A DNA stretch of 64,000 bases from Thecamonas trahens ATCC 50062. Taxonomy: Eukaryota; Protista; Apusomonadida. A program made the translations under genes and the position numbers. Where the stretch lies: the NCBI RefSeq assembly GCF_000142905.1, contig NW_013657667.1, forward strand, positions 497,052 to 561,051, given 5' to 3'. A model generated the notes under the pieces. The model did no database searches and was not told where the DNA came from. It saw nothing but the letters and a program-made list of their open reading frames with translations. Of the stretch, positions 1 through 64,000 are shown in pieces; the first letter of the stretch is position 1, and each line of letters starts with the position of its first letter.

Positions 1-100
1 GGGGGGGGGGGGGGGGGGGCGTGGATGCTAGGGATCGGAATGTGGATTGGTGTAGGGATGCAGGACGCGGAGCTTGGGGCGGTAGTGGCGGCGATGGTGT

Positions 101-1645
101 TCAGAGATCAGGGATCAGGGTAGTGGAGACGGCAAGGAATAGGGGTAGGGCACGGGATGGGGATCGCAATATCGGCGGCGGCGGAATCGGCGCGATGGGC
201 GCTTTACTTTCGCGCGATACCACCTTGTGGGCAAGGTTGACAAGAGCCTCACGGGCCGGTGAGTCAGGGAGGTTGCAGATGGCGGCGATGGCGTGCGAGG
301 CGTGGTCGAGGGCAAGTGACTTGGTCTGCTCGAGGCCGTTGCTCTTCCAGACCAGCTCGCGGGCACGATAGGCGTCGCCTTCACCCTCGAACGAGCGCTC
401 CATGAGCTCGTTGAGCTCGGGATAGGTGTGGGCGGCAAAGAGGACTGGGGCGGTGGCGAGGCCAAGCTTGAGATCGGCCGACGACGGCTTGCCCAGCGTC
501 GAGTCGTTGCCAACAAAGTCGAGGTAGTCGTCGATGAGCTGGAAGGCGAGGCCGAGGTGGCGACCGTACTCAAAGGCGTGGCTCGCGGGCTCGCCGCGAT
601 GCCCGCCGAGGATGGCCGCGGCCTGTGACGAGTACGCAATGAGCGATGCGGTCTTCATGAACGTCTTCTGCATGTAGTTGTCAAAGTTGACCTCGGCCCG
701 CGACGCGTTGTTGCGCGGCGGAGCGAGCTGCATGAACTCGCCCTCGACCAAGTTGGCGATGACTGTCGAGAGAAGCTCAATGACCTCGACGTTGCGGAGG
801 CGTGCAAGTGCGAGCGAGGCGCGGGCGAGCAAAAAGTCGCCGCCAAGCACTGCCATCTTGTTGCCAAACACCCGGTTGACTGAGACAACCGCGCGGCGGG
901 TGTCGGCGACGTCGATGACATCGTCGTGGACCAGCGACGCGGTGTGGATCATCTCGGTGATTTCGGCGAGCCGGCGCTGCTCCGGCAGGACGTATGCGTC
1001 GTCATCCGGCTCGGCGCCGTCGGCGGGCGGGAGCCGACGGGCTGCGTTGCCGGCGTCGGGCGCGTCGAGCGCCGCGTACGCCCGCGACATCAGCAGCACA
1101 ATTGTGGGGCGGACCTTCTTGCCCTCGAGATCAAAGTAGTACTGCGCCACCTTGTGCAGGACGGGATGGTTGCTCTCGATCAGCTTCTTGATGTTTGAGG
1201 TGAGGAACTTGAGCTCGGGCCCGACAAGGCTGGTCGGATCCAAGCTCGACAGCCTTGCCGCAGCCTCCAGCTCGCGCGCCACATCTGGCGCCAGCCCGGA
1301 CGAGTCGACCATCGACGACGACGATGATGCCGACGACGCCGCTCCGCCAGCCAGCATCGATGCCGTCAGTGAGGCCGACTTGATGGTGAGATTGGCGGCA
1401 TGAGCGACTTCGCCCAGAACGTCCCGGATGACGGCAGCCGGGCCCTTGAGGCCACCCATCCGCGAACTCTTGCTTCCGTTGTCATCCGCTGACGATGCCA
1501 TTCCCCGTGAACTCACTCCTCCAAACTTGCCGAACGTGCGCGTCATCGCTGACCTTCTGCCGGCTGTCACTGCTGCTGCTGCTGCTGCTGCCGCTGCCGC
1601 AGCCGACGCTTCAGCCGGTGCTGCCACCACTGCCCACCTCAGCAT
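101..1645 (-). CDS. COQ1: Long-chain trans-polyprenyl diphosphate synthase (Coq1/PDSS1/solanesyl-PP synthase-like)
   Basis: GKKVRP, EMIHTASLVHDDVID (FARM) followed by RR, KTASL, LGLAFQLIDDYLD (SARM), GKP..ADL. Ala/Arg/Ser-rich N-terminus resembling a mitochondrial presequence. Confidence 0.9.
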   Translation of the reverse strand: MLRWAVVAAPAEASAAAAAAAAAAAVTAGRRSAMTRTFGKFGGVSSRGMASSADDNGSKSSRMGGLKGPAAVIRDVLGEVAHAANLTIKSASLTASMLAGGAASSASSSSSMVDSSGLAPDVARELEAAARLSSLDPTSLVGPELKFLTSNIKKLIESNHPVLHKVAQYYFDLEGKKVRPTIVLLMSRAYAALDAPDAGNAARRLPPADGAEPDDDAYVLPEQRRLAEITEMIHTASLVHDDVIDVADTRRAVVSVNRVFGNKMAVLGGDFLLARASLALARLRNVEVIELLSTVIANLVEGEFMQLAPPRNNASRAEVNFDNYMQKTFMKTASLIAYSSQAAAILGGHRGEPASHAFEYGRHLGLAFQLIDDYLDFVGNDSTLGKPSSADLKLGLATAPVLFAAHTYPELNELMERSFEGEGDAYRARELVWKSNGLEQTKSLALDHASHAIAAICNLPDSPAREALVNLAHKVVSRESKAPIAPIPPPPILRSPSRALPLFLAVSTTLIPDL

Positions 1646-1859
1646 GATGGCTGGTTGATGGTGTGGAGGGGGATGGGGATTGCTTCACTCTCTGCTGTAC
1701 TCAAACCGCTTGTGTCCACCGAGTCGTCTTGTCACAACTGGGTCGAGGGCGTTGAGTGTGGGCGGTGGTGGCGGGGTGTGAGCGGTGAGGGGGTGGGGCT
1801 GTGAGGCGGGCTGTTCTTCTTTGGTGGATGGGCTTCGACGGACGGCTGCGAGCAGCGCG

Positions 1860-3724
1860 TCACGGCAGGTTGGGATGTCGGCATACGAGTTTTGAGGGAG
1901 CAAGGACAGGCGGCAAGTTCATTGGGCAGCAGCATCCGGCCGGCGATCCATTACGAACGGCGCGGGCTCTTGGAGCGGCGGGAGGAGCGGCGCGGGCCGG
2001 CGGCTCGGGCGAGGCCGGGATGGCCGGGATGGGCTGGTTGAGGGCAAGGAGCGGCGGGAGCGAGGTGAGGGCGTTGGTAACAATGTCGGCGATGGTGGCA
2101 AGGGCGGCGGCGAGGTCGTCGACGTCCATGGCGGCGGAGACCGAGATGGTGAGTGCCGGCTGCGGGGTAAAGTACTCCTCCGAGTAGTTGAAGCGGGTGG
2201 CGGCGATGAGGATGCCGGCGTCGAGGGCGGCGGCAGCGACGGCAGACCAGACGTCCTCCTGGGCATTGCGGCCGTCATCCGAGGCCGTGGCCGAGTCAGG
2301 GACGTCAAGGACGAGGTGGAGGAACGGGACGCGGTGCGAGCCGAGGGCGACGGTGCCCGGCAGCGAGCGGAGGCGCGACGAGTGAAGGACCGAGACACGG
2401 TCGGCGAGGGCGTCGAGGAACGGGGCCGGCGAGTCGGCGACGAGGTCGAGGGCGGTGTTGGCGGCCGACGAGAGCATGGGCGGCGCCGAGGCCGAGAAGC
2501 AGTAGCCCGAGCCGGAGAGGCGCTGGTGGTCGACAACGACCGACGAGCCGGCACAGATGCCACCGACGGCGGCAAACGAGTTGGAGAGCGAGGCGGTGAG
2601 GAAGAGGAGCTCGTCGATGTCCACGCCAAAGTGCTCGGTCACGCCCTTGCCCGAGGCGCCGAGAACGCCGAGCGAGTGCGACTCCTCGACAACGAGGCGG
2701 AAACGGAACTTGTTCTTGAGCTCGACAATGCGCGGCAGGTCGCAGATGGTACCGGTGTTGGCGAACACGCCCTCGGTGACCACAAACCGCCGGTTGAGCT
2801 TGCCGCCACGCTCGTCAGCAGCGGCCACGTACTCGGAGAGCACTCGCTCGAGATCGTCCATGTCATTGTGCTCGTACCACAGGATCTTGGATCGCGAGAG
2901 GCGGAGGCCGGTCTGGACCGGGAACGACACGGCCTTGTCGGCCACAATGACGTCGCCGCGCTTGGCAAAGGCCGGGATGGCAGAGGCGATGGTGGAGAAA
3001 CCGTACGAGTAGAGGATCGACTCCTCAACGCCGAGCCAGCGCGCAAAGGCCTCCTCAAGGTGAACGTGCGGGTTGACCGAGCCGTAGAAGCCACGCGGGC
3101 CACACGAGCCACAGCCATACTCCTTGAGGGTAAGGAGGGCAGCCTGGATGCAATCCCTGTTGCCCGAGAGACCGAGATAGTTCCCCGAGCCAAGGTTGAG
3201 CACACCGTCCTTGCCCTCGATGGTGACATGAACACCACCAGGCTCAACACGATCGATGACAGGACCCATCTCCATAGCCTTCTGACGATCGTCCAGCACA
3301 GGCACCAGCGGCTCAGGCGTCCACTCTTCCACCAGTTCATCGATTTCCGTCCTGCTCAGCTTGGTCGGCTTGCTACTGGGCCGGAACGACGATCCGAGCA
3401 TGAGGTACACCACCCAGAGTGCCAGTGCTGCTTCCACAGCCTATATACGCAGTGTATGTTCATGAGTGGAGGTGCATGGATTGGGTAGGATGGGTGTGGG
3501 GAGGGGGGGGGTCGGCGGGGTGGTGGCGGTGGTGGTGGTGGTGGGATGCGGCGCCAAATGCCACGTCGACGAGGTGTGGAGGGGGGGGGGGGGGGGGGGG
3601 GAGGGGCAGGGGAGAGGGAGAGGGGACATACCACATGGTAGGGGTCATTCTGGTACATGTACACAGTAAACTCGATGGCGACGTTGTACAGGTGCTGCGC
3701 GAGGTGAATGGCGTCGTCAATCAT
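1860..3724 (-). CDS. SPTLC1: Serine palmitoyltransferase subunit 1 (LCB1); exons 3724-3632 and 3440-1860
   Basis: EIDELVEEWTPEPLVP, YGCGSCGPRGFYG, HQRLSGSGYCFSASAPP. The PLP lysine is absent (ASLSNS), as expected for LCB1. GTATGT...TAG intron at 3631-3441 joins the exons in frame. Confidence 0.92.
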
Positions 3725-3896
3725 GGTGGTTGGTGGGAGGGAATGGGGGGAGGGGGAGGTGGTTGGTTGGTGGCGGTGGCGTGAAGTGTGGTTGGCGCGG
3801 GTGGTGGATGGCATCAGCAGAGGAAAGTGAGACGGGCACGGTCACCGTGCAACCGGGGTGCAGCAGTTGGCAGGCGATGGGGAATTGCCAGGCGGT

Positions 3897-4602
3897 TTAC
3901 TCGGGTGCGGCCACGGTTGCGGCGTTACGATGGAGGCCGGCCTCGCGAAAGGCAGCAATGACCGAGTTCCAGTCCTCCGAGGCGGATGTCCAGCCGCGGC
4001 CTGGGGAGAGGACCATGTACACGGTGCCGGGGATGTTGAGGCGCTTGTCAACGATGGTGATGGCGCAGCGGGCGCCCGAGACGACGACGTCCTGCGGCGG
4101 GAAGACCATTTCGGCCAAGGCCGGGATGCCGAGGGCATGCAGGGTCTGGAACAGATACTTTGTGTTCTGGCCCGAGGCCTTGTAGCGGTAAAAGGTGGCC
4201 TTGTCGTCCTCCTCCAACGCGCGGCGCCAGATGCGGTAGCACTCGACGGGGTCGTCCGGAAAGGCCGGGACGTGGCATACGCCCGACAGGGCCTCGCGCC
4301 ACGCCTCGAGCTCGGAGCGGTCCTTCGAGTACATGAGATAGGTGCGTTCGGGCGTGCCGACCTCGACGCAAGTCTCCTTCCGCTCCTCGGTGTTGAGCTC
4401 GACGTACATGATATCCGAAACGAGGATAGTGCCCTTGAGCTTGCTTGCGCCCGAGTCGGCAAAGTACCGTAGCGTCCGTGAGTTGAGCACAAACCACCGC
4501 TTGCGCCAGTTCTTCCACTTGGCGCCCTTCTTGATCAGCTGGCCCTCGCGGATGACCTCGAGGCCCGAGCCGTCGCCGCCATTGTCTGCTGTGGCCACTG
4601 CA

Positions 4603-4635
<33 letters not shown>

Positions 4636-5482
4636 TCGCCGTCATCATCTTCATCATCGTCCGACTCGGAGCCGTTTGCAGCTGCGGCACCCTGTGGTGC
4701 ATCTGCGTCGGGCGAGTCTCCTACCTCGACTTCAGCAGTGGCCTTGGTAGAGGGATCGGCCTCAGCGTCAGCCGAAATCTCATCATCAGCCTGGTTTCCA
4801 GCAATGTGTTCGGCATCTGGGTCGGCCTCGGCCCCTGTTTCGGCCTCTGTTCCGGCCTCTGTTACGGCCTCTGCTTCCGGTTCCACCTCGGACTCTGCCA
4901 CTGCCACCTCCGCCTCATCCTCGACCTCGACCTCAGCCTCAGCCTCGACCTCGGCCCTGTTTCGGCCTCTGTTCCGGCCTCTTTCTCGGCCTCTGCTTCC
5001 GGTTCCACCTCGGACTCTGCCACTGCCACCTCAGCCTCAGCCTCGACCTCGGCCTCAGCCTCGACCTCGGCCTCAGCCTCAGCCTCGGCCTCAGCCTCGA
5101 CCTCGGCCTCGGCCTCGGCCTCGACTTCAGCCTCAGCCTCGACTTCAGCCTCAGCCTCGACTTCAGCCTCAGCCTCGACTTCAGCCTCAGCCTCGACTTC
5201 AGCCTCAGCCTCAGCCTCGGCCTCAGCCTCGCTCTCCATGTCCTCGACAAGCTGGCCAACGACCTCGTCCAGGGCATCCCACTCGGCCTCGTCGGAGCCG
5301 GCCTGGGGCACCTGTGTGGAGAGTCCAGCAGGTTCGGTGCCCCTGCCAGGCCCGCTCTCCTCGCACGAGCTCATGCTGTGGCCCTTGGCGCGCGTCGAGT
5401 GTGCCACGCCGCGTGACCCGTCGACGACGGCGAGCGCCGTGTTCGCCAGGCATGCGGGCGCTGATTTTTTTTCAGTTGGCAC
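3897..5482 (-). CDS. PH-domain protein with an acidic Glu/Ala-repeat N-terminus (frameshift near 4955)
   Basis: REGQLIKKGAKWKNWRKRWFVL...RTYLM..ELEAWREAL is a canonical PH domain. The upstream ORF 4862-5482 has (EAEAEV)n repeats that continue into the downstream frame. Confidence 0.75.
4821..5230. repeat. Coding tandem repeats (cctcag/cctcga hexamers, 18-bp units and a ~125-bp duplication) encoding EAEAEV
   Basis: Visible directly. The block gtttcggcctctgttccggcctct...ggactctgccactgccacctc occurs twice (about 4837 and 4959). Confidence 0.85.
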
Positions 5483-5849
5483 TCGGAATGGATTTCAGAT
5501 GTCATTGCTAGTGGGGTAAGTGGGGAAAGGCATGCACCGATCACAGCCCATAAGGAAGCGACCGGTGTCTGCTTTGCTTTTCAACATGTGCACAGAAGAG
5601 ATGGTGGTGCACGGAGGGCAGGAGGGTCGTAATAGGAGCAAAAAGAAAAATTGGAAAGTGAACGTCGCAGGTAATTTCGATGTAAAAGTCAGATAAAAGA
5701 GCGAAACGTCCGAAGCCAATCGATTACTTCTGTCATGTGTTGATGGATATGAATGTCACAGTCTACTCCGGGAATCGAACTTGACCTCTCACCAGCACCT
5801 GCACCTGCGCGCCGGGAATACGGTCGTCTTGCACTCGTCGCAGCGCCCC

Positions 5850-6872
5850 ATGACATCAGAGACGCCCCCGTGGACAGAGTTTGCCACTGGCGAGGTGGTT
5901 GTCGAGGACGACACTTCCAGAGCGTTTTCTATCTTCCCAGCAACGCTCCGGTCGACGGGGGAGGCGGTGGCTGCGACAGGTTGGCTCGAGGCCGACGACG
6001 ACGATCTAGCTGTCCTCATCCACCAGGTTCAGGCGTACGGTGTCGTGCATGGCATCTTGAGTGGCATCGGCTTGGTTCGCAACAGCGCTGGTCTTGTGCG
6101 GATTGTGCTTGAAGCGCCTGCGGGTGGATGGCTGGCGGATCGCATGCGGCGGCGGCGGGGTGGCAGTGACGGCGCGGGCGATGATGCGGCACCGGTGCGG
6201 AGCGAAACGCAGATCATTGGGGACTCGAGCGACTCGAGCGATGATGATGGCTATGGGTTTGCACCGCTGCTGATCGGGGACGCCGCGTGGGTGGTGCGCG
6301 AGGTGGCAGGGACGCTGAAGATGATGCTCGAGGCCGACCAGGCTGTGCCAGGCATCTCAATGGAGATGATCGGGTTCTCGGCTGATGGCGAGGTGAGGCT
6401 GCAGAACCCGGGTGCAATGTTGGCGACTCGAAAGTGGTATGCTGGCGGAAGCAGCAGTATGATGCTCTCTGACACTGGGCTGCTCCCACACTATCTATGC
6501 CCTGAGACGCTCACCATGACGAGCATTGCGCCACCCGAACAAGCGCCGTGGAGCCTCGGGATCCTAGTGTACGAGCTATTGGTCGGCGAGCCACCCATGG
6601 CTGACACACACTTAATGCGTGCTCTGTTTGTCATTCCGTCGCGAGGGCTGGATCTCGGTGCGGTGGACATCGCAGCCGAAGCCCTGGATCTTGTGGGCGC
6701 AGTCTGCGCACTGGAGCGCGAAGCGCGGCTGGGCGTGTCGGGTAGAACCATCGCGCTTGATGACGTGCTTGCACATCCGTTCTTTGGAGCAGCATCAGCA
6801 GGCCTTGGCAGTCCTGGTGATGCAGAGTGGGTGCCGAAGGACGAAGAGCCGTCGCCGCTGGACGATATGTAG
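5850..6872 (+). CDS. Pseudokinase with a STE20-like C-lobe
   Basis: YLCPE, WSLGILVYELLVGEPPMADTHLMRALFVIP and LAHPFF match kinase subdomains VIII-XI. No HRD, DFG or Gly-rich loop is recognisable. Confidence 0.7.
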   Translation: MTSETPPWTEFATGEVVVEDDTSRAFSIFPATLRSTGEAVAATGWLEADDDDLAVLIHQVQAYGVVHGILSGIGLVRNSAGLVRIVLEAPAGGWLADRMRRRRGGSDGAGDDAAPVRSETQIIGDSSDSSDDDGYGFAPLLIGDAAWVVREVAGTLKMMLEADQAVPGISMEMIGFSADGEVRLQNPGAMLATRKWYAGGSSSMMLSDTGLLPHYLCPETLTMTSIAPPEQAPWSLGILVYELLVGEPPMADTHLMRALFVIPSRGLDLGAVDIAAEALDLVGAVCALEREARLGVSGRTIALDDVLAHPFFGAASAGLGSPGDAEWVPKDEEPSPLDDM

Positions 6873-6937
6873 GGCTTGGTTGCCGCTGGACGATCTGTAG
6901 GGCTTGGTCGCCGCTAAACGATCTGTAGGGCTTGGAC
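6854..6937. repeat. Three copies of a 28-bp tandem repeat spanning the pseudokinase stop codon
   Basis: gccgctggacgat(a/c)tgtagggcttggtN at 6854, 6882 and 6910 (third copy diverged). Confidence 0.9.
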
Positions 6938-6941
6938 GTAT

Positions 6942-7745
6942 TTACGATCCGCCGGGCAGCATGAGGAGGAGGACGACCGGGAGGATGTAGTACCAGTAGC
7001 GGAGGAACCACGGACGGTTATCAACCGAAGCCTCGGCTTCGGCGGCGGCCTGCAGCTCCTGGACGGAGGGAACGGCGGCGTGTGTGGCGAGCTTGCCCGA
7101 GTCAAAGACGACCTCCGACTTGAGCGAGATGGCCTTGGCGAGGCGGACCTTGCCGGGCTCACACACCGGGTTCCGCAAAATGTACGACAGTGCGACAACG
7201 TCTCCATCGTCGTCCAGGTGAACCGCGAGCCGCTCGCGGAAGCGTGAGCTTGCCAGCGAGCAGGCCGGGATGGCAACCATGGCCTTGCCGACCCGGACCA
7301 GATAGCGAGCATCAGCCTTGACGAGGGCGTTAAAGGCGATCACATCGTGGTCGGTCAGCTCGACGACGTCCTTGCTGACGCGACCGGCAGCACGACGAGT
7401 TCCGTGGGAGATGATCTGCCTCGGTTTCCAGCTCTTTCCGCCGTCGTACGAGACCTCGACCACCAGCTCAGCACTCGAGGCGCCGGCCTTTCCGGCGGCT
7501 GAGCTTCCAGCAGTGCCCGGAGCACTCTTCCGAGCATTCTGGCCAGCCTTTGCCGCCCGCGGCGCGCGCTTGGCCTGGACCTTGGGCTTGGCGGGAGAGG
7601 GAGCGGAGGTCGGAGAGGGGGGGGACGGCTTGCCTGACGGAGGCCGCTTCTTGGCCTTGCCCACCAGGTCAAAGGCCGTGGTCGAGGTGATGGCAAGGAG
7701 GAGGAGGACGACAAGGCACCCGGTGACGAGGTGCGTGGTGCGCAT
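6942..7745 (-). CDS. EMC10: ER membrane protein complex subunit 10-like
   Basis: Signal peptide MRTTHLVTGCLVVLLLLA; ACSLASSRFRERLAVHLDDDG; C-terminal WFLRYWYYILPVVLLLML TM motif. Confidence 0.8.
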   Translation of the reverse strand: MRTTHLVTGCLVVLLLLAITSTTAFDLVGKAKKRPPSGKPSPPSPTSAPSPAKPKVQAKRAPRAAKAGQNARKSAPGTAGSSAAGKAGASSAELVVEVSYDGGKSWKPRQIISHGTRRAAGRVSKDVVELTDHDVIAFNALVKADARYLVRVGKAMVAIPACSLASSRFRERLAVHLDDDGDVVALSYILRNPVCEPGKVRLAKAISLKSEVVFDSGKLATHAAVPSVQELQAAAEAEASVDNRPWFLRYWYYILPVVLLLMLPGGS

Positions 7746-7990
7746 AGCTCGCAGAGGAACACGTGTGTGGGGGTGTGGGGTGGGGGTGTGGGGTGGAGGG
7801 GCGTGAGAGAGGTGAGAGGAGGTGGACGGAGAGGGCTTGGCGGAGCGAGTGGGTGGGATCATGGCAGGGGGTGAGGGACATACTGATGGAGAGTTTCGTG
7901 GCTTGTGCGATCGAGACGGAGGCTGTAGCCCGGGAAAGTGCGGGCGATGGCAGAGGGAAGAAGGTTGGAGCACGCGGGATGAGGGCTTGA

Positions 7991-10005
7991 TCAGCCAAAG
8001 AGCTTGATGGAGCACGGGGTGCAGTAAGGCTTCTCGTTGTGAGCCTTGAAAGTCTGCGAGCCGCCCGAGCCGAGGTTCTTCATGCAGAACGCGCAGACAA
8101 AGTGCTCCGGGTGGAAGCGTTTGCCGATGGCGGTGAGCGAGCGGCCGACGATGGGCTTTTGGCAGGCAGCGCAAAGCGAGCCGTTCTTGGCGTGGTAGCA
8201 GATCTCGCAGTACGGCAGCGACTCGACCTCAAAGAACGAGCCGCCCTCAAAACCCTTGGTGCAGCCGGTGCAGACAAAGCAGTCAGGGTGCCACTGCTGA
8301 CCGAGGGCGGTGAGGCAGTCGCCGAGGATGGGGTTGCCGCACTTGGGCGAGGCGCACTTTGAGGCAAAGAGGCCAAAGTAGTCTTCCTCGCAGTAGGGGC
8401 GGCCGCCGTGCTCGTAGAAGCCGGCCTGCCCGCCGTCGGGCCCGCCAAATCCGCGGCCACAGTGCGCACAGAAGAAGTGGTCCTCGTGCCAGGTCTTGCC
8501 CAGCGCGTTGATGCACTTGTCCAGAATGGGTCCGTTGCAGTAGGCGCAGCGTGGCGAGAAGAGCTCGTGGAAGTGCCGCTCGCAGTACGGCTTGTTGTCG
8601 CGCTCAAAGAACGAGGTAGAGCCGAGCGGGACCTTGCACGAGAAGCAGGCAAAGTGCTCGGCGTGCCAGACTTGCCCGAGCGCGGTGACAACCTGCCCAA
8701 TGATCGGCTTCATGCACCCGGCGCACGTGCCGCGGTAGTCTGAGCTGACGCCCATCCGGTCCATGTCCGACGTCAGGTTGGAGAGGATGTTGTCCAGGTT
8801 CTTGCCGCCGGCCGGCGCCGCCTGTGCGGGCGCGGCGCCCGACAGTGCGCGCATGACCGCGTCGAGATCCGACGCGCCCGCAAGGTTCGGGTCGACCATC
8901 GGCTGCGCCTGGCTGCTCGGCGGCGGAGCCGCACCGCCGCCGGCCGCCGGCTGGGCGCCGCCGAGGTCGGCCATGAGCGAGTCAAGGTCTGACATGCCTG
9001 ACGCCGGCGCCGCTGAAGGCGCAGGCTGAGCAGCAGGCGCCGGCTGGGCGCCACCGAGGTCGGCCATGAGCGAGTCGAGATCGTCAAGCCCACCGGTGCT
9101 TGCGGGCTGGGCCGCAGGCGCCGCCGCAGGCTGAGCAGCAGGCGCCGGCTGGGCGCCACCGAGGTCGGCCATGAGCGAGTCGAGATCGTCAAGCCCACCG
9201 GTGCTTGCGGGCTGGGCCGCAGGCGCCGCCGCAGGCTGAGCAGCAGGCGCCGGCTGGGCGCCACCGAGGTCGGCCATGAGCGAGTCGAGATCGTCGAGCC
9301 CACCGCCGCTGCTGGCGGGCTGGGCCGCAGGCGCCGCCGCAGGCTGAGCAGCAGGCGCCGGCTGGGCGCCACCGAGGTCGGCCATGAGCGAGTCGAGATC
9401 GTCGAGCCCACCGCCGCTGCTTGCAGGCTGGGCCGCCGGAGCAGGAGCGCCACCGCCGCCACCACCGCCGAGGTCGGCCATGAGGGCATCGAGATCGTCG
9501 AGGCCGCCATCAGCAGCAGGCGCAGGCGCAGCAGCAGGCGCAGGTGCAGGTGCACCACCACCAAGGTCGGCAAGGAGCGAATCTGAAAGCAGGCGGATGT
9601 TATGGGTGAGGAGGAGTGGGAAGGACGGAGCAAGGAAGGTCGCCGAGTGGCCAACACCAATTCAGGGGAATCACCCCATGAGAGCAGCCGGGGAGCATGT
9701 GTGGGGCTAACGAGGCATTATAGCCACGTCAGTCACATTCAAGAACATGCCGGCATAGATGGGATCATGTACAGTGTACAGAGGTGGATGGGGGGGGGGG
9801 AGGTGTGGGACGGGGAACGCAAGGGGGTAGGGGGGGTTGGGAAGGGGTGGGCGGTTGGCGGCAAAAAAAGGGCTTCAGGTGACGCCAAGCGACAGCACGC
9901 GCTGCACGGCCAAGGGAAAGGGGTGTGTGTGTGTGGGGGAGGGGGGAGGAGGGAGTGGGTGACACGAGTATGAGGGAGGAGCGTACCCAGGTCGTCAACA
10001 GACAT
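7991..10005 (-). CDS. PXN: Paxillin (nine LD motifs plus four LIM domains); exons 10005-9987 and 9582-7991
   Basis: Splicing the GTACGC...CAG intron (9986-9583) gives MSVDDLDSLLADL, an LD1 motif. An LD5-like [13 protein letters not shown] precedes four C-terminal LIM domains ([16 protein letters not shown] etc.). Confidence 0.93.
9020..9440. repeat. About four near-identical 105-108 bp coding tandem repeats, each carrying an LD motif
   Basis: The unit ...ccgaggtcggccatgagcgagtcgagatcgtc... recurs near 9055, 9160, 9265 and 9373. Confidence 0.9.
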
Positions 10006-10069
10006 GTTCGACCGAGTTGGAGAGAAGGAATTGATGTGGTGTGTCTGTCAGGAGGGAGTGGAGGGGGGT

Positions 10070-10427
10070 NNNNNNNNNNNNNNNNNNNNNNNNNNNNNNN
10101 NNNNNNNNNNNNNNNNNNNNNNNNNNNNNNNNNNNNNNNNNNNNNNNNNNNNNNNNNNNNNNNNNNNNNNNNNNNNNNNNNNNNNNNNNNNNNNNNNNNN
10201 NNNNNNNNNNNNNNNNNNNNNNNNNNNNNNNNNNNNNNNNNNNNNNNNNNNNNNNNNNNNNNNNNNNNNNNNNNNNNNNNNNNNNNNNNNNNNNNNNNNN
10301 NNNNNNNNNNNNNNNNNNNNNNNNNNNNNNNNNNNNNNNNNNNNNNNNNNNNNNNNNNNNNNNNNNNNNNNNNNNNNNNNNNNNNNNNNNNNNNNNNNNN
10401 NNNNNNNNNNNNNNNNNNNNNNNNNNN
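10070..10427. other. Assembly gap (N run)
   Basis: Run of n bases. Confidence 1.
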
Positions 10428-10661
10428 AGGGCACGGATATCTAGGCGATTCGGCAAGGCGCGGAGCGACGATGAGATGAGATGGGAGATGGGGTTGATGG
10501 CGCGAAAGTAGGCATGATGTGCGTTGGCTCGCCTACAGTGATATGCGTTGTTGGTAGTGCATGCCGATCTGGTGAGGATCTTCCTTTTGCCCATCTACAT
10601 CCCGACCGATGTGTGGTTGAGCTCGGAGCTAACCTCTCTCGCGCTTGCGCTCGAGGAGGTC

Positions 10662-11744
10662 ATGGCAATTGTGTCGCCGATAGAGGCGCTTCCAACTGAA
10701 CTCCTATGGAGCATTGCGTTTGATGCTCGAGTCCTGGCGCCGTGCGAGGTGCTGGCGCTCTCGTTGAGCTCGAGGCGGATGTGGGCGCGGCTGTTGGGCG
10801 ACGACGGCGGCAAGATGCGGACCCGGGCGCTGATGGGCGGTGCGTGGTGCACCGAGCGGCAGATGTGGCGAGCGGCGCGGCATGCAGTGGCGGCTTGCGG
10901 CGATGCAATTCCGCTGTATGCGGGCTGGGAAGCTGGCGAGTGCGCGGCCGAGTATGAGTTTGAGGAGATTGATCCGTGCTCGAACCTGATATGGCACGTG
11001 CTCGGAGAGATGTTCTCGATGCCTGGCCCAGGATCGGCTGGCGATGACCGGAACGAATGGCTAGCGCTGATGCGGGAGCTGGTCAAAGTGCCGGGCTTTG
11101 TGCGGGCGGAGAGCTCGCACTTTGACGAGGACTGCTCGATGATGTTCTGGCGGCATCCGCTCGATTACCTGGCGGCGCTAGGAGATGTCGACGCCGTCGA
11201 GCTAGCTCTTGCGCATTCCGAGACTGATGTGCATGCACACGACCATTCCGCAGTCCGGATTGCGTGCTTGTATGGCCACGTTGACGTGGCTCACCGTCTC
11301 CTGGAGGCGGTGCCGACTGGGCCGTGTTTTGACGGCGGACGGGTGCTCGCCACAGTGGCGACGCAGGCGAGCTGCGAGCTTGCCGCCGCACTTCTACGCG
11401 CTGGTACAGCGAGTGCTTCTGATCTTGCGACCGCGGTGGAGATGGCGGCGAGTGGGGGGAATGTCGCGGTGCTGGCGCTGTTGCTCGACCGCGACGATGT
11501 GGCCATCTCGGATGATGGTGGAAGTGCGCTGGCACGCGCAGCCCGTAATGGCATGCTTGCAGCTGTGCAAATGCTCCTCGCCCACGCCCACGGCGCGCAC
11601 ATCTCCGACCTAGCCCTCGGCGAGGCCGTCGCCTCCCGACGGACGGCTGTTGTCGCCGCGCTCCTCGCCGACGGTCGGATCTCAGTCTCGCCATCTATGG
11701 CCAGCACTCTTGCGGAGGTCTCTCCAGACACGATGCTCGCCTGA
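10662..11744 (+). CDS. Ankyrin-repeat protein with an N-terminal F-box-like motif
   Basis: IEALPTELLWSIA (F-box-like start); ankyrin repeats AVRIACLYGHVDVAHRLL, AASGGNVAVLALLL and AARNGMLAAVQMLL. Confidence 0.72.
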   Translation: MAIVSPIEALPTELLWSIAFDARVLAPCEVLALSLSSRRMWARLLGDDGGKMRTRALMGGAWCTERQMWRAARHAVAACGDAIPLYAGWEAGECAAEYEFEEIDPCSNLIWHVLGEMFSMPGPGSAGDDRNEWLALMRELVKVPGFVRAESSHFDEDCSMMFWRHPLDYLAALGDVDAVELALAHSETDVHAHDHSAVRIACLYGHVDVAHRLLEAVPTGPCFDGGRVLATVATQASCELAAALLRAGTASASDLATAVEMAASGGNVAVLALLLDRDDVAISDDGGSALARAARNGMLAAVQMLLAHAHGAHISDLALGEAVASRRTAVVAALLADGRISVSPSMASTLAEVSPDTMLA

Positions 11745-11923
11745 TCCAACCATGATGCCAAGGCATCGTGGCGCATTGAAGAGGATAGAGAGCACTACGG
11801 CGCGAGCGAGCGGACGAGGAACCCAAACGATTGTTCGTTGCCAGGCAATGAATGGCCAATGGGCCCGCTTCTCTTCACACCGCACCTCCAGCCACAGCAC
11901 TTGACGCAAGCAGAGCAGGAGTC

Positions 11924-12721
11924 ATGCGCAAGACAGCAGGCATAGGAAGTCCGCTGCTGCCGTCATTGCTTGCGCCGACACCGCGGCGGCTCGGACGGCA
12001 GACGTCGACGCCTCCGCGAGGCGCTACGTGCAACCACTGCGTGGGGCTTGGGTGGGTGGCATCGGCAAGCGGGGCCGGGGCTCGAAGTGGTCGCGGACGT
12101 GGACGTGGGCGCGGGCGTGGTGGCCGCTGGGTCCGTACTTCCCACGAGAGTGGCCGTGGCCGTGGTCGCGGTCGGGGCCGCCGTCGGGGCGGTCGCTGGG
12201 TGTGGCGGACAGTCTACCGCGAGCGGCGGCCGTTCACCGTCAACTACACCGGCTCGCGGCTGGAGGACAACCGCTACGTTTCGGTCTTTGACGAACACAT
12301 GGTCTCGCACTACCACAAGCCGCGCGTTCGCGACTTTTTTGTTCGCAACGCCCTCGTTGATGAGACCTTTGCCGAGCTCGGCGGCGTCTACCGCAAGGCG
12401 CTGAGCTCGGCGTCGGCCACCGCGACGGCGACAGCCGGCACTACGCGGTTGCACCAGACCGCTCGCGAGAGCGAGAGCCATAGTCATAGCCAGAGCCACG
12501 CACCGCGTCCGCCGTCAGCGCCGCGCGACTCAGCGTCGGCCGCATCGCGCGGCCGCGCCTCACGTCCGCGCACACGCACACGCACACGCCCGGGATCGGC
12601 CTCGATCACCCCGCTGGTTCTTTCGCCTGAGGAGCGGGCACTCACCGGTGATCAAGTCAAGCTCTTGCTCTCCGAGGAGGAGTATACCCGCATCCGGACG
12701 GTGATGCGTAACTTTGGATAG
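11924..12721 (+). CDS. Hypothetical basic RG-rich protein
   Basis: Open 265-codon frame with RGRGRG tracts and a short conserved-looking block YVSVFDEHMVSHYHKPRVRDFF. Confidence 0.5.
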   Translation: MRKTAGIGSPLLPSLLAPTPRRLGRQTSTPPRGATCNHCVGLGWVASASGAGARSGRGRGRGRGRGGRWVRTSHESGRGRGRGRGRRRGGRWVWRTVYRERRPFTVNYTGSRLEDNRYVSVFDEHMVSHYHKPRVRDFFVRNALVDETFAELGGVYRKALSSASATATATAGTTRLHQTARESESHSHSQSHAPRPPSAPRDSASAASRGRASRPRTRTRTRPGSASITPLVLSPEERALTGDQVKLLLSEEEYTRIRTVMRNFG

Positions 12722-12844
12722 AGACGGCGAGGCGGAGCAGTCAGGGTTGTCGGCAATGAACAAGCGCATGCCTCCATCGCCATGGCTAGTGAAAGGAAGG
12801 CATCGATGGGATGAGCAAAGCCTTCATGGCAGGAAAGTGAGTCG

Positions 12845-14719
12845 ATGAATCAAGTCGATCCGTTGGTTGGCTCTGATCGACTGGTGATGGGTGTACGGCG
12901 GAGGATCGAACAAATGGGAGGAGAATGGAAGGTTGGCAAACCCGAACGACAGAAGAGCCAGCAATGCATGAACTGGACGAAAGAGAGCCACACTCAACCA
13001 CTTCCCATCCTTCCAAAAGCCACTCTTTTGCGCCCTTTGCCAACTTCCACACCGGTGCCTCCACCTGCGCCGCCTTCCCCGTCACGTATTACACCTAGTA
13101 CACACACTTCTTTGTCACCGCAGGAACTACCTGTGGTCTCTGACGACCTTGGTCCTCTTTCTCCTTCGCTCTCGCTCTCGTCCCATCCCGAGCCTGCCCA
13201 AGCCCTCCCCGCGCTTTTCGATCCGATCCGAGCGTCTTTTTCTGGACTCTTCGAAGCTTCCTCTCCCGCGCCTCTGAACTCTGCACGTACTGCTGCTGCT
13301 GCGAGTGGACCTGCTGGTGGTGTTCCGACCTCGACTTTGATCTCGGACTCGACGTTGGCTACCGCATCTGCATCGACGACAAGCACTTCTTCTCGTCCTT
13401 GTAATGCCGATCAGCACCCTACCGTTTGCCCCTGCTGCACGCCTCTCCCGCAGCCTACACAAGACATGGCACTGTCCTCGCCGCGAGTGACTTTTTCGGC
13501 TTCCCAGCCGCTCCTCTCGTCGTTTTCGGCGATGCCTTTGACAACGACCACGACGACGACGACGATGACGATGCCTGCTTCCTCTTCTTCTTCCGCGGCA
13601 GCCGGCGCCGGCGCCGGCGCCGGCGCCGCTCCGCCCGCCGGTGACCACATTCCGGTCCCACCCGGCGCCGCTTACGACCGCACCGCCGCCCATCAGAAGG
13701 GCGTGCAGCACTTTGTGCAGCGGACGTACGAGATGGTCTCGGTCTCCTCCACGGACTATTGCATCCAGTGGACAGCGTCTGGCACCTCGTTTGTCCTCAC
13801 AGATTACGAGACTGTCGGCGTCGCCGAGCTGGCCAACTTTTTCTCTCACTCGAACATCAAGTCGTTCATCCGCCAGCTCAACATGTACGGTTTCCGCAAG
13901 ATCGGCGAGCCGAACCACTGGGAGTACACCCATCCGTACTTTCTCCGCGGCCGTGTTGAGCTTCTCCGCTACATCCGCCGCAAGCCGCGCCGCCGTGGCG
14001 GCAAGGCCAAGGCTGCTGCTTCCGCCGCTGCTGCTTCCGCCGCCGCCGCGCCACCGGCGAGCCTCGACGCCAACTCGCCGGCCGCGCCGGCCGTCGTCTC
14101 GGGCCTCCGCGCTGAGGTCGCCTCGCTCACCAACGAGTGCGCCGCGCACCAGGCCCAAATCGAGTCGCTCACCTCGAAGCTCAACTCGCAGGCAGCGCAG
14201 GTGGAGACGCTGCTTGCCGAGAACGCGCGGTTGCGGGCTTCGTGCGCGTCGGTCGGCTCGGTCCAGTCGCTCCTGCAGGAGCAGGTCTCGGAAATTGTGG
14301 CCATGGTCACGGCGGCAGCACCGCTCTCGCGCAAGCGCAAGGCCGACGACGACCTCGAGGCGATGCTGGACCAGCAGCTCGCGTCGGCCCTCGGCATCGG
14401 AGCTCTGGTGACGCCACTCTCGCTGGCGCCGATGCCCGAGCCGTCGCCGTCGGCGGCGTCAGGCGCAGCGCCGAGCACCAAGGCCTTCCCCTCGGTCACG
14501 CTCGGAAACGAGTCCGCTGGCGCCCGCCCGCGCAAGCGGCAGCGCCCGATCTCGGTCTCGGTGCCGCGGCGGGCCCGCGGCGCTCCGGCGCCCGGCCCAC
14601 CGCCGTCGCTCACGCCGTCGCCGCCGGCCGCTCCGCTCTCGGCGGCGTCGACTCACCTGTTCAGCTTCCCGCCGCTCGACGCGCTCTCGCCCCTCGCCGC
14701 CGTCGCGCTCCTCTCATAG
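12845..14719 (+). CDS. Heat shock factor-type transcription factor (true start may be ATG 13466)
   Basis: HSF DNA-binding domain FVQRTYEMV..IQWTASGTSF..FSHSNIKSFIRQLNMYGFRK..WEYTHPYFLRG, followed by a heptad coiled coil. Confidence 0.9.
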   Translation: MNQVDPLVGSDRLVMGVRRRIEQMGGEWKVGKPERQKSQQCMNWTKESHTQPLPILPKATLLRPLPTSTPVPPPAPPSPSRITPSTHTSLSPQELPVVSDDLGPLSPSLSLSSHPEPAQALPALFDPIRASFSGLFEASSPAPLNSARTAAAASGPAGGVPTSTLISDSTLATASASTTSTSSRPCNADQHPTVCPCCTPLPQPTQDMALSSPRVTFSASQPLLSSFSAMPLTTTTTTTTMTMPASSSSSAAAGAGAGAGAAPPAGDHIPVPPGAAYDRTAAHQKGVQHFVQRTYEMVSVSSTDYCIQWTASGTSFVLTDYETVGVAELANFFSHSNIKSFIRQLNMYGFRKIGEPNHWEYTHPYFLRGRVELLRYIRRKPRRRGGKAKAAASAAAASAAAAPPASLDANSPAAPAVVSGLRAEVASLTNECAAHQAQIESLTSKLNSQAAQVETLLAENARLRASCASVGSVQSLLQEQVSEIVAMVTAAAPLSRKRKADDDLEAMLDQQLASALGIGALVTPLSLAPMPEPSPSAASGAAPSTKAFPSVTLGNESAGARPRKRQRPISVSVPRRARGAPAPGPPPSLTPSPPAAPLSAASTHLFSFPPLDALSPLAAVALLS

Positions 14720-14771
14720 GCGAGCGGCCTTTTTTTTTTCGCAACTACATCACATCAAAAAAGCCTTCTCT

Positions 14772-16609
14772 TCACGCAAACTTGTACTCGAGCACCCGGT
14801 CGCCCTGCTCGGCATACTCTTCGGGAGTGATGCATAGGCGAATAAAGGTGTCGGTCGAGGCTAGGAGCGCGCCGCCGCGCCAGGCGGCCTCTCGCGGCTG
14901 CGGGAGAGCGGCAACCCTCACTCGCGGGACCGCGTACGCCGCCGACAGCTCGGCTTGCAGGCGATCGACAAAGCCCGGGAGCACACCGCCGGTCACCACG
15001 ACGTTGCCCAGCAGGGCGCGGATGAGGTCATCGTCGAGATGGGCAAGCGCCTTGCTCACGGCTGTGAGCAGTGGCGGCGTGTCCTTGCCGGCGAGATAAG
15101 GGTCCAGCAGCAGCTCGCCCGCGGTGACCAGCTCCGTGTCGAGGGCAAACGTTGTCCCGTCGGGCGCAGTGAGCTCCGTCAGCGGGGCCGCGGTCGCGCC
15201 GTCGGCCACAGACCCGCTGCACGCAACATGCACGCCGGCGCTGAGCGCAGACTCAAGGAACGCCGGCGAGGAGGGGAAGGTCGGCCCGTGGCGCTGGCGG
15301 CCGAGCCGAGCCAGAAGCTCCTGGACGTCAAGCCCGCCGACTTGGACGTCTCCATGTTGTAGCGGAGGACCGAGTCCTCGTAGATCGGCGCAACCACAGT
15401 CTGCGAGCCACCGACGTCGACGACGAGGCCGGTCGAGGCGCCACGCGCCAGCATGGCGAGCTTGGATGCGTACGCCAGGTGCACGCCGGGCGCGCCAAAC
15501 GCCTCGAACAGCGTCTCAACCATGCGCGCCCGATCGGCCCGCGAGTTGAGCGGCGGCTCGGTCATGAGGACTGGCATGCCGTCGAGAAGGCTCGGCGAGC
15601 GCAGCTCTTTTTCGATCACATACTCCCATAGCAGCTCCATGTCGTCCCATGACGCCACGCGCCCGCCCTGGATCGGGTGGCTGAGGTGCGCCACCGCCCG
15701 CTTGCTTGCCGCCGACGCGCCGATGTACGCGTTGCCGAGGTCAAAGCCACTCCCGCCAGGAGAGAGCGAGCTCGCCCGGCGCGCCCGACCGACAATCGAT
15801 GGCACCACCGCCTGCGGCGCAGGCTCGCCGCCAAATCCGGCCTTAATGGTCACCGATCCGTTGTCGATCACAGCCGTCCGCTCAAACACCTCGTACTCGG
15901 CATACCGGCGGACGGCGGGCGCCGAAGGACCGACTGCCGCGCCGCGCGCGCTCCACCCGTCGACGTCGGCGGCCGCAGCTATCTGCTCGGGTACCGGCGT
16001 CCTGGCAGGCGCCTTGCGCGCGGCCGCGAGGGCCTGAGCCGCAGGCGTCACGGCACTGCTCGAACCCGCGAGTGCCGGCGCCTGCACCGGCACTCCCGCA
16101 CGCAGCTGCTGGACAGGCACTCTGGCGGCAGCCGAAAGCGACGGAGCGCGCAGCCGCGGCACAGGCGCCTTTGCACTCGTCGCCACCTCGGGGGCAGCCT
16201 TTGCCAACGGCACAGCCTTGGCCTTTGCCGCCGCAGTCGCCGCGATCGCCGCACTAGGTGCTGCCGCCTCCAGCGAGACAACCGGCGACGAAGCCGGCGC
16301 GCTCGGGTGCGACGGCAGCGTCCGCATCCGTGAGTATCCGTCGATGCAGACAAAGTGCGGCGGCGGCGGCGCAGGCGACCACGACCACGGCACCGGCGCA
16401 GCCGCAAGCGCCTTGGGTGACGGGCGGGTGTATCCGAGCGTCGATGCCAGAATGTGCGGCGGCATCGCCATCGGCATCGGCGGCGGTGGCGGCATCATGC
16501 CCATGCCAGCCATAGTCGTCATCATCGGGTTTTGCGGTGGCATCATCGGCAGCGGGGCGGCGTAAACCGTGACCTGGCACATCTCGTGCATCTCCACTAT
16601 CCATCGCAT
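14772..16609 (-). CDS. Divergent actin-like protein with a long N-terminal extension (frameshift near 15340)
   Basis: VIDNGSVTIKAGFGGE, PSIVGR, WDDMELLW, LMTEPPLN, GLVVDVG. The downstream frame carries NVVVTGG, AWRGGALLAS and ITPEEYAEQG. Start codon uncertain. Confidence 0.85.
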
Positions 16610-17290
16610 CCAACCCCCAGATTTGGGTACATCACTCTGCTACAGTGAGTCATCCCCCCCCCCCCCCCCTTGTGCTCATCCCACAAATCATTCATGCCAA
16701 AAAAGCACATTGCCCACAGGTGCATGCGTACGGTGGACGGGAATGCGACGACGGGACTGGGCCACCAGAATGGAGCCGCCAGACGGAAGCGTCAGCCAGA
16801 ACGTCCTGTGCTGCATGGTTGACAACGTGATGCTACCGCTGGTGTGTGTGCGGTAGGTGTGTGTGTGTGTGTGCGTGTGGGTGGGTGAAGGAAGTAGGTG
16901 CGCAGACGTGCCACGTAGAGCAGGAAGGTGCTTGCTCTCCTCGGTGGCCGTCAGTCGGCTGAAGTGGGGTGGAGCCGACTGACCGTTTTGAGGCGACTCC
17001 TCGTTGTTGCCCACCCGCACAGCTCGCCGCAATCCATCGCGCCGACACTCGCACGCAACGAGATCGCATGCCGGCATTCTCGTGTCTACGACTTCCGATC
17101 ATAGCCATGGATGGAGGAGTCTGGTACTTGCTACTCGGTGCGGCAAAGCTGGACTTTATGCTTGGCAGTGATCGCCGCTACATGAAGCAGCGGCAGGCAC
17201 AGCACAGGCAAGAGGAACACGAAAATTGGCTTTGCCCATGCATCACCAAGCCAGGCGGCTTCGATGTGATGCACATGTACTCTCGAGCGC

Positions 17291-17949
17291 TTACATGCAC
17301 TCAACGTTCGCGACAGCCATAAAGTGGTAGACGCAGCTCGACAGCGATCCGAAGACAATCTTCGGCACCGGCGCCGCCTTGTTGCAGTACACGTCGATGA
17401 CAACACGGTTATCTCCGTTGCACACCGTCGAGGGTGCGCCGCCGCCCAGATGGATGGTGTAGTGCCCGCTGTGTGCCGTCACGTTGCGCATCGACGACTG
17501 TCCGAGCAACTTTCGTCCCGCGGACCACGACTGGCACGCGCCGACGTTGTCGCCCCCGCATGGCGTCCTCGCTGCGTTGCCGCACGGCGAGAGTTGGTAC
17601 GTGAAGCTTCCGTCCACAACCGTATAGCTGTAAAGGTGTGAGACCACGCGCACGTTTGAGGGCAATAATATCATGAGAAAATGGTGGCAGGCTCGGCCTC
17701 ATCCACTCCGTTGGTCGTCTACTTTGTTGTTGGAAGCTCGGCGTGGTGGCGGAGCTCCGAGGCCACACCGAGAACTCTGCCCTATTACATGACCAGCATG
17801 TGCGAGTATCTCGCACATCACATCGCTCCCACACAAGTCACGTACGTATCAGAGAGGACAGCGAGCTCACTGGGGCACTCGGTAGCAAGTGCGCTTCCCA
17901 CAAGAAGGGCGAGCGCAAGTGCAGCCATCTTCATCACAATGGTCGTCAT
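17291..17949 (-). CDS. Secreted single MRH (mannose-6-phosphate receptor homology)-like domain protein; exons ~17949-17846 and 17627-17291
   Basis: Signal peptide, GTACGT...CAG intron, YQLSPCG..ACQ..LG..C..VIDVYC..CVYHF. Paralog of the gene at 35444-36797 but without a TM. Confidence 0.7.
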
Positions 17950-18307
17950 CTGAGACGATGTCAATGGGACGAGATGAGTGGCAGTAGACCCTGCACCGAT
18001 CAACGTGCCGAACAAAGCTCATCTTGCCAAACCACACCGCTAGCTCTAGCATCATCTGCATTTTATCGCACAAGCGAGCCTCTTTTAGCTGCTTCTGGGT
18101 TGATCTCCCTTCTGAGCTCCCTTCATCCGCCCCCGCCCCCTCCCCCCCCCCCCCCTTCCTTCCAACCGACCATCAAAATGTGGCCTCTGCTCACACTGCG
18201 GCCAATTAATTCGTCTCAAACCTCAAAGTGAATGATGGAAGGCAAAGGCGCCATGACAGAGCCGCGAGCGGTGTGGGGAGCGGGAGGCGGCCACATTCCT
18301 CGCAGAC

Positions 18308-19360
18308 ATGGTACGCGACGGTAACCCCACCCACTCGCCCCCGCACCCGACACGTGTTGTAACCCTTTTGTTAGGCAACGCCCCATCCACTTTCCTTCCC
18401 CCGTACACCCTCCTTCATCCCCGTGTAGCCATGGCTATGTCGGTGTTCCTGACCGAGGCTGTCGCGTGACACGATAGCCAATGGCGACTAACGTTACCCC
18501 GCCACCCGGCCACCCCACCCCACCCCCCGTCCACCCTGCCACACCCTCCTGCCACACCGTAACCACACACACTCACGCATCCTCTCACACTCACTCTTCC
18601 CGACATGGTTAGGCGGACTCTGAGGTGAATGAGCATCTGTTCAAGGTGCTCGTCGTAGGTACGCCCCCCCCCCCCTCTTCCCCCCCCCCCCCCCCCGCCC
18701 ACCCCCACCTTCCTTCCTCCTTGCAACTCACACCCCCTCCCTCCCCGTCCCCTTCCCCCTTCTGCAGGCGACGCATCTGTGGGTAAGACCTCAATCATCA
18801 AGCGGTTTGTGCATGGCATCTTCTCGTCCAACTACAAGGCGACTATCGGTGTTGACTTTGCCCTCAAGGTGGTACAGTGGGACGACAACACGGTGGTCCG
18901 GCTCCAGCTGTGGGACATTGCTGGCCAGGAGCGGTACGGCAACATGACCCGGGTCTACTTCCGCGAGTCGGTCGGTGGCTTTGTCGTCTTTGATGTCACC
19001 GCCCGCAAGTCGTTCGAGGCCGTCGAGCGCTGGCTCTCGGACCTCGTCGAGAAGGTCCGCCTCCCCTCGGGCGAGCCCATTCCTATCGTCCTCCTTGCCA
19101 ACAAGGTCGATCTGCTCGACGACGAGGGCGAGGCCTTTATGAAGGACGAGGAGCTCGCCGAGCTTGTCGGCCGCTTCGGCATCACCGCCGTCTTTGCCAC
19201 TTCGGCCAAGCAGGACATCGGCATCAACGAGGCCTCTTCCGCCCTCATCGAGGCCATCCTTGAGAACGAGCGCGCCGGCCAGATGGCCACCGCCAAGGAG
19301 GAGGAGGCCGTCACTGTCAGCGGCAACGATCCCGCCCCTGCCAAGAAGGGCTGCTGCTGA
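18308..19360 (+). CDS. RAB32: Rab32/38-family small GTPase; exons 18308-18310, 18613-18658 and 18768-19360
   Basis: EHLFKVLVVGDASVGKT, YKATIGVDFALK, the diagnostic WDIAGQE, NKVD, TSAK and a C-terminal CC. Two GTACGC-AG introns; the first exon is inferred. Confidence 0.9.
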
Positions 19361-19509
19361 ACGTGGAAGCTCCCACCCGCTCCCGCCTCTCTTCCTGACC
19401 AAACCGTAAACCCCCAAAGCCCTGACCTATCCCATACTCCTCCCACCCCCACCCCCTCTCACACACCCCGCGTTCCTTCCACCCATACCCACTCCTCCCA
19501 CGCCGCACT

Positions 19510-20007
19510 ATGGACTCGACCTCGTCCGACGGCCTCCTCTGTACCACCTCGTCCTCGTCCGACAACGAGACCGGGCCGGCATGGCTCCCCGCAGACGGCG
19601 CGCTCCACGTTGACGCCGACGACGATCTGCTCTGGCTAGACGTACCGGCAGACGAACTGGCGGCCATGCAGACCGATGCGGCGTCGGACAGCAATTGGGC
19701 GAGAGACGGCGGGGCCGATGAGACGAGAGCGGCGGCGGCGGCACGAATGGCGGCGGCGACGGCAGCAGAAGAGGCGGCCAAGGAGGATTTATTGGCGGCC
19801 AAGGAGGCGTTGCTCGACATGCAGGCAAAGATGAAGCTGCTCTACGATCGCAACCTTGTTATCGCCACCAATCTCTCGGTCCTGTTCAACACCGCGAGAG
19901 AGGAAATCGACCGCAAGGACGCCCGTATCGCCGAGCTGCAGGCCGAGCTCGATGCCGTTCGCGTCGCACAGGAGGCCGCTACGGCGCCACCCCGTAGTAC
20001 GAGTTAA
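19510..20007 (+). CDS. Small coiled-coil protein resembling the CASP8AP2/FLASH N-terminal domain
   Basis: NLSVLFNTAREEIDRKDARIAEL resembles FLASH [20 protein letters not shown] (recalled sequence). Confidence 0.65.
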   Translation: MDSTSSDGLLCTTSSSSDNETGPAWLPADGALHVDADDDLLWLDVPADELAAMQTDAASDSNWARDGGADETRAAAAARMAAATAAEEAAKEDLLAAKEALLDMQAKMKLLYDRNLVIATNLSVLFNTAREEIDRKDARIAELQAELDAVRVAQEAATAPPRSTS

Positions 20008-23000
20008 AGTCGAGTCGGATGAGCAGGTCCAGTAGGTGCGGATACGAGCTCCCGCCACTGGTCCCACCGGTGATGCGTGCCACCACTCCGAGGAGGAACT
20101 TGATCCATGAGTCAAAGTCCGACTCCATGGCCTGCATTCGCGCCTCGGACGCGCTCTCGTCGCGGACCCGGAAGCTCTCGACCGCCGCCACGTAGACGTC
20201 AAACTCATGCCGGAAGGCGAGCGCGAGCTTGAGCACCTTCTCGATGCCCTCGCGGACAACCCGCGCCTTGGGCCCAAGCAGTGCACGATCCACCACTGCC
20301 GAGAGATACCCAGCGTGCGCCGCCCGCGCCGCGTCGAGCGTCGCTGCCGTCTTCAGCTCGTTCATGAGCGTGCCCCACGCAGACTCGACCACGCGCGTCA
20401 TCATGTACTGCTCGAGATTGACGACAAAGTGGTACAGCCGCGCCCGGAAGACCTGCAGCGCATGCGTACGCGTCCCGATCCCGCTCTCGCTACGTCGCAC
20501 CCGCGACTCGACCACCATCCGCGCCAGCGCGCTCTTGGCACCGCGAATCCGGAGCAGGAACCGCAGCACCTCGTTGTACGCATCCACATGCTCGCTCCGC
20601 ACAACCGCTGCCGCGGGCCATGCCACCTGTGCCTCGATCCGCAATCGGTCAACCACGTCGCCGCCTTCGCCGTCGAGCTGCACGCTCAGCGCCTCGCTCC
20701 CCACCGCAGCCGCAAGCTGCAGGTTGAGCTCGAGCTGCACTCCCCACCCGCTCCGCACGCCGCTCCCATCGTCGAGCGCCTCAAAGACCGAGCCCACAAA
20801 CGGGTACATCGTGTCGCCGCCAGCCAAAAAGTGACCTCGCGGAGGAGACCGACGGTTGCCACAATGCCATTGCTTCCCTCCAGCGCCCGCCGCATCACGA
20901 GGGTGCAGGTGAGGAGCTGCGACTCGCGCAGCGGCGCAAGTACCAACCGCTCCACCTCGCGCCGCACATCGTAGTCGCCCTCGATGACTTCAGCATTAGC
21001 TTTGTCCACGCACTGCTCTTCCAGCCTCAGTGGCTGTGGCACGAGGACAGGCAGCGCGACATGTGCCGAGCTCCCGACCGACGGCACAAAGTGCTCCGGG
21101 TGCGCAACGAGAGCCTCAGAAGCAGCTCTGTCTGCCTTTGACCGGGCGGCAACCCTTGTCGGCCATCCTTGCTCCGAACCAATCACACCTGCACTCTTGC
21201 TCTGCAGCACAATGCCGAGCGTCGGTGCGATCTCCTGCGCCCTGCCGAGATCGCGGATGACGTCGACAACCGGAGTGAGGAACGAAGGCACGGCGTCCGG
21301 TGAGCGAGGACGGAGCAAGTCGTCCCACTCGGCGAGCGCTTCCGAGACCGGAACATCACCAGCAACCCGCGACGCCGCACCCTCGACTGGTGCCACAAGC
21401 ATGAACTCGCCCCACGGATCCGGTGCGCCATTGAGCCAACCCATGTACGGCCGGAGCGCAGCCCAAAACGCACTCGCGAGCGTCTCGGACTCGGGCCCGT
21501 TTCGAAGCCGCGCTTGCTGGTACAGACCCGAGAGAAGGCTCGCCGCCACATAAGCCTTGGGTGCCGATCCATCGACTGCCGATGCGTCGAGGACAAAGAC
21601 GAGCGGCGCGTCAGGCGTCGACGAGACCAGGCTTGTCCAGCCTTGTGGCAGCACTGTCATCGCCAGCCCGGCAAGCGTCTCCGCCGACCGGAGACTCGGC
21701 TGGAGCGCAACGTAAGCGTCGAGAAGCGTGACTGCGTCGGCGTCGCCGTGTGCACTCTCTCGTCGCCGCGCAGCCTGTGAGAGCTCTGCAACCAGCGGCG
21801 CAAGCCTCGTGTTCAGCCACTGGCCGCAGTAGTGGGCAAAGGCCTGAAAGACGGCGCCAAAGAGCGAGCCCGGCGGCGGTGACGCCAGTGACGCAACCAG
21901 ACGCAGCAGCGCCACGCCGCTGCCGGCATCCGCAAAGTCGTAAAGTGCAGACCGCAGCGCGCCGCGAGTCACCTCGGGCACACACGCGTCCGGCACGACC
22001 TCGAAACGCGGGCTCCCGCCTTTGCCGACAGGAACTGCTGCGAAAATCGGCGTCGCGTGGCCCTGCAGCATCCACAGTACTTCGCGCACAACGTCGGTCT
22101 GATTCATCCGCGACGCTGGTGTCGCACCTGACTCAAACCCGCCCCGCTCGGCGCAGTACGCCGCATACCGCGCGGCAAGAGAATCGTGTGGCAACGCGTC
22201 CAGCACTCGGTCGCCCCGCCAGTACTGCCCATCCTCAGCCTCGCGGCGGGTGGCCTCGCTATGCGGCCCGCTCACAAACGCCAGTGCTGTGAGCTCCCGT
22301 GGCAGTGCCCGCGCCGCTCCCGCCACTCTCTGTCGCTCTAAGCTACTGAACACAGCCGAGGCTGTCGCCGTCTCGCGGCGCGGCTCGATACCTGGCCCGT
22401 CAACGCCAACCACAACGTGGAGGCTTGGTCCCGGACCGCCAACGCCGTTGCCATCGCCGCCAGCATCTTCGTCGAGCTCGTCATCCGACCACTCGGAGAG
22501 GTCGTCGTCCGAGATGGCCAGGGCGCTCCCGGGGCGAGGCAGCAGCGCCAGCGCGCACGTATCCAGCGGCTCGTCGTCCGAGTCGACAAGGCCATACGAG
22601 ACGTACGTCGGGTCGACCGGGAGCTGCGACGGGTCGACATCAACGCCGCGCTCCGGATCAAAGGCGTCTGCTCTCAGTGGACGTTGCGACGGGACAGCCG
22701 GCGCGTTTGACGGCGAGTCTGAGAGGGCGAGGAGGGTGGCGACAACGGCCCAGTGCAGCTCGGGCGTGGACGAGGCGTCGAGGGGGAGGTCCAGATAGGC
22801 GGCAAAGGCAGTATCAAGCCGATATGCCCGTGATCGAAGCGAGTGAATGCGAAGCTTTTCCAGAACCCGCCGCATAGTCCGGCGCAGAGCAGGCGGTGAT
22901 GGCGTGCCGAACCGATGGTCGTCGACCCCGTTGAGCGCAAAGTCCAGCGCTAAGCTGTGGTTCGTCGAGCCGACCGCCGCCGTCGGCAGCAGCGAGCCCA

Positions 23001-23064
23001 CCAGCGCGCTCAGTAGCGTCCGCACCTCTTGTCGCCGCGCAAGCGCAAAGTCTGATGCAGACAT
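19979..23064 (-). CDS. TUBGCP5: Gamma-tubulin complex component, GCP5-like (frameshift near 20832)
   Basis: N-terminal LEKLRIHS..LLALS, VVREVLWMLQG, and the GRIP2 region WPAAAVV..YNEVLRFLLRI..HFVVNLEQYMM..LLIRLDFN. Confidence 0.8.
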
Positions 23065-23242
23065 GGCGTCTCAGCTGCCTGCTGCTTGCAGAGAGGTGTG
23101 GTGTTGACCTCTGGCAGGCGTGACCATGACCACGACGCTCGTTTTGGCGCGCCCGCGGTTTGTCCGTCAACTCGACGAGTCGTCGCCGGGCGCTCGGTCA
23201 CTCGGCGAAAACTTTATCGTAGGCCATGCATCAATCTGGTTG

Positions 23243-23284
23243 GTCCGCTGACGGCGTGCCAACGTCCGCTGACGGCGTGCCAAC
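23243..23284. repeat. Perfect 21-bp direct repeat in a divergent promoter
   Basis: gtccgctgacggcgtgccaac twice, between the GCP5 ATG (23064) and the peroxidase ATG (23316). Confidence 0.85.
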
Positions 23285-23315
23285 ACCTGACTGGATTTGA
23301 TTGGCGGAGAATTCA

Positions 23316-24557
23316 ATGTTCCGCTTTGCGACGACTAGTGTGCGCATGGGCGCGCAGCGGCTTTGTACGATCTTCCCCATGGACTCCAACCAACTACCAA
23401 GAGTGTTCCTCCTCTCACCATACTCACTGTCTTCTTTCCACTCTTCTTCCCTCTGTACAGCCGCTGTGGCACGCGCTGGAATGCCGGCCCGACGGGCGTT
23501 TTCTTCTGCGACTTCGGGCTCTGCCGGCGGTGCGGCAACGGGAGCAGCGATGAGCGGAGCGTGGCGGTGGGCTGCTGGGCTCGGAGCTGCGGCTGCGTTC
23601 GGTTATGTGTCGATGGGCTCTGTGCATGCCGGTGGCGTTGACTACGAGGCGGTGCGCAAGGCCATCGCCGATACACTCGAGGACGAGAGCTACGACGACG
23701 GGTCGCTCGGCCCGGTCCTCGTCCGGCTCGCCTGGCACGCCTCGGGCACGTACTCCAAGAAGGACGGGACGGGTGGATCGAATGGTGCCAAGATGCGTTT
23801 CTTCCCGGAAGCCTTCCACGGCGCCAACAACGGGCTCTCGGTCGCGCGCAACCACCTTGCGCGCATCAAGAAGCAGTTCCCGGAGATCTCCAACGCCGAC
23901 CTCTGGACCCTCGCCGCGTGCGTGGCCATCGAGGAGATGGGCGGCCCCGAGATCGCGTGGCGGCCCGGCCGGACCGACGACAACGACGGCAAGCTCTGCA
24001 CGCCCGACGACCGCCTGCCCGACGCCGCCCAGGGCGCCGACCATGTTCGCGCTGTTTTCGGTCGCATGGGCTTCTCGGACCGCGAGATGGTCGCCCTCAT
24101 CGGCGCCCACTGCCTCGGCCGCTGCCACGAGAACCGTTCCGGATACAAGGGTCCGTGGACCCGCGCTCCGACCACCTTTTCCAACATGTACTTTACCGAG
24201 CTCGTCGGCAACCGCTGGACTCGCAAGAACTGGGACGGCCCGCTCCAGTACGAGGACCCGACAGGAGAGCTGATGATGCTGCCTGCAGACATGGCGCTCC
24301 TCCACGACCCGGCCTTTGCCGTCGTCGTCAAGGAGTACGCCGCCGACGAGGAGCTCTTCTTCCGTGACTTTGCTGCCGCCTTTGCCAAGCTTCTCGAGCT
24401 CGGCTGCGACTTTGACGGCCCATCGACGACGACCAAGGCTGTCACCGCCGCCGGCGTCGTCACCGCCATCGTTGGTGCCATCATCGGTTACAACTACATG
24501 TCGTCCTCTCGCGCCGACTCCTCCGCCACTTCAGCCCCTTTGTCCTCGCAACCGTAG
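23316..24557 (+). CDS. CCP1: Class I heme peroxidase, cytochrome c peroxidase type (probable in-frame intron ~23338-23460)
   Basis: [47 protein letters not shown]; mitochondrial-type presequence. Confidence 0.9.
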
Positions 24558-24727
24558 CCGCACTCCCTCGGTGTGGCTTTCGTTTTTCCACAACGTAAAG
24601 ATGGTTGTTGCACACACAAGGGCGACCCGCGCATGCCAATGCCCAGAGTCGACCGAAACACGTCACAATTCTCCCTCTCTCCCTCTCTCCCTCTCTCGCC
24701 CTTTACTTGCCCTTTACTTGCTACAGT

Positions 24728-25363
24728 ATGGCTCGTCTCCCCCAGCTGATGATTGCGCTTGCCCTCGTTGCACTTGTTGCCGTCAGCGGCTGCTCGGCGG
24801 CTTATGCGCCCTCTGCTGAATGGCCGCCTGTTTGGTCGGCTTCGTTCAACGACTCCCTGGGCTACGCATCTACACCTGGCATGTATGCGTACGATGCGAC
24901 ACTGACTGCTTCTCGCGTTGACTACCTCGATCCGCATGTGGACTACCTTTGCAAGACGTCTGGCCTGATGTTTGGTGTGGAGATGTGCTCGCAGGTCGCT
25001 GTCGATGACATGCTGTTTGTTATGGCGCCCGGATCGGCTTCGTGCTGCCAATGCTGTTCCTACGATCAGGGCTGTGGGCCACTCGAGCGCGATTGGGCCG
25101 CCAAGGGCACGTACCAGGGCGTGGTCAACATCAACGGTGTGCCCTCCGACAAGTGGCTTGTCATGGGCGGTGAGGCCAACTACTACTACCAGACGGTCGA
25201 TCGCCACATCCCCATCCTCGTGAACAACTCGGGCAACCAGCTGTTCTACTACGACACCACGTCGTTCTCCACGATGGCCAACCCGAACTTCTTTGACATC
25301 CCGTCGTACTGCCGGTCGTCGGCCATGTGCGATGGGTTCTGTGCTAAGATCCGCTCCATGTGA
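24728..25363 (+). CDS. Secreted cysteine-rich protein, possibly ependymin-related
   Basis: Signal peptide MARLPQLMIALALVAL; SCCQCC...GCGPLERDW, DKW..G...YY and FDIPSYC. Confidence 0.6.
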   Translation: MARLPQLMIALALVALVAVSGCSAAYAPSAEWPPVWSASFNDSLGYASTPGMYAYDATLTASRVDYLDPHVDYLCKTSGLMFGVEMCSQVAVDDMLFVMAPGSASCCQCCSYDQGCGPLERDWAAKGTYQGVVNINGVPSDKWLVMGGEANYYYQTVDRHIPILVNNSGNQLFYYDTTSFSTMANPNFFDIPSYCRSSAMCDGFCAKIRSM

Positions 25364-25425
25364 GCTGTTGTTGCTCGAACGTAAACCCCCACCCCCTCCC
25401 TCCCCGCTCAGCCATGCTACGCTCG

Positions 25426-27189
25426 CTACCGCTCCAGCGAGGTCAGCAGAGAGGTCACACCATCGACCGACCGCGCGTCTGCGGCCTGCAGCGCAGACTC
25501 AAAGACGTCGCGGACCTGGGTGCGAAAGGCGACGACAGCAGCATCGAGCGCGTCGACAAACCGCGACTGGACACGGATGAGCTTGGTATGAAAGTGGCGG
25601 TCGTCGCGCTTGAGCTGCATCGAGCCCTCCTGGAAGCTCACGACGTGGCTGGAAAGCTCCTCCTGCAGAAGATCAGCCTTGTCCAGCAGCGCCGCACCGA
25701 GCCAGGTGACGCCTCGAAGAAAGGCAGCATCCGACGTCGCCGGCGCGGTGTTATCGGTCTCGGCCTGCGCATGTCGCAGCGCCCGCGCCAGCTCGCGGTT
25801 GCGAGCCTCAAGCTGGGCCACCTTGTCGCGCAGCGCCTGTGCGGTGTTCATCGACGACGCAAGGAGCGCAACCGATGCGTCGTCCTTGGACTTGCGCGGC
25901 CGTTTGGCCTCTGCCAGTTGTGTGCGCAGCTCCTTAATCGTCCGCCGCAACGCTCCCATCTTCTCGTCGACAAGCACGTCGTCGTACGGCCGCATGTTGG
26001 CGAGCTTCTCTTTGAGCGACGCAATCTGTGCGGACGCTTTGGACTGGACTCGTTGGACTCGGGCGTCCTCGCGCTTGGTCCAAACCCGATTCAGCTCGGC
26101 GAGCCACTCGCGGAGCGTGGCCTCGTCCAAGCCGGGCAACGAGCCCCGCTGCAGTGCGAGCGCCCGGTGCCAGGCCTCCTCAGGCACCCACTGCGTCCGC
26201 TCAGTGTCAAACGCAGCCTGGACCGCCGCCTGTCGCCGCGAACCCTTTTGCGCCACGCTGCTGCTGCTACTTCGGCTTCGGCTTGCTGACTGCGCCCGGA
26301 ATCTGCGCGGTGGCGGTGTTTTGCCCACACCGTACGCCTGTGCCAGCCGCTGAGCGTCCGGCGGCATCCCATCGCCGACGTAGGTCACCCCGCCAGAGTC
26401 GTTGACGTAGTCTGCAAACCGCGCAAACTCAGTCGTCGATGTCAGCAGCGCCAGCAGCCGCTCGTTGTCTGACCGCAGCTGCCGTCCCACATCCTCCAGC
26501 AGCGCCGCCTCTGCGTCGTTGTCCACGCTCCCGCGCAGCAATGTCTGCGCCTTGGACAGCTGCAGAGAGAGGTCATGCTGCGCTGCCGTCTCCTGGTCCA
26601 CCCGTGCCGCCAAATCATCCATTGTCGCCCTCTGCAACTCTAACTCGTTGTCCCGCACACTCAGTGCCTCTTGCAGAGCCTGGATCTCGTTCTTGAGCGA
26701 CTCGATGGTAGCATCCTGCTGGCCAAGTACCCGATCCTGGGCCCGCAGCTCCGACTCGAGCTCCCGTACTGTCCTCCTGCTCTGCTTCAGCCTCATCCGC
26801 GCCTGCGCCGGATCCAGACCATCGGCTTCGTCGTCGTCCTCATCATCAGCGTCATGCAACTCTCTGCCATCATCTGCACCCAGCATATCCATCGAGAGCG
26901 GAGCCGATCGCTCCGGCGAGGCGTAGGCCGCATACACGCCCGCGCCAGGCGATCTCAACGAAGCCCCTAGGCCAGCAGAGTGGCGATCGCGTGGAGTAGC
27001 GACATGCGCTGCACTCATGAGCGACTCACGATGTCCCGCGCGTGTCGATGCCCGCCGTCCACCACCACCCAGCCGGCTGCTACTCCCCAGCCGGCTGCCG
27101 CTCTGAGACATGCTCCGTGCGCCCGTCAGCATGGAGCCGGAGAGTGTGGCGTCCACCGCCGCTAGAAACGACCGCTCTGCAGACAGCAT
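25426..27189 (-). CDS. Coiled-coil protein of unknown function
   Basis: Long ORF with extended heptad segments and genome-typical codon usage. Confidence 0.7.
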   Translation of the reverse strand: MLSAERSFLAAVDATLSGSMLTGARSMSQSGSRLGSSSRLGGGGRRASTRAGHRESLMSAAHVATPRDRHSAGLGASLRSPGAGVYAAYASPERSAPLSMDMLGADDGRELHDADDEDDDEADGLDPAQARMRLKQSRRTVRELESELRAQDRVLGQQDATIESLKNEIQALQEALSVRDNELELQRATMDDLAARVDQETAAQHDLSLQLSKAQTLLRGSVDNDAEAALLEDVGRQLRSDNERLLALLTSTTEFARFADYVNDSGGVTYVGDGMPPDAQRLAQAYGVGKTPPPRRFRAQSASRSRSSSSSVAQKGSRRQAAVQAAFDTERTQWVPEEAWHRALALQRGSLPGLDEATLREWLAELNRVWTKREDARVQRVQSKASAQIASLKEKLANMRPYDDVLVDEKMGALRRTIKELRTQLAEAKRPRKSKDDASVALLASSMNTAQALRDKVAQLEARNRELARALRHAQAETDNTAPATSDAAFLRGVTWLGAALLDKADLLQEELSSHVVSFQEGSMQLKRDDRHFHTKLIRVQSRFVDALDAAVVAFRTQVRDVFESALQAADARSVDGVTSLLTSLER

Positions 27190-27404
27190 GCTTGACGTCT
27201 GGGTTGGTTTGCCCTTGGTAGCGCTGTCACGTGTGGGAGACGGGTGGGAGACGGATGGTGTGGGCAGAGGCGGCGGTGGCGGTCGTCCGTTGGCCGGCGG
27301 TGGCCGGCCAACGGACTGGCGGGCTGGTGGAGGCTGATGGCACAGAAGGTGATTGGCTGGTGTGTTGGCTGGCACCTTGGCCGCACTTGCTCAGTTTTGT
27401 GCAT

Positions 27405-29443
27405 TTACTCGGTGTCATCCATGTGCTGGACGTCGTCGTCGTCGTCGTCGTCGTCATCAGAGCCGAGACGAGCACCAACGACGACGCGGACAGTCCGCGG
27501 TTCGTCGCCGTGAAAGACGAGAGAAAGGTCGAGGTCTGCGGCGCGCTCGGAGAGGATCGGAATGTCAAAAAGCGCGTTGATCATGGACTTGGTGGCGTCG
27601 GAGAGCGGGCAGGCGGCAGCAATGCCGACGATGGTGGCGACGAGTGCGTCGACAAGCTCGGCCGAGAGCAGCGAGTCTGCCGACGATGCGACGGTGCTCG
27701 AGACGACGCGCGGGCGGTCGGCAGCGCGGGTTGATGCCGCAAGGTTGGAGAGCCCACGGGTAGCGAGCGAGTCCGAGGCCGAAAGCGTGGTGGCGGTGTA
27801 GTCGGCAAACGAGTTGATGCGCATGATGTCGGCGAGGGCAGAGGCAAAGTCGGGCGAGAATGGGGGCGAGACAATCTGGATGGCGACGAGGAGAAAGTGC
27901 CGGACGAGAGCCTTGTCGACACGCGACGAGACGCACCACTCGTGGATGAGAGCGAGGACTGGTTGGGCGTGGCCGACCGCAAGCAGAAACGCAATGCAGT
28001 CCATGAGCTGGTTGTGGAACGAGACGGCGTCGAGGTCGACAAGGGCAGCTGAGACAAAGAACAGCCGCTGGTAGGTGGCCAGCAGCCGCGGCGCGAGCGA
28101 CGGGTGGGCCGTCGCCATCGAGTTGAGTAGCGAGAGGTACGTCCGAGTATCGTGCCCGTTGGTGGAGAAAAACTCCGGCATGGTGAGCGCGGCCTCGACG
28201 TAGGCGATGAGCCCGGCACCGGCCATGGGGTGGACCGATGCCTTGGCGACCAGCTCCGGGTAGGCGGCGTCTAGCGCGGGGCCGAACGGCTTGGCCAGCA
28301 GCAGGTTCTGCAGCTCACGCAGCGCCCGCTGTACAGCCGGCACGGCTTCAGTTCCGAGGCTAGCGCTCCCGGCAGGCGCGTAGCCGGGGACCCGGTCGTC
28401 CTTGCCAGCGGCGATGAGCGCGAGGACGGCGAGGTAGCGGGTGCGGTGCTTGGGCGAGACCAGCTTTGACGGGACAAACAGGTCTGCAAGGAGAAGGTCA
28501 ACCAGCTGCGAGTCACGGATGAGCGAGAGCGGCGGCGGGTTCGAGCCGGTGTACACCTTGTGGATGCGGATGATGTCGCCTGGCGTGGTGGCCGGCGTCT
28601 CCGACTTGAACATCGAGAGCAGCGCCGATGCCAGTGACGGGTACAGCAGCACGCCCGAGAGCAAGGCAGTGAGCTTGCGGAACATGGCCTGGCGCTCGGG
28701 CGACATGGCCAGCAGCATTTCCTGGTCGAGACGTGCAAAGAGCATCGCGGCTGCCGGATTGGGCGGGCTCGCGGTCCGCGCGGTTCCGGCGAGCGCGCCG
28801 AGCAGAGTCGAGACAAACAAAACGTGTTCTCCGACTGAGTAGCGAGAGTGATGAACTCATCAAAGGCCGGAGCAATGAGCGGATCGGGCGCGGCGAGGAG
28901 AGCGGTGATGTGTGTGGAGAGGATCTGCGAGAAGACGCCAAAGTTGTGCGCAGCCGACTTTTTGAGCGACTTGAGCTCGCGCGAGCACTCTGGAGCGTCC
29001 GAGATGTTGCGGATGGCAAAGTTGACGAGCAAACACTCTGCATACGAGTCCGAGAGCTTGTAGAAGAGATCCCTCCACACCGGCTGGCCGATCATGAACA
29101 TGACCCACTCTGGGGTGGACGAGCCCGACGCAAAGAGATTCCTGGTGAGCTTTGCATCGTAGTGGGCGAGGACCGAGTCCTTGACATGATTGACCACAAG
29201 TCCCTCTCGCTCTTCCTTGTCCATGCCCACCAGTCCCATCCAGTCGAGCAGTACGTTGCACACCTCGGCATGGCCTTGGTACGACGCCGCCAGCGTCTCC
29301 ACCGCCGTCTGCGGTGCGCCCTTGCAGCCAATGTACGCCCGGAGTCTCGAGAGAATGTCCGCTTCCATAATGGCGTCGGGCTCCTGGAGCGTCACCAGCA
29401 GCTCCTGTGCCTTTTCTACCATGGCTGGGTCGGGTGCGGACAT
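27405..29443 (-). CDS. NELFCD: Negative elongation factor C/D (TH1-like) (frameshift near 28820)
   Basis: DAIMEA..YIGCKGAP..LAASYQG, TPEW..MI..WRDLFYKL, CLLVNFAI, PGDI..YT..PPP..IR, SPPFSPDF. Confidence 0.88.
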
Positions 29444-29454
29444 GGTTGGGGGTG

Positions 29455-29520
29455 GGGTGGTGGGCTGGTGGTGGGCTGGTGGGCTGGTGGGCTGGTGGGC
29501 TGGTGGGCTGGTGGGCTGGC
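29455..29520. repeat. (gggctggtg)n-like minisatellite upstream of NELFCD
   Basis: Visible directly; a poly-G tract follows. Confidence 0.7.
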
Positions 29521-29690
29521 CGTCGGCGGGTCGGTGGGTTGGCAGGAGGGGGGGGGGGGGGGGGGGGGGGTTGGCATGGACTTCTCAAACTACGGTACGG
29601 TGTTACGGCAAGACTCACTTACGGCTTCTGCCGCCAGATCCGTCAGCATCTGCGTCCATCGGCCTCTTTCTACGCAAAAAAGATTTGCAC

Positions 29691-30894
29691 TTACTCGCGC
29701 TTGGTGCGCGAAGAGCCGATGGCGTCAGCATGGCGCTTGACGCGGGCAAAGAGAGTGATCGAGTCGTCCATGATAAAGCGCCAGATGACGTGGGTGTACG
29801 AGTTGTGGCTTGGGAGGTCCTCGTAGAACTCGGGGCGATGGCGCGGACCTGGTCGAGGCGCGAGCCCGGGATGGAGGGAAAGTCGTGGTGAGCGTTGTGG
29901 AGACCGACGTTAAGGATGGCCCAGCGCATGGGACCGGTGTACGAGTAGGTCTCGGTCTCGCCGTCGTCGGCAAAGACAAAGTGCTCGGCCAGAAAGTGGC
30001 CGGCGACCGGATGGAGGCCCATGCCAAAGACGTCCGAAAGGGCAAGGTAGAGGAGGGCTGCCGGACCGAAGAAGTAGCACATGGCCGTGCCGTAGGCCAC
30101 GCACGCCACAGTGTTGCACAGCTCGAGGAAGATGGGCGGGAGCGGCTTGACCACGAGCGGGCGGAAGGCGTAGAAGAAGCCCTGGAGCGAGACCCAGATG
30201 GCCTTGCCGAGCTTGCCGCGGAAGATCCGTGCCTCCAGTGCGGTGGGGATGTCGACATCCACCATGTCCACGCCCTGCTGCTTGTGGTGGATGAGGTGGT
30301 AGCGCTTAAAGGTGGCCGACGCCGGGAGGAGCATGGGCAGGTTGACGAGGATGCCAAACGCGTTGTTGATCGCCCTGTTCTTGAACAGCAGCGCATGCGA
30401 GAGCTCGTGGATGGCAAGGAGCATCGACTGCGAGGCAACGGCACCAAAGGCATACGCCACAACCACAATGCGGAGGTACGAATGGCCAGCGAGCCAAGCC
30501 GCGAGAGCCGTCTGAGTCAGCCAGAGGAAGGCCACCATCCACTTGGTCCGAGGATCATATCCCATCAGTTGCTTGATCTCCGGGTACTTGGCAAGAATGG
30601 CACGACGCCGAGACGCATGCGGCTCATCCTGTACTCGTTGCTTTGGGTGAGTCTTGCCACACAGAGGGGGCGGACAGGGGGTGGAACCTTCCCCTGCCTG
30701 CGTGGATGACGAGCAGCGAGAGCAACATTTGGTCACCCCCCCCCCCCCCCCCCGCATGTGCTGAAGAGGGAGGGGGGAGGGGGGGGACAGTGAGGGGGGA
30801 GAGGGAGGGGAGGACATACCTTGGAGCTCCAGATAAAGTCGTTGACAATGGCAGATGCCGGTGTGTCGGCGGTGTGCTCCTCGTGGGCAACCAT
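29691..30894 (-). CDS. DEGS1: Sphingolipid delta(4)-desaturase; exon 1 30894-30820, exon 2 from 30628 (frameshift near 29833)
   Basis: DFIWS|DEPHASRRRAIL..YPEIK; His boxes HELSH, HLIHH and HNAHHDFP; IAPEFY is restored after the frameshift. Confidence 0.92.
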
Positions 30895-31142
30895 GGCTGG
30901 TGGCTGGAGAGAGAGGGGTGAGAAGAACTGTGGTTCGGTCGAGTGGCGGGAACGATGGTTACGTTTGGCATCAACGATTATTAACGGTGGTTGGCAACAA
31001 TTATGAACAGTGGTCGGCAGCGGAGCTGGCCGCGTTGGCGCAATACACGTGGCAGGTTGAGACGCGGTTGGGGAAAAAAGCATGTATGGGTAGGGTAAGG
31101 TTAGGGTTACAGTGGGGGGGGGGGAGGGGGGGGGATGGGGAT

Positions 31143-33974
31143 TTAGTTGAGGGCGACTTCCATGCGGAGAAGGCGGGTAGAGACGTCGCCGGGGAGCTTA
31201 AAGTCGACGAGGCCGACAAAGGCCGAGAGGAGGTGGGCGCGCTCGCGGAGGGCGTCCTTGACGGCCGGGGAGCGGGCCTGGGCGTAAAGGGCCGAGATGG
31301 CGGACATCGCGGCGACCAGGAGCTCGGGAAGGATGGCCTTGAGGGCGTCGTGGAGGCCGGCAAAGGCGGCGACGGCGGCGTTGAGGTCGGCTTGCTGGGT
31401 GGGGAACATGCCGAGAGAGTCGAGGATCTCGAGGGTCGACTCGTGGGACGACGACTGGGCGGCGTCGAGGGCGTCGGCGGCGAGAACAACTCTGTTGAAG
31501 GAGGCGACGAGGTCGGCGTCGATCGAAGCGAGCATCGAGGCCTCGACGACCTTGACGGCGTAGTGCTCGGCGAGCTCGCGGGCGGAGGCGCGGTCGCGCG
31601 AGAGTGCGCTCAGCGAGCGGGCGAGGTGACGGACGAGGAGATCAACGACCTTGGCGGCCTCGCCGGCGGCAAAGTACAGGGCGAGCGCGTCTGAGATGCG
31701 CATCTTGTTCTCGGCGAGGCCGGCGGCGGCCTTGGTGTACTCGCGAATGTCGTCGGCCGAGAGCTTGCGGATCGGCTTGAGGGCCGGGAGCAGCTCGGGG
31801 TTGTCGAGCAGGAGCTCCTTGATGTACTCGTCGCGGTTGGACGGGGCAAGGACCAAGTAGTAGTGCAGGGCGGCGCCCGGTGCAGACTTGGCGAGCGATC
31901 GGGCAGAGCGGAGGACGATGTTGTGAACAACGGGCGTGCTAATGCCGTAGTGGGTGAGCGCCAGGGCGCACGCCACCACCGCAGGGTCCGAGCCGAGCGC
32001 CGTTAGGGCGTCGTCAAAGAGCTGGACGCCGAGGAAGATCTGGAAGGTGAGGTACGGCGAGAGAGAGGCAAAGTGCCCGCTACTGGCGTATCCGGTGAAC
32101 TCACGCTGGACGTCGATGAGAGCCGGCAGGGAGTTTGCGTCGGGAGACGTGGTGGCGTCGGAAGACGTGTCGACGAGCATGAGCTTGAACCAGACGTAGT
32201 CCTGCGCCGTGGAGAGGACCTCGTCCAGTGGCTGTGCGTACTGAGCAATGACTGCACAAAGCGCCTGCTTGTAGACGTCGGGGGTGGCGCTTGCCATCTT
32301 GGCCATGCTCTTGACGTCGTCGCGGAGCGAGGGCGGAAACATCTCGCCTGTGGCACGAGTGTTGACAAAGGCCGAGACGATAGAGACGAGCCATCTGTCG
32401 CCCTTGGTCTGCGCCAGCTGGAGCAGCTCCCCATACGCGCCGCAGCGCAGGCAAAGGTAGGCGCCGGCGTAGAGCGGGTACCCGTCGACGGTCTCGAGAT
32501 TCGGCATCATGTTGCCGGCAAACTTGGTCTCGATAAAGGTCTTGATGACCGCGAGGAGGTCCGGCTCGCCGCCGACATAGGCGTCGTGCTGCTCGCCGAC
32601 GTAGGCCACAAGCAGCGAGCGGTACTGCTGCTCAAAGAAGCGCCGAGCGCCCTCGATCAGCTGCCTCTGCATGTCGACGTTCGAGCAGTAGTCCGTAAAG
32701 TAGCCCGCCGACGACGGCGCCCCCGCATGGCGCCGTCCTCGTCGAGCATGGTCTGCAGGAGCCCGAACGAGTCCGCCAGCTCGCGGTTATGCATCCTCGC
32801 CGCAGTCTCCTGTAGGGCGGCAATGACCGGGAACGGCTCCGGCTCGGTGTTGAGCGCGGCAATGACCTGTGCGTACGCCTCCATCTCTTGGGTCATCACC
32901 GTCGGCGGCCGCGGGCCAAGCGCGTGGCTAGGCAGCTGCAGCGAGCTCGAGACTGGCGTCGGCGCACCCGCCTCGGGCTGGTTGTCCTTCTCGATCTTTC
33001 CGAACGCCTGTATCAGTGCGTCCTTGGTCTTGCTCCAGTCGTTGTACATGGCCTCGCCGATCTTGTCGTCAAACGCACTCGCAGTCTCGGCCTTGGCCTC
33101 CAGCACGGCAGACACAATAATCTGCTCGTGGTTGTGTGCCAGGTATGACTCGAGATCCGTGTCTGCGAGCGCATGGCGTGGCTCAAACGCCACCCGCAGG
33201 TCCACAGACTCGAGCGCCCGCGTCAGCCGCGCTCCGTCAAAGCCCTTGGACGCCAACAGCCGCAGCCCCTGCTCCTTGCCGGTCAGGTCTCCCGACCGCG
33301 CAGCCTTGGACACCAGCTTCCGTGACTCGTCCTCCAGCTGATCCACACGGCGCAGCAGCCGTGGCAGTCCTGCAAGCAATGACCCATAACCATGACCAAT
33401 GACACGAGTGAGTGGGAGAAGGACCGGAGGGTGATCACCGCTTGATCGGTCGCGCCATCAAGCGACACGGCCTTTTGTGGGTGTGGCGAGGGGAGGGGGG
33501 GGGGGGGGGGGGAGGGGAGGGGGAAAGGAGGGGGGAGGGGGGAAGGGAGGGGGAGGGAGGGGTAGGGAGGGAAGGGTAGGNNNNNNNNNNNNNNNNNNNN
33601 NNNNNNNNNNNNNNNNNNNNNNNNNNNNNNNNNNNNNNNNNNNNNNNNNNNNNNNNNNNNNNNNNNNNNNNNNNNNNNNNGGGAGGGGGGGAAGAGGGGG
33701 GAGAGGGGGTAGAGGGAAGGTAGAAGGGGAGGGGGTGAAGGGGGTAGAAGAGGGTGGGGGGGGGGGAGGACGTACCTTGCTCGTCGAACTGGGCATTGCG
33801 CCGCTTGGCGTCGGACAGCAGCAGGCCAAAGTCCGGCTCGGTGGGGAAGCCCTTGTCAATGTCCAAGAGGCCACCCGTGAGGGTACCACCAAGTTCGTTG
33901 GCAGAGCTTGCTTCTGGCCCGGGGAGAAGCGAGGTCAACGCAGGTGCTCGCGCTGTGGACGACGACGAGAACAT
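31143..33974 (-). CDS. NUP93: Nucleoporin Nup93/Nic96 (first intron spans an N-gap; frameshift near 32722)
   Basis: LPRLLRRVDQLE, LLASKGFD, TDLESYL, GARRFFEQQY, YLCLRCG, QDYVWFKL, and a C-terminal LPGDVSTRLLRMEVALN. Confidence 0.88.
33581..33680. other. Assembly gap (N run)
   Basis: Run of 100 n flanked by purine-rich G tracts. Confidence 1.
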
Positions 33975-34044
33975 CCGGGCGGAGGAAATGAGGTGGAGCC
34001 AAGTGGTGGCAAGGTGGAGGCGGAGGCGGTGGGAAGTGGGGCGG

Positions 34045-35289
34045 TCAGCGGTGCGACTCGTGAAGGCTTCGGGGAGGCTGCTCACGAGGTTTGTCACTTT
34101 GCTGATTGAGATTCTGCTGATGGGGGGGAGGTACGGATGGGGCAGTGCGACGGTAGTGGAGGAGCCAGAGGTGGGCAAGGAGGCCGTCGTCGATGGTGAG
34201 TGGGGCCGATGGGCGCGGCCGTGCGCGGGTCCAGCGCGGGCGGGCAATGTGGAGCTCGGTGGCGAGTGGGAGAAGTCCGACATGGCGGTGTGGTGAGCTT
34301 GGCAAGGCCGCGGCGGTGCGGGCGACCGGGTGGATAGGCTTGGCGGGCGGCAGCACTGGCCGGGTGGGGAGCATGAGAAGAGAGGCGGGGAGTGACGGCA
34401 CAGGCATGGCCTGCGGAGGCTGCTGCGATCGCAGCAGCCACGGCGACGGCGACGAAGAGTGCGGCGAACGGGAGGCAACCGGGCGTGACGGGGGCGTGAA
34501 CGGGGCCGGCGAGTGTGGGTCGGACCCACCGAAACCGGTTGCTGGCGAGAACGATCGCAGCTCGTTCTCCACCTTGCGCAAGGTACGAGCCGTGGTGGCC
34601 TCCTGGGCACGGAGAAGCTCGCTGTAGACGCCCGAGTGGAGGCCGGCGAGGAAGGCACGCTTGAGACGGACAAACATCGGAAGAGGTTTGGTCGCCTTGC
34701 GTGAGCGCCGGCGCTTGGTGGCTCGGCCGGCCGAGGCCGCGGTCGGTGGGCCGGCGGCCAGGACGTCGTCAAGCGTCCGCTTGCGGCTCGGCTTGGCCTC
34801 GGCAACCGGCGACGAGCCAGTAGCCGCGGCATCAGCGCCACGGGCCACGGCCGCCACGTACTCGGCCTGGATGCTCCTGGCCAAATCGGCGTATGAGAGG
34901 GTGGCGCGGCCGGCATCGAGCTCGCCGCCCCAGACCGAGGCCAGCGCCGCCGACACCGCCCGGCCGGCCGCAGTGGTGTGGCTCCGCGCATAGTTGGCGT
35001 ACGCAGTCGCCAGTGGCGTCCTACTCTCAGCATGCGCAGCAGAAGCAAACGCGGGATCAGCAGCCTTCAGAGGCATGTCGGATGGCGGCTGACTGTGAGG
35101 CGTAGCAGACGATGAGTGGTGCGGCGGAGCGAGGCCGGCCGACTCGAGAGCACGCGAGGCAGCCTTGTGCGAGAGAGCGCGAAGGGATTCTGGAGGGTGG
35201 GCGAGCGAGCATGTGTAGCAGACAACCGCAGATGCCGAAGTGATGCGCCACGAGTAGGAGTGGGTGGCGTGGCAGGAGGAGCAGAGCAT
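34045..35289 (-). CDS. Protein with an N-terminal GATA-like zinc finger
   Basis: CSSC-x17-CYTC with a WR motif; a basic NLS-like stretch (KRRRSRK); Pro/Ser-rich tail. Confidence 0.6.
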   Translation of the reverse strand: MLCSSCHATHSYSWRITSASAVVCYTCSLAHPPESLRALSHKAASRALESAGLAPPHHSSSATPHSQPPSDMPLKAADPAFASAAHAESRTPLATAYANYARSHTTAAGRAVSAALASVWGGELDAGRATLSYADLARSIQAEYVAAVARGADAAATGSSPVAEAKPSRKRTLDDVLAAGPPTAASAGRATKRRRSRKATKPLPMFVRLKRAFLAGLHSGVYSELLRAQEATTARTLRKVENELRSFSPATGFGGSDPHSPAPFTPPSRPVASRSPHSSSPSPWLLRSQQPPQAMPVPSLPASLLMLPTRPVLPPAKPIHPVARTAAALPSSPHRHVGLLPLATELHIARPRWTRARPRPSAPLTIDDGLLAHLWLLHYRRTAPSVPPPHQQNLNQQSDKPREQPPRSLHESHR

Positions 35290-35443
35290 GGCCGGGGTGG
35301 CGGGTGGCCGGGGGAGGGGTGGGGGAGAGGTGGGCAAGCGTGCGCAACGGGGAAAGAGGGAAGAGGGAGGGGAGACGGGGAGGCAAGGAAATGGTGGGCA
35401 AGGGGTTGAGGGTGGGGAAGGCTTTACTGAGAATGGGCAGAAA

Positions 35444-36797
35444 TCAGGGGATGGACGAGTACGAGTCCTTGCGGGTGATCTTAGCGTAGGTGAAGAGGAC
35501 ACCGTCCTTGACGAGGCCAGGGAACGACTTCCAGAAGCCAAGGTTGGGGAACATCTCGACGCCACGGAGGCCCTTCATCTGGAAGTTGTAGGCCATACCG
35601 GCGCCGATGTAGACGATGGTGAGGCAGAGCATGATAATGAGGATGATGGAGCCGAGCGAAAGGCCGCCCTTCTTCTTGGCCGGCGAGGAGCCGCCCGAGG
35701 AGCCGCCCGTCGACGCGCCACAGGCAGCCTTGGCTTTGGCGGTAAACTTGTACACGCAGTTGTCGGACGACACAAAGGTGAGCTTAACGTCGGCGTCGGC
35801 GACCGACTCGTCGCAGGCGATGACGAGCTGCGCCTGGTTGTCGGCGTTGCAAGTGTTCGAGTGGGCGCCATCGCCGAGTGTGATGGTCACGGTGGAGCCC
35901 GAGGTTACCACAGTCCGGGCAGACGAGAGGCCGAGCGTCTTCATCCCGGAGCTCCACTCCTGGCAGACAGCCACGCCCGAGTCGGTGCACTTGGTCGACG
36001 AGAGCGAGCCGCACGGCGAGACCTTGTACGTAAACGTACCGTCCACAACCGAAAAGTCACCGCTGTACCCTCATCCAAAGCCGTCGCGCCAGCACGCGCA
36101 CACATGACACACACGACACGCACGCGTGCACCACCCCCCCCCCCCCCCCATCGCAGTCGTCAGTACCATTCGTCCACAGTGTGAGTTGTCGCCGACGACA
36201 CACCGTCACATGCTAGTGCTGTCCGTCGCACCGCCGGCACCATGCAAGTCGGAGCAAGCGCATGGACACATGGAGAGATAACAGAGATGGCACACATCGT
36301 AGTCTATCCCTTGCAGAACATCACTGGCAGTGGTATGGCTGGAGAAGGGGGGGAGGGGAGGGGGGGGAGGGGGAGAGGGGGGGACGCAACAGGCGGCGGC
36401 TGGCGGAGGATTCATGAAAATTGCATACGCCAGCCGGAGACACGCCCTGCCGCGGACAGGCAAGGAGGAGCGATAGCGCCCCCCCTATCAGGATAAAGAG
36501 CAAGTAGGGATGATGTAGGATGTGTGTGCATGCTCCGCCGTCAAACTATGTCTTCAAACACATTGTCTGCCCCCTGACAAGAGCAAGTGGAACGGGCAGG
36601 GTGCGGTGGAGGAATTTTTCGCATGCGCAAGCGACTGGCCGACGGGGGGTACAGGCAAAGGAAAGGCAAGGGGGGAAGGGGAGGGAGAGAGCGGGGACGT
36701 ACTTGTTGCCAAGGTTGGAGAAGCCCGAGGGGCAGTTGTCAGCAAAGGCAGTTGCCACCAGGACAGCCACTACAAGTGCCACACCGATGAACTTCAT
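35444..36797 (-). CDS. Cation-dependent mannose-6-phosphate receptor / ATG27-like type I membrane protein; exons 36797-36703 and 36062-35444
   Basis: Signal peptide, an MRH-like domain, a TM, the cytosolic G.E.FPN..FW...P.LV.DG motif and a C-terminal YSSI sorting motif. GTACGT-CAG intron. Confidence 0.85.
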
Positions 36798-37239
36798 GGC
36801 GAACGAGAGTCGAGTGGTGGAGGGGGGGGGGGGAGGGGAGGGGAGGAGGGGAGGTGGGGGGAGAGGGAGGGGGGGGGGGGCTGTCAGGGAGGGGCTCATG
36901 TCACGTGTCACGCTGAGCCCTTTATGGTACGGAATGGACAGTTTTGTCCATCGCGCCAGCCGCGCTCCGCGACGCTCCTCAGACGTCGCAACGTCCATCA
37001 ATCGCGGTAAAAGGGTAGTATGATGTGTTAATGGCTGCCACAACAGAAAACAGCCGGCGATGCAGAGATGGGACGCCGCACGCGGCGCGGAAGGTCTGCG
37101 GCCGCGATCGTTTACCATGGAGCTTCGGGCAGGCGAGGCAGTCGCGTCGCAAAGCGGCTTGCTGGGGAGAGTGGTGATGACAAGCAGCCAGCCGCTGCAG
37201 AGGGACGCTTCCGCTTGCGCGACGGCGTGGAGCTGGCGG

Positions 37240-37375
37240 TGAGGGCGTCGATGATGTCGTAGAGAAAAGCCGCGCGAGTCATGGCGGGGTGTGGGCTCGC
37301 GTCAGCGTCGAGCGCGTACGCGTTGATGAGCGCGGCGTCCAGAATCCAGTTCAAGATGGTGTGCTACCACTTGCG
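37240..37375 (-). pseudogene. Short piggyBac/PGBD transposase-like C-terminal fragment with an in-frame stop
   Basis: RKW*HTILNWILDAALINAYAL...RAAFLYDIIDAL resembles the KW..(F/W)hhD.A..NA motif of DDE_Tnp_1_7 transposases. Confidence 0.45.
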
Positions 37376-37380
37376 CGGCG

Positions 37381-40146
37381 ATGCCGACCGGCAAGCTCGT
37401 CCGTCGCAAGAAGAAGCTAGACACAGACACCTCACTTGGTACTCATCTCGCCGGTTGTGGCAAGTACGGCGAGAAGGATAGAGAGGACGGCAAAGAGCAG
37501 GGAATGGACAAGGCTGTGGGGGCAACGATTGTCTCTGACCACGACCCATCTGTCAAGAAGAAGCTTCTGGAGACCCTGGTAGCTCGGGCTGCTCGCGCCT
37601 TTGCCTCTCCTTCCACCGCCGGCGGCATTGTTCGTGCTATTGCTGCAGCTGTAGCGGACAGGCCATCGACACCATCACCAACACCATCGCCATCATCACC
37701 ATCACCATCATCACCATCGTCATCATCAGCAGCAGCATCGACGACAACGCTCCCGCCACCTGGGGCGCTACGAGAGATGGTGGAGTGCGTGGTGACGGCT
37801 GCGTGTGCAAGTGATGACGGCACTGATGCGGTTGCGGTTGCCACGATGGACGTGTGGGAGAAGCTGGTGGCCGAGCCGATGGTACCGGAGAAGCTTGTTG
37901 TCCTGGCGGTGCTCCTTGACGCGCTCGGTAGCGAGAGGATCCCGCTGGCTGTGGGCGTCGGCTGCGGCGAGACGTTGCGGAAGGCGCTGGCCACCCGCGA
38001 CGGCATCGCGGCAGTCGTCGCAGCGCCGGGTGTGCTCGATGGGCTAATTCCGCTACTGTGTGCGGTCCCTTCAGGCCTTCTTCCGCCGGCCCTCAAGGTC
38101 GACCAGCTGGCGGTCCGCCTCCTCGCCTGGCTCCCGCCCAGCCGCGGCGACCTCGCCGATGATCTCACCAGTCTGCTGGTCGGCGCTTGGGAGCCTCGCG
38201 CCATCGACCGCGGGCTCGTTGCTGTCGCTTCCGCCTTTGAGCTCGTCTCGGATCCAGCCATGCGTCCGCCGCCGTCGCTCTGGCTCGCGGCGGTCTTTAA
38301 CGTTGCACCCACATGCCTCCTGCCCAAGTTGCTGCAGCGCGAGATGCGCGCTCGCGGCGGAGAGCTCCAGGGCCGGGCATCGGTGGCGGTAGGCAGGCTT
38401 CTCGCTGCGCCGGCCCAAACGCCAACTCGCTTAGCCTGGGTCCTCGGCATCCTCCACGCGTTGCAGTCAGTCGGCGGCGGTGGTGCGCTGATGACGGCCG
38501 CCGAGACCGGCGTCAAGCCACTGGTCGAGACGCTCGTGGCAGCATTTGCGCATGGCGCGCCCAGCGCGTCCGATGCACCACGCATCCTCTCTGCCGCTCT
38601 TCCTGTCCTCCGCATTCTCCTCTGCGGCTACCAGAGCTCGGCGTCGGTCTGGCTGGCGGCCGTCCCGGGCCTCCACGCGCTCCTCACAGATATGGCGGCA
38701 TGCAAGAGTGGGTGCGATCCTGAGCTCGTTGAGAGCCTTGTCGAGCTAATCACCAGCCTAATGGCGTTCTTCCCGGGCTATCCAGTGCTTTACACCTCGC
38801 TCCGTAGTGCATGCGTGGAGGCTGCGGGCGCCGAGGCGGTGCGCGAGCCTGAGGCGACCAAGCTGGCGGCAACCATGAAGGCGCTGGCGTTTGAGGCGTC
38901 TGACAAGGAAGTGATGGCGGTGCGGGCGCGTCGGCAAGCTGCGCTCGAGTTGCAACTGGCGCAGGACACGGCCGGTGCGCCGGTGGCTTGCCCAATAGTC
39001 GGCCTGGCTAATCTCGGCAACACGTGCTACCTCAATGCGTTGGCGCAGGCGCTTGGAGCGCTCTCGGGCCTGTCCAACCTTTTGTGGCAGGTACGCCCGG
39101 CCGCACAGCGACCGCTGCAAGCGCTCGCCGATCTCTACGCGTGGACAAAATACACCGATCGGCCGGCCGTCGCGCCCAAGAGTCTCCACGCCGCACTCCC
39201 GTCGCCTTTTAATGGGCATGGGCAACATGATGCGGCCGAGCTCGCTCGGTTTCTTCTTGCATACGTCGAAGCAGCAGCGCAGGCGACGTCGCCCGAGGTC
39301 GAGCACGCCTTTCGTGAGCTCTTGGTTGGCCAGCTAACGACTACGATTGTGTGCCGCGTCTGCGGCTCGACGTCGGAGCGGACCGAGGACGCGCCGCTTG
39401 TTCCGGTCCCGCTGCCCGATGCGAGATGCGGAGGTCCGCTCGAAGCTGCGCTGGACGCCTTGTTTGAGCCAGAAGAAATGGCCGGCGAGAACGCGTACGC
39501 GTGCCGCACCTGCGGTGGTCTCGTTGCCGCCACCCGGCAGATCACCGAGTACAGACCGCCTCAGCACATGATCTTTGCGCTCTCGCGGTTCTCGTACAAC
39601 GCAAAGATGCGGACACGGACCAAGGTTCTGGCGCCGGTGTCTGTTCCGGAGGAGCTGGCGGGTGTGAGCAGTGACGAGAGCGCCGGATATCGGCTCTCTG
39701 CTGTTGTTGTGCACTCGGGCACCCGCATCGAGCACGGGCACTACTACGCGTTTGTGCGCGAGCCGGTGGGCGGGGGCTGGTACCTGGCCAACGACTCGTC
39801 GGTCACCGCCACCGACTACTACACGCTGGCGGCGCTGTCGTCCCGGTTCGCGTCGGACACGCCGTATCTGGTGGTGTACTCACGGGCGGGGGCCGATGGG
39901 GGAGGCGGCAGTGTGCCGGCGATGGAAGCGCTGCCGACGGCGCTTGCGCAAGCGATCTCGGCCGACAATGCAGCGTATGCGCGCGAGGTTAAGGCGGCGG
40001 CAGCAGCAGCAGCAGCGCACCGCAGCGGTGGGTGGGGCGACGGATGGGGTGGGAGTGACGGGTCCGGCGGGAATGACGAACCGTACCAGGGCGGCGGCTC
40101 TGGTGGCTCTGGATCCGGCTGGGGCTCACTCTCGCTCATCTCGTGA
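37381..40146 (+). CDS. Ubiquitin-specific protease, USP35/USP38-like
   Basis: Cys box GLANLGNTCYLN, QHDAAE, His box VVVHSG..HGHYYA, NDS and DTPYLVVY. Helical N-terminus with FPGYPVLY. Confidence 0.88.
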   Translation: MPTGKLVRRKKKLDTDTSLGTHLAGCGKYGEKDREDGKEQGMDKAVGATIVSDHDPSVKKKLLETLVARAARAFASPSTAGGIVRAIAAAVADRPSTPSPTPSPSSPSPSSPSSSSAAASTTTLPPPGALREMVECVVTAACASDDGTDAVAVATMDVWEKLVAEPMVPEKLVVLAVLLDALGSERIPLAVGVGCGETLRKALATRDGIAAVVAAPGVLDGLIPLLCAVPSGLLPPALKVDQLAVRLLAWLPPSRGDLADDLTSLLVGAWEPRAIDRGLVAVASAFELVSDPAMRPPPSLWLAAVFNVAPTCLLPKLLQREMRARGGELQGRASVAVGRLLAAPAQTPTRLAWVLGILHALQSVGGGGALMTAAETGVKPLVETLVAAFAHGAPSASDAPRILSAALPVLRILLCGYQSSASVWLAAVPGLHALLTDMAACKSGCDPELVESLVELITSLMAFFPGYPVLYTSLRSACVEAAGAEAVREPEATKLAATMKALAFEASDKEVMAVRARRQAALELQLAQDTAGAPVACPIVGLANLGNTCYLNALAQALGALSGLSNLLWQVRPAAQRPLQALADLYAWTKYTDRPAVAPKSLHAALPSPFNGHGQHDAAELARFLLAYVEAAAQATSPEVEHAFRELLVGQLTTTIVCRVCGSTSERTEDAPLVPVPLPDARCGGPLEAALDALFEPEEMAGENAYACRTCGGLVAATRQITEYRPPQHMIFALSRFSYNAKMRTRTKVLAPVSVPEELAGVSSDESAGYRLSAVVVHSGTRIEHGHYYAFVREPVGGGWYLANDSSVTATDYYTLAALSSRFASDTPYLVVYSRAGADGGGGSVPAMEALPTALAQAISADNAAYAREVKAAAAAAAAHRSGGWGDGWGGSDGSGGNDEPYQGGGSGGSGSGWGSLSLIS

Positions 40147-40170
40147 GTGAGGCTTTGGGGCAGGATGACT

Positions 40171-41712
40171 TTATGAAAGAGAGTACTTGGACGACGAGCG
40201 CTTGACAGTGTGTGAGGCGGCTTCGCGCGAAGCGGCAGCGCGGATGACGTCGAAAAAGTCTGCAATGTCCTGGACGTGGTTCTGGCGGAGGGCGACGCGC
40301 TCGGTGAGTGTGGCGACAAAGGCGTCGCGCGAGGCCGCGAGCGAACGCAGGGCAACCAGCTCCTCCCAGACCAGCTCGGCGGTGACAAGGCGGTTGATGA
40401 CCGACGACGAGACGACAGGCTTCTTGGTCGAGGGCCAGACGAGGCGATCGCGGAGCTCGCGACGGTAGAGGCGGGTGACCAGGTCGCGGAGCTGCTGCAG
40501 CGGGTCGACAACAAACTCGGAGGTGAGAAGCTGCATGAGCGGGCGCGAGGTGAGCGCCGAGCCAAAGACAAGCCGGCCAAGGGCGCGGACGTCGGCAAGC
40601 GCGTCGTGCGCCTTGTAGCTCGAGCCGACAATGGCCGGATACAGCTTGGTGAGCGAGAGCGAGCGAACGGCACGGAGCGTGGCCGCCTCGACCTCAAAGC
40701 CGGATGGCCGCGCCTTGACGCTGCGGAAGAGTGCGAGCGAGTCGACAGTGTGGATGTCGAGGTACGAGAAGAGCTCGAGCGGGATAAAGGCGCGTCGCAT
40801 CTCGTTGAGCAGGAGTGGAAAGTCAAAGGTGTTGCCGTTGTGTGCGACAAGGACAGGACGGACGGCGAGAGAGCGGGCGAGGTCGCTAGCGTCGTCGTCA
40901 TCGCCGATGTGGGCAATGACGGCCGCGGCACGGGTGGCCATGGCGCCGGCAAGCCACCCGATGAAGGTGTGGAAGACAGTGGCAAACGGCGGCGCGTCGG
41001 CAAGAGTCGCCGCTGTGATGCCGGTCACCTCGGTGACCTTGCGCGGAATCGGGCGCGAGGTCTTGACGTACGACACAAACTCGGCGTCAAACGTCATGGC
41101 CAACCCCGGGCGCTCCGAGTCGGCACCGAGCACCACCGCTGCCATCTGGGTGATGTGGTCGTGGACAGTGTCGAGTCCTGTTGACTCGAGATCAAAGATG
41201 ACGTACATGGGAACGACGCGGGTGGCGGCCGGGCGGACCTTTGCGCCTACGCCCGTCGCCACCAGCACCGAGGCTACGTCAAAGGCATCAAGCTCGCGCG
41301 GGCCATGGAAGCTCTCGCTCACGCTTGTCGACATCTGCAGTGGCTCCGTGGCGGTGTTTGGGTCAGAGTGGTCGAACTCGGGCGAGGTGGAGGCTGATGT
41401 TGAGGCCGAGGCCGGGGTCGAGGCCGAGGCCAGAGTGGAAGCTGAGGCCGAAGGCAAGAGTTCGGCGGGAATACTAGGTGTCCTCGATGCCGATGTCGAT
41501 GCTGGTGGAGGCAAGGATGGAAACGAGCTGCGAGTCGGTGATGGAGGTGGCGGCTGGCGAGCAGAAAGGTGAGCGGCGCGGCGACGAGCTCGGGCACGAC
41601 GATTGGCCCATAGTGAGAGGGCGACACCTGCCGACCACCCAGTGATGATGCATGTGGTAGAGAGGGCGACATAGCCCCACCAGCGAAGTCGGCTGCTGGA
41701 CGAGGACGACAT
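40171..41712 (-). CDS. DEDDh 3'-5' exonuclease (DnaQ/TREX-like) with an N-terminal hydrophobic segment
   Basis: ExoI VIFDLESTG, ExoII VAHNGNTFDF and ExoIII AHDALADV. Confidence 0.85.
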   Translation of the reverse strand: MSSSSSSRLRWWGYVALSTTCIITGWSAGVALSLWANRRARARRRAAHLSARQPPPPSPTRSSFPSLPPPASTSASRTPSIPAELLPSASASTLASASTPASASTSASTSPEFDHSDPNTATEPLQMSTSVSESFHGPRELDAFDVASVLVATGVGAKVRPAATRVVPMYVIFDLESTGLDTVHDHITQMAAVVLGADSERPGLAMTFDAEFVSYVKTSRPIPRKVTEVTGITAATLADAPPFATVFHTFIGWLAGAMATRAAAVIAHIGDDDDASDLARSLAVRPVLVAHNGNTFDFPLLLNEMRRAFIPLELFSYLDIHTVDSLALFRSVKARPSGFEVEAATLRAVRSLSLTKLYPAIVGSSYKAHDALADVRALGRLVFGSALTSRPLMQLLTSEFVVDPLQQLRDLVTRLYRRELRDRLVWPSTKKPVVSSSVINRLVTAELVWEELVALRSLAASRDAFVATLTERVALRQNHVQDIADFFDVIRAAASREAASHTVKRSSSKYSLS

Positions 41713-42009
41713 AGGGAGGGGTGTGGTGTGGTGGCGGACATGTGGCAGGTCGGCGAGTGACAGACACGGCGGGCGGGTCGAAACGAGACTCGTGATGGGA
41801 TGGGGACACACCTTTCACGCACGCAAGGCAGTGAGTGTCGACCATCCAGGCCGCCGTGGTATTGGTGGACAAGCTCTTCCAGATTGCAGATTGCGCTCAA
41901 GAAAGCGACTGGTCTGATGGATGAGACAAGGTGTTTGGAGGGGGGGGGGGGTCTCTTCATGGCGACGCACGTCTGGACAACAGGAGGTACGGCCACGGCC
42001 GCGTTCTGG

Positions 42010-45000
42010 TTACAGCATCGGCAGCTCGGCGTCGGCTTCTGATCCGGACTCAAGATGCCCCAGCTCGTCGATATCGGGCGAGTAGATTGACTTGGCAGGA
42101 CCTTTTGCAGCCGAAACAGGCGAGGGAGAGGCCATGGTCGAGCCGCGCTCGCGGGTGAGCGAGTCGAGGACCGACCACTCGGGCGAGGCGGTGAGGCGGC
42201 ACTTGAGGGCAAGCTTGCCACCCTCGACCATCATGGCGCGGACAAGCTCGGGGGCGAGGACGTGGTCAGTGTCCGAGCCATCGATGAGGCGAGTGATATT
42301 GTCGATGGCAGCAGCGATGCCTGTCGGGGGCGGCGGCGGGGTGAAGGAGGCGGCGTTGGCGAGGTCGACGACGACAAGCGCCAGGACGTAGTGGCCCTGG
42401 TGTGGGGCATCGATGGTGAGCTGGTGGACGGTGCCCTTGCCAGATATGTCGACGACCTGGCGGTGGGTCGGCGCGACGGCGGCTGATGACGGCGAGCAGC
42501 AAAAGTCAAAGTAAGAGAGCGCCGAGCGCGAAAGGTCGCGCTTGGAGACAAAGGCCTTGGCGAGGTGCAGCTGGGCCTCGAGGCGGACAGGCACGTCCGA
42601 GGTAAAGGTCATGAGGATGTTCGACGAGGTGGGCGGGAAGGAAAAGTCGCCGGTGGCGGCGGCGGCGGCGGCCACGTCCTCGTTGAAGACTTGGATCTGG
42701 GTATGGTCCGAGACCCGGATGCCCTTGTCGAAGAAGACTGGCCAGACGTCGAGCGAGTCGAGGGCGTAGCGGCCGACAACGCCGTGGGCGCGGAGGCGGC
42801 GGATCTTGCGGATCTCCAGACCGATGGCAATGAAGATGACAATGATCGAAACGACGACGACGATGATGAGAAAGACGCCAAAGAAGGCCGAGGCTCCCGA
42901 GGCGAGGCTGCCGCCCGACGCGGCAAAGATAAAGGCGCCAAAGAGGACGAGGCTGGCACAGAAGAGCATGACCGACTCGAGGCGATTAATGCGCATCGAC
43001 GAGTACGGGTGCCAGCGGAGCTGGGCAATCAAAGCAGCGATGACGACAAGGACGGCCCAGACAACCTGGCCGACGACGGTGCGGGCAAAAAGACCTTGCC
43101 GACGACGACGCCAAACTTGCGGAGGAGCACGCCGAGTTCCATCAAGTAAAAAGTGGGCTTGTAGCGGAGGTACATGAGGCCAAAGCGGGCGAGGTTTTTG
43201 CGCTTCCACAGCGACTCGCGTCGGCGGAAGAGGAGCCATCCGAGGGTGGCTGGGACGGCAATGGAGAAGAAGAAGAGGGTGAAGAGCGAGCCGCCGAGGA
43301 GGCGGCGCCACTGCGACGAGTAGCAAATGATCTGCGGCTCGCGGTTCATGGTGTACTTGCCGTCCGACTGCTTGGTGCAGGGGAAGATCTCGAGAGCGGT
43401 ATTGGTGACGAGAAGGTAGAGGACAAAGCCAACCATGACCGCTGCGTTGATGCAAGCCTTGCGCATGTGCCCGAGGTTGTGCGCACGGAGCGAGGGGAGC
43501 CATGAAGCCCAGGTCCGTGCGGCGACCGAGGCCTGGAACGCGTGTGACTCGACGATGACGAGTGAGTAGCCGATCATGGCGAGGTAGCCGACGGCGAGCA
43601 TGAACCACAACATCCACGCCGAGGCGAGCTTGACGCCCCAGATGGTGCGGTAGGCAGTGGAAGAGTTCGAGGCGAGACACTCGGGCTTGAAGACTTGCAG
43701 GTCGACGTTGACGGCCGAGACAAGCTCAAAAAACCGCTGAACCCATGCCGGCCACTTGAGGTCGAACGAGGCGAGGACGCCGATGAGCTGTAGGTAGTTG
43801 AAGCCGACCGAGGTGGCGGAGAGCATCGAGGCGTTGCGGCGGGCAAGTCGGACGAGAAAGACGAGGACGCAGGCACCGATGATGGAGAGCGCCACAAAGA
43901 CGTACGGGATGTATGACGGGCACTTCTCGCAGAGGCCCGACGACGGCGACTTGATCCAGCCCGGAATGCAAAACGCGCACCGCCGCCCGGCGTGACCAAG
44001 CCGGCAACGCCCGCCAAGGAGGCAGACTTCGGGCGGAGTGCAGGTCTCGAACGCGCCGGCGACGCCGGGAATGGGGTGAAAGCCGCCGTTGGCAACTGGC
44101 CCCGCGGTGCCGCCGGCGCAATACCCACCAAACGGGCAGGAGAGACAGGCAGTGCGGGCGCCGACCCAGACCCGGCCCTCGCCGCAGTACTCACACGGAG
44201 CGTAGGCGACAACCGGCGAGGTGAAGCCCGGTGCGCAAGGTGCGCAGTAACCCGAATCAAACTGGCTCGCGGTGGCGTTGACCACGCCCTCTCCGATGGG
44301 GCAGGAGCAGTCGAAGCGGTCGGTCGATGCGGTGACGAGTGTGGTGAGGTTACCCGGGCAGGTGAGGCAGAGCCCCTCGCCGGGGTGCTCCTTGTACTCA
44401 CCGAGGACGCAGCCAAGGCACTGGATTGCGTTGGCGGTGTTGGGGCCAGGCGTAGAGGTACCGGCGGGGCAGTCAAAGCACGCCGTCATGCCGCCTGTCG
44501 GCTGGAATGTACCGCGGGCGCAGGCGAGGCACGACGTTGCGCCGGTTGCCGGCTGGACAGAGCCGGCCCCGCATGCCCGGCACGGCAAGTACGGCCCGAT
44601 GGTGTCTTTGAAGTGGCCGACGGGGCAGGGAAAGCATCGACCGCCATCGCCATTGCCCCAGCCGGCGGCGCAGGTCGAGCAGTCGGCGACGAGCGAGTTG
44701 GGTTCTGCACACGTGTTGCAAGTCGGATCGAGGTCAAAGTCCCAGCGGGACGAGTGGCAGCGGATGCAGTTGCCGGTTCCGGTAAAGCCGTGCGAGGGTA
44801 GACCATTGACGCAGTTGACGGGCTGGTCGCAGGATGGGCCCCAGAACCCGGTGTGCTTACACTCGGTGCATGCCGCGGGCTCGAGCCCATTTGCACCGCA
44901 CGTGCAGCTGCCCGAGCCGTCAATGCCGTCGATGCACGTCGATGGGGAGATGCAAGCTGGACACGGTGAGCACGATGGGCCAAAGAAGCCATCGGCGCAG

Positions 45001-46033
45001 TCAGTACAGTTGTCCGGTGATGATGCGCCGTCGAGAAGCGTGACTCGCCCGGAAGGCAGGCGGAGCAGCTCGTTGCGTCCTCGACAAGCGAGTAGGTGGA
45101 GACGGGACAGACGGCGCAGGTCGAGCCGTCGACGCGGGTGCCTGGCTTGCACATGCAGGCCGAACTAGCGTTTGCGCCGGGAGCCAGGGTCACATGCTTG
45201 CCGACGTCGGTGCACGAGGTGCAGGCGGTGGCGTCCGAGACCGAGGCCTTGAAGGTGTTGCGCGGGCAGTCGAGACAGACCGGGGAGACTGCGGCGTTGA
45301 AGAACTTACCCGCGGGACAGAGGCAGGCACTGCCACTGCTCGAGCGGGTGTTGGTGGTGATCTTGGAGGCCGGGCATGGGAGACAAGCGTTGTCGTTGAT
45401 GCCAGCTTTGTAGTAGTTGAGCGGGCAGTCGGAGCAAGCAGTGGTGCCAGTCTTTGGCTCGCGGCCCGGGCGGCAGCGGCAGACTTCGATGCTGCCGGCG
45501 TCGAAGATGGAGTCAGTAGATCGCGTCGAGTGGCAGGGAGTACAGGAAGTGCCGTAGGTGGAGCCGTCGATGGGGCCACGGAAGGCGTCCGGGCCGCAGT
45601 GGATGCAGCCCGAGCCTGACCAGTACTTGCCAGCACTACACTGAGTGCGGAACTGGCGAGTCGTGACAGACCGGTAGTTCTCGTACACGCCATCGTCATA
45701 TTCGTCGTACGAGAAGATCTTCATGGTATAGAGAGTTCCCTCGCTGAGCCCGGTGATGGTAGCCCCCTTCGACTTGTAGTTGAGGCTCGGCACGTTGTGG
45801 GAGCCATCACCACCAAAGACGGTGATGCGTATGTCGGCATCGTCGCAGTCATCAGCATCACTCGAGTACGTGGTGACCCAGGAGAGTGCCACCTGGTTTG
45901 CCAGAATGTGCGCGTCGGGAGGCGACGCGGACGGCATGGAGTGGCTGTAGAAGCAGGGCTCGTCAGCGACGACCGAGGAGAGCGTGCCCATAACGAGTGC
46001 CGCTGTGAGGACAACGACAGTGAGTCGAGGCAT
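42010..46033 (-). CDS. Multi-pass membrane receptor-like protein: signal peptide, FN3-like domain, many Cys-rich (GCC2/GCC3, EGF-like) repeats and about 7-9 TM helices (frameshifts near 45056 and 43090)
   Basis: ITGLSEGTLYTMKI (FN3-like); repeated C..CP.G.F..C; the TM region NYLQLIG..WP..G.MYLRYK..YLME..HPY..NRLE. Split over three ORFs. Confidence 0.8.
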
Positions 46034-46179
46034 GTTGAAGATAAGAATGGCGGCGCGGATGGAGGGTGCAGAACAGGAGCGCCGGTGGAGCACGACGGAG
46101 AGCGGGTTGCAAGCAGTTGCAAGTGTTCAGGTGAATGGCGAGGTGTTGAGAGCGAAAAAAGGATCCCTTGAACGAGGTG

Positions 46180-46642
46180 TGTGCCGGACATATGCCGGGG
46201 TTTGGGTTGTTCAATGAGGGTGCTCGGGCAAGCGGGAGGTGCACGCGCCGCAAACTGCCCGCCGCCTTCCTCACCATCCCCCGTGGCCATGCCCATTGTG
46301 ACCAACGTGGTCCGCTCGCAGTAAGCGGGGAGCACGTTGGTAGTTGCTAAAATCGGTGGAGCCAATCAGTTCTCGCCCTCCTGCCCGCGAGTCGGCGCCC
46401 GACCGCGGCTTGTTCGCCTCGGCTCAGGTGGACACGTCACCGGAGAGGGTGGCGCCAGAAGAGAGAACGGCCTGGAAGATGGTTTGGGTGAGAAGAATGC
46501 ATGTACCAGGCATGTGCCGGGGTTTGGGTCGTTCAATGAAGGTGCTCGGGCGAGCGGGAGGTGAGAGGCTCAGATGGACTCGTCATCGGAGAGGGTGGCG
46601 CCGGAGGAGAGGACGGCCTGGAAGATGGTCTGGGTGAGGAGG
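46180..46642. repeat. Degenerate duplication of the PPase 3' coding end and 3' flank
   Basis: 46421-46495 matches 46567-46642, and 46180-46242 matches 46500-46563. Confidence 0.85.
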
Positions 46643-47590
46643 TCGCGGAGGTTGGCGTACTTCTCGTCGTAGTCATGGACCGAGGCGAGAATAACCTTGT
46701 GGGCCTCCTCGCGGCCGTAGACCTCTGCGATGGTGACCTTTGTCTCGGAGACGCCCGGAGCCTGCTTGTAGGTGGAGAGGAAGTGGACGATGGCATCTGT
46801 GACGGACGAGGGCATCTCCTCGACGTCGGTCCAGTGGCCGTAGACGGCGTCGCCCTTGAGGACAGCGATGATCTTGTCGTCAGCCTCGCCATCGTCGATC
46901 ATGCGGATGCCGCCGATGGGGACGGCGTCGACGATGATGTTGCCGTGGCCGATGGACTTTTCCGAGATGACAAAGATGTCAAGCGGGTCATGGTCGCCGT
47001 CGACGTCGAGGCCGGTCGCCTCCTTGCAGAGAGCGGCGACGCGCTTGCCAGCATACGACTGCGGGAGGAAGCCGTAGTTGGCTGGGTAGACCGATGAGAA
47101 CTTGTTCGGCCGGTCGACCTTGAGGTAGCCAGTCCGCTTGTCGACCTCGTACTTGACAGTGTCGGTCGGCACGATCTCGATGTAGGCAGTGACGGTCTCG
47201 GGCGCGTGCTTGCCGATCGAGACACCATGCCACGGATGCGGCTAGAGAATGCGACGGAGGTAAAAGGCGTGGGTGAGTTGGGGAAGGGGGGGGGGAGGCG
47301 GGGGGGGAGGGCACAAACGTGTGTGTTGGTGGTGGCGGGGCAAACGAACAAAATTGCGACTGGCCCGCACAAGAGGTGCCGACGGCGACAGAGGTGCCGA
47401 GGATGACAGTGGAGAAGGAGGAGGGGAGGGAAAGGGGGGTTACCTTGTAGAGCAGGCCCATGAGCGACCACATGCGGTCGACAATCTTCATGGGGTCATC
47501 GTCCTTGTCTGGGCGCAGGAGGGTAGAGTCCGAGCGCTGGTCGGCGAGGTGAGCGAGACGTGCGGGGATGGTGTTCGGTGTGTCGGCCAT
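46570..47590 (-). CDS. PPA: Soluble inorganic pyrophosphatase, family I; exons 47590-47444 and 47241-46570
   Basis: HPWHG, VKYEVDK, YPANYGFLPQ, DGDHDPLD and MIDDGEADDKII. GTAACC-TAG intron is in frame. Confidence 0.92.
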
Positions 47591-47863
47591 GGTACGGCAG
47601 GAATGGAGCCAAGTGTGCTTGTGCTGGTGCAAAACCGGACCAGAGGCGGAGAGCAACCGCAAGGCTGGGATGTGGGGAGGCGGTGCGGTTGCGAACGGGG
47701 CGATGTGTGGGATTTTACGGAGAGCGGGATGCAGCAGCGGAGATGCATCTGTTGGGGGGTGGGGGGGGGGGGGGGAGGGAGGGAATGACGTCGGATGGTG
47801 TGAAGAGCGGGGCGGGGCAGGGCAGGCGGGAGTTGGGGTGGGGATGGTGCCCGCGTGGTCGTC

Positions 47864-48927
47864 TCAGGTCAGGTCGTCCTCCTCGGCCTGGATGGCCTGC
47901 TTGACGCGGAGGAGGATGGTGGTGCGCCAGTTTGAGAGCTTTGTGATGCGGTCAAAGTCGACGATGGCGGCGGTAAAGGCGTCGACGTCGGCGTCCTCGA
48001 CGGCGGTGACAAGCGAGTTGGCAAACTCGGCCTCTCTTGAGCCGACAAACTTGGCGTCAAGGTCTTGGTAGCGGTCGAGGGCGGCGCGGGCGGTGTGGGC
48101 CTCGCCAGTGGCCAGATGGCAGAGGACGGCGTGGAGGAAGTACTCCTTGCACTTGAACTGGGTGAGGTTGTTGTCGATGCCGCCGATGCCGGCCTGCTCA
48201 AAGATCTCGATGGCGCGATCGTACTTTTCGAGCTGGGCAAGGAAGGTGGCGGCCTTGAGCAGGCACTTTGTGGCCATGGCCGTCGAGTTCTCGCCCTCGT
48301 AGAACTGGGCCGCCGACTCGTAGAAGTTGATAGCCGACTCCAGCTCCTGATCCTCCTCGTACATCTCGGCAATGTCCTTGGTGTGCTTGGCGGCAACGGT
48401 GAAGCGGCCCATGTTGGTGAAGAGATCCACCGCACGCTGCAGGCATGTCACCGCCTTGCCCGTCTGCGTCTTGCGGTAGCAGCCTGCGGCGGCCACAAAG
48501 TCGGACGCCTCGTCGTGCGGCTCGCCGAGCTTGGCCGACATGGCCGCGGCCTTCTCAAACGCGTCCCCGGCCTCGTCCCCTATGCCCCCAACAACAGCAG
48601 CACACGCCGTAGATGGTAAGTCTCAATGTGCGTGCCGTGGAACATGACGTGTTCCCGTCGTGGCGGGTGGTGGCGGCCAACGAAGAGAATTTTGGACCAA
48701 GGCTTCGGCTCGCGAGTCATGCGGTGGGGGCGGAGCGGGCAGGTGGGGAGGGAAGGAGGGAGGGAGAAGGCCCACGTACACTTGCGGGCGACCTTGAGCA
48801 TGTTAGCACCCCGAGTAAACATGTCGTGTGCGTCTTCGTACTTGGCAGAGCCAGGCCAGAACGACTTGGACTTTTTCTCGGCCTTGGCAATGAGCTCGAG
48901 AGCCTTGCCTTCGTTGACGGCAGCCAT
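47864..48927 (-). CDS. NAPA: Alpha-SNAP / Sec17; exons 48927-48780 and 48579-47864
   Basis: AEKK..KYEDA, GRFTVAAKH, KCLLKAA, YQDLD..F..SRE and a C-terminal EEDDLT. Confidence 0.93.
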
Positions 48928-49360
48928 GTGAGGTTGGTCGACGAGGGAGAAGTGTGGCTTGATTATCGCCGTTCTCCCGTGGTCTCGGCGTCAAGTGTAC
49001 ATCCGATCGCATCGGAAGTCGAGGGTATGATGATGATGGGATCGGTATGGCAATGGATGGGGGGAGAGGGGGGAAGGGGGGAAGGGGGGGAAGGGGGAGG
49101 GGACGGCTGAGAACAGAAGATCAAAGAGCGAGACACTTTTTCGGTTGTCATGATGCGGCAGGTCACGGCGTGGTTACTAGGGCACAGCAGCAAGGATGCA
49201 TACCATGACTACCATGGGCTGAACTGAAGCCGTGGTCCCTGATGCTGTGTGTGGGTATTTGATTAGAGAGGCAAATAGCCCACTTGTCCCTGCTTCAAGA
49301 AATACCACCAACGTCGGCCTCATCGGTGGCTTGCCGATGAGAGCAGAGTGGTGGTTATGA

Positions 49361-50161
49361 CTACGAGAGGGAGACCAACGAGTCCGCGCTGACAGTGCGA
49401 TAGACAATAAAGCCACCGCTCGCTTTGCGCTGGGATGATAGGCGGGTTGTGACGCGGGAGTAGTCCGAGATGGGGCGGGAGTCTTCCGAGTCATCGCCGC
49501 TTCCAGTGCTGGACGACGTGTGGTTTGCGGATGACTTGAGAAGAAAATCGATGCTGGACTTGTTGTCCGAGAAGTCCAGGCTTGAGCCCGGGGCGTTGAG
49601 GGTGCGCGTATAGGCGAGGTTTGTGCGACGGACATACTCGAGATCGATGACATCGCCGGGTTGTAGGTCAGAGTGGGCGGCGTGCGAGAACTCGGTCTCA
49701 GTACCATTGACGCGCAGACGCCAGGCGTGCGTAACCGAGGCACGGATGCCGGTCACCGACGAGATGACGACGACCGAGTACGAATTGCCGTCCTGAACCA
49801 CCCATTCGGTGTCTTCGGTGATGGCTAGATCGTCGAACTTGATCTGCATGGCCGAGACGAGACCGTTGACCGAGATGACCGGTGTGTCGCACCGGGGCGA
49901 GATGCGACCGCGTGAAAAGATAAAGGCATAGGTGTCGATTGGTGTGTCGTCGCAAGTGGCCGACGACATCCCCGGCGAGAGCGAGCAGAGCGGTGACTTG
50001 GGGTCTGGGTGGATGGTGTATGTGTGCCGGTCATAGTTGTTGCTGAATCGGACTCGGAGGAAAAAAGACGATTGGAGGCCGCTAGGAGACGCCTCACGCA
50101 CGGGGGATGGTGACGAGGGCGGGATTGCGGGAGGAAGAGACCGCGAAGATCCACAACCCAT
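49361..50161 (-). CDS. Hypothetical protein with an N-terminal dual-acylation motif and a possible divergent FHA-like beta domain
   Basis: MGCGSS start; LRVNG..LQPGDVIDL. Confidence 0.55.
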   Translation of the reverse strand: MGCGSSRSLPPAIPPSSPSPVREASPSGLQSSFFLRVRFSNNYDRHTYTIHPDPKSPLCSLSPGMSSATCDDTPIDTYAFIFSRGRISPRCDTPVISVNGLVSAMQIKFDDLAITEDTEWVVQDGNSYSVVVISSVTGIRASVTHAWRLRVNGTETEFSHAAHSDLQPGDVIDLEYVRRTNLAYTRTLNAPGSSLDFSDNKSSIDFLLKSSANHTSSSTGSGDDSEDSRPISDYSRVTTRLSSQRKASGGFIVYRTVSADSLVSLS

Positions 50162-50734
50162 GCTTGTGAGTTGAGGATTGGAAACAAAACGGGCTCTGTG
50201 TGGTGATGGAGGAGTGAGAGGGTGAGAGAGGAGTGCGGGTGAGTGGCCAGATGCGGGACAACTGGTCGAACAGACGTGTCAAATCATGACTTCAAATTGG
50301 CACAGCATAGTGATTTTACCCGCACCTAATGATATCAAATTATTGGCAAATTAATTACCCGCATGCAGCACCTTGTTCACCGCCATCCAATTACCCAGCT
50401 GCTGCAAGTGTTGCCCACGAGACTCGACCCGTCTCGACCAGACACTATGACAGATAGTGTCTGTTCGTTTGGCCAGTAGTCCGACCAGTCGACAAGCACT
50501 GCCTACTTACTTGCACGTGAAGTAGCCGCAATATCATCGCGACTGTATCGCCGCCACTGGCGCAGATGACTGGCTGAGACGTAGTGGCGGCCTGGCGGGC
50601 GGCAGGTCAACTGCGATTCCATTGCAATGATGTCGCCGCTCAGCGGCTGGCGGTGGCAATGGCGATGGCGATGGTGATGGCCCGCGACGTCGACGTTGAC
50701 CAACACTTGCCTCGCCGATTGTCGTCGACGCACG

Positions 50735-51782
50735 ATGCCCAAGAAGAAGACCGGCCAGGCCAAGAAGCGGGCCAAGATGAAGAGCCGCCAGGCTGAGATC
50801 CGCTCAGGCGCACAACGTGACCTTGCACGGAGTATGTTGCACAGCGCGAGGGAGAGGGAGAGGGAGAGGGAGAGGGAGAGAGAGAGAGAGAGAGTGTGTG
50901 TGTGTTTGTGTTTGTGGCGGGTGACGTATGGCTTGGCGTGGTATAGTTGGTGTGTGCGTGTGTGGGGAAGGTGTGTGTGTGTGATGTGTCTGTGTCTCGT
51001 ATGGCATACGTGTGGTGTGCGGTGTGTTTGTGGTGCGACGTCGCCCTCACCCCGTCCACCCCGTCCACCCCATCCACCCCCTCCACCCCCCGTCCACAGG
51101 CAACTGCAACACATCGTACGAATGCAAGCAGTGCGGGATGCGACAGCGGACACGGGCGTTCTGCTACTTTTGCCATGCGATGCAAAAGCCGGCGGCATGC
51201 GCGCAGTGCGGACGGACAAAGTGCTTGGGCGGCGACTGTGCTGTGCGGCATGGGGCCAAGCACGCGACGGGCATGGATCTTGTGGGCGCTGTGTGCGACC
51301 ATTGCGCGGCATGGGTCTGCCACTCGCGCAAGTGCCTCACCACGCATGCGTGCGCCTGCCCGCTCGCCGACATGGTGTGCATCGTGTGCTGCCGTGGGCC
51401 CGAGGTGTGCGGCGGCCGGTTCTTCAACTGCTCGACATGCTCGGCGGCGCTTTGCGAGGAGGATCAGCTCCAGCACGAGGGCACTTGCACCACCATCGAT
51501 GGCGACTCGTTCAAGTGCAAGAGCTGCAACCGGACTGGCGTTTACTCTTGTCTCTCGTGCAAGGTCTCGTTTTGTGACACCCACGTTGTCCGGCGTGGGG
51601 TCGTCCTCTCCGCAGGCGCCAACCCGCCGTGCCCAAAGTGCTCCGTCACCGTCGTCGAGACCAAGGCTGTCTCGGTCTCCACCCGCAAGTACGAGTACGG
51701 GCGCCACAACACGGCCGACCAAAGTAAGGCCGACATGTGGTTTGCGCCGTCGCGCGCCTCGGGCGCCGGGCCCTCGGGCTAA
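50735..51782 (+). CDS. ZNF330: Zinc finger protein 330 / NOA36; exons 50735-50831 and 51100-51782
   Basis: MPKKKTG, CNTSYECKQC..QRTRAFCYFC, CAQCGRTKC, GAVCDHCAAWVCH, LCEEDQ..H. GTATGT-CAG intron. Confidence 0.9.
50849..50990. repeat. (GGGAGA)n/(GA)n/(GT)n microsatellites in the ZNF330 intron
   Basis: Visible directly. Confidence 0.8.
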
Positions 51783-51817
51783 CTGTTCGCATTGTTTGTT
51801 TGGCGACAATAGCTCGC

Positions 51818-54800
51818 TCAGACACGGCAGAACTCGTCCTCCGGCAGGGCGGCGATGAGGTCCTTGACCTCGGCCATTGTTGGTCGATCTGCGGCGAGCG
51901 GCGCCCACGCCCTGCCGAGCACCGCGCCGAGCCGCGGGCCGCACCCGCCGTACGGGACGTTCCCAGCCATGATCTTCTGCGCCACATCGAGCGGCGACTC
52001 CCCGGTAAACGCCCTCTGCCCAGTCACGACCTCGTACACCGTGGACGCGTACGAGAAGACATCGGTGGCCGACGTGTCTGCACTGCTCCCGGCGAGCACC
52101 TCAGGCGAAGAATATATGATGGATGACGTTGACGAGAGCACAGAGAGTGTTCCGCGGAGCGCAGAGAGCCCAGCGTCGGTGAGCGTCACCCGCGACCCGC
52201 CCGAGTCGTAGAGCATGACGTTGGACGGCTTGACCGAGCCATGGACGAAGTTGTCAGCGTGGAGCGAGGCCAGCGTCTCGGCGAGCGCCACCGCAACTCG
52301 CCGCGCAAACGCGCCACCGACCCGCCCAGCATCCACCGCCGCCGCCAGCGAGCCATGTTCCACCAACGGGTAGATGATGCCGAGGCACGGCTTGAATGGG
52401 CAGATGGCGAGCGGGTGGACCACAAGGTCCTTCTCCGACTGGTGAGACATTCGGAAGACAGAGGCCATCGCCGCTACAAGCTCCACCACGTCCTGCGGCC
52501 CGAGATCCTGCTCGGAGAGGAGCTTGACGAGCACAGCCTGCCCGTCGATGTCCGAGATGCAGATCCGCGCAAACGAGCCCATGCCGACCTCGGTGGCGTG
52601 GGCGAGAACGCGGATCATTTCCGGAAGCGCGATGAGAATGGGCGAGCCACACCCGAGCTCCGGCAGCGAGAGCGTTTGGTTGGCAAACATATGCTTGGTC
52701 GTCTCGGCTCGCGCACAGCCGCGACCGCGAGCCGAATCGATTTTTGCTTCCCTATCCTGCCGCTGGCCAGAGGCAATCCGTGGAGACGCCTCGCTCACTA
52801 ACGAGACCACGCCCCAGTAGCCCAGAGCTTCGGCTCCTCCACCATTTGCCCTCGGCAGCTCTCCCGACACGCGAGAGACCCGCGGCGTTGCCACATCCAG
52901 CAGCTTTCGGAACTTGAGGTTTGAGACCGGGAGTTCCCTGTTGGCACGGGGCCGCCTCGACACACCCGACCCGCGTCGAGAAGCCGAGAGGGTGTACGAG
53001 CCCGAGCCGCGGGTCGAGCCCGTCCCACCATCGGTCCCCTCGCCCATCGAGTCGGACGAAAAGTTGGGAAACTGCTGCGCTGACGCGGTCAGCGCACACA
53101 GCGTGGCCTCAACAGCGTCGCCCAGCCCGGGAGCCACAAACACACCACTCGCCGCTGACGGTGCCGTCGTCGACACGAGCTCATCGACAACTGGACCTCG
53201 AAACGCGAGATATGTTCCGGAAAACGGTCTGCTTAGACTGCGGTTGAGGGTCTCGATCCGCCCGTCGGCGGCCACCACTCGGGCCTCGACTCGCGTTCCG
53301 GAGAGCGCCGCAAGAAACTTGGAGGTAAAGGCCACAAAGTGGCACGGCAACGGAAAGACAACCAGGACATGAGTAAGCGTCCAGTCAGCAACCCTGCCCT
53401 GTATCTCAGGAGCGTTCTGAAGCAGATGGCCAATGGTTCGGTGAAAAGTGGTCAGTGCCGCGTGAGTCTCCTCGAGCGCCGCGGTCACAGCCTGCGCGTT
53501 TTCGGTGACTGAGATAAGCGCGGCAACGACGTGGCCCTCAGGCCGGGCAATGGTTGTCGGGAGAACCACCGAGGAGCGCGAGTACAGCCCCCGCAACTGA
53601 GCCGCAAGCCGCGAGAAGCTTGGCCGTTCTTCAGGCTCATGCTCCCACGCTGCTGTCATCAGCGGCACGTACGCCTCACCCCACTCGGGCACAAGTCCGA
53701 GCAGCGGCCGGCGGACGGCGGCCGCAACGTCATTGGCTGCCACCACCGGGTGTGTCCCCTTGTATGGCTCGGTCCGCGTCAGCATCTCCCACATCGTAAT
53801 GCCAAAAGCATAGACATCGGCCGCCGGCGAGAGTCCGGCCTCACCGTCGACCACCACCTCGGGTGCGACCCAAAGGAGCGATGAGAGGTTGTCGCCGGCC
53901 ACAGCTGGCATCTTGGCGGCGTTTGCATCCAGAAACGACGCGTCCGACGGCGAAGGCATGATCGAACCTTGTTCTGACATGCTCACTTCAGAAAGCCGTG
54001 AGTGCAGCGGGCTCCGCGACGTATTTGCGCCATCAGCGAGAACGGCAATCGGTCGGTGCGCGCCGTACGCCGCAGCCTTAATTCGCGGAATACCCACGTC
54101 GGCGAGCTTGGGTACCCACCCGGCGTCAAGCAAGATGTTGGGCGATTTGAGGTCCGAGTGGATGGCGCCGGCCTGGTGCAGAAAGTCGACGCCAAGTGCA
54201 ATACAGTGCATCCACCAGCCGAGAAGCGACTGCGGGAGGTTGAACTCGGCGTTGTGCAAGATGGCATGGAGCGAGCCGCGAGGTAGAAACTCGGTCACAA
54301 TGCCGCGTGCCTCGACGTCGGCGCCCATGAACATGACAATGTTTGGATGCCGGAGCATGGCGAGCGACATGAGCTCGGCCACAAACTCGAGGTCAGAGAG
54401 CCTGGGGCCAGCGCCGGACTGGCCCTCGCGGACGCGCTTGACCACTACCGGCGAGCCGCGCCACTGTGCCTCAAACACAGTGCCAAACGAGCCGGTCCCT
54501 ATTACGTTGCCAATTCTGAGCTCGTGGCTCGGGATGATGATCGAGTGCGAAGGGAGCGCCGATGCCGGGACCGTCACACGCTCGTGCTTCCGGCTTGACC
54601 ACAGCACAATGCCGGCCACAAGAGCGCAGACGCAGATAACCACCAGTGGAACAGTGATTGCCGCAGCAAGCGCCCCGGTCGACAAGACCGGCTCATCGCT
54701 TGCGCCACAACCGGGGCCAATACATACCTGCGAGAGCGGGAGCGCGCCGCACGTACACGTTGCCAGATTTGCAGCAACGGCGGTGAGCGTCGCGTTGGTC

Positions 54801-57145
54801 AGCGGCGCAAAGAAGAGCGAGCGGAGGAGCGCCCGTGTATCGCTTGATGCCAGTGCCCAGCGAAGGTAGTCAAAGGCAGCTCGGCGCTTGGCACAAACCG
54901 CCGTCGACGAGCACTCAAAGACCCAGTACGTGTACCCCACCAGAGGCCACGCCAGCGGCACAGGCTGATCCACCAGCGTCTTGACGAGTGGAAGCAGTGC
55001 GTTGGTCGCCGGAACATTGACTGCATTCGCTGCCGCAGCCCTCACTGTCAGCGGCGTGGCGTCGACTACGTCGCCGGCGGCATTGATCAGCGATGCGAAC
55101 CGGAGTGAGAGTGCCGATGCCATGTGTCCGCTTGCGTAGCCGAGGCCCGAAGTCTCAAACGCAAACTCGTAGACGAGCGCACCCATCGTGGAGTGTTCGA
55201 CCAGGCATGGCACTGGCCAGTCGCCGGCTTGGGCAAGCTGAGCCAGCGCCGCTGCGTCGGACGAGAACGACGCCAGTGCGTCGAGAAGGATGCGCGTCTC
55301 ACCTGACATCTCCGCCGCAGCAGGCGTGAGGACATGGATGCAGATGGTGGAGTTGGGAAGCCAGGGCGCAAGCTCCGGATTAAGCGCCACAATCTGTGAG
55401 TCGGCCCACTGGGTGACACGGCCGAGATAGATGTCGGCAACGACGTGGCGCGAGAGCACGAGCCGCGTGAGCGTGGTCGGCGCACCTGTGCGAAATGGAA
55501 TGACATACGGTAGAACAACAGCAGCGGCGGCAAACGGGACGGCAGCAAGGCCTGGACGCGCCGTGAGATGGTTTTCAAGCGGTGGGAGCTCGGTCGAGGC
55601 AAAGACCGCGCGTCGGGTGACGAGTTCGTCGAGCCCGTCGAGTGAGGAAGAGCGCGAAAACTCAACGCGCGAGCCAAACATAGCGTTGTACACCTCAACC
55701 GATTGCTCAAGGGCTGAAGCCGCGAGTGGTGAGCCCGAGCCTACAATGAGCTCGCTCGAGCCGTCAGCAATGTACTCGCCGTTGCAGTTGGCGAGGTAGA
55801 TCTCGCGGTCGAGCGCCGAACGTGCCATCGACGGCACCACGCGTGTCCCGTACAGCCAGGCTCGCTCAGAGACGATGAGCGAAGAGAGTGCACGTCGGAT
55901 GCCGTTCGCTGTCTGGCGCATCAGCTCGCACGTCTCGCGCGGAACCTTGGTGGCCAACGTCGGAATGGCGAGCCACTCGCCATGCGTCAGCGGCCAGGCA
56001 CGGGGCAGCGGAGCAAGGAGCACGTTGACGTTTGGCGACGCCAGCGTCGACGCAGCAACTTCTACACTCTGCTCCGAGACTTGTACATGCCCACCAGTGC
56101 CATCGATCATGGTGGCGACAAAGAGATCGCGCGAGACGCCGGTGGCGACAAAGGCTTCCGAAGTTACAATGGTGAATGAGTACGGTGTCCGTGGAATGGC
56201 GCGGGTGGCAGCCAGGAGCGCGAGCCACGCATTTGTAGGCTCGTTGCTATTACTTATGTACATCACGTTGGTTGAGGTGCCGAACGGGACTTGATTCGGA
56301 GGGAGGTTGGAGAAGAGCGACGCGTTGTACGTCCCGCGCTCCTCCATCACCGAGAGCATGTCGCGGACGACTAGGTCCTCGACAAACGGCAATATCGCAC
56401 GGATAAGGACAACGTGATGGTCGGGCAGTGCAAGGCCTGGATTGACAGCCGCGATGCGCGGGTCATCCCACCTCGTGATCGAGCCGTGCCAGAGAGCGGC
56501 GACGAGTTCGGCGTCGAGAACGAGGCCAGGCATGAAGCCGGGTACATTGACCATCGGCACAATGTAGGAGACAGCAATTGGCATGTATGAGATCCGGGTC
56601 CAGTCAGTCCCATGTGTTCCGGTCTCGGCGCAAAGAACCTCTGAGCGGCGCGCCGCGTCGGTGGCGAGCGTGTCAGCGCCGCCGCCATCACCGCCACCAG
56701 ACGTCGACGATGACGGCGGCGGCGGCGGCGGAGCGACATGCGTATCCGCCAGGCCCTTGCAAGCATCCAGGAGAACACGGCGCGAAGCCGAGACAACGAT
56801 GGAGACTCGTCGTGGTTCGTCCGGCGAAAACGGCTGCCGCCGGTTGGCGTTGTTGTCGCGCACGAGGCCGAGCGGCGGCTCGCCGCGGGCTGTGGCATGG
56901 AGCTCAGCAAGAGCATCAGGAATGGCTGCACCTTGAAAGTGCGGCTGCCACGTCGACCGAATGAGCCGCGAGGCAAAGCGCGCAAGGCCGGTGCCCGATG
57001 AGAAGCCCGCCGCAATCGAGGTAAAGTACTCGACCTCTGTCTCGGGGGGTCCAGAGTCGGCTGAGTGCGCCAAGTGGGCCAAGACGACGAGTGCGACAGC
57101 GGCGAGACAGACCGTCTGTGGTGCCCTCCACACCGCCTTACCCAT
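51818..57145 (-). CDS. Receptor kinase A: signal peptide, two PstS-like domains (degenerate), TM, TKL kinase, cyclase-like domain, pseudokinase
   Basis: ITRWDDPRIAAVNP and IYLGRVTQWADSQIVALNP (PstS-like); TM ITVPLVVICVCALVAGIVLW; GTGSFG, HSDLKSPN, DVG, APE; second kinase HGSVKPSN. Confidence 0.9.
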   Translation of the reverse strand: MGKAVWRAPQTVCLAAVALVVLAHLAHSADSGPPETEVEYFTSIAAGFSSGTGLARFASRLIRSTWQPHFQGAAIPDALAELHATARGEPPLGLVRDNNANRRQPFSPDEPRRVSIVVSASRRVLLDACKGLADTHVAPPPPPPSSSTSGGGDGGGADTLATDAARRSEVLCAETGTHGTDWTRISYMPIAVSYIVPMVNVPGFMPGLVLDAELVAALWHGSITRWDDPRIAAVNPGLALPDHHVVLIRAILPFVEDLVVRDMLSVMEERGTYNASLFSNLPPNQVPFGTSTNVMYISNSNEPTNAWLALLAATRAIPRTPYSFTIVTSEAFVATGVSRDLFVATMIDGTGGHVQVSEQSVEVAASTLASPNVNVLLAPLPRAWPLTHGEWLAIPTLATKVPRETCELMRQTANGIRRALSSLIVSERAWLYGTRVVPSMARSALDREIYLANCNGEYIADGSSELIVGSGSPLAASALEQSVEVYNAMFGSRVEFSRSSSLDGLDELVTRRAVFASTELPPLENHLTARPGLAAVPFAAAAVVLPYVIPFRTGAPTTLTRLVLSRHVVADIYLGRVTQWADSQIVALNPELAPWLPNSTICIHVLTPAAAEMSGETRILLDALASFSSDAAALAQLAQAGDWPVPCLVEHSTMGALVYEFAFETSGLGYASGHMASALSLRFASLINAAGDVVDATPLTVRAAAANAVNVPATNALLPLVKTLVDQPVPLAWPLVGYTYWVFECSSTAVCAKRRAAFDYLRWALASSDTRALLRSLFFAPLTNATLTAVAANLATCTCGALPLSQVCIGPGCGASDEPVLSTGALAAAITVPLVVICVCALVAGIVLWSSRKHERVTVPASALPSHSIIIPSHELRIGNVIGTGSFGTVFEAQWRGSPVVVKRVREGQSGAGPRLSDLEFVAELMSLAMLRHPNIVMFMGADVEARGIVTEFLPRGSLHAILHNAEFNLPQSLLGWWMHCIALGVDFLHQAGAIHSDLKSPNILLDAGWVPKLADVGIPRIKAAAYGAHRPIAVLADGANTSRSPLHSRLSEVSMSEQGSIMPSPSDASFLDANAAKMPAVAGDNLSSLLWVAPEVVVDGEAGLSPAADVYAFGITMWEMLTRTEPYKGTHPVVAANDVAAAVRRPLLGLVPEWGEAYVPLMTAAWEHEPEERPSFSRLAAQLRGLYSRSSVVLPTTIARPEGHVVAALISVTENAQAVTAALEETHAALTTFHRTIGHLLQNAPEIQGRVADWTLTHVLVVFPLPCHFVAFTSKFLAALSGTRVEARVVAADGRIETLNRSLSRPFSGTYLAFRGPVVDELVSTTAPSAASGVFVAPGLGDAVEATLCALTASAQQFPNFSSDSMGEGTDGGTGSTRGSGSYTLSASRRGSGVSRRPRANRELPVSNLKFRKLLDVATPRVSRVSGELPRANGGGAEALGYWGVVSLVSEASPRIASGQRQDREAKIDSARGRGCARAETTKHMFANQTLSLPELGCGSPILIALPEMIRVLAHATEVGMGSFARICISDIDGQAVLVKLLSEQDLGPQDVVELVAAMASVFRMSHQSEKDLVVHPLAICPFKPCLGIIYPLVEHGSLAAAVDAGRVGGAFARRVAVALAETLASLHADNFVHGSVKPSNVMLYDSGGSRVTLTDAGLSALRGTLSVLSSTSSIIYSSPEVLAGSSADTSATDVFSYASTVYEVVTGQRAFTGESPLDVAQKIMAGNVPYGGCGPRLGAVLGRAWAPLAADRPTMAEVKDLIAALPEDEFCRV

Positions 57146-57608
57146 TGTATACGGACGAGGGGGTAGGAAGGCTAGTAGAGCGGTTGTGGCGGACAACGAG
57201 ATAGGTGGAGCAAACAACGAACTACTTGCTTGACTTCATGTGCTAGGAGCGACGAACACTGCGTGAGCCGCAGGTCGTGCGTTTGCGGCTTAGCGTGCTG
57301 ACATGTCCCAATATTTTTAGATTGGGGTCCCGTCCCAACCATGGCTCGACTGCAAAACAGCAGAGTCCGCGCCTCACTGGAGTGACAGCGTTGTCCGGGG
57401 CTTGGAAGTTCACGAGCGTGCAAAGTGGGCAAGGGTAGCGGGCTGATACGGTTGCCGGCTGGTACGGTTGTCGGCTACTTGGTGAGGAGGGGGTGGGGGG
57501 AGGTTGGGGGGTTGGGGGGGGTTGCTTGACTGCAAATGTTCCACACTTAGCTTTGGCAGACAGTCAGATTGGCATACAAAACAACGATATTCCACCTGTC
57601 TCTCGCCT

Positions 57609-60600
57609 ATGCGGCTCAAAACAGCGTTTGTGCTCACACTCCTTGCCGCACTTGCTGTTGCGAGTACAAGGGGTAAGCAGCCAGCTTGGGAACGAGACAA
57701 CGCCAGCGACGATGGTAGCGACAACAACGACGGGAGCTTTTCCGTCACCGCCGCACATGTCCAAGTCGGCGAGGTGCTTGCGGGCGTGACGGTTGCATCA
57801 CGTTTGGCAGAGTTTGCTGGCCGAGCGGCCATTATTGGTGAAAACGGAATAAGCGGCACAGCATGGAAGCCGAAGTTGAGGGCGACGTCGTTTGACGAGG
57901 GGCTCGACCTCTTGCTGGCCAACTTGCCGACTGCGGTGAGCAATGGACCATGGAAGCCGAATGCCGAGGTTGGCTTGGAAGATGCGGCCGCTTTGGCGGC
58001 GGGAGGCGAGGCGCCGTCGTTTGTGACTGCGGCGCTCGGGACGGCAGTGGGGACGCGGGACGTTGTTGACCGCAAGTGTGCGGGACTCGGGTTGAGCAAG
58101 TGCGGCGAGATGCTGGAGATTTTCCCATGGGCACTCTCACACCTGATTCCAACGATCAACTTGCCTGGCGTCGGCTCGTCGCTTGTTCTCGACTTACACT
58201 TGCTCCACGAGATTCTCTTGGGCGAGATTACAATGTGGAACGACCCGGAGATTGCGGAGCTGAACCCCGGCCGGCTGCTCCCAAGCTCACCCATTACGCT
58301 CATCTCGTACCCCGAGCTCGCGATCACTGATGTGTTTGAAGCCTTGCTTACCAACGATACCCACGACGAGGCGCCGCTGTTCTCGTCGTCGAACACGATC
58401 GAGACGGAGGATGCGATAGCGGCAGCGTCGATGCTGTTCGCGACGAGCAACTCACTGGCTATCCTCACGTCGCAGACGGTAACTCAGGGTGGATACACGC
58501 GACTTGTCATCCCCAAGTTGATCAATGCTGCTGGCGTGGTGGTGTCTTATAGCGAGCGGAGCGTGACGGCAGCGGCGGCGTTGCTCGACGACGACGCGTC
58601 CGAAGCGCTCAACTCGAAGGCCGAGGACGCGTGGCCGCTTGTCTTTACCGAGTGGATGGTCATGCCTTCCAAGATCCAAGGTGTGGATCCTCAATTTTGC
58701 AGCGCCATGGTCTCAAGCATGTCAGGAGTCAAGTTCCTCATCTCGTCGCTCTTTATTACCGAGCGGCTGTGGCTGTACGGGCATGTGCCGCTGCCGCGTG
58801 CGCTGCGCTCGATTGTGGTGCAGCGGTTGCAACAGTTTGAGTGTAATGGAGTAGAGCTGGCGGTATCTGTCGACCGGGTAGACGGCGCCGGCGCGACGTT
58901 TCCTTCAAACGTCTACGTCCAGGCCATTGAGTTGTTCAACGTCCTCACCTCGTCGCAACTCTCGTATTCTCCCGTTGGCTCTGGAACAGGCAAGGCAAGG
59001 CTGGTGGCTGGCCAGATGCTGTTTGCCGGCTCTGACTCGGCGCTCTCGGACGCAGACCTCAACGCGGTCCCCACTCTTGTGCAGCTACCCTCGCTTGCCG
59101 GCGCAGTGGCCATCTCGTACAAGATCAAGATGACTTCCGATGCACCGGCGTTGGTGCCGACGCTTGTGCTCTCGCGATCTGCGCTTGCCGACATTTACCG
59201 TGGCGCGATTACGGCGTGGAACCATCCGCAGATCGAGGCGCTCAATCCAGGCCTCGCGCCGTACTTGACCAATGCGACAATTTGCATCCACGTGGTCGAC
59301 TTTCGGTCAGGAACCACGGGTATTCTCACGGCGGCACTCTCGACTTTTTCGCCAGCGTGGGCGGCAACGATTGGCGAGACTACGTACATCGACGAGTGGC
59401 CGGCCGAGCGACCAGAGACGGGTGGTTGCGTGGTGCGCCACCCAACCAAGACGTCGCTCGTGAACGGCATGTTTGCGGATCCAAACGCCATTGGCTACTC
59501 CAATCTCGAGCGGGCACAGCGACTTGGTGTCCCACTCGCCTCGCTAGTCAACCGGGCAGGAACGACGGTCGAGGCCTCAGCGGCCACGGTCCAGTCGGCG
59601 ATTATCGACGCCCAAGACCGGAATGCGCCCAACTCGCGGCTTCCGTACGTCAAGCCGCTGGCTAATGGCGGCTCGCAACTCTCGTGGCCGATTTCGGGCT
59701 ACACGTACTTTGTCATGGACTGCCACGCGAAGAGCAACTGCGACAAGTTACGGCAAGCAGCCAAGTTTTACCAGTGGCTTGTCACGTCACCGGACGCGTC
59801 CGTCATTGCGTCGTCGCTCGGCTTTGCCGCGCTGCCCAACGTGACCACAATGCTGACGGTGGGCGAGCTCGAGCGCTGCACCTGCGGCGGCCGCCCGCTT
59901 TTGGATCCGTGCTCGGACGGGCTCTGCGCAGACGCAGCCACATCGACAGGAATCTCTGCGGGGACGATTGTGGCGATTTTGGTTCCGCTGGTGGTGATGG
60001 TTGTGGTGTGCGGCGTGCTCGCCGCCGTCTGGATCCACTCGCGGTCCCGTGACGTGGTGTTCAAGCTGGAGGTTGACGAGGACATCCTTGTGGCCAATGA
60101 GGAGCTTGAGCTAGGCAGTGCAATTGGGACCGGTTCGTTCGGAACTGTGTACCTGGCGCACTGGCGCGGCTCACCGATGGCCATCAAGTACATGCACGGG
60201 CTGGAGGAGAACACGGCCCGACTGGCCGAGTTTGTGGACGAGGCCTCGGTCCTGCTCAAGCTCCGACACCCACACATTGTGCTGTTTATGGGCGTTGTGC
60301 TCGAGCCGGCCGGCATCGTTACCGAGTTCCTCCCGCATGGCTCGCTTTACACAGTCCTGCACAACTCGGAGTTGCAGATCGAGCGCAACCTCGCGCTGTG
60401 GTGGATGCACTGCATTGCCATGGGCCTGGACTTTCTGCACCACGGTGGCATGGTCCACCGCGACATGAAGTCGCTTAACGTCCTACTCGATGCGGGATGG
60501 GTGCCCAAGATCTGCGACTTTGGCCTCTCGTCGTGCAGTGAGTCTTCAGCATCCATGTCGCTCTCGAGGAAAGAGCAGTCAAGGCGGGCACGCAAGCTCA

Positions 60601-62726
60601 AAAAGCTTGTCAGCAAGATGAACAAGAGAAATGGCGCCAAGTTGCACTCGCTCGGCTCGGCCAGGCATACGGCCGGTTTGTCGTCGAGGAGCTCGCTCAA
60701 CTCGGCAGGTTCGGGTGGATCCAACGGCTCGAGCGCGGGTGGTTACGGGACGAGCAACGGGGTCAACGCCGCACTCGGCTCGTTGCTGTGGACGGCACCC
60801 GAGGTGCTGCAGAACGGCGCCAGTGCATCATCACCTGCGTCTGATGCGTTCGCCTTTGCCATCACGGCATGGGAGATTCTGACGCGTATGGAGCCGTATG
60901 CAGGGATGCACCCGGTGGCGGCGGCGACCAAGGTGTCGGATGGGAGCCTGCGCCCGATTCTTGGCGTTGTGCCCGACTGGGGCAAGTCGGTGGTGCCCTT
61001 GCTCGAGGAGGCGTGGCACGCTCAGCCGACGGCGCGGCCGCCGCTCTCTGTCATCGGCAAGAAGCTCTCGTCGCAGTATGTGCGCAAGCAGATTGTGCAC
61101 CCGATGCCGGCGAATCTGCCGAGCGGTGAAGTGGTGGCTGTTCTTATCTCGTGTTCGGAGAATGTCGCCCAACTTAGCGTCGACGTGGGCGAGTGTCGCG
61201 AGGCACTGCTCGCCTTCCATGGCATGCTTGACACGCTCGTGGGCGCGCCGAGCTGCAGCGGCGTTATCGCCGATCGAACCCTCGCACACGCAATGGTTGT
61301 GTTCAACGTCCCGGCGCACTTTGCATCGTTCGCAGCCGATGCTCTCCGGATGATGGGCAGTGGACCGATGCGTGTCAAGATGGTGGCGGCACACGGCACG
61401 ATTGTGACGGTTGCACAGGGCGGGACCGAGAACTCAGACCAGCGGTTGCTTCAGTTCTCAGGCCCCGTGATATCCGAGATTCTGTCGCGCAACGCGCCAC
61501 TTGAGGTCACCGGCATCCTTGTTGCTCCGAGCCTCACCGGCCCGGTGGTCGAGGCGGTGGCGGCGTTCAAGGACGCCGCGGCGTCCAACACAGCCGACGT
61601 GATTACGGACATTGGCTCGACCCTCGACTCGGCTTTCCCGGACAACCGAAGTGAGGTGCGGACACCATACGACTCGATGATGCTGGCTGGCGCCAGTGGA
61701 CAAGGGCTTGGTATCGCGGTCGTCCGGGACTCGACTGAGAGCGGATGGGCGATGGTGGTAAGCGAGACCACAACCAGCACGGCGGCGCCGGCTGAGATGA
61801 CGCATGCGTCGCTGGTGCCGGCATCATCGGTCAACTCGCTGACAAGTGAGCGGCTCACGCTCTCGGCACTCCAGAGCGGGTCGTCGTTCTTGGTCTCCGG
61901 ACCGGTGATGAAACGGGTGCTGGCCAAGGGGAGCGAGCTGTGTGTCGGCTCGTTCTCACGGGTGGCAGCGTCGGATGCAGACGGGTCACCGGTGGTGACC
62001 AAGACTGTGCTCGAGCAGACCATGTCGTCGGTGGCACTGGTTGAGCTTGTCATGGCCATGGCGTTGCAGTTTGAGCTCATCAAGTCTTTGCCGGATGCAG
62101 TCCTCGCTCCCATCGCTGTCTGTCCGTTTCGGCCGCACATCTCAGTCATGTACCCGCTGGTCGAGCTCGGCTCGATCGGCGACGCCATCGCTGCTGGGAA
62201 CTTTGGTGGCGAGTTCTCCCGCCGTGTCTCGGTGGCGCTGGCGCGGGCGCTGTTTGCGCTCCACACCGAGGGCGTGACGCACGGCTCGATCAAGCCGAGC
62301 AATGTAATGCTTATGGAGGCGAGCGGGTCCAAGGTCACACTTATGGATGTAGGCATCAATGGCATCAAGACCTCGCTCTCCACCATGACAATGTCGCCAT
62401 CGGTCTCGTACTCGTGCCCCGAGGTGCTCAACGGCGAAGCCGTTGGACAGGGCTCGGACATCTTTGGCTTTGCATCGACGGTCTTTGAGCTTGTCAGCGG
62501 TAAGCAGGCGTTCACCGGCATCAACGCCATGCAGGTCGCGTACAGGATCATGTCCAGCACAGTACCACCCACGGCACACATCCATCCGGAGCTTGCTGCG
62601 CTGCTTGTCTCGTGCTGGGCACCGGCTGCGTCAGACCGACCCCATATGTCGGAGGTTGTCCAGCACTTGTCGCGGTTCACCTCGCTCGAGTTTACGGTGG
62701 CAGGGACTGTCGGCGGCGAGCGGTAA
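57609..62726 (+). CDS. Receptor kinase B: signal peptide, two PstS-like domains, TM, TKL kinase, cyclase-like domain, pseudokinase
   Basis: GAGATFP, YSPVGSGTG, FAGSD and RSGTT (PstS motifs); TM IVAILVPLVVMVVVCGVLAAVWI; GTGSFG, AIK, HRDMKSLN, DFG, APE; second kinase HGSIKPSN. Confidence 0.93.
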   Translation: MRLKTAFVLTLLAALAVASTRGKQPAWERDNASDDGSDNNDGSFSVTAAHVQVGEVLAGVTVASRLAEFAGRAAIIGENGISGTAWKPKLRATSFDEGLDLLLANLPTAVSNGPWKPNAEVGLEDAAALAAGGEAPSFVTAALGTAVGTRDVVDRKCAGLGLSKCGEMLEIFPWALSHLIPTINLPGVGSSLVLDLHLLHEILLGEITMWNDPEIAELNPGRLLPSSPITLISYPELAITDVFEALLTNDTHDEAPLFSSSNTIETEDAIAAASMLFATSNSLAILTSQTVTQGGYTRLVIPKLINAAGVVVSYSERSVTAAAALLDDDASEALNSKAEDAWPLVFTEWMVMPSKIQGVDPQFCSAMVSSMSGVKFLISSLFITERLWLYGHVPLPRALRSIVVQRLQQFECNGVELAVSVDRVDGAGATFPSNVYVQAIELFNVLTSSQLSYSPVGSGTGKARLVAGQMLFAGSDSALSDADLNAVPTLVQLPSLAGAVAISYKIKMTSDAPALVPTLVLSRSALADIYRGAITAWNHPQIEALNPGLAPYLTNATICIHVVDFRSGTTGILTAALSTFSPAWAATIGETTYIDEWPAERPETGGCVVRHPTKTSLVNGMFADPNAIGYSNLERAQRLGVPLASLVNRAGTTVEASAATVQSAIIDAQDRNAPNSRLPYVKPLANGGSQLSWPISGYTYFVMDCHAKSNCDKLRQAAKFYQWLVTSPDASVIASSLGFAALPNVTTMLTVGELERCTCGGRPLLDPCSDGLCADAATSTGISAGTIVAILVPLVVMVVVCGVLAAVWIHSRSRDVVFKLEVDEDILVANEELELGSAIGTGSFGTVYLAHWRGSPMAIKYMHGLEENTARLAEFVDEASVLLKLRHPHIVLFMGVVLEPAGIVTEFLPHGSLYTVLHNSELQIERNLALWWMHCIAMGLDFLHHGGMVHRDMKSLNVLLDAGWVPKICDFGLSSCSESSASMSLSRKEQSRRARKLKKLVSKMNKRNGAKLHSLGSARHTAGLSSRSSLNSAGSGGSNGSSAGGYGTSNGVNAALGSLLWTAPEVLQNGASASSPASDAFAFAITAWEILTRMEPYAGMHPVAAATKVSDGSLRPILGVVPDWGKSVVPLLEEAWHAQPTARPPLSVIGKKLSSQYVRKQIVHPMPANLPSGEVVAVLISCSENVAQLSVDVGECREALLAFHGMLDTLVGAPSCSGVIADRTLAHAMVVFNVPAHFASFAADALRMMGSGPMRVKMVAAHGTIVTVAQGGTENSDQRLLQFSGPVISEILSRNAPLEVTGILVAPSLTGPVVEAVAAFKDAAASNTADVITDIGSTLDSAFPDNRSEVRTPYDSMMLAGASGQGLGIAVVRDSTESGWAMVVSETTTSTAAPAEMTHASLVPASSVNSLTSERLTLSALQSGSSFLVSGPVMKRVLAKGSELCVGSFSRVAASDADGSPVVTKTVLEQTMSSVALVELVMAMALQFELIKSLPDAVLAPIAVCPFRPHISVMYPLVELGSIGDAIAAGNFGGEFSRRVSVALARALFALHTEGVTHGSIKPSNVMLMEASGSKVTLMDVGINGIKTSLSTMTMSPSVSYSCPEVLNGEAVGQGSDIFGFASTVFELVSGKQAFTGINAMQVAYRIMSSTVPPTAHIHPELAALLVSCWAPAASDRPHMSEVVQHLSRFTSLEFTVAGTVGGER

Positions 62727-64000
62727 AGAATGGGTTAAGTCGTGGAATTTGATCCATGGCGTGCTGAGCGAGGTGAGAGAGCGGCGGCGGATGGTGGCCG
62801 AGTACTTTATCGGGGGAGGGCTCGTGAAGGTGGAGGAGGCTGGGCAGTAAATGACGAGGGGCAAGAGTCATGGTGGGAATGGGGGAGATGGTGGTGGCTG
62901 TGATCTTGTTTACTTGTGATTGGGGTGTGTTGGGTGTGGTAGAGGTGGTGTTGCTGATGCTGCTGGTCTTGCTGATGCGATTGCTGTCGGGTCGTCCAAG
63001 TCGCCGTGCCCGTCGTCGTCGGGATTGAGGCATGGTAGGCCAATGGGAGTGGGTGCAGAGGTTGAGGGGAGGCGTGGATGAGGATGTGGTTGGGGACGAG
63101 AGTGAGAGGAGGAGTGGCTTGTTTTCGGCCAGTTGGACTTGGGCCTAGTCATGATCAGCGGCGCAGTTGGCAGGAGGGGCGTCGATGGAGACGAGGGCTT
63201 GGGATTGGTGGAGGGGCAGTTTTGAGTTGCGGGGCGAGAGGGAGGAGGGTAGAAGGGAGGGTGAGTACGATCAGGCTAGGAAGTGGTCATGGGTGCGCCA
63301 TCGTCAGTTGGTGTCGATGTCGGTGCAGGGGAGTGGGTGGGCTGGGCTGGCGACTGGCGATGGAGGTGATGGTGATGGCGACGATGACAATCATGTGCAT
63401 CAGGCCAACAGTATCTGCGTCATTGTACTCGATGTCGTGCTTCTGCTCGTCCTTCTGATCCCGATCTTGCGTCCTCATCCTCGACCTCGGCCTCGAACCT
63501 GGGTTAGGCGCTCGCTCGTTTGGGCTGTCGCTCACAAGGGCCCGCCCGGCAGGATCCGGCGCCGATGGTGATACGCAGCAGCTGGCTTGTTTGCGATGCA
63601 TGGATCATTCATCCCACTTCCATGTCATATCCCTCTCATCCTCCCTCTCTCTCTCCCCAACAGCCGCAGCGGCCTCAGCCACGGTCACCGCCTCGGGTCG
63701 TCCTCCGCCATCGCAACCATGAACCTGCCACCTCAACCATCACTCCCATCACCAGCCATCGCCATCCCCCATCACTATCCTCATCAGCATCAGCATTATC
63801 ACCAACCTGGTCATCGCCGCCTCGGGCTTGGGCTTCCTCTTCTCGCGCCTCAGCAGCAGCACGGCGCCCATGCCGGCGAGTGGCTGAGCGACGAGCGGCT
63901 GGCCGTCACTTGATCACTCGCTGCTCGCCTCGGCCTCGGCCACAGCAGCAGCGCTAGCTGTGGCAGCCATCACACTCATCCCACTCGGGCCATCTACACC

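What the first reader, a model, noticed from the sequence alone, without database searches (positions are those of the whole stretch)
51818..62726. Head-to-head pair of PstS-domain receptor kinases: a candidate extracellular phosphate-sensing heterodimer
Seen: two paralogous ~1700-aa intronless genes diverge from a ~460-bp spacer (ATGs at 57145 and 57609). Both have the order SP-PBP-PBP-TM-kinase-linker-kinase. In gene B the membrane-proximal PBP keeps the PstS phosphate-contacting motifs (GAGATFP, VGSGTG, FAGSD, SGTT) and kinase 1 is a canonical HRD/DFG kinase. In gene A the same positions are degenerate (GSGSPLA, SSSLDG, FASTE, SGET) and kinase 1 is non-RD (HSD/DVG). Knowledge: PstS is the bacterial ABC-transporter phosphate-binding protein, and a similar PBP-kinase-cyclase-kinase layout is recalled for amoebal and mimivirus receptor kinases whose function is uncharacterised. 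Inference: a co-regulated sensor plus co-receptor pair transducing external phosphate or another oxyanion, unlike the SPX/inositol pyrophosphate sensing known in eukaryotes.
Basis: partly seen in the sequence, partly recalled or inferred. Interest (0 to 1): 0.85.

Follow-up and report, generated by a model that had tools for sequence, protein, structure and literature searches.

The report
Paired PstS-domain receptor kinase genes
Two back-to-back genes of the protist Thecamonas trahens encode surface receptors that join bacterial-type phosphate-binding modules to a protein kinase; they belong to a receptor family already described in Acanthamoeba and giant viruses, and nothing yet shows that they sense phosphate or work as a pair.

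Summary
Window 51818-57145(-) and 57609-62726(+) are uninterrupted ORFs of 1775 and 1705 aa, 463 bp apart and head-to-head, in Thecamonas trahens ATCC 50062. Both read signal peptide, PstS-like domain 1, PstS-like domain 2, TM helix, TKL kinase, dead class III cyclase-homology domain, pseudokinase.

The layout is not new. It is published for 67 Acanthamoeba receptors and occurs in Pandora-, Molli-, Moumou- and Medusavirus. The Thecamonas version differs in having a dead cyclase and a dead second kinase.

A and B are sister paralogs (99/99 support), with A on a branch twice as long. They sit within at least 7 PstS-kinase genes scattered over six contigs, and only A and B are adjacent. A local inverted duplication therefore explains the pairing.

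B's PBP2 models as PstS (TM 0.9) and keeps 7 of 9 phosphate-site residues, but lacks Arg135 and scores below NCBI's PstS cut-off. A's site is degenerate.

RNA-library contigs cover both genes. A small culture-type transcriptome covers only B.

The scan has noted related PstS receptors on other pieces of this genome (s1-743485, s1-742076). The latter keeps an intact site and is the better phosphate-receptor candidate.

The parts
51818..57145 (-). Gene A: 1775-aa receptor (signal peptide, PstS-like 1, PstS-like 2, TM, non-RD TKL kinase, dead cyclase-homology domain, pseudokinase)
   Evidence: Continuous ORF. Pfam PBP_like_2 8e-7 and kinase 1e-60. P0003 in public collections is identical from residue 60. 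RNA-library contigs X1 and X3 lie on it.
55763..56815 (-). A PBP1 (about residues 111-461), degenerate PstS-like domain
   Evidence: phmmer with E. coli PstS 2e-11. TIGR00975 64 bits. No phosphate-site residues kept.
54659..55762 (-). A PBP2 (residues 462-829), PstS-like domain with a degenerate site (P L S E L E S G E at E. coli T10 F11 S38 D56 R135 D137 S139 G140 T141)
   Evidence: TIGR00975 112 bits against a cut-off of 205.
54590..54658 (-). A transmembrane helix (about residues 830-852)
   Evidence: Hydropathy peak of 2.95.
53576..54538 (-). A kinase 1 (about residues 870-1190). It is non-RD (HSD) with DVG. Lys, Glu, Asp, Asn and APE are kept. It lacks the basic motif found in the activation-segment insert of the paralogs.
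53072..53569 (-). A cyclase-homology domain (residues 1193-1358), catalytically dead
   Evidence: jackhmmer 6e-52 to B's domain. The profile matches the viral/amoebal cyclase profile at 98.2%.
51821..52663 (-). A kinase 2 (about residues 1495-1775), a pseudokinase (HGS in place of HRD, DAG)
   Evidence: 45% identical to B kinase 2, its closest copy in the genome.
57146..57608 (.). 463-bp divergent intergenic spacer with a G-run tract at 57487-57531
   Evidence: Sequence. No RNA-library contig lies on 57158-57354 in any of four runs, and next to none on 57355-57551, where only X3 shows depth 0.32.
57609..62726 (+). Gene B: 1705-aa receptor with the same layout and an RD kinase 1
   Evidence: Continuous ORF. 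Pfam PBP_like_2 3e-22 and kinase 3e-64. RNA-library contigs in X1, X3, X9 and X10.
57696..58853 (+). B PBP1 (about residues 30-415), degenerate PstS-like domain
   Evidence: phmmer with E. coli PstS 3e-15. TIGR00975 73 bits.
58854..59963 (+). B PBP2 (residues 416-785), PstS-like domain with site T F S D V F S G T. Arg135 is missing, and an Arg sits directly before the SGT motif.
   Evidence: PDB PstS E 7e-26. Site table. TIGR00975 164 bits against a cut-off of 205. AF2 pLDDT 90.7; the top 49 PDB folds are all phosphate-binding proteins, with TM up to 0.90.
59967..60041 (+). B transmembrane helix (about residues 787-811)
   Evidence: Hydropathy peak of 3.16.
60081..61103 (+). B kinase 1 (about residues 825-1165), a TKL kinase with HRD, DFG and APE, and a long activation-segment insert holding a basic motif
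   Evidence: The nearest solved kinases are CTR1, B-RAF and TAK1.
61086..61643 (+). B cyclase-homology domain (residues 1160-1345), catalytically dead
   Evidence: hhalign 98.2%, E 3.7e-14, against the viral/amoebal cyclase profile. AF2 model pLDDT 67.7. All listed top PDB folds are class III cyclases or cyclase-like proteins.
61869..62723 (+). B kinase 2 (residues 1421-1705), a pseudokinase (HGS, DVG)

Best explanation
A and B are two single-pass receptor kinases of Thecamonas trahens. They arose from one another by a local inverted duplication. They belong to an apusomonad branch of the known 'PBP_like_2 x2, TM, TKL kinase, class III cyclase, kinase' receptor family of Acanthamoeba, Physarum and amoeba-infecting giant viruses. 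Shown here: the domain order, the homology of each domain, the loss of catalytic residues in the cyclase-like domain and in kinase 2, the sister relation of A and B, and the presence of both genes in RNA libraries. Inferred mechanism: a small ligand closes the membrane-proximal PstS-type clamshell (PBP2). This changes the arrangement of a receptor dimer that is held together by the dead cyclase-homology domain, because class III cyclase domains work as dimers. The RAF/CTR1-like kinase 1 is the only catalytic output, and kinase 2 serves as a regulatory pseudokinase. B is the slowly evolving copy and most likely binds phosphate or a similar tetrahedral oxyanion, probably more weakly than PstS because Arg135 is gone. 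A is the fast-evolving copy, with a rebuilt and more acidic pocket and a non-RD kinase. It most likely has a different ligand or none, and its own regulation. The head-to-head arrangement is a relic of the duplication and is not by itself a sign of partnership.
For: Organism and public annotation as TKL kinases. ORFs. Two PstS-like domains in each protein. B PBP2 has the PstS fold. Site residues. One TM helix. Kinase 1 motifs and their nearest solved relatives. Linker is a cyclase-homology domain with the metal-binding Asp residues replaced by Ser and Leu. Kinase 2 has HGS in all Thecamonas-type copies against HRD in the viral ones. Same architecture in Pandoravirus, Moumouvirus, Mollivirus, Medusavirus, Endostelium and Fabomonas. 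[quoted passage not shown] A and B are sisters at 99/99 with branch lengths of 1.43 and 0.67. The PBP2 tree does not reject this (AU p 0.129). Inverted DNA similarity of 71-75% remains only in the conserved kinase 1 and PstS stretches. There are at least 7 PstS-kinase paralogs and only A and B are adjacent, while another subfamily forms a same-strand triplet on contig 64, so local duplication is common in this family. RNA-library contigs lie on both genes, with a gap over the spacer.
Against: No ligand, dimer or output was measured. B lacks Arg135, one of the main phosphate contacts in E. coli PstS (established from the Quiocho-laboratory structures), and scores 164 bits against the 205-bit PstS equivalog cut-off, so its specificity may have changed. 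All Thecamonas kinase-type paralogs lack Arg135, which hints that the whole clade left phosphate behind. The PBP2 tree does not itself recover A and B as sisters. Dimerisation through the dead cyclase domain is an analogy, not a result.
Confidence: 0.55

Rival explanations
1. B is the phosphate-binding sensor and A is a ligand-blind co-receptor. The two are co-transcribed from the shared 463-bp spacer and signal as an obligate A/B heterodimer.
For: The site is asymmetric: B keeps 7 of 9 residues and A keeps 3 of 9. The kinases are asymmetric: B is RD and A is the only non-RD copy, and A has lost the basic activation-segment motif. Both carry a cyclase-homology domain, a fold that works as homo- or heterodimers in solved cyclases. 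A and B kinase 2 domains are each other's closest copies (45%). Both genes appear in two independent metatranscriptome studies. From knowledge, not tested here: sensor plus degenerate partner pairs exist, such as sGC alpha/beta, RAF/KSR, and plant non-RD receptors with BAK1.
Against: Sisterhood explains both the adjacency and the closeness of kinase 2. No other family member is paired. A relative with genomic context has an unrelated upstream gene. The small culture-type transcriptome (X9/X10) has contigs on B only. No interaction test could be run. A divergent orientation is common by chance in a compact genome.
Confidence: 0.12
2. Neither receptor senses phosphate. The PstS fold was recruited as a general ligand-binding scaffold, and in the kinase-type clade it has been retuned to other small molecules such as prey- or bacteria-derived cues. 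B is simply the least-changed copy.
For: Arg135 is absent from all six Thecamonas kinase-type PBP2 domains. B is below the PstS equivalog cut-off, whereas the 9-TM paralog on contig 48 passes it at 228 bits with an intact site. The viral homologs have fully degenerate sites. The family is expanded to 67 copies in Acanthamoeba, and that pattern fits diversified ligands better than one nutrient.
Against: B keeps Thr10, Phe11, Ser38, Asp56 and the Ser-Gly-Thr helix cap. These include the Asp56 that gives PstS its preference for protonated phosphate over sulfate (knowledge). B also has an Arg directly before that cap which might replace Arg135. The pocket architecture is modelled with pLDDT above 90.
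Confidence: 0.28
3. Gene A is a decaying duplicate with no function of its own.
For: It has the longest branch in the family (1.43 against a median of about 0.7-1.0). Its ligand site is degenerate. It has lost the conserved basic motif. No contigs lie on it in the culture-type transcriptome, and a frame-breaking splice form was seen once.
Against: It is a 1775-codon ORF with no stop. All kinase 1 catalytic residues are kept (Lys, Glu, Asp, Asn, DxG Asp, APE). The signal peptide and TM helix are kept. RNA-library contigs from two studies cover it.
Confidence: 0.05

Closest known systems
Acanthamoeba castellanii receptor 'nucleotidyl cyclases' (67 genes; Clarke et al. 2013, PMC4053784) and the 43 Physarum homologs (PMC4758236)
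   Same: [quoted passage not shown] The ligand and function are unknown there too.
   Different: In the Thecamonas copies the cyclase domain has lost the metal-binding Asp residues and no longer reaches Pfam's model. Kinase 2 has HGS in place of HRD. No Pfam EGF domain is found, only a short Cys motif. The organism is an apusomonad, not an amoebozoan.
Giant-virus 'serine/threonine protein kinase receptors' (Pandoravirus, Mollivirus, Moumouvirus, Medusavirus)
   Same: They are among the best matches in 1.84 billion representatives (E 1e-100 to 1e-109) and have the same domain order.
   Different: The viral copies keep HRD in both kinases and a Pfam-detectable Guanylate_cyc domain. Their PstS-like sites are fully degenerate.
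Bacterial PstS (E. coli 1IXH; NCBIfam TIGR00975)
   Same: Full-length homology and fold for PBP2 (E 1e-22 to 7e-26; TM 0.88-0.90). B keeps Thr10, Phe11, Ser38, Asp56, Ser139, Gly140 and Thr141.
   Different: PBP2 is fused to a membrane kinase instead of serving PstCAB. Arg135 and Asp137 are replaced. It scores below the equivalog cut-off (164 bits against 205). It forms a tandem with a degenerate first copy.
Thecamonas PstS, Ephrin_rec_like, multi-TM protein on contig 48 (earlier scan finding s1-742076)
   Same: Same tandem PstS ectodomain. It is the sister group of the kinase-type PBP2 clade.
   Different: Its phosphate site is intact (S F S D R D S G T) and it passes the PstS cut-off at 228 bits. 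Its output is a multi-pass membrane module, not a kinase.
Animal membrane guanylyl cyclase receptors (GC-A/NPR-A)
   Same: Periplasmic-binding-protein-type ectodomain, one TM helix, kinase-like domain and cyclase domain. They act as dimers. The GC-A intracellular domain is among the fold matches.
   Different: In GC-A the kinase-like domain is the dead part and the cyclase is the output. Here it is the reverse. The ectodomain is a type I (ANF_receptor) PBP, not the PstS type.
Pseudomonas aeruginosa PstS-CtpL phosphate chemotaxis (reviewed in PMC8050422)
   Same: A PstS-type clamshell used to signal external phosphate to a membrane receptor.
   Different: There the proteins are separate and the output is a chemoreceptor. 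Here they form one polypeptide with a eukaryotic kinase output.

Membership tests
PBP_like_2-TM-kinase-cyclase-kinase receptors (Acanthamoeba / giant-virus type) | Signal peptide and a single TM helix separating the ectodomain from the cytoplasmic part | tested here: met
   Hydrophobic N-termini and one strong helix each, A 830-848 and B 787-805.
PBP_like_2-TM-kinase-cyclase-kinase receptors (Acanthamoeba / giant-virus type) | [quoted passage not shown] | tested here: met
   Pfam PF12849. E. coli PstS finds two domains in each protein. TIGR00975 hits all four domains.
PBP_like_2-TM-kinase-cyclase-kinase receptors (Acanthamoeba / giant-virus type) | EGF domain between the PBP domains and the TM helix | tested here: inconclusive
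   No Pfam EGF hit in A or B. A 4-5 Cys motif (CTCG..C..C) sits at that place. Pandoravirus P0008 has EGF_2 there.
PBP_like_2-TM-kinase-cyclase-kinase receptors (Acanthamoeba / giant-virus type) | Class III cyclase domain between the two kinases | tested here: met
   Homology and fold are met: hhalign 98.2%, E 3.7e-14, and all listed top Foldseek matches are class III cyclases or cyclase-like proteins. Catalytic residues are tested separately below.
PBP_like_2-TM-kinase-cyclase-kinase receptors (Acanthamoeba / giant-virus type) | Two catalytically competent kinase domains | tested here: not met
   Kinase 1 is competent (HRD in B, HSD in A). Kinase 2 has HGS, so it has no catalytic Asp, in A, B and all Thecamonas-type copies. 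The viral copies have HRD twice.
PBP_like_2-TM-kinase-cyclase-kinase receptors (Acanthamoeba / giant-virus type) | Sequence relatedness over the ectodomain plus kinase | tested here: met
   Pandoravirus, Moumouvirus and Mollivirus proteins at E 1e-100 to 1e-109, with matches in both the PBP and kinase parts.
PstS phosphate-binding protein (TIGR00975 equivalog) | PstS fold (type II periplasmic binding protein) | tested here: met
   B PBP2 model has pLDDT 90.7. The top 49 PDB matches are phosphate-binding proteins, with TM 0.88-0.90 and rmsd 2.5-2.9.
PstS phosphate-binding protein (TIGR00975 equivalog) | Score above the curated equivalog cut-off (205 bits) | tested here: not met
   B PBP2 scores 164, A PBP2 112, B PBP1 73 and A PBP1 64 bits. 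The contig-48 paralog scores 228 bits and passes.
PstS phosphate-binding protein (TIGR00975 equivalog) | Phosphate-contact residues Thr10, Phe11, Ser38, Asp56, Arg135, (Asp137), Ser139, Gly140, Thr141 | tested here: not met
   B has T F S D V F S G T, so Arg135 and Asp137 are lost and an Arg sits directly before Ser139. A has P L S E L E S G E.
PstS phosphate-binding protein (TIGR00975 equivalog) | Binds orthophosphate | not testable with these tools
   This needs ITC or fluorescence titration of the recombinant domains.
PstS phosphate-binding protein (TIGR00975 equivalog) | Delivers phosphate to a PstCAB transporter | not tested
   The domain is covalently fused to a receptor kinase. PstC and PstA were not searched for in the genome.
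Class III nucleotidyl cyclase (enzyme) | Two metal-binding Asp residues and the transition-state Asn/Arg | tested here: not met
   In the hhalign alignment the Asp positions are Ser and Leu, and the Asn position is Ile in B and Val in A. Pfam Guanylate_cyc does not hit.
Non-RD kinase (gene A kinase 1) | The Arg before the catalytic Asp is replaced, and the catalytic residues are otherwise kept | tested here: met
   A has HSDLKSPN, DVG, the VVVK Lys, the alpha-C Glu and APE. All other paralogs have HRD.
Sensor / co-receptor heterodimer | Physical A-B interaction that is better than A-A or B-B | not testable with these tools
Sensor / co-receptor heterodimer | Co-expression from the shared spacer | tested here: inconclusive
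   Contigs of two metatranscriptome studies lie on both genes. X9/X10 have contigs only on B. Contigs cannot give expression levels.
Sensor / co-receptor heterodimer | Pairing recurs in paralogs or in relatives | tested here: not met
   The other PstS-kinase genes sit alone on contigs 75, 39, 30, 49 and 58. Relative P0004 has a Band_7 gene upstream. True orthologs of A and B in other species were not available.

The most novel reading that the evidence does not exclude
B is a true receptor for external orthophosphate (or arsenate or another oxyanion) in a eukaryote. It signals through a RAF-like kinase, and A is its ligand-blind, non-RD partner, held to it through the dead cyclase-homology domains. 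This would be a membrane phosphate-sensing receptor-kinase pair with no counterpart in the SPX/inositol-pyrophosphate systems.
Probability: 0.1. Interest if true: 0.8.

Novelty: new variant of a known kind. Interest (0 to 1): 0.4.

Why it matters
How eukaryotic cells perceive phosphate outside the cell is still poorly understood. A PstS clamshell fused to a kinase is a direct, testable candidate, and the domain can be expressed and titrated. This analysis places the Thecamonas genes in a large receptor family of Acanthamoeba, Physarum and giant viruses whose function is unknown, and extends that family to apusomonads and, through Fabomonas, to ancyromonads. In the Thecamonas branch the cyclase and the second kinase have become non-catalytic scaffolds, so kinase 1 is the only catalytic output. 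Within this genome the analysis ranks the candidates: the contig-48 protein has the intact site, B is second, and A is not a phosphate binder. The claim itself remains modest. The architecture is published, the pairing has a simple duplication explanation, and no ligand is known.

Tried and rejected
2. The search for homologous proteins on B residues 416-800 gave a single hit, which reflects the limits of word-based search. The exhaustive representative search was used instead.
3. The PBP2 tree leaves the position of A against B open. The AU test does not reject A and B as sisters (p 0.129), so sisterhood rests on the intracellular tree.
4. The sigma-70 promoter and terminator scan of the spacer found nothing. 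It is not meaningful for a eukaryote.
5. Two RNA joints were examined. The one from 56493 to 56870 (376 nt, non-canonical ends, 8-nt overlap) is taken as an assembly or template-switch artefact. The one from 55372 to 55509 is recorded under Noticed in passing.
6. Gene conversion between A and B was considered. It was rejected because the inverted DNA similarity is only 71-75% and is confined to conserved coding stretches.
7. Side-chain geometry of B's displaced Arg could not be inspected, because model coordinates are not returned.
8. Literature searches for a described PstS-kinase phosphate receptor in eukaryotes, or in Thecamonas, found none.
Full report
WHAT IS THERE. The window is the end of contig 13 of Thecamonas trahens ATCC 50062 (G000:C13:497052-561051). 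A paralog on another contig is the public protein XP_013754394.1, 'TKL protein kinase [Thecamonas trahens ATCC 50062]'. The ORF listing shows two long open frames, 51818..57217(-) and 57504..62726(+). From the first ATGs (57145 and 57609) they give 1775 aa (gene A) and 1705 aa (gene B), and the ATGs are 463 bp apart. A public model of A (P0003) is identical to the ORF from residue 60 to the end, so no intron is needed.

DOMAINS. Pfam finds PBP_like_2 (A 8e-7, B 3e-22) and kinase domains (1e-60 and 3e-64), but no cyclase. Mature E. coli PstS (L028) finds two PstS-like domains in each protein by phmmer: A at 2e-11 and 1e-13, B at 3e-15 and 2e-24. NCBIfam's PstS equivalog TIGR00975 hits all four domains, with B PBP2 at 164 bits, A PBP2 at 112, B PBP1 at 73 and A PBP1 at 64, against a cut-off of 205. 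B PBP2 matches solved PstS proteins at E 7e-26 to 1e-22. Its AlphaFold model (pLDDT 90.7) has phosphate-binding proteins as its 49 best PDB matches, with TM up to 0.90 and rmsd 2.5-2.9. Each protein has one strong TM helix.

Kinase 1 is a TKL kinase nearest to CTR1, B-RAF and TAK1. B has HRD, DFG and APE. A has HSD, DVG and APE with all catalytic residues kept, and it is the only non-RD copy in the family.

The 'linker' is a cyclase-homology domain. A profile of the Thecamonas-type linkers aligns to a profile of the viral and amoebal cyclase domains at 98.2% probability, E 3.7e-14. The AlphaFold model of B's linker (pLDDT 67.7) has class III adenylyl/guanylyl cyclases and cyclase-like proteins as all of its listed top PDB matches. 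The two metal-binding Asp positions are Ser and Leu, and the transition-state Asn is Ile or Val, so the domain is catalytically dead. Kinase 2 has HGS where HRD should be, in A, B and all Thecamonas-type copies. The viral homologs keep HRD. Kinase 2 is therefore a pseudokinase.

THE PHOSPHATE SITE. The domains were aligned with E. coli PstS at positions T10 F11 S38 D56 R135 D137 S139 G140 T141.
- B PBP2 reads T F S D V F S G T.
- A PBP2 reads P L S E L E S G E.
- Both PBP1 domains are degenerate.

B keeps seven of nine positions but has lost the Arg135/Asp137 pair. An Arg sits directly before the Ser-Gly-Thr cap (also seen), and whether it can replace Arg135 could not be checked. All other Thecamonas kinase-type paralogs also lack Arg135. 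The non-kinase paralog on contig 48 reads S F S D R D S G T and passes the PstS cut-off at 228 bits. B is therefore a plausible but unproven oxyanion binder. A is not a phosphate binder. The best phosphate-receptor candidate in this genome is the contig-48 protein, which the scan reported earlier (s1-742076).

FAMILY AND PAIRING. The genome holds at least seven PstS-kinase genes: A and B on contig 13, and others on contigs 75, 39, 30, 49 and 58. It also holds a PstS/Ephrin_rec_like/multi-TM gene on contig 48 and a short PstS+TM gene on contig 62. The kinase/cyclase-like/kinase module occurs in 50 or more places. Besides A/B, the only adjacent copies are three same-strand genes on contig 64.

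A maximum-likelihood tree of the intracellular part puts A and B together at 99/99, with A's branch (1.43) twice as long as B's (0.67). The PBP2 tree is unresolved inside the kinase-type clade and does not reject A and B as sisters (AU p 0.129). Inverted DNA similarity of 71-75% survives only in conserved coding stretches. The simplest account of the head-to-head arrangement is an old local inverted duplication followed by faster change in A.

Two marine metagenome relatives (P0004, P0005) form the outgroup of the Thecamonas radiation. P0004 has a Band_7 gene just upstream, not a partner.

EXPRESSION. All available runs are assembled contigs, so only presence can be read. In two metatranscriptome studies (X1 seawater, X3 subsurface) contigs lie on both genes. 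No contig lies on 57158-57354 in any of the four runs, and next to none on 57355-57551, where only X3 shows depth 0.32. That gap argues for RNA rather than DNA carry-over. In the small organism-labelled transcriptome (X9 and X10, apparently one data set filed twice) contigs lie on B only. This shows that both genes are transcribed somewhere. It does not show co-regulation.

COMPARISON WITH WHAT IS KNOWN. The best matches among 1.84 billion representatives, after Thecamonas paralogs and two metagenome relatives, include kinases of Pandoravirus, Moumouvirus and Mollivirus. Medusavirus, Endostelium and Fabomonas proteins share the layout. Pfam on the viral proteins gives PBP_like_2 x2, (EGF), kinase, Guanylate_cyc, kinase.

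Clarke et al. [quoted passage not shown] They proposed that the ectodomain receives external stimuli (PMC4053784). Physarum has 43 such proteins (PMC4758236), and the family has moved between amoebae and viruses (PMC5203793).

What is different here is the lineage (Apusomonadida), the loss of cyclase and kinase 2 catalysis, and, in B, an unusually well-kept PstS pocket. No paper in the library describes a PstS-kinase phosphate receptor in eukaryotes. A bacterial precedent for PstS as a signalling module is PstS-CtpL (PMC8050422).

MECHANISM (INFERRED). The ligand closes PBP2. The receptor is probably a dimer held by the dead cyclase-homology domain, since class III cyclase domains act as dimers (established knowledge). 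The RAF/CTR1-like kinase 1 is the only catalytic output, and kinase 2 regulates. Kinase 1 of B, C75, C39 and C49 carries a conserved basic motif in a long activation-segment insert that A has lost, which suggests that A is regulated differently.

Whether A pairs with B, with itself or with nothing is open.

VERDICT. The finding is a new variant of a known receptor family and is of moderate interest.

Noticed in passing
window 55373-55508 (minus strand, inside gene A PBP2): One metatranscriptome contig (X3) skips 136 nt with GTATGT..AG ends on the gene's strand. The skip is not a multiple of 3 and gives a stop at codon 641. It removes the best-conserved PstS motif. An X1 contig spans the same place unspliced. 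This is a rare or aberrant splice form.
   Followed up: partly
window 57487-57531: A long G-run tract lies in the A/B spacer, about 80 nt upstream of B's ATG. It could form a G-quadruplex. No RNA-library contig lies on 57158-57354 in four runs, and next to none on 57355-57551.
   Followed up: no
window 60520-60800 (B kinase 1 activation segment) and paralogs L021, L024, L025: The long insert between DFG and APE holds a conserved basic motif (SRK.QRRRAR.L..L) in B, C75, C39 and C49. Gene A has this motif deleted. It may be a regulatory or membrane- or calmodulin-binding element.
   Followed up: partly
window about 59880-59960 (B) and about 54660-54740 (A): A short 4-5 Cys motif (CTCG..C..C) lies between PBP2 and the TM helix in A, B and the paralogs. 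This is the place where Pandoravirus and Acanthamoeba homologs carry an EGF domain, so it is probably an EGF remnant.
   Followed up: no
G000 contig 64, about 25800-37135: Three genes of the kinase/cyclase-like/kinase family lie in tandem on one strand. They have no PstS match, so they probably carry other ectodomains. This shows that local duplication is common in the family.
   Followed up: no
L024 (G000:C49) 2842-8171 and L026 (G000:C58): The contig-49 paralog reads in two overlapping frames (863 aa, then 984 aa), yet it is annotated publicly as one 1671-aa protein, so an intron or frame change lies near the TM region. The contig-58 copy is split over four frames and may be a multi-exon gene or a broken one.
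   Followed up: partly
P0096 (Fabomonas tropica transcript) and P0006 (Chromosphaera perkinsii): An ancyromonad has PBP x2 with near-intact sites (S L S E R D S G T) joined to a kinase. An ichthyosporean has four PstS domains (three with near-intact sites) joined to Ephrin_rec_like and a TRP-like membrane part. PstS-type ectodomains on eukaryotic membrane receptors are therefore widespread.
   Followed up: partly
No link to the receptors was found or sought.
   Followed up: no
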